NCBI RefSeq assembly: GCF_004010195.1
Contig: NC_057737.1
Span: 19,938,327 to 20,002,326 of the forward strand
DNA length: 64,000 nt
Direction: 5' to 3'
Origin: Chiloscyllium plagiosum
Lineage: Eukaryota
Shown: positions 1 through 64,000 of the stretch, in pieces
Numbering within the stretch: position 1 is the first letter of the stretch
How the letters are laid out: the number at the start of each line of letters is the position of its first letter
Position numbers and translations under genes: made by a program
Notes under the pieces: generated by a model
What the model was told of the DNA's origin: nothing
Databases searched by the model: none
What the model saw: the letters and a program-made list of their open reading frames with translations, nothing else

Positions 1-1694
1 AATGATAAAAATACCCTGTCTTTACAATTCCCAATCCACCATTTACCTGATGGCACTGCATCTCTGTAACTATCACCTGGATTTGAAGACGTAGCCATGA
101 AAACACTCTTTTTTTGTCATTAGTTTTTTGATTGATTTTATGTACCTAATAAAGACAGGGCATATTTAGAAACACAGACTGGTCATAGCTCATCTCGTCT
201 ATGCTGGCTACGAAAGGAGCAATTCAGCTGATGCCATTTCCCTGCCATTTTTGCTGTATTATTGCAATGTGTTTTCTTCTAAGATTGTGATTCAGTTTCC
301 TTTAGAATTCAATGATTAAACATGCTTCCACCACACTCTCAAGTTTTTAATTCTGATAATGAAGGATATTGGTCCTCCTGTAATGTCTTGTACACTTCCA
401 GCAGTTGTTGTATAATGTTGCCCAACATGCAGGATTAAAGATGGGGCTATAGTTCTTGGATTTCTATTGAAGTATGTATTATGATTGTTTCTTGGGGATT
501 AACAGTGACGTGAGCACTATGCTATAGGTCCTCACTGCCATATCTCTGCCTGCTGCATTACTCATAAGCCTAGGTGACCAGCTTTAGTTGAATAAAGAGT
601 GTAGGAGAGAATACCGAGACAACAGTAGGTGTACTTGAAAATGAGGTGCTAACCTGGTGGACTTTTACACAGCAAGGCTAAATGTGTGACAAACAGCAGA
701 AACACAGTACCGTACAGACAGAGCTAAGTGGTCTCTTAACCAACAACTCAAGCATTAAATGCTCAATCCTGTCATGCACAGCAGTGGACTAATGGGAGGA
801 GGAGAAGACTCTGAATATACCCACCTTCTACAATGGCAGAGCCCAACAAATGTCTGCAAAAGCACAGGGTGAAGTGTTGGCAACCGTCTTCAGCCTGAAG
901 TGCTGAGTATAAACTCCTTCACAGCCTCTTCAGGACCACTTCACCACTGCTCAAGGACACTTAGGACTGAAAAATAAAGGTTGGCCTTTCCAGTGACCAG
1001 CACAGCTTATGAATGAATAATAAAGAAAGCATGGATGCTAGTCTATAGCCAAATCATTTCACTCCGTATGACATCAGGAAAGAGATAAGCGTATTGGAGA
1101 TGACAAAGGCTACATGTCTCAACCTCGATTCTACAACTGTTTTCCGTCCCCCAATTTAAATTGAACTAGTAAAGCTAAAAAGAACAGTCAATATAATTAC
1201 ATGAATTATTTGCTGTCTTCCCTTTATTTCCCATCAACTGTTCTGACTTAAGTTCTAATCAAGTATGAGAGAGTTTCTGATGTATTGAGAATAATTGTAC
1301 CATTTAATTCACCTGTAAGTGTTTTCTTAGCCTCAGAGTGTGTGAAGTGATTATATAAGATTCTCACCACAACCATAAAAATATTTTACACCAATTGTTA
1401 ATGAAGTCATTTCTGATGCTGTCAAGGAGATATGAAAAACTGTTTTCAGGCTGGGTCTGAGTAGTTAATGCTTAAGTCAGAAGGTTGCTGTGGAGACATG
1501 GTGTGTCCCACCAAAGATTTCATACTCCAGCCTACACTCTGGTAGCATTTTCTGATAATATGGGCAAATACTGGTGTTTGATCAGAAAAGCCATACCAAT
1601 TGTTTTATAAAAACCTTTCATCGTTTTGTTTCATCACTGAACATAAACATTTATTCTGTGATTCTACTGTGATAAAATTCAATTAAATATTGTC

Positions 1695-2318
1695 ATGCTC
1701 ACCTTCATTGGCTGGGGCATTGAATATGAAAGTTGGCAAGTTAGATTACAAACATATAAAATTTCACTTGGACCATGTTTGGAATATTGCATGCAGTTCT
1801 GGTCACTACACTATCAGGAGGACATGAATGCTTTGGAGAGGGGCAGAGAAGGTTGACCAGGACGTTGCCTAGCCTGGATGGTTTTAGTTATGAAGAGAGT
1901 ATGGATAAACTCAGATTGTTTTCACTGGAAAGACTGGCACTGAGGGGCAATCTGATAGAGGTCTACGAATGATGAGAGTAGTAGGTAAGGTGGATAGTCA
2001 GAAGCTTTTTCTCAGGATGGAAAGGTCAACTGTAAAGGGCACAGGTTCAAGGTGAGAGGGTGAAAGTTTAAGGGAGAAGTGGGGGGAAGAATTTTCACCC
2101 AGAGGGTGGTGGGTGCTTGGAATGCACTGCCAGTGGAGATAGTAGAAGCAGGCACATTAGAAAAATTTGAGACATATCTTGATAGACACTTGAATGGGAG
2201 GCAAACAGAGGGATAGATATTGTGCATGGGCAATAAGTAGCAGGTCTAAATAAGGAGTAGGAATCAGCACAGGCTTGGTGGGCCAAAAGGCCTGATCCCA
2301 TGCTGTATTGTATACTAT
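1695..2318 (+). mobile_element. CR1-type LINE, degenerate 3' fragment
   Basis: Translated pieces such as QFWSLHYQED, GQRRLTRTLP and LFSLERLALRGNLIEVY match the CR1 ORF2 C-terminus. A CR1-like 3' UTR follows. Confidence 0.85.
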
Positions 2319-2400
2319 AATGGAAAAATACTTGGGCTTAATTTAGGCTTATATGTCTGCCATTTTGTTGGGTGTTTAACACATGGTGCAGTGAAACCCT

Positions 2401-3023
2401 TATATTGGACCAGACCAAACCCCCTCAAAATATATTAAGAAGGTAGTCTAAACCCCAACTTTATTTTAAAGGTAAGTGTAAGGTGTTGAAATCCAGATGC
2501 AATTCAATTCGTCAAACTATCGATTTTAATCAAAACACACTTTATTTTTACACTACAGTTAAAATACAGTCAAAGTAAAAAATAAAAGAAATAGCTAAAC
2601 TGTAACTTTATCAAAATGCTTAATAAGATAACAGATATATTAACTACTACTAATTGTTTCAATACAGTAACATCCTGTAAATACACCCTGGGCAAATGTG
2701 AATTGAGTAGAATGTCTCACATGCAATTCCAGCAGCAGGAATAGAAATCTACCTTTTAGCTGTAATAGAGAGAGAAATAAGAGCTTCTATTTCAAGTTTC
2801 ATGATGCCAGCAACTGCTGAAAGTTAAAACTAAAAACCTGATTGTGTGAAAGTTTGACCCCACCCAGTCAGACTGCTTTTATTGTTCCAACTTTAAAACA
2901 AACCCAGGCCTCACAAGCAGTTTACCTTATTGGCTTTGGAGTAGACTACTCATCTCCTCTGTCTCAATATTTCTTCACAAAAAAAAGGATAAAATACACT
3001 TCTTTAAGCCGAGCATCATCACA
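2401..3023. mobile_element. Solo LTR (Gypsy/ERV-like) with 4-bp TSD CCCT
   Basis: ccct|TATATTGGACCAGACC...CATCATCACA|ccct. Ends are T(G>A)T...ACA. The first ~60 nt are similar to the element at 29888. Confidence 0.7.
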
Positions 3024-4494
3024 CCCTGGATTGGAAAAGGAAGCAATGGGCTATAAAATCTTGGAGTCATTATGTTGTTTTATCAATTGAGTTCCCAGTT
3101 AAAGTGAATAGTTTTGTTATTACTGTGTCATTGACTATGTACATGGGTTAATGGTAATTCCTCACTAAATGTGTTAGCTTAAATAAAACAATAGAACACA
3201 CTGCAAGTTACAAAGCAAGCATTATAGCAACTACGTGGGTAGTTTGCAAACCCACAGCCGATCAACTAGCATGCAGAGCCGCAACATTGTATACACACAA
3301 TATGTGATATCTTTAAAGGTAAACTCTGTTGAAAGAAAGGTACACATTCCCTCTCCTTTCCAAGTGAAAGTTTGACAATGTACAATAACAAGTTAACCTG
3401 TAAGTCTCTGTAATGTGCAGGTAATTTGTTGATACATCCAGATATCATGATGATGAATTTCCAGAGATACTGTTAAGTTTTCTCACATGGACTCCAGTCA
3501 CTGTTCCAGAATTTGCTCATCCTGTAGCATTACAGCCGAACTTTGTTCCAAATTAGCCATTGATCACTTTCATCCTCAGGCTGTTTCAAGTGGTCAAATC
3601 TTAGTTTTATTGTTTTATTCTTTAAAAGTTTCTAGCTCTTTTTAAACTTATGGCTTTTCACCTTGGATTTTTAAAACTTCCACATGAGTTTTAATTTGTG
3701 TTGTTCCAATATACTTTGGCGACTGGCTCAACAAAATTGTCCAGACCTTGAATTTTCTTTCCATTTTTATTGTCTTGGGATCCGAAACCTCTTCCATTTG
3801 TTGCTTTTGTGGTTGTTCAGTTTCCACTGGTCCTGCTTGGTATCTTCCACTAGATTGCTCCTCTATCATTGCTGGCATTTATACCTGAAAGGACTGTCTT
3901 AAACATGATTAGCAGCCCTTTGTTGTGTGTGCTGCATATTTCCATCCGATTTTGCTGGTCTATCATTTTCTTCAGCTTTGCTTTGAACTCAAGCTGCTGT
4001 TTATTTTTGTAGCTGCTTCTGCTGAGCCTGAGCAGTATTACATGCAAATTGTTATGGGGTTGCCTGTGAATGGGGAATCTTTCCATAGGTTTGATGATAC
4101 AGAGTAGTTCGTCTTGTGTCCTTTGTTTCCTTTTCAGCTCTTCATTAATACTTTGTGAACTAAGTGGAGAAATCCTCGAAAAGGTTTATTATCTCGGAGA
4201 TTGTACTGTCAAGGTGGATTTATCCCAAGCTAATAGTTCATCCTTTGAGAGTCAAAGAGATGTACGGCATGGAAACAGACCCTTCGGTCCAGCTCATCAT
4301 GCTGACAAGATATACCATATCCCTCTGAACCCTTCCCATTCAAGTACTCATCCAGATGCCTTTCATTGAGTCGTAGAATTGTACAACATGGAAACTGACT
4401 TCTTGAATTTCATCTTCTCTTAATAACAGAGAGCTGAGGTTTTAGCCAAACTAATTCAGAAGAAAGTGCAATGTTGTATTCTTCTTTCATATTC

Positions 4495-5000
4495 AGTTCT
4501 GCAGATATGAGGAACTTCAGTTATACAGGTGACACTGATTTCTTTGGAAAAGGGAAGACTGAGTGACTTGATAACAGTGTTCAAAACCATGAGAAATCTA
4601 GACAGAATAAATGGAGTAAAACTGTTTCCACTGATGGAAGGATCAAGAACTAATGGGCACAGATTTCGGGTAATTGGAAAAAGAACGAATGGAGATATGA
4701 AAGAAAGACTTTTCACACATTGAGTGATTAGGACATGAAGTGGTCTGTCTGAGAGTGTGGTAGAGAAATAGATTGTTATCTGAAAGGAAGAGTCCATAAA
4801 TGCTAACATGGGGGTGGATAAAGATTGGAGCTGGAAAAAACACAGCAGGTCAAGCAGCATCAAAGGAGAAGGGGAATCAATGTTTCATGTCAGAAGTAAT
4901 ATGGAGAAGGCAAGGTATATTAATAAATTGCTTATTAATTGAGTGTGGACATAATGAGCTGAATGGCCTACATCTGTGCTGCTCCCATTCTGTTTAAGCA
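4495..5000 (+). mobile_element. CR1 LINE 3' fragment interrupted by a short inverted PLE-terminus fragment (~4820-4890)
   Basis: Translation LISLEKGRLSDLITVFKTM...SRTNGHRFRVIGKR is CR1-like. The insert gctggaaaaaacacagcaggtcaagcagcatc is the reverse complement of the PLE terminus seen at 8460-8500. Confidence 0.75.
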
Positions 5001-7333
5001 GGAGAAAGACAACTCCAGTGGTTAGCTGTTTAAAAATCTTTTTGCTTCTGATTTAGACATTTAAAAATCTGTAACCAAGGAAGAAAATGAAAATGTTAGT
5101 ATTTGCACTAACTGTTTCAGACTGAATCTAAAGGAAGATAAAAGGAAACACTAATTCCAGGGGCTAAAAAGCAATATGGTCGAGAATTTACACTTCCTGG
5201 TATGCAGAAGCCAGCGGCACTATTCGAAGTCAGGAGCGTTGTTTTTGACAAGTTTAATCAAACTGGACGAAGTATAACGATTGTCACACTTCTCTGAGGA
5301 GCACACTGGGAATCAAGACCTGCTATTTCCGGAATCATCCCGGAAGTTAGAAATGTTATCAAAACTCAAAATTCCCCAAAGTACCTGTGTTTTAGCCCCA
5401 GGTTAACAGAAAGCATAGACCAGGTTTCAGAAATGCATTCTAGCTTGAGGAAAGAACTCTGAACTATCAAAGTATGACATTACTTGTTAAAATTATAACC
5501 TCCTTATATAGCTTTGCCAATGTGCAAACACAGAAGGACATTAAAAGATTGGTTTTGTGGAGGCAAAACAGGGAACACAGTTCCACGATCCCTGTCCAGA
5601 GGGTTCACTGAGATGATCCTTTTCTGGACTTTCTATTCATCAGTCTCTCTCTCACTCTGTCTCTCTCTCTCTCTCACTCACCCCTAAGTATTTTCTAGTT
5701 CCTTGCAGGAGGCACAGGGTCACAAATTATAATGTCTCTGATTTATTAATTCAAAGCCACAGCTTACAGCAAATGGTGAGAGAAAATAAACTGGCTGTCC
5801 TCAGACCTTGGGTACTTTTTAATGCAGAAAAAAAATATCACCCCCCACTTCCAAAAGTCCAAAAGCTTCTGGCTATATCATCCACATACACAAGATGTTC
5901 AGCTGCCTGCAAGACAATCACATAGTTAATGGCAGGTAGTAGACCTTTGTTATTAACCACATGGTCACCACTCCAAAGAGCAATCAGGTACTTGCTACCA
6001 AATGAATCTCACTTTGTACAGACCCATTGGTGCCAGTTTGAATGCAATGAACTCCCACCACTGGTTGAACAAACAATAGTGCAAGCAACATTCACAATAA
6101 GTGCTCATGGTTTGCTTTTAAAAAATCCAGCCATTCCATCCACAATCCTTGGTTTTTAAAACTGTCCTTTTTTCACTTCAGGCCACAATCAAAAACACAG
6201 AAAAATTAGACAAGGATGTGAACAATGTCAATCTTTAACATCATGGGCAAGAGGATTTGCTATGAAGCATTACAAAAAAGGAGGCTGCTAACAATGAGAA
6301 GCAATTGTCAATTCTCTGAAACTGAGCTGCTTCATGTATTTCACTTTGTACAGAAAAAGCATTGTGATGCTGCCAAGATGTTTAATTTAAGATATGGCTG
6401 CACAGACAGTGGAATATCTTATTGCTCAACACTATCATGTTGACTTTTCATTTTTTATGTTCATAAAATTGTTACGTTTTGAGACAGTGTCTTTAACTGA
6501 GAGTAAATTAAAGGGGATCATGAGTCCTGTTTTTCAGTTTGTCTGATTTTAAAACCAGATGGTTTGATTGTTGGATTTTAAAAAGGTCCAGGATTGTTTG
6601 ATGAATAGGAAAGCTCATTATGTTCACACTTGGAGACAATGGCAACAGCCTCTGTGCTAATGATGTGCTCTGAGCCTCCAAAGTCGCAGAAAAGTGTTCA
6701 GAATGTCAAGTTGTAAATAGTTATGCTTTTAACTGTCCATTTGACTCTAAAAAGAAAGAAAATTGGGTTCGTATGGGTGACTAATCAGTAATTCTACATG
6801 GACAAAGTGCCCATGGGATTCACATTGCCATGGAAATGGGCTTTGAGATGGGAAGGATTTCCAAGGTGCTGCCGAGATCTCTCAGACACTGTTAGTGGTG
6901 CTAAGATTCAGGACAGGAAAAATGTAACTAGAAGCTAAAATTCTCAGTGGTTCAGCATTCTGGATACAGTTGGGAGCTCAGGCTTGGATTGAGAAGACCA
7001 AATTTTTGGAGAATTAGAATGAGGCAAGAAGTTTTGTCTTGCTGTAGCTCAAGGAGGAATCTCTAGGAAAACTTTCACAATAAAAGAACTTCTGGAATTA
7101 AAAATTTTCCAGGCTGGGAATGGAAAAGATCTCAAGTAAACCAGTGAGAGATAACAAATGTCTTGGAGTGCATATCTACCTGAAGGACAATATAATAAAT
7201 ATCTGATAGTGAGTAGGTTGTATCAAAAATTTGTTTTGTAGTTTGATGCATTAGTTACCTATGAATATAAAGTTTAATAAGTAGACCGTTGTTACAGTAA
7301 ATGTCTTTAAACATAATGAATATTCTTTCTTAG

Positions 7334-8550
7334 ACAAGAGTGTGGTGCTGGTAAAGCACAGCAGGAACGTCCTCCCACCCTGCCTCCTGTAAAAATGCTA
7401 TCCCTTATTCCCATCCCTCAGCATCTGCTCCCAGGAAGTCCAATTCTACCAAAGAACACACCAGGTGGCTTTCTTCTTCAAATACTGCAATTTCCCCTCC
7501 CACATGGTCGATGATGCCCTCCAGCACATCTCATCCACTTCCTCCACCTCTGCCCTTGAACCCCACCCCTCCAACTGCAACAAGGACAGAACTCCCCCCC
7601 CAACCCCGTCCTCACCTTCCACCCCATCAACCTCCATATACATCGTATCATCCTCCGCCATTTCTGCCATCTACAAATGGACCCCGCCACCAGAAATATA
7701 TTTCCCTCCCCACCTCTATCTGCTTTCCATAAAGACCATTCCCTCCATGACTCTTTTGTCAGATCCATGCCCCCCACCAAACCACCCTACCCTCCTGGCA
7801 CCTTTCCCTGCCACCACAGGAATTGCAAAACCTGTGCCCACACCTCCCCCTCACCTCTGTCCAAATCCCAAAAGAGCCTTCCACATCCATCAGAGTTTTA
7901 CCTGCACTTCCACACATGTCATTTACTATATCCGTTGCTCCCAATGCGGTCTCCTCTATACTGAGGAGACAGGACACCTACTTGCAGAGTGCTTCAGAGA
8001 ACATCTTTGGGACACCCGCACCAACCAACCCCACCACCTCATGGCCGAACACTTCAACTCCCCCTCCCACTGCGCCAAGGACATGCAAGTCCTGGGCCTC
8101 CTCCATCACCACACCCTAACCACCCAACGCCTGGAGGAAGAACGCCTTGGGATCCTCCAACCAGACAACGTCAATGTGGATTTCACCAATTTCCTCATTT
8201 CCCCTCCCCCCACCTTATGTCAGTTCTGACCTTCCAACTCGGCACAGCCCTCAGGACCTGTCCTACCTGTCCATCTTCCTTCCCACCTATCCACTCTTCC
8301 CTCCTCTCTGACCTATCACCATTACCCCCACCTTCATCTATCTAACGCACTGTCAGCTACCGTCCCCCCAGCCCCACCCACCCCATTTATAGCTCTACCC
8401 GCTCGGCTCACAAGCCTCATTCCTGATGAAGTACTCTTTTCTGAAAAGTCAATTCTCCTGTTCCTCAGATGCTGCCTGACCTACCGTCCTTTTCCAGCAC
8501 CCCACTCTCTACTCTGATCTCCAGCATTTATAACCCTCATTTTCTCGTAG
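7334..8550 (+). mobile_element. Penelope-like element (5'-truncated: RT thumb, Cys linker, GIY-YIG endonuclease, 3' terminal repeat) with 5' inverted terminal piece
   Basis: FTCTSTHVIYYIRCSQCGLLYTEETG is a GIY-YIG motif; PCHHRNCKTC is the linker. 7334-7365 is an inverted copy of the 3' terminus. Flanked by TATT(C/T)TTTCTTAG at 7321-7333 and 8551-8563. Degenerate hammerhead core at 8423-8450. Confidence 0.9.
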
Positions 8551-9601
8551 TATTTTTTCTTAGGACCTGGTGCAGGGGAGTGAATTGGCTGTCCTCTTTT
8601 TAACCTCCCCGGTTGACTACAGCAAAGATTTAATGGTTCTTTATTAACACAGAGCTAAATCTCACTCCAACTGTTTCAACAGAAAAAGAGTAAGGAGCTA
8701 ATTACAAGTCTCTCTTGAGTGAAAGAGAAGAGGATTTTTTTAAGACACAACATAAGACTCAAACAGGCAGATATTGACACTAGGTTAAAAGGGGTTGTGT
8801 CCAATACAAAAGGGAAGAAAGAAGAATACTTAATTTGAAGTCCTTAGGGTTTGCTTAAGGTGTAATGTGTTAAACTGAGACCAGAATTTGACAGGCTATC
8901 CTGGATCATTCACCAGTGTGATATTGTAGATATCATCGCGTTCCTTGTGTTTGCATACCTCACAAATTTATGTTGACAGCAGTTGATTTATTTATCCTGA
9001 GCCAAAAATAGAGAAAGCTTCTTCTGGTTCTCTGGTAAAAATGTATTTCTTGTGCTTTGCCAAAGTATAGATTTGAAATAGGGGTTGTTTATGTCTTCCA
9101 TGTGTGGGCCATCGCTTCCAAGCTGGATAATTATGAGTTTTTTTCATTTCCACTACATGAAACTCATCCATAAATTGTAAATTAAAAATTGGACATACAA
9201 GTCCCTTCATATCTACCTGGTTTTGGTCTTTTGTCTTGTTACTTTCTGTTCAGACAATTTTGCTTATTCCACATTGATTTCCTGGAGCTTATTGCAACAA
9301 GTGTCAACCATATTGTCAGTTTTCCCCCCTTTTTAATACCATTTCTAGTCATGAAAGTCTAAGGCATTAAAATCGGATAATGGAAGTCAAAGGTTGATTG
9401 TCCATAGTTCCTCATTATTATGATCATTATGTAATGCCCACAAAGCCATAGTAATAATCTATTGAATCTTCAACTCATAACTTCATTCCTGCCTCAGACC
9501 ATTTGTTTTGGGATCACACTGAACAATGCCTGTTTTTGGTATTCATTTGTCTCAGGAAGTAATGACTTCACATCTGACTAACAAACTGTATGCCTTTACA
9601 G

Positions 9602-9798
9602 GTTAAACATGGGACAGAATGACGTTCTTACCTTTTACGATGGTGATGATCTAACAGCAAGAATATTGGGCCAGTACACAGGCACTCATCATCCGTTCAA
9701 ACTGTACACAACCATGGCTGATGTCACCATTCAGTTCCAATCTGATCCGGCAACCAATGTGTTTGGATATCAGCAGGGATTTGTCATTCATTTCTATG
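9602..9798 (+). CDS. sez6: SEZ6 exon: C-terminal half of third CUB domain
   Basis: Acceptor tgcctttacAG|g, donor G|GTgagc. Encodes LNMGQNDVLTFYDGDDLTARILGQYTGTHHPFKLYTTMADVTIQFQSDPATNVFGYQQGFVIHFY. Phase 2 to 1. Confidence 0.95.
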
Positions 9799-11094
9799 GT
9801 GAGCCAAAAATTTTGCTTGTCCAATTAAACTCAACAATTTATTTCGCTGACTGAAAACAAGCAGATCCTGCTTAGAAACTGCACTCAAGACTAGCTCAGG
9901 TTTCACTGTAGAATATGTCTCTCACACTTGGGATATTCTTTGTACTTGTTTCAGGGAGGTACGAGTCGATCCTTTTCCTCAGACCACCAAAGAAATGACA
10001 ACCGATAATTAGACTGCGGTAAATGTTTGCCACAATAATTACTATTATTGTAGTATTCGTGGTTTGAGAGCCAATGTCATTCATTTCTATCATGCTCCTA
10101 CAGATTTTGTTCATGAACTTTATTTCCCCCTGGTATGGGGTGAGGGAGAAACAGGATTACAGCTGAGCAGTTGTAATGAGTCAGGAGTGTTGTGCAGTCT
10201 GAGCTATGTATGTCCCCATAGGCATCATCAATCTCAGCTGTCCCTGCAACTTGGAGGCAACATGAGTTCTTACAGAAAGCAAGCTCCCACAGACAAATCC
10301 ACTGAAATTCTCTGATTAAGAGAAACTTAAGTTCAAGTATTAATCTGCACTGCATTTCTTGTCAATCTTCCAAGAATCTGGCATCATGGTTACTAGGCAG
10401 CTTCCGAATGTAGTTGATAAAGCCTCCAATCCTCCCATTACTGTGGGAGGTTTTTGTTCCTTCAGTTTTCCCCCACCTGCTACACTCAGGCATTATTTCT
10501 CATACAACTGGTAGAAAGTTTCCTTAATCGTTAAAGGTCAATCCTACAATTTATTACTGAGCCACTAATTGCCTTTGTTGTTTCATTAAGCTGAGTCAAT
10601 TTAAGAACTGTTCTAGCAAACAGATTTGACATATAATTATAAAATTCTCAGCTGTGTACGCCAATCAAAATAATTAAAACTGCAGAAACCACGATCTAAA
10701 GAGACCTGCTTTAATCTTCTGAATGATTGATGGTACTGTTTTAGAACTGGAAAATAGCTTTGATTTCATCTTTCAAGATGATTTTGGCTGCAGTTTTCCA
10801 AGAAAACTTAATCAGAGTACTCAGGTTTTAGCATCATTAGCAACAGTAGAATCTATCTTCTCTGATGCTTTGTGATAGGAATAGTATGGGGCAATTTACA
10901 GAAATCAAAGTTGGTTGTATTCTTCCTGTTCGCCCTTATGTTGGACTCCTTCTGCATTTATATACATTGCTCCAATATTTCTAATTAATCGTTACTCCCA
11001 TTAAAAATGGTTGTTGTAACATTTCACAGTGAATTCTAAGAAAGTGTCATACTTTGTTTTGCTCGATGGTTATTGTGGTTCCAATAACCCATGG

Positions 11095-11460
11095 TCACTG
11101 GCAGCAGAACCTGGACAATGTTCAGGCTTGGACTGATGAGTGGCAAATGACAAGTGTCAGATAATGATCAAGTCAAGCAAGAAGAAATCTTACAGTCTCC
11201 CTTTGACGTTCAGTGATATTGTTATCACTGAATCCATCATCATCAAGAACAACCTGTGGGTTACTATTAAGCAGTAACTTAACTAGACCAGCCTTGAAAT
11301 ACTGTGGCTGCAAGCACAGGTCAAAGGCTGGAAAGTCTAAGATAAGTAATTCACCTCCTGACTTCCCAAAGCCTGTCCATCATGAACAATACACAAGTCA
11401 GCCATGCTCTCCACTTCTCTGGATGAAGTAGTTTCAACAACTCAACAAGACAGCTGCCAT
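11095..11460 (+). mobile_element. Old CR1/L2-clade LINE RT fragment
   Basis: cagcagaacctggacaatgttcaggcttggactgatgagtggcaaatg translates to QQNLDNVQAWTDEWQM, typical of the region after the CR1 RT YADD motif. Confidence 0.6.
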
Positions 11461-12529
11461 GTGGGTACACCAACATCTCTCGGTTTCTCTCTTTGTAAAA
11501 TAACATGAAGATCAAAAGGTTAATGGCTACCCAGCCACTAGCAGTGGGGAACCTATTAAGGCAATTAAAGATTCAATTAAGGCCAATGTTCTGTGGTCAA
11601 CTGGAAATTTCCTGTTGGCTGCAGGTCCACCTCCTTTGGAGCTAAAGCCCAGTGACCAATGTGGGAGGATTGGGGGCGAGGAGGAACTGCTAGTACTCCA
11701 ACACTGCTTTAAAACACCCCACCACAGATTACATACTGAGGTGGTCACGACTAAGGTTCTAGACCGCTCTGAGAAGATCATCTTCCATTGCAGCAGCGTC
11801 AGGATTGTGGCCAGTTGCCATCTAACCTTTCCCAAATATTTTCAATAATTCTTGTTGAGGTCCTTACTTTCTTCTACATACATTAGCAGCTCCCAATTCT
11901 GTGATTAGTGAATGCTGGAGGATCCTCTGTGCATCCATCAGCCTAGAAGTCTGCCTTCCATCGTAATCCTGATCCCTAATGGACCAGCTCATAATAATTA
12001 ACGTCAAGTGTTGATATGATGCAAGATTGGAATCCATAAATACACATATTTGGCCTCCTGACCCCAGAGCTAATGCTTGTTGCTCTGTATTTGGTGCACT
12101 TTCTAAATATTTAATGGTGTGTACATTACTTCACCAGATTTTGTCAGCATTCATAGTAGAGTATACACTGGGATCTTGAGTACCTTTGCTTTCCTTCACT
12201 ACATCCTTGACATTCCACAATAACCTGTATGTTCATCAGGGCTATCTGCAGTGTTTTGAAGAGCTTTTTTTAATCATTGGTTCCAGGGCATCCAATATTG
12301 CTTTTATTGGTATAGATTAATGTTTTTGAGTACTCCATGCCATTTAGAACTCATACGTTTGTTTAACTGCTGAAAATGCTTTTTTTTTACATGTCTGGTT
12401 CACTGACATGTTTAAATCAGGCAGGTTTTCCATTCAATTTAAAATTGACAGCTCTGCTGAGATCAGTGGTGCGTGAGCTGTTGTAGGGATTGATGGGTGT
12501 GCATTCATGCTGCCTTAAGAAAAGAAGGC

Positions 12530-12885
12530 ACAATTTGCATTTATATAACACCTTTCATGACTGAGCAAGTCCCAAAGCACTTCACAGTCACTGAAGTACT
12601 TTTGAGCCGTCATCACTGTTGTAGTGGAGGCAAACACAGCAGTTAATTTGTGGACGTACAGCAGAGAAATTAATGACCAGATAGTATGTGTACGAGCCGT
12701 TGACTGTAGGAGAAATAGTACCAGGAAATGTCCCCCTCCTCCACTTTAAGCAAAGCCCTAGCATTTTTCACGTCCAATTGAGCTGGAAGATGAGGTCTTA
12801 GTTTAGGGATTTAGCCAGAAACTGGCACCACTAACAATGCAGTAGCCCTCAGCACAGTACCGAAGTGTCAGCCTGCATATAATAG
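12530..12885 (-). mobile_element. Deu-domain-type tRNA SINE (SacSINE1/AmnSINE-like), old copy
   Basis: The tail aatttgcatttatataacacctttca...cccaaagcacttcacag and the core are shared with copies at ~51600-51920 (-) and 54345-54780 (+). The family name is inferred from recalled consensus. Confidence 0.55.
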
Positions 12886-15800
12886 TGGTGACAGAAAGCA
12901 GGCTCATCATTTGAGAAAGTTTCATCACCCATTTGCAAAGGAAATCACAATCACCTGAATTTCTTTTTCAATAGCAAAATGAATCAAAAAGAAATAGCAC
13001 AGTGATTGAAGTATTTTTGAACTGTTATTATCGTTCGGCTTTTATTTCTAAAATTGGGTCTTAATGTAAGTCTGCAATTAAGATCAGCAGTTGGCCTTAG
13101 CTTTAAAGGAATGATGGGGAAATCTTTCAATAACAAACCTGTCTTTGTGTCAAGGTGACCTTTAAATGAAGAACATTACGGTGTGCAAAAAAAAAATGTT
13201 GTGTTTTTGTCTCAAAAATCAATATCTTAAATTAAGGTATTCGAGGATGAAAATAAAATATTATTTTAGTCAAATCCCAATACAATATATAATTAGACTC
13301 AGTATTGTGAAGCTGTAGCAGTAACAGGTCTGGAGTTTATTGTTGCTCTCTGGAAATCTCACTGACAATGAACTGCGCACAACACAATTTAACTGTTACT
13401 GTATATTCTCCCAAAAAGGGCAAGTGAAGTATAAGACAGATTCTACTTAGAGTCCATATTCTTGTGAAATCATACGATTCAAGCCAGCACTGCAAGTGTA
13501 CATGTGCAATTTAAAAGAAAAAGAGGCTGCTAATGTGGAATTATTTCAGATTTTGAACATTGACATTTTGTATGTAACAGCTGAGCTTCAGCAGAAAATT
13601 AAAATCCTTCATAATCAGATTGTACTATTATGACAATTGCTGCCAAATTATCTGATTTGGTGATATCGAAAAGATACTTGAAGGGATATGTAGTTCTCAG
13701 AAATACAGCATTTAATTGATTGTTTCCTTACTTCTCAACTCCCTCTCTTCTACTACTATTGTGGATTTTGGGGGTTTACGGTCACAGTTACAAATGCAGA
13801 CAGTTAATGATTTGTAGCAATTTTCAGATAGTTTATTGAATTTAAAGAGCAGCAGTTTGTACATGGTACATTAGTCAATTAAAGAAAGTGTACAACCATG
13901 ACAATTGGGGATGGTTCACTGATAGCAGAGGACAAATAAGCTGTTAGAGTGAAATGTGTTTCCCTTATTAAAGTTGTGGGGGCAGCATCCCACTCTCTGG
14001 ACGAAATGATAGGGAACTGTACCCTGGGTCTTATTCCACATCTTTTGGTTCATCTTCCATCCGGAGAAGACAGCTCTGTGAAGACTGCCGGACGAGGACT
14101 GTTGCCTACTAGGTCTGCTGGATGAGGATTGCTCCCTGAGGACAGCTCTCTAAGAACTCCCCAGTGAGTAGCCTCTCTGCTCCTGTGCGCTAATTCATGT
14201 ATCACATTTCCAGGGGGAAATTATTTTCTCTGTCAATCAATTGTCCAAACCCTTTTGTCTAATGGCCATAGGACAATTACTCATGGTGTTGGATTTTCTT
14301 CTTGTCCACCTCCATTTGAAGGTTAGTTTTCATTCCATCCAAGAACAAAACCTTCTTTTCTGAACAGCACATGGGTAATAGGGTACAATTGGCACCAGAT
14401 GAATTGTTGACACTATTCAACATGACCTCTGTGTTTCTTGTAATTCTCCCCTTTCATTTTCCCAGACTAGAATTTTGGAAAGTTAATTACTTCTGTAATA
14501 GCTGTTAAATGAAATCTCATACTTTATGGTAAGTGCCAGGAAAATTTCAGTTGTAAGATACCCAAATATTCACTGAATTCAGCTGAATTCAAGTGATTCA
14601 AATCTAGTAATGTCTAACCTTTCAGTCACTTGTCACTTTATAACACCATCTTGCTCTGATAAACACATTTCTGTTCTAGATCTGCTGTAGTGAAACCCAA
14701 TGCAATCAACAGGAGCAGCGTCACATTTTCCCATAAGGCACTTTACAGCTTTCGGGAGTCAACATTGAGTTCATCAACTTCAGATCGTAAACCCTGACCT
14801 CCATTTTGTTTCAGTCATTTTGAGCCCACAATCTTCTGACTCTCAATGAAGAGTTTTAGCAACTGAACTAATGCCACCATGTGTGAATTGTGTACCATCA
14901 TCAACTTGTCACTAATATCATATTAGTCCATCTGTTCTCTCTGGTGTGTTCATACTGATTGTGCCAAATTAATGCTTAGCATTAACTGTCAATATTGTTG
15001 ACTTCTAAAATGATCAGTTTATGCCATCTGCATTGCTTATCCATGTCAGTGTGAATTCACTGTTTTATATCCCAAAGCTTTTCCTGGTTAACTACAGATA
15101 CTCATACAAATAGCTACATAGAGGATACAAATTTAGCAATTTCCTTTGGATTTATGCAGCACTTGACCTTCTCCTCATCTTGACTTTGCAACCATTTTTC
15201 TTCATGGGTCTCCTGAGCCCAGCTTCTCTTAGAACTGCAGAGAGCTTCATTGCATGTCTGTAACATCAGAGGGCAGTCAGGACAATGCACCATTTTACAG
15301 CAATATCTCCTGGTCTTGTTTTAGTGAAGGAGTAAGTGAATGAATGAGTGAATGGATGGGTGTGATAAAAGATTGGGTAAATTCGTGAGATGACAAGTGG
15401 GTAGAGTGGCAGGTAGGTGGAATAACAGATGGGAGATGTGGGTCAGAGGTTAGTTGGCTCAGGCCATTATGAGTAGCCAGTTCAGAGGCATTATCAGATA
15501 TTGAGGTATAGCCAGGTCTGGTTGGAAGGAATGCTTGGTGGTGAAAGGCTGAGTGGTAAGGTTGGGTTGGGTGTAGTCAGGCGATCATAGTGTGGTGGGG
15601 GAATTATTGTTTTGGATTATTTTGGAATGTGTAGTTGTAGGGTCAGAGGGTAAGTGGGTGAGTGAGTGTGGTCATGGGATTTTTAGGGGAGGTGAGTGGG
15701 AGACATGGGGGGAGTTACAGGAGAGGTCAGCATGAATGATTATAGACCGGTCTGTATTTATCCAGGACTAAAACTATGTTTTAATCTCTGTAACATTATC

Positions 15801-16959
15801 TGCGAATCTAACGAGGTGAGTACTAGAGAACAGTTCAACTTCAGCGTGGAGATGGAGACTTTGGCAGAGTCCTGGAAATTATGTTTATGTTTTTAACTAA
15901 CTGAGTTTTTTTTTTAATGAATAAAATTAATTCTATACTTTCTTACAGAAGGTCAGGCTGGCTTGTTTCTTCCCAGGTTTACATCTGTCAAGTGCTGTTA
16001 AACTGAAAATACCACACCTTTTTAAAAATTCAAACTCCATTATACCCGTCCCAGGAGTGAGAAAAGAAATTTATTCGCCACTCCAGAATTGGTCGGTACA
16101 TTTTGTCATTTCCAATGTGTTGGTGTTGGCACCCATTCTGTCTGAATGCATTTCCAAGCACAATGAGGAGCAGCATACCCAGGAAATAGCCAGTCTCTCT
16201 CTCTCTCTGTCACAAAACTACAAAAATACACTGAGCTGACCTGACCTAATTATATGTATCACAACTTCTGGCCTTTTATAAGCAGAGGTCACACATTTAA
16301 GATGTTTTGGAAAATAACCAAAGATTGCAGAAAGGAAAGTTTCCTTACACAATAAATGATTTGGATTGGATATACTGTCTATGGTATGGCAGATATGGAC
16401 GTTGCCTTCAGAAGGGGAAAGACTGTGTAAATGGACAATGCCACTGCTTAGTGAGGTATTGTTGTTCACGGGTGTGAGAGGTGAGAGAGTTACACCTAAC
16501 AAATGGGCTGAATGCCCCCTTACTACTGTACTGTAACAATTCAGTGATTCTGAATGTGACAAAGATGATCGCATCTGTTGCATTGAAACTTGTTCCAAGC
16601 AGGAATCAAGAAACCAGACCTCAGCAATTTGTCATGTTACATTTTAAACTAGTTGCAAGACCTGAGTAAACACAGTGACAGTCTCTAAGTTTCGTTGCTA
16701 ACCTATGCACTTGGTGTTTTTTTAAATTGCCTAATCTCCATATGGGTCCAGAGTAGCACTGACAACTAATCTGCCTTCTTTTCATTGAAGCCAGGGATTC
16801 CCCTAGCAAAGAAATTTGCAGACTAATTATAGTTGTTGCTGTCTTTTCTCAGATCTTGCAATTATGTAAAATTTAAAGTTACAATGGCACCATGCCTCTG
16901 GTGCAACTGGGCAGATGGATCATGACAGGCATTTTTAAATTTTGATTTGTTTTGATTTA

Positions 16960-17361
16960 TCCCTGGAGCATCAGAGGCTGAGGGGAGAACTTATAGAGGT
17001 TTATAAAATCGTGAGGGGTATGGATAGAGTAAATAGACAAGGTATTTTCACTGGGATGGGGGTGTCCAAAACTGGAGTGCATAGGTTTAGGGTAAGAGGG
17101 GAAAGTTATAAAAGATACCTAAGGGGCAACGTTTTCACGCAGAAGTTGGTACGTATATGGAATTAGCTGCCAGACGAAGTGGTGGAGGCTGGTACAATTA
17201 CAACCAATAAGAGGCATCTGGATGGGTACCTGAACAGGAAGAGTTTAGAGGGATATGGGCCAATTGCTGGCAAATGGGACAAGATTAATTGAGGATGTCT
17301 GGTCGGCTTGGACAAATTGGACCGAAAAGTCTGTTTCCGTGCTGTACAGCTCTATGACTCC
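16960..17361 (+). mobile_element. CR1 LINE 3' end
   Basis: SLEHQRLRGELIEVYKIVRGMDRVN...FTQKLVRIWN, followed by a 3' UTR ending ctctatgactc. Same family as 48965-50058 and 63400-63840. Confidence 0.9.
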
Positions 17362-17364
17362 ATT

Positions 17365-17992
17365 GTCTTATGTACTGAGATACAGTGAAAAGTATTATTT
17401 TGCATGCTAACCAGACATGCATACGATAGGGTAATAGACCAGAATTCAGAATACAGTATTACAACTACAGAGAAGGTGCAGAGAAAGGTCAAATTAACAT
17501 ATGAGAAGTCTAATAATAAGTCTGATGATAACTGGTAAGAAACTGTTCTTAAATCTCTTGATGCATGTTTTCAAACTTCTGCGTATCTTCATGATGGAAG
17601 AGGGTGGAAGAGAATATAACAGCGATGGAAGGGGCCTTTGACTACATTGACTGCTTTCCCATGGCAGCGGGAAGCACAGACGGAGTCAATGGAAGGAAGG
17701 CTGGCCTTTGTGATGGACTGGGTCTGTGTTCATGACTCTAATTTCTTGCAATCTTGGGCAGAGCAGTTACCACACCAGGCTGTGTTGTATCTGGATAAGA
17801 TGCTTTCTATGGTGCATGTATAAACATTGAGAAGAGTCTTGCCGAATATCCTTCGCCTTCTGAGGAAGGTGTTGGTATGCTTTCTTGACAGTAGTGTTGA
17901 CGTGGATGGACCAGGATAGATTGTTGGTGATAATTACTCCTAGGAACTTGAAGATCTCGACAACCTCTGCCTCAGCACCATCAATACAGACA
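17365..17992 (-). mobile_element. Rex1/Babar-type LINE 3' fragment
   Basis: Reverse complement of the sequences at 40655-41345 and 41640-41965 (ccatagaaagcatc...cccagtccatcacaaa). Confidence 0.75.
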
Positions 17993-18739
17993 GGGCATTT
18001 TGCATTGGGAACATTTTTTCCAAACAGGGAATTGCATAACTACTTAAAGGAGATAAAATTGCAGGTATATGAAGGAACAGCATGAGATAAAACAACCTGG
18101 GTTGTTCTTTAAAAGAGCTGATGGTCACTTGAGGTGCTGAATGGCCTCCTGTATTTACTGTTTCGCTGTTTGGAAGATATTGTACCTCTTCCCAATGTAA
18201 GTGGCAATTTCCATCTTCTAAAACACCGAAAGTTTTCATCTGATTCCTTTTTTATGTTGACCTGCATTTGGTCATGGTGTTTTATGTTGACTCCTAAGCA
18301 GTAGTCTAAGTTCTGGTGTCTCAGGCAGCTTTAATGAAGTGGAAGCTGTTTGTACACTGACGCCAGTAAAACGTTTGTACGTCCAGTTCATGAAGCACGC
18401 TTCTGGACGTAAAACGGCTAGATTCACTGGTGCTGACAGATAGGATATTCAGTTTATTTAAAAAAGGCCTTTATGACATTAACCTTGCCATAGATGGCTG
18501 GCCTACACAAGACCTTTTTTAGATGTTTAGTATTATTAATAAATTATTATTAGGGAATTATTATCAGGGTATTTGCCTGCTGAATGATATGTACACTTTG
18601 GGAACAGATGATGCAAACACCACATCTAAAACCTAGATTATAGATCATATTAGCATAGCAAACACGCCTTCATTTTTAAGGTTGCTGCTTTCATTATACG
18701 CTATTCATTCTGTTATGTTCAAAGGATGCACAAAATATA

Positions 18740-18954
18740 CAGGTAGTCAGTGGGTTATGAACACCCGACTTAAAATGTCACATACCTCCAGCTTCTCATT
18801 TAAAAAAAATATTTTTAAAAATCCAAGTTACATGCAATGTTTCATCCTAACGAACCGGCGTACTAATTAGCCCGTATCTATTCCTACTTCCAGACAAATT
18901 CAATTTACGAACAGCAGAACAAACGGAACTTGTTCGTAATCTGGAGATTTCCTG
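18740..18954. mobile_element. Tigger/pogo-like MITE with TA target duplication
   Basis: ta|CAGGTAGTCAGTGGGTTATGAACA ... TGTTCGTAATCTGGAGATTTCCTG|ta: imperfect ~24-bp TIRs beginning CAGG. Confidence 0.55.
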
Positions 18955-21900
18955 TAGAAGGATTACGTATGCGCCAGACCTTGCAAATACGCTAGCACTT
19001 ATAGTTACCCTGCATGTTTAACACTGTAACATTGTATCCTGCAGTCTGGTCAGTTACCCTGATGCACTTGGAAAGTACAATCTCCTTGTAAAGTATTTAA
19101 GACAACACTTTTCACTCTATCTCAGTATGCATGATAGTAGTAGATTAAATCAAATCAAATATTTTTGAAAAGCCCAATTACTCATTTCTTACATGCACAC
19201 AGGTATTATCTTCTGATTTCAATTATTTTACTTACTTTGCTGTTGTCTCTTTCATACCATTCAGTGGAAATCAGATTTATAATAAAAGCATCACTTGCAT
19301 TCAGGAAATCCTGCAGGGGTTTCACAAAATGGTCTTTTGAGCTGCTGTTTTGGAGCACCTGGCTTCAGAGGTTCCCTGAAGAGGGCTCCATTAACTTACA
19401 CAAATTAATATTTTAGTTCTCCTGGGCTTCAAGCCACGCCAGTGAACAACACAATGAGAAACATTGCTCACTGTGCAAAATAAAAGGGCAACAGTATTTT
19501 TTTTTTACTTTCCTGTCCTTTGTCAATTCTTCTGACATATAGTCTGCTAAAAGTAATTTGCCTGCAATAGTGAAATAATAGTCATCTACATACATTACTG
19601 AAGTATATGATCCAGAAAAAGTCAACCACATAAAGTGCACATTCATCTTTAGCTAATACTGTACCATTCATTCTGCTGGCCCTACATATCAATGGATTAA
19701 TTATTGCCATGTTAATTGAGCCAGATTGAATTGTAACCATTAGAGCGCCTTAAACAGCTAATTGAGCATAATTAGTCTGCAAGTTAAAATATCTCACAGC
19801 TTGTACAACGTGCGCATAAATTGCACGATACATTTAGGAGCCAATTATACAGGAGAGGTACTTGAACAATAACAAATTGATGAGGTAGGAATTGCATCAA
19901 ATATCACAGAACTGTCGCTTAAAATCTCTTCAGTGGTCAAGTCTGTTATCATGGTGTTAATACAGAAGGCTTATTGTGGTATAGGGAAAGTTAGGAACTG
20001 TGGTTTATGTAAAAGGAACGCATGGTTAACTGTGCAATGGGAATAGGAGCATATATAGATGCTAGATCTTTCGGTTAGTCATACCTCTGGTAAAAGGGAG
20101 GGTAGAACTCTGACCCACAGAAAAGAACGGCTCCAGATGTTGATGGGGCCATGTGCATATTTTTATTTGAATTCCCTGCCATCCATGTAGGACTCACATT
20201 ACAAATAAAATAGTCACAACAAGCCTCAAGAAGTTGCTTCATCATCCTCATAATATAGAAGATTCATAATAGACATGAAACGTTAACTCTGTTTCTCTCT
20301 CCAGGGATGCTGCCAGACCAGCTGAGCTTCCCTAGCACTTTCTATTTGTATTCCTCGTCTGTGGGTCATGCGCCAAGTAGAAATTATTTTATACTTTATT
20401 TTTTGAAAAGGCATCTTAGTCTCATGACTGGCTGTGCAGGCTTTAAAACCTTTTTCCTTTTTAAATAGCCCTGCCATATCTACAGCCAGCAGAACCCCAG
20501 AAGATAGAGCACGTAATCTAGGCTGACAGTCCAACATAGGAGCTAGTTTGTACTGCATTGTCATCTTCAGTTTAACAATTAAACCAAGGCTCATCTATTC
20601 ACTTAGATGGAGGCAGAAAAGAAACCTTGAATTCTATTTTAAAGAAGAAAGTAGGAATCCTGGACAATGACCAAATTCTGCCCCAACTTTTCTCCACAAT
20701 GACCAAGTTCAGAGACATCTGATTCTGGCCTCTTTCAGAAGCAGACTGTGTCTGAAATCTGGGTCCTCCTTCATGGTGCTGCATCATCAGGGGAGGCCAA
20801 GCCACACCCACCTTTTATAGCACTAGAGGCATATCCTGGCTATTTATTCCCCTCACACATTGAAAGGTATTGGGATATTTAAACAATGTTTTAGTGTGTT
20901 ACCAATTGAGGGTGGGAGGGCTAAGTGAGCATGGTGACAGTTGGGGTGGTGTGGCAAGGTGATAGGGCGGATAGTTGGGTTGGTGAGGATTTTCCAGGTT
21001 AGGGGCTTGTCAGGTCAGATTGGGGAGAGATCTGAGGGGAGACAAAGGGTTGGGAGGCTTGGACAGTAGTGTGGATTCAGATGGGAGCAGGGGTGTGAGG
21101 GGACCAGCAGGTCAGGGGAAGTTGGTGGGTCAGGGGAGTTGGATGGTGGGGATCCACTTAGTTTCAATGGGGAGGGTTTAAGGTCTTTGCAGGGGTGGGA
21201 TGGGGGTGGGGGTCTAGGCCTAATCAGACCCGTGAAGGGTGGACATCAGTAGAATGGTTGTCAGATTAAATATTGATTTTAACATTTCCTGGATCACTGT
21301 GAAAATACATAAGAAGAAGTCTTCGAAGCATTTTACTCCAACTCAGAATTGGAGACATTTTGATAGTCCAAGGGAACAGGGCAGTTGCCGACCAGAAACT
21401 CAAACTTTTCAGGCAATTCCCTCAGAATCATGGCATGGGAATTCCACGTTGTCCAAATTTGTTTCACTGGTCATTTATCTGATTTCCAATTACTTGGAAA
21501 CTTGAAGATCTGGGCCAATATTTATCCTTGAATTAACATAATTGAAACAGAGAATAGCATTTTGCTGTGCACAGATTGGCCACTACATTTCTGACATTAC
21601 AACAGAGGTACTACCAAGTACTTAATTGATTGTAAAACATTTTCATAGTTCTTGAGTTGCAAAAGATGGCGTAAAAATCCAAGTTTTTATTAGAACATCA
21701 GTATTCCTACTGGTATCCAACAGAAATATTGGGACATGCATTGTGTGATGGATTCCCATCATTTACATTTGAATATCACACACACGCACCCATATAATAT
21801 CCCTACTTCAGTTCTGGTGTGATGGGGATGAGCAAGGAACTACTAAAGAGTTTCTCAGTGCCCTTAGCTCCGATTAAATAAGAAGCAATGTAACTCAAAC

Positions 21901-22914
21901 AAAATTTTCGCTTCTAGCACTAAGTGTTATGGCAGATCTGAAACCAAGGAGGGAATTCAGCTTGAGGGTAGGACAGGTTTTCCAGAATGGTAATGTTCAT
22001 TTCAGCTCGTTTCACATTCCAGGCGTGGGTAAAATCCCAGATTTTGTGAGCAGGAAGTTCCAAGGCAGGTTGAGATATTCCAGTTTCAAACATCAGATCA
22101 CCATATTTAAAAGGCACCCAGACAGCACCTCACTCTCTGTAACCCAGGAGCATCTTTCAATCCCCATCCCCCTCACCCACTTTTGGAGAAGTCAATGACC
22201 AGGAAACAAATGTTGCCATGCTTTAGCAATCCCTGCAGCTTTTCTTAAAGGCCATCCATGGAAGAAGGGAAGATTTTTTTTTCCCCTATTGATGACTATA
22301 AGACACCATCCTGACTGACAACCTAGACAGTGATGGCTTCGGTGGGCAGCATCTGTGGGCCACTCAAAGGAATCTGGCTCCAGTGCCACAAGAGGATATT
22401 ACGTGCTCCTTGGCTGGGTACCATTGTCTTCTCAATGCTTCATGCCCCTAGGTGTGTGAGGTAACTTGTCCAGTTGCCATTGCAGAGCACCGCGACAGAG
22501 GTGCCAGGCATCTTCATCAGATGCCACATCTGCAATCAATGTCTGTTACATCATTGCAACTACCAACATAGCACAACTGGCATCACAGTGGTTCTGCCAG
22601 CAACACAACAGAAGCAACAATATCTTGAGCAAGAGACCATACCTTGTATTGTGTGCTGTTGTGGGTCCCTTTATCTTAGAAAATATATACTTCCCACTGA
22701 GAGAGTTCAGCAAAATCACCAGGCTGATTCTGGGATGGCAGTTTCATCATATAAAGTGAGATTGGATAGACTGGGCCTTTATTACAAGATGATTTGAGTT
22801 CAGAAGGAGGGAAAAACCTACTGCAGTTATAGAGGGCCTTGGTGAAACAACACAGGAGTGTTATAAGCAGTTTTGTCTCCCTATCTAAGAAAGGATCTAC
22901 TTGCCATAGAGACA

Positions 22915-23006
22915 AGATTAGAGTAGTGCTGGAAAAGCACGGCAGATCAGGCAGCATCCGAGGAGCAGGAAAATCGACGTTTCGGTCAAAGGCCCTTCAG
23001 CAGGAA
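22915..23006 (-). mobile_element. 92-bp PLE-terminus/hammerhead module with 13-bp TSD
   Basis: The minus strand reads attc-CTGCTGA-agggcctttgacc-GAAACGTC-gatt, with one core substitution. Flanks are tgccatagagaca (22902-22914) and tggcatagagaca (23007-23019). Confidence 0.8.
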
Positions 23007-23087
23007 TGGCATAGAGACAGTTCAGTGAAGGTTCATTTCGCTGATGGCAGGACTGTCATATGAGGAGAGGTTGGTCCAATTGGTTCG

Positions 23088-23222
23088 GTTCTGATGTAGA
23101 GTCACCGGACTTGAAACATTAACTCTGCTTTCTTTCCACAGTTGCTGCCAGACCTGCTGAGTTTCTCCAGAAACTTCTGTTTTTGCTTCAGACCTCCAGC
23201 ATCTGCAATTCTTTGCTTGATT
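23088..23222 (+). mobile_element. PLE-terminus module, second family, degenerate hammerhead
   Basis: gttCTGATGTagagtcaccggacttGAAACATTaactctg...gctgccagacctgctgagtttctccag. Related copies at 20275-20350, 26244-26492 and 48193-48300. Confidence 0.7.
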
Positions 23223-23804
23223 TTGAACTTATACTCACCAGCGTTTAAAAGGACAAGAGGGCACCTACTTGAAACATCTAAAATGTTACCAGGACTAGAC
23301 AGACTAGAAACAGGAGGGATGTTTCCCTGGTTGGGAGGTGTAGAACATATTCAGAGGGTGGTCTATCTGTGAGATTAACCACCGCAGAAGGCTGTAGAGG
23401 TTGAGTCACTGAATGTATTTACGATAGAATTTAACAGATTTTTAGATATTAAACCTATAAAGAAGAATAGGGTGAAAACAGAAATAAGGGAGTAAGATGG
23501 AGGATCAGCCATGATCGTATTGGATGGCAGAGCAAGTCGAAGGGCAATGGCCTACTCCTTTACCTGGTTTCTACGTTTCCATTTATTCATTGGTTTTTCA
23601 GAGAATGGGAGAAGATCTTATTAAAACATAAAATTCTGCCAGGGCTAGATAGACTGGATGTAGGGATAATATTCCACGAGGTGGAGGTTTGGAATAAGGG
23701 TTCACTGTCTCAGGATACAAGGTAGACCATTTGGGTCTCAAATAAGGAAAAATTTATTCACTCAAAGCTCAAGTGGTGACTCTGTGGAATTCTCTACCAC
23801 ATAT

Positions 23805-24110
23805 GGGTGACACATTGGCTCACTGGTTAGCACAGCTGCCTCACAGCACCAAGGACCTGGGTTTGATACCAGCCTCGGGTGCCTGTCTGTGTGGAGTTTG
23901 CACATTGTCCTCGTATCTGCGTGGGTTTCCTCCCCACGGTCCAAAGATGCAGATGGTAAATTGTTCAGGGATGTGCAGACTGAGTGGACTTGCCATAGTA
24001 AATGCAGGATTATAGGCTAGGAAGGGTTGGATCTGTGTGGGATGCTCTTCAGAGGGTCAGTGTCCATTAAATGGGCCAAATGGCCTGCTTCCATACTTTA
24101 GGGATTTTAT
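23805..24110 (+). mobile_element. HE1-type V-SINE
   Basis: tRNA-like head (A box tggctcactggttagc; B box gggtttgatacc) and V-domain gtgtggagtttgcac...ctgcgtgggtttcctcc. Confidence 0.85.
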
Positions 24111-24559
24111 AACATGGCTGTAGAGGTCAGGTCACAGAATATGTTTAAGAAAGAAATAGATTTCTAGACACTAAAGCCATCAAAGAGTTTTAGAGAATGA
24201 GAATGTAGCATTGAGATAGAGGATGAGCCATAATCATATTGAATGGCAGAGTGCATTTGATGGGCCAAATGACCTACTCCTTTTTCTATTTTTTATGTAT
24301 CTATCTGTCAGGGGTCACAATTAAAATATACAAAGAGGTAAAAGACTTAGCAGTCCAGGTATCATTCAGTGTTTCTCATCCCAAGTGGGAGAACATACAC
24401 AACTGGTAGGTTTTTTTTGGTCAAAGGCTAGATAAGGACAATGACACAAGCACAGAAGATAGCTTTTTGAGTTGAGCCCCCTGTTGATTTCAGTCCTACA
24501 TGCCTGGCCCTGTCACATTTGCCCAGGTAAGCTGCATCCCTAACACTAACTGATTGCAC

Positions 24560-24647
24560 AAAGTTAAAAATCACACAATACGAGGTTATCGTCCAACAGG
24601 TTTATTTGGAAGCACTAGCTTTCAGAGTGCTGCTCCTTCATCAGGTG
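24560..24647 (-). ncRNA. Minimal type I hammerhead ribozyme motif (24613-24647) in a PLE-terminus fragment
   Basis: Minus strand: CAC-CUGAUGA-A-GGAGcagcaCUCU-GAAA-GC-UA-GUG. Core intact, stem I CAC:GUG, palindromic AGCU stem III. Confidence 0.65.
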
Positions 24648-25010
24648 GACAAAGAATCACCTAGATGCTGAAGGAGCTGAGTAAACAGAGAGTTACTTGT
24701 GTGAAACAGGTTAAGGTCAGAAACCTTGACCCACCTGAAACATTCTGAGAACTTAAATGCAACGGTTTAATCCATCATTGGAAAACAGACCTATTGCCTC
24801 CTGCCCAATTACAGTTCCCACTCACCTTTCTCAAAGCTTTGAGCAAGATGGAAAATTACACCCAAAGTATCTAGTTCCACGAAACGGAAACTGAACTACA
24901 GTGGCGAATTCAAAATAGTAACAATGGCCTGAGAGTTGTTTCAAAAAAACTAAATTAATATATTGGTAAATCTTCCATTAGGTGTAAGAAAATTGTGGCA
25001 TTACCCATCA

Positions 25011-25503
25011 AAGTTAAAAATCACACAACACCAGGTTATAGTCCAACAGGTTTATCTAGAAGCACTAGGTTTTGGAGCGCTGCTCCTCTGGTTGCTGTGG
25101 AGCAGGATCACAAGACACAGAATTTATAGCAAAAGTTTACAGTCATGCAACTGAAATGATATATTGAACAAACCTAGATTGCTATTAAGTCTTTCATCTT
25201 TTAGAATGGGTTGCAGGTTTTGGTTCATTAATATGAAAATCAGAGAACTTATTTTTAGTCACATTCTAAAGATAACTTAAGGTTTTATAAAAGGAGCTCA
25301 CATCTCAGCTCAGACAATGCGTTAAAGGTGTGAGGTTAGAGTCTGTCTGTATTCCAATCTTGAGTCAGACTGGTTCTGCTACCTGATGAAGGATCAGCGC
25401 TCCAAAAGCTAGTGCTTACAAATAAACCTGATGGACTATAACCTGGTGTTGTGTGAGTTTTAACTTTGTCCACCCCAGTCCAATACCGGCTCCTCCACTT
25501 CAT
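25011..25503 (+). mobile_element. Palindromic non-autonomous PLE-derived element with hammerhead remnant and perfect 12-bp TSD
   Basis: TSD CATTACCCATCA at 24999-25010 and 25504-25515. Arms 25011-25087 and ~25390-25467 are inverted repeats. At 25383 it reads CTGATGAaggatcagcgctccAAAAgcta (GAAA changed to AAAA). Confidence 0.85.
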
Positions 25504-26243
25504 CATTACCCATCAAGATTATGCATCAATATGACCCATCCATAGAAGCACAAATTTTCTGTTAATTAAATTAAAATTCCTCAAGATGTTATGGGTCTGT
25601 TGAGCACTTCAGGTAAGAGATTTCATTGAATCCATGGAAAAGCAAGAAGCATTAATTATTTTCCTCTCTCTTTACGTCTCTTGTCTGTTTTTTCATAGAA
25701 TTTATAGACAGTTAATCAAAATCAAAAGAACAAATGTGACTCACTGAGTTAAGAACAAAGAAAGATGTTAGAATGTATAAAAATCAAGTTGAGTTTGTTT
25801 CAAGAAATACCTTTCCTGTGATGTAGGTATACTCTCCCCAGTGTTTCATTTCTAGTTTGTGATTTCCTTACCTTAATTATCTGTGATAAATATGGCACAC
25901 CGTGAAATTAACAAGGATTCTAGCACTCGCCGTTATTAATGTGCAAATCAAACAGGAGCTTCAAGTGAGTGCCAACGGATTGTTAAAAGCAAAAATCTGG
26001 ACAGTGCTGTCTGAAAAGTCCTCCATGTGCTGCACAAACCTGACAACTCACCATCACGCTCCCCATTCAAAATTCTTAAACCTCGCAAAGTTCATATATA
26101 ATATACACACAGACTAAACACTCTACAGATATTTGGTGTTTGAATCTTCAGACTGGAATGTCCAATCTTCTTAATAGCTTTAGAAATCTCATTTGCAGCC
26201 AAAGCCCCTCTCTGATGCTGAAAATTAACTATTGCAAATGTGA

Positions 26244-26492
26244 AATAAAAATCAAAAGAACTGCAGATGCTGGAAATCAGAAACAAGAACAGAAATTGCT
26301 TCCTGGGGAAGTCTCTGTGTGATTGCTGGAAATGGCTTAGCAGATCTAGAAGCATCCATGGCGAGAAATCAGAGTTAATGTTGTGGGTTCAGTGACCCTT
26401 TCTAAACTCTGAAGGTCACTGAACTCAAAATGTTAATTCTGATTTCTCACCACAGATACTGCCAGACCTGCTGAGCCTTTCCAACAGTTTTC
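26244..26492. mobile_element. Palindromic PLE-terminus element (tail-to-tail), degenerate hammerheads
   Basis: gagaaatcagagttaatgttgtgggttcagtgacc versus ggtcactgaactcaaaatgttaattctgatttctc form an inverted repeat. Flanks attgcaaatgtga (26231-26243) and attacaaatttga (26493-26505). Confidence 0.75.
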
Positions 26493-26644
26493 ATTACAAA
26501 TTTGAGGTCTTCTGCATTCAAATTTTAATGATTGTTGGAAATCTTGTTAAAACTGTAAATTATACCTTTACTTTATTTCCTTTCCTCATCTCTCTCTCTT
26601 CGAATTCAATCATTCTGTCTTCTCTTAGTTTTCTGTACCTGATT

Positions 26645-27192
26645 TAGTGTTCAATAGACAATAGTTGGATGCAGTTGGGGGGTAATATAATAGTTTGATG
26701 GGAGGGTGGAGTGGATAGGTGGGAAGGACGGTGGACGGGTAGGACAGTTCAAGAGAGTGGTGCCAAGTTGGAAGGTTGGATCTGAGATGAGGTGGGGGGA
26801 GGGGAGAGTTGGAAACCAGTGAAGTGGACGTTGATGCCGCGTGGTTGAAGGGTCCCAAGGTGGAAGGTGAGGCATTATTCCTTCAGTTGGTGGGTGGCTT
26901 TGATTTGGCGGTGGAGGAGGCCCAAGATTTGCATGTCCTTGGGGGAGTAGGCAGAGGAGTTGAAATGGTTGGCCATAGGGCAGTGGGGTTGTTTAGTGTG
27001 TGGGTCCTAGAGATGTTCCCTCAAATGTTCTGTGAGTTGGCATCCTGTCTCCCTGATGTAGAAGAGACCACATCGAGATCAACGGACACAGTGGATAAGG
27101 TAGGTGTATGCGCAGGAAAATCTCTGCCGGATGTGAAAAGATCCACTGGAGCCTGGGATGGAGGTGAGGGGAGAGGTGTGGGAGCAGGACAC
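26645..27192 (-). mobile_element. Penelope-like element fragment (GIY-YIG region and 3' UTR)
   Basis: Reverse complement is homologous to 7830-8390 and 44360-44780 (e.g. tacatcagggagacaggatgccaactcacagaacatttgagggaacatctc). Confidence 0.85.
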
Positions 27193-27290
27193 AGTTAGAT
27201 AAACATTTAATCTGACATCATTTTGGACTCTATTAATCTTGAAACTCCCTCTGGGTTAGTAGATTAACATTTCCTCAGTAACCACAGTGA

Positions 27291-27524
<234 letters not shown>

Positions 27525-29187
27525 TAATGTTCTACAATAACACAGTAACTTACCTGGTACAATAGGTAGACAGGAAAATGCCAGTAGTGCTCCAGGATGA
27601 CTCATTCCTTCTCAGCTGTGAATTGCAGAGCTGAAAATATGTTTAAAAGAATTCCATATTTATCTTTTCGCCACAGGAAAGTGAATGATTTGTAAATGCC
27701 ATGGTACTTTTCTGGCTGCTTTATTTTCAGCAGTTACCTCCTGATTCGAGAAAGACTTGATCCTTAAGTGAAATCCCACCTGGAATGCAATCACATCCAT
27801 TCAACACTTTGGTTCATTTTAGTTTAGGTTAGAAAGACAACTGAGACAGAGACCTCAGCTGGAGACAGAGTGAATCTGCCAGAGTTGTACAAGGCACCAG
27901 TCAGACTCAAACATAAATCCAGATTGGCACAAACTAATGGTTATAGCAATCCCCTGTGGCGATTATTTATAAAATAATAACTAAGGATAAAATAACTTGA
28001 AACATACGATAAATCATAAAGGAATGATTCAGTTTGTGAAACATGCATAAATGTTCTTTGCTGGTTCGGTTATTTTTAAGACAGTCATATTTATAGTATA
28101 GGCTAGATTTTATTGACGGACAGATCACAACCACCCCCCCGCCCAATCCTAAACTAAATAGTCTGTTAACACTTTGTCAATGGTGGGGTGGGGTGTCTGG
28201 ATTAATCCAGAGTCAGACCTCGCTCCCTCAAGGGCAAGGAGGCCCATTCTGTCGTTCTAGATGCAGCAGAAGGCATAGAGGTTACTGCAGTGAGTACGAC
28301 CAGTGCCCATGAAGACATGAGGGTGTCTTTGGGACCTCAGACCAGGGATATTAGGCTCGAATAGCTGGGAGACACCAGTGAAATAGGGGAAGGGGCATGG
28401 GGAATCAGGTTAGAGAGACCAGGGTCAGAAGAGGAAAAGGGGAGGTTTACCACCTTGGGGTTGGGATTGAGCAACACCACCACCCACTGCCAATCGGCAC
28501 AACCTGCAAAGCAGGCACCTTCCTACTTGACTATCAAAGCAGTATCATTCCAAGAAACGCATCAACGGTCATTCCGTGTGCACAACGTCTTCACTTGTCC
28601 TGCGATGTCATTCTGCTGTTTTACAATCAGGCCAGCTTCCACATGCAGCTTCTTTGTCAATAGCCAAAAGTCGATGACATCTTTAATCACCAACCACAGT
28701 TATTTATATGGAAAGCGTCTAAGCTCTCGTTGCTAAATCTTGACTGAAAACTATCATTATTGCAAAAGGAATTTTTAATGTCGGATGAACTGCAGCACCA
28801 TCTATACTCAACATGATGCAGTGCAAGAGTCAATTGTGTGAACTGGAAATGAGAGTTGTAATGATAGCTATTAAAGCTGGTCACCAGGATTCAATGACTG
28901 AATCATTTGTATAAACACACAGATTTATGACATTGTCAACAGCACTTTTTGTCTCACACAAAGAATTAGCGATACATTTGAAGATGACATTATGTGCCAC
29001 TTACTGCATATATTAAACTTAAAAAAAAATGAACGTGTTCAAAGATGATGCAGAGAAAAGCACCTTTGCTTTCCTCAGAAGTGACAGCTGATTAACTGGG
29101 AATAAATTAGACTAAGTACATTAACAAAAACTGGATGAGTGCAGCCCCATGGTCTACTGCTCAGATCCCACGGTCACTGAAGTGCTG

Positions 29188-29504
29188 TTAGATTAGATTA
29201 GATTACTTACAGAGTGGAAACAGGCCCTTCGGCCCAACAAGTCCACACCGACCCGCCGAAGCGCAACCCACCCATACCCCTACATCTACCCCTTACCTAA
29301 CACTATGGGCAATTTAGCATGGCCAATTCACCTGGCCTGCACATCTTTGGACTGTGGGAGGAAAGCGGAGCACCCGGAGGAAACCCACGCAGACACGGGG
29401 AGAACGTGCAAACTCCACACAGTCAGTCGCCTGAGGCGGGAATTGAACCCGGGTCTCTGGCGCTGTGAGGCAGCAGTGCTAACCACTGTGCCACCGTGCC
29501 GCCC
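29188..29504 (-). mobile_element. HE1-type V-SINE, young near-intact copy
   Basis: Minus strand GGGCGGCACGGTGGCACAGTGGTTAGC (A box)...GGGTTCAATTCCCG (B box), then the V-domain and a (TCTAA)n tail. Many CpGs are retained. Confidence 0.92.
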
Positions 29505-29887
29505 GTAACTGAGTGACCTTTGTACTACTTTGACTGTCTCTGTTAGAGCAGGAATCGATGTGATGTAACTCAGGAATGCAATGGAGCCCACAGCATAGAA
29601 TTCCCGACACCATCTTATCCCAGGAAGTAAAGTAGCCTCAGCAATTCATTCCTCCTTCCTCACAGTCACTTCAAGTGAAGTAGGTTTGGGGAGAGATGAC
29701 TTGGTCATTGTTTCCAGTAGAATGTGGACTACCCAAATTGCAATGAAACTGTCTGTCCTTTGCTCATCAGGAATCGTGTTGTAAGATACCTAACCTCCTA
29801 AAAGAACACTGTATGACAAATGAGAGGCTGGCTTCTTGGAGACTAGGCTGTCCCCTGCATGCTTGGTTGATGACAACTCTGAGCAGG

Positions 29888-30543
29888 TGTTATGGACTAG
29901 GCCAGACCACTCAAAACATTCTTAAGTAGGCAGCCCAGACTATAACTTTGCAATTTGTTTCACTAAATGCACGGTGAAAATTACGCAGAGTAAGTTAGCA
30001 AGGTTGACTACCTGGTTAAAAACAGACAAAAAATTATTCACAAAATTACACCATGAAACACAAAAAACAGATTAAAGAACCCCTACAGAACTCAGTCTAT
30101 CCAAGCTAGACTTAATTATGCTGTTCCAAATACAAACAACAGTCCCAATAAGCAAACCCGCTTAGAAACCAGTATAAATGAATAGAACAGATGCTTATAG
30201 GTTGAAGTTAGACAGGCAGAGAGAGAGAGAGCGCATTTGTTTCCACATAGCTCACTGTTGAATTCACAAGTAGTTCTGGACTGGACTGAACTGAACTGCT
30301 CAGCTAGAGAGCTGACCACTCCCCTTTCATTGTACAGGTCACTTCTAAAACATGACTGCTTTGGCCTGAAGTCTCATCTGTTTACATATAAACAAAAAGG
30401 CCTCTCAATACGCTTTAATCCCTGTACCAAACCAGACTAATTGGCACCGAGAATGGTTTATTACCCATCTGAAAAAAAAATAAGGACATAGTATCCTTGA
30501 GAAAAGGAACAGCTTTTAGAGAAAAGAACCCAGCTTTGTGACA
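29888..30543. mobile_element. Probable solo LTR related to 2401-3023
   Basis: TGTTATGGACTAGGCCAGACCACTCAAAACATTCTTAAG...TTTGTGACA with TG...CA termini. Flanks (cagg/gaga) do not form a clean TSD. Confidence 0.6.
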
Positions 30544-31416
30544 GAGACTAGGCTTGATACCACCTTGCTCTGCAATCAATTCCAGGCCCCAACCAAGAGC
30601 TCTCATCAAGCAGATCATTGAAGTCGTTGAACACTGGTTCTGCTGCCTGGACAGATCTAATTGCATAGCACAGGGAAGCTCACATAACATGCATCCCACA
30701 TAATGGTGGCTTACTGTTTTCTGTCCAATTTTGGTTCCACATGAGGACACACAAGTAGGACTTTGAGGGTGAAGCAGGAAGATTATAACATCTTTCGGCA
30801 GGCAGAACACTTGAGTAGCACGCAGAAATTCAGCTCAATAACCCCAGCTCTCCATATTTAACAATCAGGTCAAACATCTTCCCCAGTCCTTTCACACAAC
30901 AAATTGCATCCAGCCAAAGACTGTTATTATTTGTGCAAACTAATGTTGCAGGGTCACCAGTTACTTTTACAGTGTTCCATACACAAAGCTTTCAAGGAGG
31001 TTTTGTAATTGGAATGACTGATCATTACTACTGTTAATTATTACCTTGATAATAGCCACAAGTGGCTATCTAATGTGGTCATGAGCAAGTCTAGTGCTTT
31101 CACAAGGTTTGCTTCAAGTGGTTGCAGCGTGGGAGGTGCAAGGTAACTGCACTTAGTAACCTCTGGGCCTTTAGCACTGAGAGGTCCCACTCCAGGTTCA
31201 GTAGTTATTGGAGCGCTTCATGTTTCTGGCACCAGTGTAAAGCAGTGCTTTAAGGAAAAAGGGAAATAGAGGCTGCAGCCATAATCTTATCAAATGCAGA
31301 TTATGCTCAGTGAATTGGATAGCCCACTCATCCCTCCCACTCCAAGTTCCTCTCCAGCTTTGAGGAGATAGCCTGGCACTAGGAAAGCAGACATAGACAA
31401 TATTTGGGCTTCACAC

Positions 31417-31853
31417 TCATTGCTGTGGAGAACATTGTCTGTGTCCCCTACCACAGCCATGTTCCTATTGCTGTGGGGAACATTATCTGTGCCCCCTACC
31501 ACAGTTATGTTCCTATTGCTGAGGGGAACATTATCTGTGCCCCCTACACAGCTATGTTCCTATTGCTGTGGGGAACATTATCTGTGCCCCCTACCACAGC
31601 CATGTTCCTATTGCTGTGGGGAACATTACCTGTGCCCCCTACCACAGCCATGTTCCTATTGCTGAGGGGAACATTATCTGTGCCCCCTACCACAGCTATG
31701 TTCCTATTGCTGAGGGGAACATTATCTGTGCCCCCTACTACAGCTATGTTCCTATTGCTGTGGGGAACATTATCTGTGCCCCGTGCCACAGCTATGCTCC
31801 TATTGCTGTGGGGAACATTATCTGTGCCCCCCTACCACAGCTATGTGCCTATT
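31417..31853. repeat. 48-bp minisatellite, ~9 copies
   Basis: Unit CTATTGCTGTGGGGAACATTATCTGTGCCCCCTACCACAGC(C/T)ATGTTC repeated head to tail with few substitutions and two 1-bp indels. Confidence 0.97.
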
Positions 31854-32098
31854 TCTTCCTCACACTTGGATAACTTCCTGGACCACAGTGCCATTGTCTG
31901 TTTGCCCAGTCCTCCCCCTAGTGTCCATTCTTACCCACACAGTTTGCAAGAACCCAGTAATTGTTGGACAGTTGTAGGGTCCAGGCTGCATGAAGGCAGC
32001 CAGCTGGCCCCTCACACTTGCGTCACTTGCAGTCACTCCCTACTATCCCTACTCATGACCTAAATCTGCGGGGTGAGACTGCCTCCTGGAACAAATTA

Positions 32099-32246
32099 GA
32101 CAAGCAGGAGGCTGGAAGAACACAGCAAACCAAGGAAGTTACACCTGCAACGTCGACTTCTCTATCTCCTGATGCTGACTGGCTTGCTGTGTTCTTCCGG
32201 CTTCCTGCTTGTCTACCTTGGATTCCAGTATCTGCAGTTTTCTTGT
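32099..32246 (+). mobile_element. Short fold-back PLE-terminus element with TSD
   Basis: agacaagcaggaggctggaagaacacagcaa versus ttgctgtgttcttccggcttcctgcttgtct form inverted arms. Flanks ctcctggaacaaatta (32083-32098) and ctcctgcaacaaatta (32247-32262). Confidence 0.75.
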
Positions 32247-33239
32247 CTCCTGCAACAAATTATCCAGGTAACTTTCTGCTTCCTTGATGTAATCTCTATT
32301 TTCCTGTCCATTCCCTGCCCTTTGACTCATCAATCAAATATATCTCTACATCTGCTTTAAAAATATCCAATGACACACCTCCATCAGTCCCTAAGGAAGG
32401 GGGTTCCACAGATCAATGACCCTCTAAGTGAAAGAAATATGACCCTCATCTCTCTCTTAAATGGGAGACTGCTGCATCCCTCCAGTTCTCAACTTCCTAA
32501 AATGATGAAACTTCTTCCAGCATCTATCCTATCAAGTCCAGTCAGGATCTTATATGTTTCAATAAGATCATCTTTTAATCATGAACCTAAATTGTGGTGG
32601 ATACAGGCCTGATCTGTCTAACCTTTCCTCATAAGACCTCCCCTTCATCTCAGGAATAAGCTGTATCATTCTACCTACCTCTATCCACGCTCCCCTACAC
32701 AACAGGCAACACCAAGTCCCAAAGTGTGTGACACACCTAGAAAAAGAGGATCAAGGATAAGCATGTAGTGACAAGGTAGAAGCTTCTGGACCATAGACTC
32801 CCATTGTAAGCATGAATAAAGGATAATAAGGCAAGACCCTAAACATTCTGCACTGTGTGGTCTACGGCTTCACCATCTGTGTTTATGAGACTGGCAGCTC
32901 CAACTGAGTGATGATCAGTTGTAGTTGTCACTGTCTCTTTACTAGAGCAGATTTTAGGGACTGAATGACAGAGTCTCTTCTGCTTTGTTTGTATCACTGC
33001 CACAGATTAACATCAGAATCTTGCCACCATATTTTATGTGGCTCACAGAAGGTTAGATATTGGCTAGTGCTTTGTAGATAACTCTACAGCCTCCATTGAA
33101 ATAGTACGATTGGATCTTTTACATTCACCTCAAAAGGGTGGGCTTTGGATTTAACCTCTCATTGAAAAGGCAGCAGCTCTGACAGTGGATTGCTCCCTCA
33201 CTATTGCACGAGACCGTCTTGGTTTTCGTGTATTGAGTC

Positions 33240-33527
33240 CACGCCAACCCTCTGAAGAGCATCCCATCCAGACCCACATCACTGTCCCTGTAACCCTGCA
33301 TTTCCCATGGCTGACCCACCTAAACTGCAGGCTATGGGGCAATTTCAGCATGGCCTATCCACCTAACCTGCACATCTTTGGACTGTGGGAGGAAACTGGA
33401 ACACCAGGTGGAAACCCATGCAGAATGTGCAAACTCTGCATGGACCATCACCCAAAGGTGGTTTCGAACCCAGGTCCCTGGTGCTGTGAGGCAGCACTGC
33501 TATCTACTGAGCCACCATGCCACCCCT
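33240..33527 (-). mobile_element. HE1-type V-SINE
   Basis: gcatggcctatccacctaacctgcacatctttggactgtgggaggaaac...gaacccaggtccctggtgctgtgaggcagc, homologous to 29188-29504. Confidence 0.88.
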
Positions 33528-35246
33528 TAGGGACTGTGGAACTATCACACACTATAGAGTGAATATAGTGAACTCCATCAGCACCAGCCAAAAAGCATCA
33601 GTTAGTTCAGCTGCCTGACTCAGTGCCTCATTGAAGTTTGGGTTCTTAAAACTGAATCCCTTTCATTTTTTTTCTTATGTCTCATGTAGAAGAGCAAACA
33701 ATAAAATCATCACTAAGTGATTTATATCTAAAGAATTTTTATTCACACTCCATTTAACACACGGAAGGTAAAATGTCAAATTCTTCAGCTTATCACTGAA
33801 TTCTGTGTGTCATGGTCAATTTGGCAAAATTACATTTAACAGTTTGAGTAAAAGAATATTGTGAAGTTAGCGCCACCTGCTGGAGTTTAATATCATTACA
33901 CCCAGAATTAATACTGTCCCTGAGGTCTGACAGGCTTAACCTGACTGTCTCATCTACTTCTGTTGGCACATCACAATTCTCCTTCTTCTCCAAGACTTAA
34001 AACTGTTCTTCATTCAAGCCCATGATGGGGCCTCGGTCTGATGTAATGCTGCTCCAAATTTCAGGGCACTTTGTGTGGTCACCATTGACTGACCCAACTG
34101 AGTTATTGTGGGATGCCCATGAGTGAGAAGACAGGCAAGTGGGTCTTTAAATTAGGGTACCATACCATCAGCAGTGTGCTCATCAAATACCACACAAGTA
34201 ACCACCACTCACAAAGCCATTGGTGCCTTTAAAGGTGAATTCTCTTAAAGGCAGATGTATCTACAACAAGTGTTGTAGATACTCAATAATCCAATTTTCT
34301 TCCAAATAGTTACACATTATAATTGGCCGTAATTAAATACGGCACACTGTTTGTAATTTGGGTACACTTATTTTAAGAACACCCATCTGACTAGACATAC
34401 TCTATGTGAGTACGTCACAGATTAAAAACGAGTTACTGCATCTAACACTACAAATCCAATCAAAATCAACATTTTAATAAAAATTTCCAACGGACTTCAG
34501 GCCAATTCACGTCCAGCAATCTGCTCTGAAAACTCTTCTCATATTTCCACAGCTGTGACAAATTCCACTACTACAGCAATAACAATCACAATTTGAAAAC
34601 AGTCAAGAGCAATGAAAATACAACAACCCACAACATAGTTTTTTTTAAAAAAGCTAATTCGCTTTATCTTCCAACGATAATGAATCCACTAAAAAAAACA
34701 GGATCCAGACCAGATCATCATCTTTGCCATTACCTAGTCATTCCTTCAGAGAGCCGCAGTCCATCCATGTCCATCTTGTTGAAATTTGACCAATAGTTTT
34801 TGAGATTTATTGTTTACAGGCAAACAGACTAACACAGGGCTAAAACATTCCCTTCTCGTGCCTTCAGTGGGGGAGATGATTGTCTTCTAAGATGCAAATT
34901 AATGCGGGGAAATTGCCCATATTCACAGACCTCTGCTGAGCCCTGCCTGCACAGTATACAAACAGATTGCAGGTAAAATTTATTTCTGACAAAAGCAATT
35001 TTGACAGTATATATAGTAGATGATGTTCGTTCTGTCACTCAAATTTCCCAAAATGATTAAGAATATCCCACACTTGTTTCCTCTAGCCTTTCCCTTCAGT
35101 GGAATAAAACTGAGACAGTACTGTGGAAAAATACCTCACTGCACCGTAGCTATTATTTTTTGCTTTTTAGATTTAGGAAGATATGGAGATACGTAAAACC
35201 TACAGAATTTTAAAAGATAGTTGAACAAACTAGCAATATAATTTTA

Positions 35247-35443
35247 TGATTTGGAGATGCCGGTGTTGGACTGGGGTGTACAAAGTTAAAAATCACACAA
35301 CACCAGGTTATAGTCCAACAGGCTTTATTGGAAGCACACTAGCTTTCGGAGCACCGCCTGATGAAGGAGCGGCGCTCTGAAAGCTAGTGTGCTTCCAGTT
35401 AAACCAGTTGGACTATAACCTGGTGTTGTGTGATTTTTAACTT
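35247..35443. mobile_element. 197-bp hairpin element (PLE-derived) with 12-bp TSD
   Basis: Arms 35283-35352 and ~35374-35443 are near-perfect inverted repeats. Flanks aatataatttta (35235-35246) and aataaaatttta (35444-35455). Same family as 24560 and 25011. Confidence 0.88.
35355..35389 (+). ncRNA. Minimal type I hammerhead ribozyme motif, intact core, sense to sez6
   Basis: CGC-CUGAUGA-A-GGAGC(GGC)GCUCU-GAAA-GC-UA-GUG. Stem I CGC:GUG, 5-bp stem II, palindromic AGCU stem III. Predicted cleavage after 35386. Confidence 0.7.
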
Positions 35444-36090
35444 AATAAAATTTTAATTCACTTTTAAGGAAAAACACATCACCAATATATTTTTTATTTA
35501 AACTTTAAAGCAATTTCTTTAATATTAAATGCAACTTTTTTACCATATTTGAGTTGTTAGAGATGATGATTTGTTGTTCTCTCAGACAAATTTCTCCCTC
35601 CTCATCCTCACCCCACAATGAGTATTGACTTATCATGGAATATAGCTCTGTGGATGAAAGTGCCCCTGCTCAGTGAGTTTTCAAGAATTATTTAATAAAT
35701 GGAGCTTTTATCCAAACTAGCTTCAAGTTGACTAGAAGCTAGTTTCAAGCTGACTTCCAACTGAAGCCATTAATTAATGACCAGAAAATGAGCCTTTGTC
35801 AGTTTTTGCTTAGCTAACTCAGCTTTCACTGAGACCAAATATAGAATTCCTCACCCTGTCTTGGCTGTTGCAGGGTAACTCATAATCAAGGAAGGGGCTT
35901 TTCCTGGTCAAGTTAGTTTGATAATTCTTCTATGAAGTGTCCTACTGTGTTAAAATGCTGTGGAAACGCAAGTTATTGTTTTTATTACACAACTCCGCCA
36001 TTGGAAAATGTCTACATTTTGAGAATTGAGAGCAGCAGCAATAGAGGACACAGTAGTGAGCAGCAGGGTTTGGTCAGGGAACTTAACACT

Positions 36091-36432
36091 GGGGGGAGCA
36101 CGCAGGCTCAGTGGTTAGCACTGCTGCCTCACAGCACCAGGGACCCGGGTTTGATTCCTGCCTGGGGTGACTATCTGTGTGGAATTTGCATATTCTCCCT
36201 GTGTCTGCATGGGTTTCCTCCGGGTGCTCCGGTTTCCTCCCACAATCCAAAGATGTGCAGGTTAGGTGAACTGGCCATGCTAAATTTCCCATAGTATTAG
36301 GTGCATTAGTCAGAGGTAAGTATAGGGTAGGGGAATGTGTCTGGATGGGTTACTCTTCGGAAGGTCGGTGTGGACTTATTGGGCCAAAAGGCCTGCCTCC
36401 ATACTGTAGGGACTCTAATCTCTAATCTAAAA
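36091..36432 (+). mobile_element. HE1-type V-SINE ending ~73 bp upstream of a sez6 exon
   Basis: caggctcagtggttagcactgctgcctcacagcaccagggacccgggtttgattcc, then the V-domain and a ctctaatctctaatctaa tail. Confidence 0.9.
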
Positions 36433-36505
36433 ATCCAGTTGATGGCAATACAGCACAGTTCAATTCAGATCATCTTAATTTTATTTTTCTGTTTTCTCAA
36501 CCCAG

Positions 36506-36697
36506 TCATATTCTGCACCGATCCCGGTAACGTCGATCACAGCCGCAGGATTATCACTGATCCCAAGTTTTCAATTGGCTCCACAGTGCAGTACATTTGT
36601 AACAAAGGCTACGCTCTGGCCGGGAGCAATATACTGACTTGTTACAACAGGCAGTCTGGGAATCCTAAGTGGAGTGACAGGGTTCCTAAGTGTATCC
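36506..36697 (+). CDS. sez6: SEZ6 exon: Sushi/CCP domain (192 nt)
   Basis: Acceptor gttttctcaacccAG, donor C|GTgagt. Encodes (I)IFCTDPGNVDHSRRIITDPKFSIGSTVQYICNKGYALAGSNILTCYNRQSGNPKWSDRVPKCI. Phase 1-1. Confidence 0.95.
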
Positions 36698-37158
36698 GTG
36701 AGTACAGAACCTTTGCTAGTTATCTTTGGTGTTCTAAACGTCATATTAGATTTGTTGTGCATGTAAACCTTTCACCTGGGAAGCTTCTCTCTTTGTGTTG
36801 GCTTGTGCAGAATAGAAATGAGCTATTCCCATCTATCTTGCACCATATCCTTCGGCATCAACTCTCACCCTTTCAGTCAATAAATTGGCTCACGTTGCAA
36901 ATTCACTTCAGAAGAGGTAATAATTGAGGGGAGGAAAGGTTCCACGAGAGAAGTATTTATTTATTCGGCATTTCCAAAGTAACGTAAACCTTTATTTCTG
37001 CCATTATTCTAGGAAATCTGTACCCTCACAAAAGCTTTTAACTCATTTCTGAAGGGCAGTGCCCAAAATTGGACACACAACTCCACCCAAGACAGAGTTA
37101 GTGTTAGGTATAGGTTTAGTATCTGCTTTTTGTTATACCTTGTCCCTCTATTTGTAAA

Positions 37159-37303
37159 GCTGGAGATCAGAGCTAATGATGAAGAAGGGCTCATGCCCGA
37201 AACATCGATTCTCCTGCTCCTTGGATGCTGCCTGACCTGCTGCGCTTTTCCAGCAACACATTTTCAGCTCTGATCTCCAGCATCTGCAGTCCTCACTTTC
37301 TCC
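37159..37303 (+). mobile_element. PLE-terminus/hammerhead module with 5' inversion, inserted in a CR1 remnant
   Basis: Exact flanking repeat tccctctatttgtaaagc (37143-37160 and 37301-37318). gctggagatcagagct is inverted relative to agctctgatctccagc. Core reads aTGAAGA-agggctcatgccc-GAAACATC. Confidence 0.85.
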
Positions 37304-37400
37304 CTCTATTTGTAAAGCCTAGGATCTCATTTGCTTCATTAATTGCTCTGTTAACCTGTTCGGACACCTTTGCATCTCCCTCTACTTGCACCACCTTTAC

Positions 37401-37715
37401 GTTTTTTTATTCATTCATGTGGGCATCATTGTCTAGGCCAGCATTGATTGCCCGGAGGGCAGTTAAGAGTCAACCACATTGCTGTGGGAGTCGCGTTTAG
37501 TCCAGAGCAGGTAAGGACAGCGGTTTCCTTCCCTCAATGGCAGTAGCGAACCAGGTGAGTTTTTCCTACAATTGACAATGAATTCATGGTCATCAGTTGA
37601 CTCTTAATTTCATATTCCACCATCTGCCATGGCAGGATTTGAACCCGGATCCTCAGAACGTTACGTGGGTCTGTGGATTAACAGTCCAGTGATAATGCCA
37701 TGAGGCCATCACCTC
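37401..37715 (-). mobile_element. tRNA-derived SINE with CR1-like tail
   Basis: B-box-like gggttcaaatcc on the minus strand. Homologous to 43200-43331 + 44954-45165 and to 60280-60665. Confidence 0.75.
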
Positions 37716-38007
37716 GTGATGACGTTGAGGACGTTTCTGTCTCTGTTCATTCTCTCTTTCAAAATCACCATCGACTTTTCAGTTTTGAACTTGATCTGCC
37801 ATGTGTCCACTCATTGCACCAGGCCGTTACTGATATTTCATCATCACCGGAATAAGTTACTGTCAGAAGAGGTTGTGAGTGAATATAGTGCATGGGAAGG
37901 GAGGAAAGAGCGAAAGAAGTCTGTTACTCGATGGAAGGCAGGAACCTTGAGTTTTAACCAGTGGCTTTTGTATTTAAACATTAGATGTCACCTTTGCCTC
38001 CTTGTTG

Positions 38008-38300
38008 CTAGAACTAGGGGGCATAGCCTCAAAATAAGGGGGAGCAGATTCAGGACTGAGTTGAGAAGGAACTTCTTCACCCAAAGGTTTGTGAATCTGT
38101 GGAATTCCCTGCCCAGTCAAGCAGTTGAGGCTTCCTCATTGAATGTTTTTAAAGCAAAGATACATATATTTTTGAACAGTAAAGGAATTGAGGGTTATAG
38201 GAGCGGGCGGGTAAGTGGACCTGAGTCGATGAAAAGATCAGCCATGAACTCGATGGGCCAAATGGCCTATTCCTGTTCCTATTTCTTATGTCCTTATGTT
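38008..38300 (+). mobile_element. CR1 LINE 3' end
   Basis: RTRGHSLKIRGSRFRTELRRNFFTQRFVNLWNSLP, followed by a tail ending tttcttatgtccttatgtt. Confidence 0.9.
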
Positions 38301-39719
38301 ATCACTTTCATCTCTTAAGTCAGAAGGGGATTAATTCATGGGTCAAATCAGAAACTGGAAAACATAATCTAAACTACCAGTTTAATGCAACGCTAAGGAG
38401 GAGCAGCACTGAGAGAGAAAGAAAAATGAATACCTCTGAACTGGCAACTGAATTGTAACAGCTTGCTAATACAGTAAAAAGAGTCAGTTTATCCCTCTCA
38501 TGAGGGAGAAAGGTCCGGTCATTTTATTAATTGATTGTCATTTATAATCAGCTTCACGTCTGATATGATAATGAAGGGAAAATTGAAAAATTACTTGAGG
38601 TTAAGGTTATTTTGCAACATGCTGAGGGAAATGATGAAGTGGCAAGCTTTTCTTAAATTTTGTGCTATTTGAGGCTCATGAATTCAGATGTCACCTGCTC
38701 ACATAACTGCCACTTCCTACAGGGAGTGCATAAATCGAAAAGATCAACCTTGCATTTAAATTATTGTTATTTCTTCAGATGTTATGCTCAGTGATGCCAA
38801 TGAAGTACCTAGAAAATATCTTATCACAAGATGCGTAGAAATCGTTAAGATTAATCATTCAGAAATTACAGCAAGAGAGAATTGCTCAGTTTAGGAATGA
38901 AGTTTAAAAAAGGATTATCAAGACTGATATTCAGAGTGTCTCATTGCGTGGGGCTAAAAAGTGGATTTTGAGAATGCAGCAGAAGGCATCAATTATCACA
39001 ACACTAGCCAAAGTCACCACAGTTGTGTGTATCGAAAGAATTATTCCATGGTAGTCCTGCAGGAATCACCCCTGCTCTGTGTATAAAATATACAGTTTAG
39101 TTAACAGTCCTGGTTACCAAGACTTGCTCCATTCTCATCTCTAAGCACACTTAACAACATTCCCAAGACCAGAAAGTTATGAAGTGCGGGACTCAAAAAG
39201 AATGAGGTGGCTCAGTTTGGAAGAATGCAAGATCAATGAAGATGTTGTCAGGACATTGGAAGACATTAATGCAGTTCAACAAGAGAAAGCATCAGGGTTG
39301 GACTTGCAATGTTCTAAGTCACGAGAACTTGCTGAAGGAGACCACTGAAGAAAGACTAGAGAGATGTTGACTGAGAGTGCAACAGAATGATAGGAGTCAA
39401 CAACTGGAAATTGAAATCGCAAGGTTCTCATGAGGAAAGTAAAAAAATGCAAGGTGTGGAGAAATGAATAATTAATTTTTCTTTGCAGATCACTCCTGAG
39501 TACCATTGCTTTGTCTGACAAACCTGCCTCAAGAAATGAAAGATTTTGATCACACGTTTAAAGTAGGATGGTAGATACGACATCTTAGTAATCTTAGGAC
39601 CATTCTGAGTGTTAGACTTGTGTTCTGTCTGTGATCATGCAGGGATGAAATTGAGACTGAATTTAAAACCCAAATCAGTTCAGAATTGTGGCTCTGGCCT
39701 CCATTATTAGGAAGTGCTT

Positions 39720-41345
39720 CGAGAGGTTAATCATGGTTCACATCAACTCCATTTGACCAAATTGCCTTGATCCTTTGCATTTCGTCTACCAGCACAACAA
39801 GCCCACAGCTGACACCATTTCCCAGGCCCCACACTCATCCCTGGAACATCTGGATAACAAGGATATCTACATCAGGCTCCTATTGATGACTACTGTTCCA
39901 CCTTCAACACCATAATTCCAAACCAACTCATCTCTAAACTCTGAGACCGAGGTCTCGGCTTCCCCCTCTGTAACTGGATCCTCAGTTTCCTGACTCAGAC
40001 TACAAGCAGTAAGGATAGGCAACAACACCTCCTCCACCATAATCCTCAACACAGGTACCCTGTAAGGCTGCATACTCAGCCTCCTACTGTACTCCTCATA
40101 CTCTCACGACTGTATGGCCAATTCCATCCCAGCTCCATTTTCAAGTTGTTAACAATGCCACCATTGTAGATCAGATCTCGAACAACGACAAGATGGAATA
40201 CAGGAAAGAGATTGAGTGCTTAGCGGCATAATTAAAAACAACAGTCTCTGCATCAATGTTAGCAAAGTAAATGAACTAGTCATTGACTTCAGAAAGATGA
40301 GTGGAGGGCACACCCCTGTTTGCAAAATCATAGAATCCCTGCAGTGTGGAAACAGGCCCTTTGGTCCAACAAATTCACACCGACCTCCGAAGAGTAACTC
40401 ACCCAGACCCATTCCCTAAATCTATTACATTTACCCCTAACCTACGCATCCATGAATACTATGGGCAATTTTAGCATGGCCAATTCATCTAACCTGCACA
40501 TCTTTTGGATTGTGGGAGGAAACCAGAGGACCCTAAGGGAACCCACACAGACACTGGGTGAATGTGCAAACTCCACACAGTCACCCGAAACTGGAATCGA
40601 ACCCGGGTCTCTGGCACTGTGAGGCAGCAGTGCTAACCACTGAGCCACCATCCCACATTAATGGTGCTGAGGTGGAGATGGTTGAACATGTCAAGTCCCT
40701 GGGTGCGATGATCACCAACCATCTGTCCTGGTCCACCCACATCAACGAGAGTGTCAAGAAAGCACAACAACATCTCTACTTCCTCAGGAGAATAAGGAAA
40801 TTCAGCATGTCTATGAGGACTCTTACCAATTTTTATAGATGCACCATAGAAAGCATCCTATCTGGATGTATCACAGTGTGGCATGGCAACTGCTGCTCCC
40901 AAGACTGCAAGAAACTACAGAGACTTATGAACACAGCCCAGCCCATCAGACAAACCAGCCTCCCACCCATTGGCTCCATCTGTACTTCCCGCTGCCTTGA
41001 GAAAACAATGCCAGTTATACTCTCTTTCACCTTGCCAGGCCAGTTATTCTCTCTTTCACCAGAAGATATAAAATTTGAAAATATGTAAAAATAGATTCAA
41101 GAATGGCTTCTTCCCCAGTTATCAGACTTTTGAACATACATCTCAAATGTTAATTCAGATCTCTCTGTCTCTGACTCTCTCTGTCTCTCTCTCTCTCTCT
41201 TTATCTCTGTGCACCTTTTCTGCAGTTGTAACATTGTATTCTTCACTCTGTTCTGCTACCCAGATTCACTTTCTACAATCTGCCTCTATATCATGCAAAA
41301 CAATACTTTTCACTGTGTCACAGTACATGACAACAATAAATTAAT
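39720..41345 (+). mobile_element. Rex1/Babar-type LINE, degenerate RT and 3' end, with nested HE1
   Basis: Fragments such as STFNTIIPNQL, NTGTL*GCILS and KKAQQHLYFLRRIRKF...FYRCTIESILSGCITVW are Rex1-like. The 3' end reads actgtgtcacagtacatgacaacaataaa. Confidence 0.85.
40327..40654 (-). mobile_element. HE1-type V-SINE nested in the Rex1 LINE
   Basis: Interrupts cacccctgtttgca|...|cattaatggtgctgaggtggag and is homologous to 29188-29504. Confidence 0.9.
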
Positions 41346-41637
41346 CAATTATTCAATGAGTAAAAATCACATGATTTGAGGGGAGGGTTTATTATTCAGG
41401 CAAGATAACTATAATGTGCTGCAGATTAAAGCAAACAATGTAGGTTCAGTCCCCGTACTGGTTGTGGTAGTTTGTGGAGACCCTGCCTCCTCACCATATC
41501 CCATGCTTGTGGAATGGTTTCCTTCAAGTTAGACATAACCAATTTTCTCTCTCTAATAGAGACAGATGCCTTTATGGATTATGGCTCCACACTGTATCAT
41601 ATTATTCATTTAAGCTAACTCTGACCAATGCTTTTGA

Positions 41638-42745
41638 TGTGCCATAGAAAGCATCCTATCTGGATGCATCACAGCCTGGCATGGAAACTGCTCTGCTCAA
41701 GGTCGCAGGAATGTGCAGAGAGTTGTGAACATAGCCCAGTCCATCACACAAACCAGCCTTCCTTCCATTGACTCGGTCTGCACTTCCCACTGCCACGGGA
41801 AAGCAACCGATATAATCAAAGACCCCTTCCACCCATGTTATACTCTCTTCCACCCTCTTCCATTAGGCAAAAGATACAAAAGTTTGAAAACATGCACCAA
41901 CAGATTCAAGAACAGCTTCTTCCCTGCTGTTATCAGACTTATGAACGGACCTCAATATATTAGAGTTGATACAAAGAACAAAGAAAATTTACAGCCCAGG
42001 AACCGGCCCTTCAGCCCTCAAAGCCTGAACCAATCCAAATCTACTGTCTAAACCTGTCGCCCAATTCCTAAGTATCTGTATCCCTCTGCTCCCCACCTAC
42101 TCATGCATTTGTCCAGACACATCTTAAATGAATCTACCGTGCCTGCCTCTACCACCTATGCTGGCAACGCATTCCAAATGCCCACCACCCTCTGTGTAAA
42201 GTATTTGCTGCGAATATCCCCCTTAAACTTTTCACCTCTCACTTTGAAAGCGTGACCTCTCGTTATTGAATCCTTCACCCTGGGAAAAAGCTTGTCTCTA
42301 TCCACCCTGTCTACACCCTTCATAATTTTGTAAACCTCAATCAGATCCCCCCTCAATCTCCTTTTTTCTAATGAAAACAAACCTAACCTACTCAACCTTT
42401 CTTCAAAGCTAACATCTTCCATACCAGGCAACATCCTCGTAAACCTTCTCTGCACTATCTCCAAAGCGTCCACATCTTTTTGGTAATGTGGCAACAAGAA
42501 CTGTACACAGTATTCTAAATGCGGCCGATCCAATGTCTTGTACAATCTTAACATGACTTGCCATCTCTTATACTCTTGATCTTTCTCTGTACCTTCACTA
42601 TAGCTATAACACTACATCTGCATTCTGTTCTATTACCCTTATTTATGTACGTAAGGTATGATTTGTCTGGATAGCACACAAAACAATACTTTTCACTGTA
42701 TCTCGGTACATGTGACTATAACTAAATCAAATCAGATCAAATCAA
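41638..42745 (+). mobile_element. Second Rex1/Babar 3' fragment, split by a CR1 insertion
   Basis: IIKDPFHPCYTLFHPLPLGKRYKSLKTCTNRFKNSFFPAVIRLMN. The 3' UTR resumes at 42581 and ends in (aaatc)n. Confidence 0.85.
41971..42575 (-). mobile_element. CR1 LINE 3' end with 5-bp TSD TTGAT
   Basis: LYKTLDRPHLEYCVQF...LFSLEKRRLRGDLIEVYKIM...WNALP. ttgat occurs at 41966-41970 and 42576-42580. Confidence 0.92.
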
Positions 42746-44563
42746 AAAGTCTCTACATGTGCTCCAGTGGCATTTTTGCTGCCAAACTAATCACATTGGC
42801 TTAAGCTCCCCCCTACTCATATTGAAACTCATCTCTAGCAGATAGGGACTTCTCACTGTAGTCATGTCCTCCTGATTCCAGCCTCCAGGGTAATCTGCTT
42901 ATGGATGGCTAGCTTGCCAGCCTCTACAAAGCAAGTTGTCAGTCTGGGAGCAGAGATTTGTGAAGAGTCTCAAAAGGGTGACGTGCTGCTCCAGTGGAAG
43001 GATCAGGAAACTGACTGGCCGATTTCAAGAAAATATTTTATTTTAGCTAAGAACCTGTGCTGAGCCACAATCTGTGAATATTTGTGCACCCCAATCATCT
43101 CTGCCTGTCTCGCTTCTCTCACTTACCTCTGAATGCTGGGTACCAATATCTAACAAGAGTCTGTGCAGCTTACAGAGGGTATAAATGGCACAAGGATAGG
43201 TAATGGCTAAGTGGTATTATCACAGACTCTTTACCCAGAGACCTAGGTAATATTCTGGGGGCCTGGGTTCAAATCGTGACAGATGGTAGAATTTGAATAC
43301 AGTGCAAATCTGGAGTTAAGAGTTTAATGACAACCACCTCCTCCAAGACTTCCGTTTCCCCGGCCCCCAACGCCTCATCCTTACCATGGATATCCAATCC
43401 CTCTGCACCTACATCCGCCATGACCAGGGTCTCCAAGCCCTCTGTTTTTTCCTCTCCCGACGTCCAACAGTACCCTTCCACCGACACTCTAATTCGTTTG
43501 GCTGAACTGGTCCTCACCCTTAACAATTTCTCCTTCGAGTCCTCCCTCTTCCTCCAGACCAAAGGGTAGCCATGAGTACACGTATGGGCCCCAGCTATGC
43601 CTGTCTCTTTGTTGGCTACGTAGAACAGTCGATCTTCGTAATTACACCGGCACCACTTCCCACCTCTTCCTCCGCTACATTGATGACTGCATTGGCGCCA
43701 CCTCGTGCTCCCGCGAGGAGGTTGAGCAATTCATCAACTTCACCAACACATTCCACCCTGACCTTAAATTTACCTGGACCATCTCTGACACCTCCCTCCC
43801 CTTCCTGGACCTCTCCATCTCCATTAATGACCACCGACTTGACACTGACATTTTTTTACAAACCCACCAACTCCCACAGCTACCTGGATTACACCTCTTC
43901 CCACCCTACCTCTTGCAAAAATGCCATCCCGTATTCCCAATTCCTCCGCCTCCGCCGTATCTACTTCCAGGAGGACCAGTTCCACCACAGAACACACCAG
44001 ATGGCCTCCTTCTTTAGAGACCGCAATTTCCCTTCCCACGTGGTTAAAGATGCCCTCCAACGCATCTCGTCCACATCCCGGACCTCCGCCCTCAGACCCC
44101 AGCCCTCCAACCGTAACAAGGACAGAACGCCCCTGGTGATCACCTTCCACCCTACCAACCTTCGCATAAACCAAATCATCCGCCGACATTTCCGCCACCT
44201 CCAAAAAGACCGCACCACCAGGGATATATTTCCCTCCCCACCCCTTTCCGCCTTCCGCAAAGACCGTTCCCTCCGTGACTACCTGGTCAGGCCCACGCCC
44301 CCCTACGACCCACCCTCCCATCCTGGCACCTTCCCCTGCCACCGCAGGAACTGTAAAACCTGCGCCCACACCTCCTCACTCACCTCTATCCAAGGCCCCA
44401 AAGGAGACTTCCACATCCATCAAAGTTTTACCTACACATCCACTCATATCATTTATTGTATCCGTTGCTCCCGATGCGGTCTCCCCTACATTGGGGAGAC
44501 TGGGCGGCTCCTAGCAGACCGCTTTAGGGAACATCTCCGAGACACCCACACCAATCAACCAAA

Positions 44564-44603
44564 NNNNNNNNNNNNNNNNNNNNNNNNNNNNNNNNNNNNN
44601 NNN
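44564..44603. other. Assembly gap (40 N)
   Basis: Run of n characters. Confidence 1.
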
Positions 44604-44855
44604 CATCAATGTGGACTTCAACAGTTTCCTCATTTCCCCTTCCCCCACCTCACCCTAGTTCCAAACTTCCAGCTCAGCACTGTCCCCATGACTTGTCCTA
44701 CCTGCCTAGCTTCTTTTCTACCTATCCACTCCACCCTCCTCCCTGACCTATCACCTTCATCCCCTCCCCCACTCACCTATTGTACTCTATGCTACTTTCT
44801 CCCCACCCCCATCCTTCTCTAGCTTATCTCTCCACCCTTCAGGCTCTCTGCCTTT

Positions 44856-44891
44856 ATTCCTGATGAAGGGTGTTTGCCCGAAACGTCAATT
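44856..44891 (+). ncRNA. Minimal hammerhead ribozyme motif in PLE terminal repeat
   Basis: attc-CUGAUGA-A-GGGU(GUUU)GCCC-GAAA-CG-UC-aatt. Core intact, palindromic ACGU stem III, stem I weak. Confidence 0.65.
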
Positions 44892-45877
44892 TTATTGCTC
44901 CTCGGACGCTGTCTGAACTGCTGTGCTCTTCCAGCACCACTAATCCAGAACCATGAATCATTGTCAATTATTGGAAAAAAAACTTTGAGTTCATGAATGC
45001 CCTTCAAAGAAGAAAACTGCAATCCTTACCCTGATCTGGCCTACATGTGACTCCAGATCCACAGCAATGTGATTGGCTCTTAACTGTCTCCTGGGCAATT
45101 AGGGATTGGCAATAAATGCTAGTCCAGCCAATGACTGCCTCATCCCATGAATGAATTTAAAAAAACACAGTGGAGCAATGTTTCCTTTATTAGTAAATGA
45201 TTAAGAAATGGTGCACCCTTTCACCCTGATAGTTATTTTTACTGAACCTGTTCAGACATGTTATAACACACCTGTGGTGGATAAAGGACTTGAAACCAGG
45301 CCTCCTGGCCCAGTGTAGAGACAATACCACTGTTCCACATAACTCTTCCTTCTGCCGTTATATCGCAGCATCCTGGACACATTTAAAGTCAAGTGCCACC
45401 CTGTGTAGTTTTCCATCTCTTCAAGCCTCAGAGGTATCCGCTGAATCTTTGAAGGGAAGCAGAATTCCTGGGCCTGCACATTGTTGCCTTACTGTTAAGC
45501 AAGTTAACAGGTCTCAGACCACACACTGAATTTCTCACATGAATACCTAGTGCAGAATAACAATGCTTTATTTAAGCAGGAAACTGCAATCAGCATGGTG
45601 AAACCTCTTCCAGACACTGTAATTTAAATGAGTTAATTTTATGCAGTGTGCAAACAGAAATTCACTTGATTGGTGCATTATCATAGCACAGAAATAAATG
45701 TCTAATACTAAGCTACATCCATATCTAATGGTGCTGATTGGTAAAGCCATAGTTTCTGAAAACAGCCAATGGATACAGCCTTTACTCATTTAAATACATA
45801 GTTTGGGTTGAGAACCTCCTTTGGCCTTACAGTTTTCAGTTGATTTTGGTTTCTGCATCATACCTGGTCTTTTCAAT

Positions 45878-46640
45878 CATAGAACACAGAAAATCGAATA
45901 GTATGGCACAGGAACAGCCTCTTCAGCCCACCATGTCTGTGCCAATAGTGATGCCATTCTAGACTAATCCCATCAGCCAAAACCATTTCTGTTGCCCTCT
46001 GTTCTCTGTCTGTTCATGTCGCTATCTAAATGCCTTAAAATGTTGCTATCATATCTGCTTCTACCACTTTTCCTGGCTGCATGTTCCAGGGACCTAGTAT
46101 CCTTTCTCTGAAAGATTTGCCTTGCACATCTCCTTTAAACTCCCCCCACTTGTAAATCAACACCCCGTGTAATTTGTCATTTCCGCCATGGGGAAAGGAC
46201 TCCAACTATCCATCGTATCCATGCATCTCGTAATTTTATAAACTTCTATCAGATCGCCCCTCAGCCACTGATGCTCCAGCAAAAACAATCCATGTTTGTC
46301 CAACCTCTCCTTGTAGCTAAACAGGCAACATTCCGGTAAACCTCTTTTGCTCCCTTTGCTAAGCTTCCACATCCTTCCTATAGTATGGGGGCTAGAATTG
46401 CATGCAATACTCCAAATATGGCCTGATTAAAGTTTTATACAACTGCAATATGAATTGTCAACTTTAATACTCAATGTCCCGACTAGTGAAGGCTAACGCA
46501 CACTATGCCTTCTTTACCACCTTTTCAACTTGTGTAGCCATTTTCAGGGAGCTATGGAACTGCATCCCAACATCCCTCTGTATATCAATGCTTCAAAGGG
46601 TCCAGCCATTTACTGCATACTTTCCTCATTCATTTGACCT
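45878..46640 (-). mobile_element. CR1 LINE 3' fragment
   Basis: Minus-strand translation ...SYKERLDKHGLFLLEHQWLRGDLIEVYKI. Confidence 0.85.
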
Positions 46641-47096
46641 CCTTTGTGTCTTGTGTCCAATTCTGATTTTAGACTTTTCGTCTTGTCTAGTGTTTCATTC
46701 ACCCCTCTGTAAACTTTGCCTGCTATCTCCAGAAATACAGTTTGTTCAATTTTTTTTCAAGCAGCTTCTCTAACAGAGGAAGGGGAAGCGTGAAATAGTT
46801 TTGTAATTTTCTCAGCTTTAAGTCCTAGAGCAGTTCATTTTTCCGTCATTATGCCAAGCAGTGTTCTTTCAACTGGAAATATGTAAATAACAGAGAAAAG
46901 CCCTAACTTAGCTTGTTAATAGACCATTCTAACAAATGCTTGGAGAATGGTCGAGGTAACTATTTCACTACAAATGGGAATTCCATTATCAAAATAGTCA
47001 AGAGGATAATTTATACGCCTTCCTCTTTATTACAAACTGTTAGATTGGTTCTTAAATAATATATTATGACAACTTTTATGGGATTATATTAAGTGA

Positions 47097-47378
<282 letters not shown>

Positions 47379-48055
47379 TGACAAAGAAAAATCTTACCTT
47401 CAGGTGAAATTATTTTTGATGGGGTGTTTTGGCGGGATCTATTTTGTCAAAACTGTTAATGTTTTAGTCACTTTGGATGGGTATTTATTCTTATTCTCAG
47501 GCTTCGGATGTCATGGGAGTACTCTTAACTAATACTTTAATTCTGCCCTCATTTGTAGGAGTGTTGGCCATAATGATTTCTGATCATTCAGAGTCCAGTT
47601 TGCTGCATTTTACTGACCTTGCCAATGGTCCTCAATTTAATGGCCCAAGTGTAACAGGCAGCTTTCAGCCCAGACAGAGAATAGGCAGGACACTGTGTCC
47701 CACCACTTGAGAAATGCTTCCTGTTTACTATACCACTGGACCACAAACAAAGCAATTGAGAGTCAAAACCATTGCTGAGAATTTTACTTCTTACAGAAAA
47801 ATGTAAAATATGCTTAAATAAACTTAAAAAGTTGTAACCCATGTTAATAAAAAAAACAGCTTTGAACTTAGTCATTTCCAATATACCAAATAATCTAGTT
47901 ACAAGCATGCAAAATTGGAAGTTACAATGATTAAAATACTTGTAAACATCCCACAGTCTGATGTAGCAAGAATAGAACTTGACTTATTCAATCATTGTAA
48001 AACTTTGGTTCTGCTAACACAGCTTAAAATGACATCCATCTGATTTTCATTTCAG

Positions 48056-48094
48056 TTACTTATGATAAATACTTCAATGAACGTAGACTGGAAG
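48056..48094 (+). CDS. sez6: SEZ6 39-nt juxtamembrane microexon (VTYDKYFNERRLE), not in ORF track
   Basis: Branch-like ctgcTAAC at 48011-48018, acceptor tgattttcatttcAG, strong donor G|GTaaga. Phase 1-1 and frame-preserving. The peptide resembles the 13-aa stalk segment of the SEZ6 family as recalled (ASLDGFYNSRSLD in SEZ6; VAYEELLDNRKLE in SEZ6L2). Confidence 0.88.
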
Positions 48095-48192
48095 GTAAGA
48101 TTATATGACTGACCTTTAACTGCCTCCCTACAAGAATGTGCAGAAAGTGCTGTTTTGATAGTGTCACCCACTGTCCAAGGATGACTTAACTC

Positions 48193-48300
48193 CTCTGAAG
48201 AAGAGTCATAACGGACTTGAAAAGTTTGCTCTGTTTTTCTCTCTCCACAGATCCTCCAGACCTGCTGAGTTTCTCCAATATTCTCAGTTTATTTTATGTT
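48193..48300 (+). mobile_element. PLE-terminus module with hammerhead-like core ~100 nt downstream of the microexon
   Basis: CTGAAGA-agagtc(ataacg)gactt-GAAA-agtt, followed by ctctccacagatcctccagacctgctgagtttctcca (family of 23088). Confidence 0.7.
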
Positions 48301-48964
48301 ATATTAAATTCATTGGATACTGCTTATAAACAAATATGCCTGAAAAAGGCTTTGGATTCTCTTTTGTATAAATACCTTTTCCATCAGCCAATGTTTTATT
48401 TTCGCACCAATATTTGCAAACTTGGATCTCAGATCTTGAGGTTTAGTCTATATAGGAGCAGGCAAACTTCTGTGCAGAAAGTTGAGCTAAATCAAATTTA
48501 CAGTCTGACATTAGGAGTAACGCACCCTGCTAATAAATTAACTTTTCATTAACACTTTTGATTTTTAAATCTTCAAATTATGCCAGTCTTTCCCCTACAT
48601 GAATCATACAGGTAACTTGAATGATCAGCCATAATTTAGAAAGTGGAATTAGAAAGCAACACAGGCCCACTGAACATGCCTGAACTTACACTTTTGCAAA
48701 AATAAATTGAATGCAAATTTTGAATGATTTTATATTTTGATCTGCGATTTCTAGTCCAGTCTTCACAGTATTGTTTCTGTCCATACGTATCCCTCATTCC
48801 ATAACTACAGATTTTGAAAGAGACAAAGTGCACCAGACCAGAGAGAAAAAAGAGAAATAGTAAGAAGAAGTGAGTCATAGTTGGAAATGAAAGTACTGGT
48901 CATAGAGGCTCTTTAGGAAATTTGTGAAGCATCAGAATATCAACTGTGCATTAATGATGTAAAT

Positions 48965-50058
48965 AGAGTCATACAGTCATAGAGATGTACAGCATAGAAA
49001 CAGACCCTTCGGTCCAACCCGTCCGTGCCGACCAGATATCCCCACCCAATCTAGTCCCACTTGCCAGCACCAAGCTCATATCCCTCCAAACCCTTCCTAT
49101 TCATATACCCATCCAGATGCCTTTTAAATGTTGCAATTGTACTAGCCTCCACCACTTCCTCTGGCAGCTCATTCCATACACGTACCACCCTCTGTGTGGA
49201 AAGGTTGCCCCTTAGGTCCCTTTTATATCTTTCCCCTCTCACCCTAAACCTATGCCCTCTAGTTCTGGACTCCCCCACCCCAGGGAAAAGACTTTGTCTA
49301 TTTATCCTATCCATGCCCCTCATGATTTTATAAACCTCTATAAGGTCACCCCTCAGCCTCCGATTCTCCAGGGAAAACAGGCGCAGCCTATTCAGCATCT
49401 CTCTATGGCTCAAATCCTCCAACCCTGGCAACATCCTTGTAACTCTTTTCTGAACCCTTTCAAGTTCACAACATTTTTCCAATAGGAAGGAGACCAGAAT
49501 TGCACGCAATATTCCAACAGTGGCCTAACAATGTCCTGAACAGCCACAACATGACCTCCCAACTCATGTGCTCAATACTCTGACCAATAAAGGAAAACAT
49601 ACCAAATGCCTTCCTCACTATCCTATCTACCTGCGACTCCACTTTCAAGGAGCTATGAAACTGCACTCCAAGGTCTCTTTGTTCAGCAACACTCCCGAGG
49701 ACCTTAGCAGTAAGTGTATAAGTCCTGCTAAGATTTGCTTTCCCAAAATGCAGCAACTCACATTTATCTAAATTAAACTCCATCTGCCACTTCTCAGCCC
49801 ATTGGCTCACCTGATCAAGATCCTGTTGTAATCTGAGGTAACCTTCTTCGCTGTCCACTGCACCTCCAATTTTGGTGTCATCTGCAAACTTACTAACTCT
49901 ACCTCTTATGCTCACATCAAAATCATTTATGTAAATGATGAAAAGTAGTGGACCCAGCGCTGATCCTTGTGGCACTCCACTGGTCACAGGCCTCCAGTCT
50001 GAAAAACAACGCTCCACCACCACCCTATGTCTTTTACCTTTGAGACAGTTCTGTATCC
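48965..50058 (-). mobile_element. CR1 LINE, 3' ~1.1 kb including RT core
   Basis: WRPVTSGVPQGSALGPLLFIIYIND...SKFADDTK...LFSLENRRLRGDLIEVYKIMRG...WNELPEEVV. Confidence 0.95.
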
Positions 50059-50104
50059 TTGGCTACCATAAACTGATTGTGATAAACTTTTGACTGATAA
50101 TGTT

Positions 50105-50430
50105 AAGAAAGGTCTTTTCCCCAGAGAAGGGGAGTCTGAAACTAGAGCGCATAGTTTAAGGTGAGAAGGGAAAGATTTACAAGGGATCTAAGCGGCAACT
50201 ATTTCTTTCAGAGGGTGGTGCATGTATGGAATGAACTGCCAGAGGAAGTGGTGGGGGCAGGTACAATTACAATTTTAAAAGGCATCTGAATGGGTATATG
50301 AATAGGGAGGGTTAAAAGGGATATGGACCAAATGTTGACAAATAGCACCAGATTAATTTACGATATCTGGTCGGTGTGGATGAGTTGGACCAAAGGATCT
50401 ATTTCTGTGCTGTATACCTCAATGACTCTA
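50105..50430 (+). mobile_element. CR1 LINE 3' end, inverted relative to 48965-49290
   Basis: gagggtggtgcatgtatggaatgaactgccagaggaagtggtg is the reverse complement of ~49130-49195. Confidence 0.9.
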
Positions 50431-51599
50431 ATTCATAACTCCAACACAAAACTTCGCCCATTGGGAATTTGTTGGAATCTGACCCCACAAGCATTCACCA
50501 CTAAAAGTAAACATAGGAAGCACAGGCCTACATATTTCATGCAGATGAAGGTAGCCCTTGGAAAATAGGTTCATTAAATGACTCCTTACTTAATGCCCCA
50601 GTTAAGAAGATGGTACACCAGATTTAGGAGAGCCGTTTCTAATAGTATTTCAATCACAGTGCAGTAGATTAATTATGCTACATCAGCAAACAAGCACATT
50701 AAATCAAAATGGGCTATAGATTATCTAACCCGGCATGCTCCTTTTATTGCAGTAGGAGCTCTAGGGAATATCTGATTGCCAGTAATACACTGTAGTGTCG
50801 GCATTTTATGGTTTATATAAACTACAGCTGATTTTCTAATGGATCTGTGCCAAAAGTGTTTTTTTGTAGCAAGTATTGCTGCATGTAGTTCATAAGATCA
50901 ACAAATTATTGAAGCTATTCACAAAGTGTCAAGTGTTGGAGGCACTGACTTGACTTTCTTGAGTGATGAGATGTGCTTTAAGGTCTTAATGGAGATAAAT
51001 GAAAGGTGCTCCATCTTGGAATAGGAAATCGAAAACCAGCACAGAATGAAAAATCTAATTTAAGTAAGCCTAAGGATTGTGGAACTGAGGGAAGCCAGGT
51101 CTGAGGAGAATACATCACCAGGAGCCTTCCATTATAAGCACACAAATTACAATTCAAGGAGGAAACGACTCTCCCAAACTAACTAAACAAAATAAAAGAA
51201 CATAAACTTTCATCAGGTCTTATTCTTTTGGACAGACAGCTTTTCCGTGCTTTAATTCAATTAATTATGATGGAGCGAAAGGTGCTGTAGGAATACACTA
51301 GGAATGGAGCTCAAACCTAACAAACCCCACCGCCCGATAGTATCATTCTCACCAAAGTAAAGGTTCAAAATCAGGCCTTCATGTATTGGAGGGGATTCCA
51401 GTTAAAGCAGTGGTTATGATAACAGTATTTGGAGCTCCCAGTTATGAGGAAAGCATATCATTTGTTTTCGTCAGGAAAAGGGAATACAGATGAGGAGTTG
51501 TGGCCAAGACATTTAAATGCTGAGAATTATTGATGATACAGATTATAAGAGAGACACTTCTGAAGACAATACAGAGAAGAGCCATTAATCAGAGAAGGA

Positions 51600-51920
51600 G
51601 GAACTTGCATTTTCACAGCAACTTTGTCATCCTCCGAATGTTCCAAAAACAAAATACAGCCCATGAATTACTTTTTCTGATTTGAAATGCAGTTATGGTT
51701 ATACAGAAATGCAGCAGCCATTGTCTGTACAGCGAGGTACTAAAAAAAGTAATAAGATAAATGACCAGTAAATTTACTTGGTGGGTTTGACTGAAAGATT
51801 AATGTTACAGTTTAGGGGAACTCTCCTGTTTTTCTGTGAATAATGCCATACAAATCTTACATCCATCTGAGCAACTCCCTAGGTATGTCCCCAGCAATAT
51901 AGTACCCCTTGTTATGTTAG
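51600..51920 (-). mobile_element. Deu-type SINE remnant
   Basis: gaacttgcattttcacagcaactt...aatgccatacaaatcttacatccatctgag, similar to 12530-12885. Confidence 0.5.
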
Positions 51921-53699
51921 TGGGTAAATATGGACTACAAATTTTCAACTTTCATCATATGAGTTTAATATTTGTGACATTCATAGATTAAAAATTGTTT
52001 TTAAAAATAACAGCAGCAGTCAACTGAACACAGACAGAACTAGCCTAGGAAACCACCAAACAAGAAGCAGTATGAGCTGAAATTATCAAAGAATATTGAA
52101 ACTCAGGACTGTAGTTCACATTTGATTTACGTCTTTATGGATAAGTTTCACATATTAGGGTGGAAAGACTTAGGAGCAAATTATCAAGCTTGGTAAAACA
52201 AAGAAGCCAAACATGGTAATACACCAATTAATTGTATTTCCAGTAGTTTCTTTGAAAGAATGAAATGCATTTATCACCATAGACCTGAAAACTCTCTCCC
52301 TCCCTGTTTTTTTTTCAGCTTCACAAAAGACAATACTCAGTGATAAAAGGAAATGGGAATAACTATTCCAATAATCCATTCACCAAGAACTCAAACGTAT
52401 CCATAAAGCCTACCACAGCGGAGCATCAATTAAAAAGCCATAGTTTAACCTAAACTTCAAGAACTCTGTGGACTTTTTAAACTGCATATTCTTTTACCTT
52501 GCTATCTATACCAGGCACTCATTCCTTTTCAAACTTTACACATATATTAGTGTGTATTTAATGTCACATTTTATTACCTTTTCACGATTATTATGTAATC
52601 AAATTCCACTTCCTTTCATTCAAGAAAGCCTTATCATTGGCTCTTTAATTTTAAACTAGTGGACTACATTATAATTGTAGTGCGACGTGGCCGTGTGCTA
52701 AAAAGAAACAAAATCTTTGCAGTGGCCAAACAAGGGGGCAAAAAGGTGGCATCTGGTTCTCCTCTCCTAGTCACCTGTTGGTAGCATTCCCTCAGGATAA
52801 GTGTTCATGTTCTGGAGAATAATCCCCTCAACTTCTGACTGAAAAGCAAGATTTTGACCAAGCGCAGGGTTGGACACCAGAGTCAAAAGTCTGAATTATG
52901 AGAAAAGTCAGGAGAATGTTATGTCTTTCAACCTGGTGAGGTGATCTCAGAGACATAGAAGACGGTGAAAGGAATGAAAAATGTAAATACAGAATGCTAT
53001 AGGCAATTACAAAAGTAGGCCAGAATGTAAGCTGGGGAAGAAGAGGGCACATTCTTCTGGAAGGGTTAGTGTTGAAAATGGGAGGTATGGATTGGATCAA
53101 TTGCCATGGTTTACAGTGCAGAATGAGGTGCCCTTTTGCAGAACTGCCCTGTAGGTTGGATTACTGACATCATTTAAACATTGCGTTCCAATGCCACAAA
53201 TGTCCAGACTCAGGAGCTGAATTTTTCATTTTAAAGCTTTTTCAAAAAATTAAACATTAGCATTTTAAGCAATTTTATGCACTCCTCAAATGCTCCTCAA
53301 AGAGGGGAAAGAGATGGTGATTTAAAAAAATAGTGAGGATAAAAGGAAGATACATAATCAGTAGTGTGAAACATCTTCAACCCTAATCTGAAGGCAAGTT
53401 ACCAGTTGCTAATCGCTGAAAACTTGGATACATGCATTCAGCAGTAAGACCCCTCCCTGCGGCTTCTGAACCCTGCTATTGGGATCAAATAGAGGTCAAA
53501 AACCTGTACTCAGTGAGAAACAGAAACTCATTGTGATTTTCCCTGGGGTTGGCCATTTAAAGATCCGCAGCCTATAATGGTGAATGGATAAGGGAGATGG
53601 CACATCAAAATCCTCTCTCTCTAACTATTAAAGTTCAAATTGAAATGAGCATTCATAGTCAAGCTACCACTTGGGGAGGGGGGATTGGTGGGGAGAATA

Positions 53700-54340
53700 T
53701 GGTGGATTCCAGGGTATTGAATAAACTTAAGGAAGATATAGACAGATTTTTAATTAGTAACAGTTTGAAAGGTTACGTGGAGTGGACAGGAAAGCTGAGT
53801 TAAGGCTGAGTATTAAATGGCAGAGCAGGCTTAAGGGGCTGAATTGACAACTCTTGCTCTAATTCTTATGTTCTGAGGAATTGGTGCATAGGTCCCCAAC
53901 ACCATTTGTAGCTCGTTTGTGTCTGATCACAGCTCCAATGGGGCCTAAAAATCCAACCTCATGTTTTGGATACCCTGCTTATGGAAGAGTATGAAGGCAA
54001 TGGAGAGGAGACAGAAGACATTCACTGAAATGGTACTTGGTTTTACTTGTAACGGGATATTTGAAAAATTGAGGTTATTTTCTCAGAACAGAGGTTACCA
54101 GGAGAATTAATGGAGGTGTTCAGAATGATGAGGTCATCATCAAAATAAATCAGAGCAAGTATTTCCGCTGATAGGTGAATGAGTAAGTGAACAACAAGAA
54201 TTTAAGTTCACCACCAAATGAGCTAAATTGAGACATTTAGAGAATTCATTTCCTGCAGATGACAGTTAAGATCTGTAGCATCTCGACAAGAACAGTCCAA
54301 ACAGCAAAATCCATAATAGCTATTACAAAGGCAGTGGATG
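53700..54340 (+). mobile_element. Two old CR1 3' fragments
   Basis: gatatagacagatttttaattagtaa...aatggcagagcaggcttaaggggctgaattg and cagaagacattcactgaaatggtacttgg. Confidence 0.6.
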
Positions 54341-54344
54341 CATG

Positions 54345-54780
54345 AAGTGTCTGCCATTGGTACCACTCTTGCCTATGAGACAAGTTCCAGTTTGAGTTCT
54401 ATGCAATGGCTTCAACATGGGAATTCAAGCTGCTCCTATGTGCAGTACTAAAAACGTGCCGCACTGTCAGAGATGCCTTCTTTTGGATGAGATATTAAAC
54501 CAAAGCTTGAGTCTGCCTGTGCAGGTGGATGTAAAGGATTCCATTACACTATTTTGAAGACCTGGAGACTTACTCCTGGTGTCCTTGCCAACATTTCTCA
54601 CTCAATCAATCTTAGAGAAAAAAAAATATCTGATCATTACCCCACTGCTGTATATGAGAGTTTATTATGCCAATTATCATCAATGTTTCCCACTTCACAT
54701 CCATGATTACATATTGAAAATCATTTCATTTGCTACCCTGTGTTTTGGGATATCCAGTAATCATAAGTTCAAGATTTTCT
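54345..54780 (+). mobile_element. Deu-type tRNA SINE upstream of the TM exon
   Basis: gcactgtcagagatgccttcttttggatgagatattaaacc...ggtggatgtaaaggattccattacactattttgaaga resembles the Deu core as recalled. Confidence 0.6.
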
Positions 54781-54927
54781 TTGCTGTTTGAAAAGAAAAT
54801 CAAATGAAGAAATGTACTTGGAGAAGAGCTGTTATTGAATGTGTACTTTACAATGTGTAAATGGTATGGATGTCAAATAGAAGACACCTACTATTTCATG
54901 TGTATAAGATGCCTGCTTCTCTTGCAG

Positions 54928-55045
54928 TGGCCAAACCTGCAAACTCTCTGAGCCGGATGCAAGGAAGTCATATTGCCATTGCAGTGTTCATCCCAGTGAT
55001 CATTGTAGCCCTCCTCATCGCTGCGATCTATTTCTACTTTACAAA
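54928..55045 (+). CDS. sez6: SEZ6 exon: stalk and transmembrane helix
   Basis: Acceptor gcttctcttgcAG, donor AA|GTgagt. Encodes (V)AKPANSLSRMQGSHIAIAVFIPVIIVALLIAAIYFYFT(K), a hydrophobic TM stretch. Phase 1 to 2. Confidence 0.95.
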
Positions 55046-55689
55046 GTGAGTAGTTGCACAAAATGTAAAATTAACAGCAACAGCTGAACTTAATAATGCA
55101 CCTTATTTAACATCCAGAGCAGACTGATAATAATTTTTTTATGAAAGCAAGGATAGAAAATGAAGGATATTAACAAGTAGCCTTACTGAAAGAATGTTTA
55201 AAGCATCATTGAAGTTGATTTCTGATGTTGCATTTTTCTTATTGCAAAATTAATTAATTATTTTCATGTTGTGACAATATATGTTATGAATAGACAGGCA
55301 AATTGCATTATTTAGAAATTAGATAAATATCTTTTAATTTCATCAAGGATTTAATGAGCTACATTCTTCTCATTATTAATACTGGGCTGTCTTCATCTAA
55401 AATATGATGAATTGTCTGTTAGGTCTTATTTCAATTGAATAACTACCTGCCCTTAGTGGAAAACACCTTCTTCTTGATTGTGACACCAGTAGTTCAATAA
55501 ACAACATTCATGTGTCACTCTGTAAGGAGTGCACATCACGGACGCCAGGCATGATTACTAATCTGGATACAAAGTCCATTTAAAATTAGAAGCCATTTCC
55601 AAGAAGCACATGCAGCAAAACTTTTGTTCACAATCAGCTGCGTTTTTGAATTTGCTTGTGTTTGAAAATTTGAACAATAGGGGAAGAAA

Positions 55690-56600
55690 AATAAATATAG
55701 GAACACACAAAAATAGGAGCCCCTTGAGCCTGCTCTGCCAATCAATATGATCATGACTGAATTGTTTGTGTTTAAAATTCCACAATCCCGTCTACCTCCA
55801 AAAATGTTAAATTCCTCTGCCTACCAAGAGCCTACCTCCAGATTAAAAACGTTCAATGACAGCTTCCTCTACCTTCTGGGACAGAGAGTATCAAAGTCAC
55901 ATAATCCTCTGAGAGGAGCATTTCTTTTCATCTCAAACCTTAAAGAGTGACCCCTCATTTTAAAACAGTGACCCCTAGTTCTGGTTTCACCCACAAGAGG
56001 ACCCAATATTTCCTTTATACTTCGACCAAGTCACCCCTCCCTCTTCTAGATTCAGTGGTAACAAGTCCAGCCTGTCCATCCTTTCCTCAGAAGATAACCC
56101 ACTTATTCAACATATCAATCTAGTAAACCACATCTGAACACCTCCAGTGCATTTACCTCCTTCCTTAAATAAGAAGGCCAAAACTGTTAACAGCGTTCAA
56201 GATGTGATCTCACCATGCTGGATATAAATTTTTCTATTTATTAATGGGACGTGACCATCACTGGTTGGACCAGTGTTTAGTGCCTATTCCTCATTTCCCT
56301 TGAGATGGTGAAGTTGAGTTAAGCCATAAAATCCCAATTTTGTATTTAATTCCACTCAGAATAAAGAATAGCATCCCATTAACCTCCTTCGTTATGTGTT
56401 GTACTTGCGTTCTAACCTTTTGTGACTCATGTACTGGAACATATAGATCCCTCTTCATCTCAGAATTCTTCAGTCATTTGCCATTCTTCTCACCAAAATG
56501 AACAACAAAGGGTTTTCCCATATTATACTCCCTCTGCCAGATTTTTGCTCGCTCACTCAATCTATCTATATCTGTCCGCAAATGTTTTATGTCTTTTTCA
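55690..56600 (-). mobile_element. Old CR1 fragment(s)
   Basis: ataggagcccttgagcctgctctgccaatcaatatgatcatgactga (CR1 3' UTR reverse complement) and downstream ORF2 remnants. Confidence 0.7.
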
Positions 56601-57649
56601 TGTTGTGCATTCCTACCTATCTTTGGTTCATAATTATTATGTCTCCATTTTCCTCTCCAAATTCATGTACAGCTCACTTCCTGCTGAGAACAAAGCATAA
56701 ATAGACATGAGGACTGTCTAGGGTGATTCTCTCTTGTGAACAAGCCCTGAGGTTTTGTGCCAATCCACCTGGATATCAGAAACTCATGGCAGGGAACTGT
56801 AGGTGGGAGCTCCCATTCTGTTACCACCATTCAACCTTAGGTAGCTAGGCTTGAAAATTATCAAATGTTATCAGAACAATTGGAAATCACTTTGTGAACA
56901 GAAACATCATTAGTAGTTTTGATTTGAATAGTTTTAGGTTACACTTATTCAAATAAGTTTTTCAGTTTTTCAAGAACACATTGGGAAAACTTCATTACTA
57001 AAGTACTTTAACACTTAAAATTGAAAGTTGCCATTTTAATCAATCAGGTCTTTGCTTTCTATGTTTCTCACTGTGCCAGGGTATATTAGATTGCTTAAGT
57101 ATAGTGAATGCAAGAAAATTGAGTGGGAAAGGGAAGGTTAAAAGTGCATGCTCAGTTGGGATTTTCTGTTCAATGAATTATCTAGCTGGAATCTCAGTTA
57201 GAAAGTCTATCTCTATAAAATATCAATATTTGATATAGTTGTCATTTGGTCGGAACATTGTCAAACTCTTGCTCAGTCTCCTAATTAATTTGCAACAACT
57301 TCTTATCAGCTGGTTTGCGACAGCTAAGTATTTAATTTTAAAAATATACCTCCCATTGTAACTTTATTTGGAACCCTCATTCAAATCCTCCCAACTCTAG
57401 CAGCAATTAACAATCGGAAATGGGAAATGTAGCTTATTTTCTCCAAATGAATGAAGAAGCATTAAAGCTTCACTTCTGATCAATAAATTCAACACAAACT
57501 GGTTATTAAACCTGGAACATTTTCTGCTTTATATGACTCCGATACTTGTGTTTTATCTACAGCATAGTTTATGAGCTAAATTTAATAAACTGGCAAGTTC
57601 AGGTAGCACTGAATGCTCCATAAGTGCTTATTGTTTCTGACTAACCTCG

Positions 57650-58250
57650 TCTCATCTCCTGTTAAAACACTCATTTGTGCTTTTGGTGCCTGCAGATATG
57701 ACTAATGCAATGGTCTCCTGGCCCACCTACCATTCTGTGTAAATGTTTACTCATCCAAAACTCTGCTGCTTATGTCTTGAGCTGCACCATGTCCTATTTA
57801 TTAATCTCTTCTGTGCTCACTGTCCTACATTGTCTCTGTCTAACAATGTCTCACTTTTGAAATTCTCATTACTTTTTAAATCCTTCCATGTCCTTGCCCC
57901 TTTCTCTCTTTGTAATCCACTCAAATCCTAACCCAGTCCAGAGAAAGGGACTGTACAATGCTGTCACAATTTCCTCTAGATGCTTGCTTGGTTTTAATTG
58001 TTCCACCATTGGTGACCATGCTTTCAGCTGCCTAAGATCTGGAATACCCTGTCTAAATCCCTCCACGTTTCTTTCTCTCTCTCTCCTCCTTTACAACACT
58101 CCTTAAAACCTACCTCTTCAAACAAACATTTGGCCACCTGTCCTAACCAATCCTTTTCTGGTTCAGTGTCAAATGGTGTTTGACATTCCTGTGAAGAGGC
58201 TGGCGTGCTTTACAACATTAAAGGTGATATATTAATGGAAGTTGTTGTTG
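57650..58250 (+). mobile_element. L2 LINE 3' fragment
   Basis: ccaaaactctgctgct...aaattctcatt...ggtgaccatgctttcagc...ccttaaaacctacctcttc, with a tail ending gttgttgttg. Confidence 0.7.
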
Positions 58251-58377
58251 TAGTGAGCAGGTCCATTGATGCTCAGCTTCTGTGAGAAGTGAGTGTCTGC
58301 AGCCACTGCCTAGTGCACAGTGTTCTATCTCCATGAAGAGTTTTGACAAAGCTCTTTTACTTCACTTCTCTTCCCAG

Positions 58378-58480
58378 GTTCCAGGGAAAGTCCACATTAA
58401 GGCTGCCACTGGCTGGCCCTCATCCCTACAACCACATCACCGTGGAATCAGCATTCGACAATCCCATATATGAGACAGGA
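58378..58480 (+). CDS. sez6: SEZ6 exon: cytoplasmic tail with YxxPhi (YNHI) and NPxY (NPIY) motifs
   Basis: Acceptor cacttctcttcccAG, donor GGA|GTaagt. Encodes (K)FQGKSTLRLPLAGPHPYNHITVESAFDNPIYETG. Phase 2 to 0. Confidence 0.95.
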
Positions 58481-60279
58481 GTAAGTAATGAGCCCCTCCA
58501 GCTGAGGGATTTGGATCCTGAAAATGCGCCTGTCCTTACCTGAACAGCTTCCATCACATCACAGTTGTCCTCTTACAAGCTGCTTGCCATAGGCATGAAA
58601 CCTGTTGAAGCCATCCGTCAGTCATCTCACAAAGTCCTTGCATTATATATTTAAAAACCATTACCATTCGTATTTATTTTCAATATAGCTTTTGTTCCAG
58701 ATTCATTGTGAGCTTTTGGTGTGTCAGTTATATTTTGGTTTTTGTTTCTGTTAGAAAACTGCAAAACTTCTGATAAAATTTCGCATGGTTATGTTTCTAT
58801 TCTCGGTGATCTATGCTTTAGAATCTATTACATTTTATGTAAGCATTACTTTGGTGCAGTCTCTCTGGGTATCAGGATACTGAGGGGATTTCACTGTATT
58901 ACTGAATGTGCAGTAAAGGAAGTCAGGTGATTCAAAATCAAATCGCTGTCAATGAAAATCGACAGTGAACTAGAAATCTGATATTTATTGAGTGACCTTA
59001 GCAGCATTCTGAGATAGTTCTCCCTGTGATTTCCAGCTTTCTTAATCTCCTGTTAATGTCGCTGCCTCACAGACACAGTTGATGTTTCTGGCCAGCGAAG
59101 CTGTATTATGAGTAAATAGTGAATAGAATGCATTCAGAATTACTGGAATTTGTTTTGCCCTTTTCAAGAAGAATGCAGATGAAGTTTCCAACACGTTCAA
59201 ATTTCTGGAGCATCAGCAATTTACCTGAGAGTTGATGAATAGTTTACAGGTTCTTAAAAATAACTTGCTCTTCAGACAGAGCTAACCTGACTAAATTCAG
59301 TTTTACAGAAGACCTTAATGAGGTCAAACACTGACATCAAACACTGACATCCCAGTTGAAAGGTTTTTAAAACACCAGTCCTTGATTACCTATACAATGC
59401 TTTAGACTTACCTCATCATCTTCCTTTGTCTTTCTTACCTTGGTCCTTTACTGTATGTCCCCTTGACCTCAATTTAAAAGCCATTTGATGCTGAATCTCA
59501 ATTTTTAAACGCATTAAAGCATTTATACAGTACAGCCTGTGAATCAGGGTTGAAACATGATGTAAATTATTTAGTGCAATGAGTGATTGAGTTTAGAAGT
59601 GTTCATGTTTGGGCTCTATTTTCTTCTGTTCACTAATAAAGCAAGCAGCACCTTCTCATGCTTGTGCCTACTCTTTGTTACACAGTCAAATGTATCAGTC
59701 TGAGGTGGAACTCTACTGAGCTTACCGATTAAACAGAGAGCGGATGGTTTTCATTCTTAATATGAAAAGCCCAACGCTGAGATATTAAATTGAAACTTTT
59801 CCACTGAAAAGGCTAACACAACCATTTCCTGTTATTTCTTGATGTGGAATTTTTTGAGTTACCAGCCTTCTCATGCATCCACATGATGGGTGGGCTTTTC
59901 TTCCTCTCACAGATTGTTGTCTAACACTGAACAAAATAATAAGCTTGGAATGACAATATTTCTCCCATCCCCACTCCATGTCAGAAACCTTTAAAAGTAA
60001 AGCAAAAGGGCATGTAGATGGGGGCAGCTTAATTAAAACTAAACCAACCCCAGTCTCCGAGTCCTGGCATTTTTACATAAAAGTCAGCTGCACTAACATC
60101 AGATGCTTTTGTTTCACTTCTGCTCTCCATTTCAACTTTAACAGAGCCCAGCAAGATCAAAACAGACAAATGAAGCTCTCTGCCAGCTTGTTGCCTAAGT
60201 CCCACCTGATGTAGTTTTCAATTTAGCCACCAGTTTTATGACTCAGAACAGGGTGGAACCTGATGAATCTGGGGCAGAC

Positions 60280-60665
60280 AGTGGCTTGGTGGTAATGTTG
60301 ATAGAAAATCTAGACTCCAAGCTAATGCTCCAGAGGGCAAGGGTTCAAATCCCACCCAACCTAAATTTAAACTCAATTAGTTAAGTCTAGAATTGAAAGA
60401 TAATCTCATTGATGGTGACCGTGAAACTGTTAAACTGTTGTTACAAAAACCCCATCTGGTTCACTCATACTCTTGAATGAAAGGAAATCTAACACATTAC
60501 CACCAATCTGGCCTTCATGTGACTCCAGACCTGGAGCAATGCCATTGACTCTTCATTACTCCTTGAATTGGCCAAGCAAGCCACTTAGTTCAAAGGCAGA
60601 ATGGGATGGGCAGCAAGTGCAGACCTTGTCAGCAATTCCTCTGTCCATGAAAGAATTCTAAAAAA
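60280..60665 (+). mobile_element. tRNA-derived SINE with CR1-like tail
   Basis: gtggcttggtggtaatg (A box), gggttcaaatccc (B box) and tctggccttcatgtgactccagac, shared with 45035-45060. Confidence 0.75.
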
Positions 60666-63399
60666 GTGAGGTCCTATGAAATGTGGGAACTAGGCAGCCT
60701 AATCAGCAGTCCCTCAAGGAACAGATGGAAGTCATTTGAAAATTGCTTTCCAGGAACTCATTGAATGCATCCACTCGTCCCAAAAAAATCATCTAAGATC
60801 ATCCATAACATGCCTCCCCTACCCTATCATTCCTCCTCTTTATGAACAGCTGCTTCCCACCCTTATTTGAATGTTGTTGGTAATGTTCAACTTGAAGTTA
60901 GCGGAATTCCTGTGCACCTACAATTGGTGAGCTGCCCATTAGAATTGACTGCACGCCCCATCACTATCATTGAGCAGGGAAAAGAAGACACCCTGGCAAC
61001 TCCCTATCTGATCTGCAACCCAATAGAAATGCAGCCTCCACATCTCTAATGTATTTTAAAAGCACTCTCTGCGTAGAGATGTTTTACTGCTTCAGACGTA
61101 ATGGAAATTCTAGCATATTCAAATTAAACAGATCAAAATTACAATACCATAAAATGTTGTTAAACACTTGTTTGCCACTATTGTCCAGAATGATTTCATT
61201 CCATTGATCTTCACCTGTTTAAAACCTGACCAAACCAAACAGAAAAGTATGTCAACAGATCCAAGGTAAACATTATCTTATCACGTCCAGTGAAGAGAAG
61301 TGACACAAAAAATTGAGCAGGGAGCATTGGTCTACGGTCAGAGAGTACACATTCATTTTTTAGCCTATTCACAGATGCTGTTGCATCGTTAGTGCAGAGA
61401 AGAAAGTTAAATGCCAGGGGCAAATTTTTCCAAGATGCCCCTTCACTGAATTTAGTTGACAACCAGCGAAGTATTCCTGATTTTACAATAAGCCAGCGTA
61501 TGAGATCCAGATTAATTTCACGGAAAATTATGACCTCATTCTTTCTGTGGAGTCAGTAAACGAAGTGACGATTTATCGCGAAACCCATCATCTGCCCTGA
61601 TTCAAAATATTAAAGTAATGACAAACATTCAGATTCCAGTCAAAAATGAAATTAAAATTATTTGAAATTTTAGATTTGTACAAATAGATCTAGTATGGTA
61701 TTTTTATTCTGAAAATAGAATTGCACGTGATCAAACTGTATGGAACAGAATGGTATTTTTGCTGTATTTGGAATTTATTTTCTCGTTGTGAAAGTGATTA
61801 TTATTGCAAGATGGTAATTTAATTTCAAATCAGGTTAACTGACAAATTAAGCTTTAAGACAGAAACAATAATGATCAAAACATATGCAAAGCCTTGCCAT
61901 ATAGTGAATTAGCTCTAGTTATGGATTTGGCATTATTTTGTTTGTGAACTGAATCTGTATATTTAGTTCTATAGCTTTATTTGCAATCACAGTTGGAATA
62001 CTAAAAATTGACCCCCCCAAAAAAAAATTTAACGCTAGTCAAATTGAAGGATTGTATTGAATGCACAAAGATTTACTCCCAATTTACTTGTTATTTATTA
62101 TAAGAAAAGTGCTCCAAACTGAATTATGCAATTGCTAAATCAATATGGTCTCTAGTAACTGTGAATGAAAACTAATTCATTATTAAAGTGTGTGGCATCT
62201 GTTCATTTTGTTTGCTGTTGTTTCTTGTTCTTCAATCATTTTGCAACTTCCTTTATGGAATACCTGGGGCTGGATTGTTGAAATATTACTGGCACCAAAT
62301 CCTGTGGCAGAGAACAAGCAGTCCAGTCGGAGATACAGTTAACAGCTCCCTGTTCCCCATAATTAACTAATAGAGTGAAATTTGAGCCAATTACATTTAT
62401 GTGTTTGGCTTCTCATGAGCTTCCCTTTTACATTGACTGATGACCATTTAAAGATAGTGAACATCTCTGTGACCTGAAATATAATCAGTTGTTCAGGTCT
62501 TCATCTTACTTGGCCAAAAGTTTTAGCTTATCAGCGGAGCAAGAGTTGTCAAAAGGATTGGCATGAACCCCACTGCTACAGTGGCTTTGAATCCTAATTG
62601 GAAAAGAATTTGGCTTCAGAGGCCACTTGTTGCTCAAGCCAAGACAAATTGTATTGGTTTCAGACAAAAGAAAAGGCTCCGATCTTGACCAGCTCAGATA
62701 TTTGTTAAAGCTAACATTTCAGCCTTTAGATTTGGCTGTCCCTTTACCTATCTAACCCTGGCACAGTCATAGCCCTTGATGTATGTCACTTCTGTTTAAT
62801 TGTAATGCTGATCAGGCCTGACTGAAGATTGCAAAAATGTCTCTATTTAGTCTGAAAAAGAAAACCAACTTGTCAGCACCAGAAAATGTTAGCAGGCATG
62901 GAATCTTAACCTATTACGGTCCTTTCATTGTACAACAATCATGACGCTTTGCTGTCATAGCAAATGGACAGCTTTCCTGGGACTCTGAGGAGTTCAACAA
63001 CAGAAAGAAATCCAGCCTTTTTAAACTATGCAAAGAATTTATCAATTGTTTAACTGATAAATCAAATGGCCTGTTCCCTGTATTGTGAGCAATTAGTTTT
63101 GGAGTGCTTCAGTAAGGAACCAGGCCAAACACAATGGGTCAATAGCCTTTTTCTGTGTTGCTAACCTTCTGTGGTTCTAACCAACTTGAATACAGCATTA
63201 TAAACAACATTATATAAACAGCAATTTACAGTATTATAAACTTGATAGTTTGAAGATCTAATGTGGTATTATTTATATCACCTTCTCTGCACCAGAAGGG
63301 GGAAAAACACTAATCGTTGGAAATGACCAGTACTAGACCAATTGGTTTTGTGTACCATAAAGTGGTACTCCAATTTGGACTAGAGGCAATCATTACTAA

Positions 63400-63840
63400 G
63401 TCATAGAGTAATAGAGTTGTACAGCACAGAAACAGAACCTCTGGTCTAATTCATTCATGCCGGCCAGATATTTTAAATTAATCTAGTCCCATTTGCCAGC
63501 ATTTGGTCCATATCCCTCTGAACCCTTTCTAGTCATATTCCCATCCAGATCTCTTTTAAATGTTGTTATTATACCAGCCTCCACCACTTCCTCTGGCAGC
63601 TTATTCCATACATGCGCCATTCACTGTGTGAAAATTTGCCCCTAAGGTCCCTTTTATATGTTTCCCCTCTCACCTGAATCCTACACCCTCGAGTTTTGGA
63701 CTAACCTATCCTGGGAAAAAGACCATGGCTATTCACCCTATCAATGTCCCTCATGATTTTACACTTTTCGATAAGGTCACCCCGCAGTCTCCAACACTCC
63801 AGGGAAAATAGCCTCAGCCTAACCAACCTCTCTCTATAGT
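63400..63840 (-). mobile_element. CR1 LINE 3' end
   Basis: Colinear with 48965-49400 (ccagcctccaccacttcctctggcagc, aggtcacccc..agtctccaacactccagggaaaa). Confidence 0.9.
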
Positions 63841-64000
63841 CGTTCTGGTTTTCCCTTCTGGAGAAACGTGAAAGAATTTTATCACTAGGCCTCTATCACT
63901 CTGTGTTCCACAGGGAAGGATGTGAGAGAGTCTTGGGCTGGAACATTCCAGGAGGATCAAGTCCTCAAGGACAGGACCATATGTACATCTGATCTCCTGC

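Follow-up and report, generated by a model that had tools for sequence, protein, structure and literature searches.

The six inserts described here, which lie in a 64,000-nucleotide window of Chiloscyllium plagiosum (contig NC_057737.1), are real: they are stumps of the end of Penelope-type elements (PLEs) that bears the ribozyme, they have duplications at their flanks, and their centres are individual. Judging by the sharp front edge and the extra G, they are likely to be the first ~130 bases of a capped sense RNA, copied from the two ends of the cut target, and not an independent element that propagates itself.

The terminal module from which the stumps are built is ~130 bases long and comprises a front edge (ATTCC or ACAATCAC), a minimal hammerhead and a ~35-base tail. 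It occurs in four terminal families (A, B, C and D) of endonuclease-type PLEs, each with copies that carry Penelope coding sequence upstream; in all of them, long PLE-like copies link the terminal repeat to an ORF with a reverse transcriptase (RT) and, at its C terminus, a GIY-YIG domain. The same module is found both before the ORF start and after the 3′ UTR: it stands ahead of the ORF at loci L313 and L237, six further places share the continuation behind the tail, and in family A, which we take to be Poseidon-like, the ORF begins behind the tail. In thirty copies of family B, the extension runs from 7 to about 930 bases; long copies of family C2 are scarce (3/35 arms with coding-like sequence upstream, some of them unconvincing). 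A pattern that matches intact copies has 50,569 exact matches. We also considered a third fixed start, some 110 bases beyond the tail; it is unsupported, the apparent end being set by the query. An intron-like end, pyrimidines followed by TAG, is also seen behind the tail; no spliced read matching it was found. The features of the window are the following:

7321..8563, plus strand: longer family A copy with its 13-bp duplication; an inverted tail-less arm (7334-7365) is followed by the ORF end, the 3′ UTR, the module and the tail
22902..23019, minus strand: E1 with its duplication, a solo tail-less family A arm (22915-23006) with a singly changed core
22902-22914 and 23007-23019: the 13-bp duplication of E1
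23088..23214, plus strand: family C tailed arm beyond the six, no convincing duplication
24555..24648, minus strand: solo tail-less family B arm beyond the six, with a readable core and no convincing duplication
24999..25516, no single strand: E2, a family B pair with a perfect 13-bp duplication
about 25012-25383: inverted tail-less arm of E2, including about 290 bases of 3′ UTR
25381-25503: direct tailed arm of E2
26231..26505, no single strand: E3, an old family C pair with a decayed core and a weak 13-bp duplication (2 mismatches)
26244-26403 (minus strand) and about 26406-26492 (plus strand): tailed and tail-less arm of E3
32083..32262, no single strand: E4, a family D pair without CUGANGA core, duplication 13-19 bp
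32099-32132 (minus strand), and to 32246 (plus strand): short tail-less and tailed arm of E4
35235..35455, no single strand: E5, a family B palindrome with a 12-bp duplication
35247-35352 (minus strand) and 35353-35443 (plus strand): tailed and tail-less arm of E5
35358..35386, plus strand: intact minimal hammerhead core of E5 (CUGAUGA, stem II, GAAA, GCUA)
37143..37318, plus strand: E6, a young family A insert with its duplication (13-18 bp); tailed arm 37180-37303
43455..44950, plus strand: long copy of family A in which the RT and GIY-YIG coding sequence is broken; its end is the tail-less site

An earlier note, made from the sequence of the window, had placed the six inserts correctly to within a base or two, and its description of them as Penelope terminal sequence only holds, with about 290 bases of 3′ UTR to be added for E2. 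Five of the six fold back as it had said, by way of an inverted arm; in E6 this is a very short piece (about 16-21 bases) preceding the tailed arm. The coding copy that it reported at 7334-8550 likewise has the inverted tail-less arm and the duplication attributed to it (1 mismatch). The E1 arm begins exactly at the ATTCC front edge and sits in a LINE. At the flanks of the 43455..44950 copy no duplication was found, and its GIY-YIG domain is a weak Pfam match (E=0.0049, under the Pfam cut-off).

The note's four recognisable hammerhead cores were an overstatement: E5 has the sole intact core among the six, while by sequence reading that of E1 is CUGCUGA, that of E2 has AAAA in place of GAAA, that of E6 is without C3 and has a change in stem III, and E3 and E4 have no hammerhead core. 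The three stem-III words (ACGU-C, AGCU-A and ACGU-U) are indeed seen in the family majority sequences, which bear a minimal hammerhead core with a palindromic stem III. The covariance-model check that the note had suggested gave nothing for the hammerhead, an Rfam scan of the window being without a match to any hammerhead model, and the folding of six arms does not surpass that of shuffled sequences (z from -1.07 to +0.42). The E5 core lies within a 75-base hairpin that is 92% complementary; on this insert, Rfam reports MIR845, below threshold. Of 182 family A arms, 4 begin exactly at the ribozyme cut, so that cleaved RNA may sometimes serve as a template; arm ends otherwise do not fall at the cut. 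Most arms pass through the cut site, and ribozyme cleavage would thus be unneeded.

The direct repeats that flank the inserts measure 13 bp in E1 (1 mismatch), E2 (0) and E3 (2), 16-19 bp in E4 (1-2), 12 bp in E5 (1) and 18 bp in E6 (0); those of E4 and E6 reduce to 13 once the bases common to the element ends are taken off. Duplication scores in the window range from 7 to 18, against a maximum of 8 in a control of about 60 random position pairs; the score of E3 (7) is within the control range and that of E5 (9) barely above it. The duplications are genuine, as paralogous empty sites hold one copy of them in all 9 testable insertions of a larger sample (1.02 Mb, with 377 arms and 103 head-to-head pairs, or about 270 insertions and about 100 pairs per Mb). 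Among the six, E1 alone has empty-site support, through diverged paralogous LINE copies that continue directly from left-flank-like into right-flank-like sequence; the empty-site search with the six inserts and the 7-kb copy gave no adjacent paralogous matches. In the sample, a duplication is present in 63/103 head-to-head pairs and was found in 22/171 solo arms (control 6/300). The constant stagger of 12-13 bp that had been proposed is not borne out beyond the window, the median duplication being 12 in family B and 15 in family A. A constant endonuclease stagger was rejected: each family has its own duplication length, about 12 in B and 14-15 in A. The duplications are 64-68% AT, against 60%.

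Head-to-head pairs almost always combine one tailed with one tail-less arm. Among the 84 sample pairs that could be classified, 79 have exactly one tailed arm and 5 break the rule (19 more are unclassifiable), and pairs from the search loci give 117/126; in every family, the 3′ ends of the arms are bimodal, falling at the tailed or the tail-less point.

At their other end, the arms stop sharply. Of the 182 young arms of family A, 53 have their 5′ end in the 10 bases in front of the core, 5 have it in the 30 bases ahead of those, and 39 extend farther; in family B, 23/57 arms end within 10 bases and none at -21 to -40. Matches at the front edge number 1598, against 233 five bases inside. The earlier description of the inserts as extreme 5′-truncated insertions was close; the truncation, however, is not random but stops at the front of the ribozyme, and the stagger depends on the family. 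The stop point is preceded by a non-genomic G in 989 of the 1598 genome-wide matches (609 have A or T), against a background of 34%; five bases inside, an internal control read by eye gives 30/100 G (Fisher p=6e-10 versus the front edge). The G signal is not clean, however: a second, smaller internal control has G in 8/13, a ratio like that of the front edge, although 6 of these 8 have the sequence CTG and could reflect deletions within the module. In family B, 14 G and 2 A were counted by eye, among 100 listed matches, in copies that are not long and have no genomic C. In family A, the collected loci show no G enrichment (8/20 vs 26/77, p=0.6). Of 30 G loci inspected, 29 are junctions rather than long copies, and by eye the G lies inside the duplication in 4 and in a local repeat in about 5; in pairs, the partner arm often provides the G. 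Long copies do not carry the extra G at the front edge.

We infer the following course of events. The front edge would be the transcription start of the element, and the enzyme would nick both target strands 12-15 bases apart; priming would use the tailed site for one nick and the tail-less site for the other. Synthesis begun in the 5′ module copy would come to the cap, and run off, after 90-130 bases, often adding a C opposite the cap, and the two copies would then be joined through microhomology or short filler; copying begun in the 3′ module copy would yield longer insertions with random 5′ ends. This has a counterpart in L1, where twin priming produces inversions by priming from both target ends, with microhomology at the centre, and where full-length insertions have a cap-templated extra 5′ G; L1 copies, however, cover different parts of the RNA, whereas both arms of a stump span one and the same module, the tail being what sets them apart. 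The capped-RNA reading predicts the start site to the base, as the A of the front edge, which lies 4 bases before the core in family A and 8 in family B.

As the template, a full mRNA and a solo module fit the products equally well. It is unlikely, to our minds, that single modules re-copy in trans in the manner of SINEs. Stumps with the front edge would then carry the promoter and both start sites, and their transcripts would give rise to the same unit again with no need of a terminator, in which case much of the stump mass would descend from stumps. This would suit the prevalence of module-only arms (92/103 pairs are at most 300 bases), the very few long copies of family C2, and the finding that in a rotifer the pseudo-LTR alone was enough for mobilisation in trans (PMC3846280). 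Every family has long coding-linked copies, however, and no stump-only sequence variant was demonstrated at the level of the families compared; the products of both routes being identical, nothing here favours re-copying. Since the promoter and start sites would all lie within 130 bases, each intact stump would itself be a ready template. Possibly, though this is doubtful, the stumps form a million-copy fossil record of Penelope integration from a capped, unspliced sense RNA, the intact stump being a pol II, ribozyme-bearing SINE-like template that can do without tail and terminator.

A different origin of the inverted arm, namely self-priming by fold-back, possibly on an antisense template, has been proposed for rotifer Penelope (PMC3846280); we consider it quite improbable here. 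It would account for the agreement between the arms of a pair, which mostly share their subfamily variants: they differ at 40/536 sites in family A and 27/180 in family B, against 38-39% of sites in shuffled pairs. This agreement also led us to reject two different RNAs as the rule. Nevertheless, among 72 family A pairs there are 3 whose arms disagree at no fewer than three diagnostic sites, and locus L011 combines arms of two family B variants, so that these cases need two templates; pairs across families within 60 bases are absent among 241 pairs. Moreover, of 41 pairs, 27 have the tail-less arm extending further 5′ and 13 the tailed one (1 tie). That either of them can extend further is more than a tailed first strand could give by folding back, and in the 27 pairs the partner has a tail that such folding could not copy; both the stop and the G sit at the sense 5′ edge.

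The earlier note had also raised self-propagating, retrozyme- or MITE-like units, that is, palindromes amplified whole from masters via circular or hairpin RNA, and had looked to identical internal junctions in many copies as their sign. What speaks for this is that the outer ends are fixed, that copies are very numerous and that centres recur (the commonest centre makes up about 5/100, and one family B centre pattern has 1931 exact matches, some counted twice on both strands). Yet centres are distinct in 39 of 41 pairs, from which, with the coding-linked copies in all four families, we conclude that the palindromes did not arise as amplified units. The E5 centre recurs in 10 of the 30 best matches against 1/100 unselected ones, but the copies that share it have different stem-II variants and several sequence backgrounds, one of them with arms of two variants. 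Among 29 same-strand neighbours in the sample there was no tandem array of the module, apart from a few partial tandems such as PLEs have; the ends lie off the ribozyme cut, and 1/6 cores is intact; whole-unit amplification is already largely refuted and has very little probability left. Plain debris from random 5′ truncation is the least probable origin of all, and as the sole account it is refuted by the pile-up at the front edge, even though the long arms of the 30 family B copies do end at scattered points.

Of the listed datasets that contain the sequence, none is registered as RNA. In X23, one of four RNA runs compared, 2210 reads match on both strands and 96% of them continue into unlike sequence, with no pile-up of starts or ends, the front edge included, and, among the matches listed, no raw-read joint; run X24 has 0 reads. 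The X23 reads may be passengers in host transcripts, in a run whose organism may differ from that of the window, and circular RNA would be compatible with them.

The layout with inverted terminal copies is already in print: complex insertions of EN+ PLEs have an inverted pseudo-LTR, a 30-40-bp tail at one end and a duplication (PMC3846280, PMC8557442). The stumps resemble them in the head-to-head terminal copy, the one-sided tail, the duplication with a proven empty site, and a putative Inr-like start within the terminal repeat; an internal Inr/DPE promoter lies in the pseudo-LTR of Drosophila Penelope (PMC2377424). They differ from the insertions as described in those papers in being mostly module-only (about 200 bases) and in numbering about 100 pairs per Mb, in having duplications of 12-15 rather than 8-10 bp, and in that counts are given here for the one-tail rule, the 5′ stop and the G. 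How the inverted ends are made, and whether on a sense or an antisense template, is left open in the relevant passages of both papers.

In vitro, Anolis Poseidon nicks and extends both strands, two internal start sites bound the tail, and ribozyme cleavage is dispensable (PMC11167929). The two start sites bounding the tail and the AT-rich targets recur here; the Poseidon ORF, however, starts in stem II, whereas that of family A starts behind the tail. A term search of the same paper finds no discussion of inverted insertions, duplications or cap run-off. The minimal type I core and palindromic stem III are those of the PLE hammerheads in PMC4209133, where many single or opposite-strand pairs are ascribed to truncated PLEs; the relevant passages offer no analysis of junctions, duplications or ends, and the word 'shark' is absent from its main text. 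Animal non-LTR retrozymes are similar in being non-coding, bearing a type I hammerhead and being related to PLE terminal repeats (PMC7229834; bioRxiv 10.64898/2026.07.22.740005), but they are head-to-tail tandems cut to unit length, whereas stumps are dispersed, single or head-to-head, with ends that ignore the cut.

Among the papers listed in searches of the literature, none is a study of a cap-derived G or of the one-tail rule in PLE stumps; supplements, chiefly that of PMC11167929, may bear on this. Added here are the sharp stop before the core, the module that precedes the ORF start, and the non-genomic G at the stop. Together with the one-tail rule, the stop and the G can be counted in the genome as evidence for priming from both ends, with a capped sense RNA as template. 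For annotation, such hairpins can be mistaken for MITEs, retrozymes or microRNA precursors.

The six short inserts that the earlier note had claimed for the window lie where it had placed them (E1 to E6, listed below), and each is flanked by a direct repeat, although that of E3 is weak and that of E5 marginal, because random position pairs, used as a control, score up to 8. Folding back had been described for five, and an inverted arm (an arm being one copy of the terminal module of a Penelope-like element, PLE, tailed or tail-less) is indeed present in five of the six; of the recognisable hammerhead cores ascribed to four, only that of E5 reads as intact, those of E1, E2 and E6 being altered, and E3 and E4 have none. 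An Rfam scan of the window detected no hammerhead. At the E1 site, diverged LINE copies are continuous across the insertion point.

Features of the window (strand where assigned)
22915-23006: E1, direct repeat of 13 bases
25011-25503: E2, direct repeat of 13 bases
26244-26492: E3, direct repeat of 13 bases, score 7
32099-32246: E4, direct repeat of 16-19 bases
35247-35443: E5, direct repeat of 12 bases, score 9
37159-37303: E6, direct repeat of 18 bases
7334-8550: coding PLE copy, direct repeat of 13 bases
~26700-27190, minus strand: internal part of a PLE that covers the endonuclease region and 3' UTR but has no terminal module
4822-4886, 20257-20352 and 48194-48290: three further, old terminal arms of families A and C2
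36514-36693, plus strand: Sushi-domain exon, E=8.5e-11

The Sushi-domain exon suggests that the six inserts are located in introns. Both arms tested among the three old ones lack a clear duplication. A minisatellite of about ten 48-base units, spanned by an open frame, occupies 31397-31875.

In an unbiased 1.02-Mb sample of the 3.56-Gb genome (the window at G000:C28:19938327-20002326, the following 200 kb and 200 kb from each of four other contigs, without N), eight derived module references covering families A to D placed 377 of 384 arms above the score cut; 206 of these form 103 head-to-head pairs, and the other 171 are solo. The density of about 270 insertions per Mb extrapolates to a genome-wide total of about a million; a single 31-base family A pattern is matched exactly 50,569 times. 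The insertion layout has already been described (PMC3846280, PMC8557442), as have the many minimal hammerheads, single or on opposite strands, that stem from truncated PLEs (PMC4209133).

In every family, the 3' ends of arms fall either at the tail end or ~30-44 bases before it, and pairs combine one tailed with one tail-less arm in 79 of 84 classifiable sample cases (two tails in 2, none in 3) and in 117 of 126 pairs from search loci. A duplication was found in the sample for 63/103 pairs (control 7/300), but for only 22/171 solo arms (control 6/300); where host repeats offered empty paralogous sites (9 of the 63), the commonest overlap equalled the duplication in all nine. The median duplication of young pairs is 12 in family B (48/67 pairs) versus 15 in A (57/75 pairs; p=8e-12), chance matching lengthening the measured values by less than one base.

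The centres of the pairs arise anew at each insertion. Among 41 young short pairs of the sample, 39 centres are distinct. Filler is absent from 21 of the 41, 14 of which show microhomology of 1-3 bases, and present in the other 20. Matches to a pattern spanning family B centres number 1931; those listed, 100 in all, vary widely, the commonest centre occurring about five times and that of E5 once. The E5 centre recurs in 10 of the best 30 matches of E5, on differing stem-II variants, and one retrieved locus (L011) joins arms of two variants. The earlier note's test for independently amplified families, many copies with identical internal junctions, thus fails. Judged by the features tested, the insertions do not belong among retrozymes or MITEs.

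A PLE of Anolis studied in vitro nicks both strands and extends them, with two internal start sites that bound the tail and no need for ribozyme cleavage (PMC11167929); one start site per nick fits the genomic pattern. Copying begun in the 5' module copy would give a module-only stump, and copying begun in the 3' copy a longer insertion. Paired arms are discordant in variant at only 7.5% (A) and 15% (B) of sites, versus 38-39% when shuffled, so that both ends usually draw on a single RNA or a single source locus; two templates are required by 3/72 A pairs. The RNA reads examined show no accumulation of starts or ends. That solo modules are re-copied in trans seems unlikely. Still less credible is a self-priming fold-back as the source of the inverted arm, as proposed in PMC3846280, which is unable to yield the 27 of 41 pairs whose tail-less arm extends further. 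Two arms are chimeric, a family A module with a family B tail (L200:1500-1650, minus strand) and an A1 module flanked by A2 upstream and A2 tail-end sequence (L191:1430-1620), pointing to probable switching between RNA templates that stem from different families.

The 182 young A arms show a sharp front edge: 53 have their end in the 10 bases preceding the core, most often at the A of ATTCC. Another 5 end in the next 30 bases, 39 extend further, and 4 start at the ribozyme cut. Family B behaves alike. Stalling at the ribozyme fold would be expected to halt copying 3' of the fold, unlike this stop at the 5' edge. The edge reads TCATTCC (A1), TTATTCC (A2) or TCAGTT (C), resembling an initiator consensus. 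The internal Inr/DPE promoter of Drosophila Penelope sits in the corresponding terminal repeat (PMC2377424).

Genome-wide, with contexts supplied by the partner arm's commonest joints left out, the base before ATTCC is G in 989 matches versus A or T in 609, against a background G share of 34%; of 30 G loci inspected, all but one are junctions, and five bases inside the edge G occurs in 30 of the 100 matches listed (p=6e-10). Among 100 listed family B matches, non-long copies without the genomic C have 14 G and 2 A before the edge. At retrieved loci G is enriched in family B (12/14 vs 54/138), but not in A (8/20 vs 26/77). We consider it somewhat probable that this G derives from the cap, through run-off copying of capped sense RNA, although the A loci just given, a control at +77 (G in 8/13) and partner arms or duplications able to supply the G count against it. 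The first seven module bases are doubled at the front edge in L229, L235 and L250, near position 1500, as if from slippage at the run-off end.

Each family has a coding parent: some arms of each of the eight references are preceded by PLE-like coding sequence, and 30 family B copies reach scattered lengths into the 3' UTR and the end of a GIY-YIG-like ORF. The module also precedes the ORF, L313 running from module through tail and ATG into the ORF up to the RT region, and L237 from front edge through tail to the first codons; six additional places continue likewise behind the tail. Directly before the ORF start, a pyrimidine run at the tail end is followed by TAG or TCG (L237:1620-1640, majorities of families A and C), which looks like a splice acceptor; no spliced reads were seen among the RNA reads examined. 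At G000:C1:50117178, C1:50067374 and L196:1471-1530, an ORF-start stretch stands head-to-tail with another module's front edge; these joints may reveal how partial tandems (pseudo-LTRs) arise, through a jump that starts at the run-off end.
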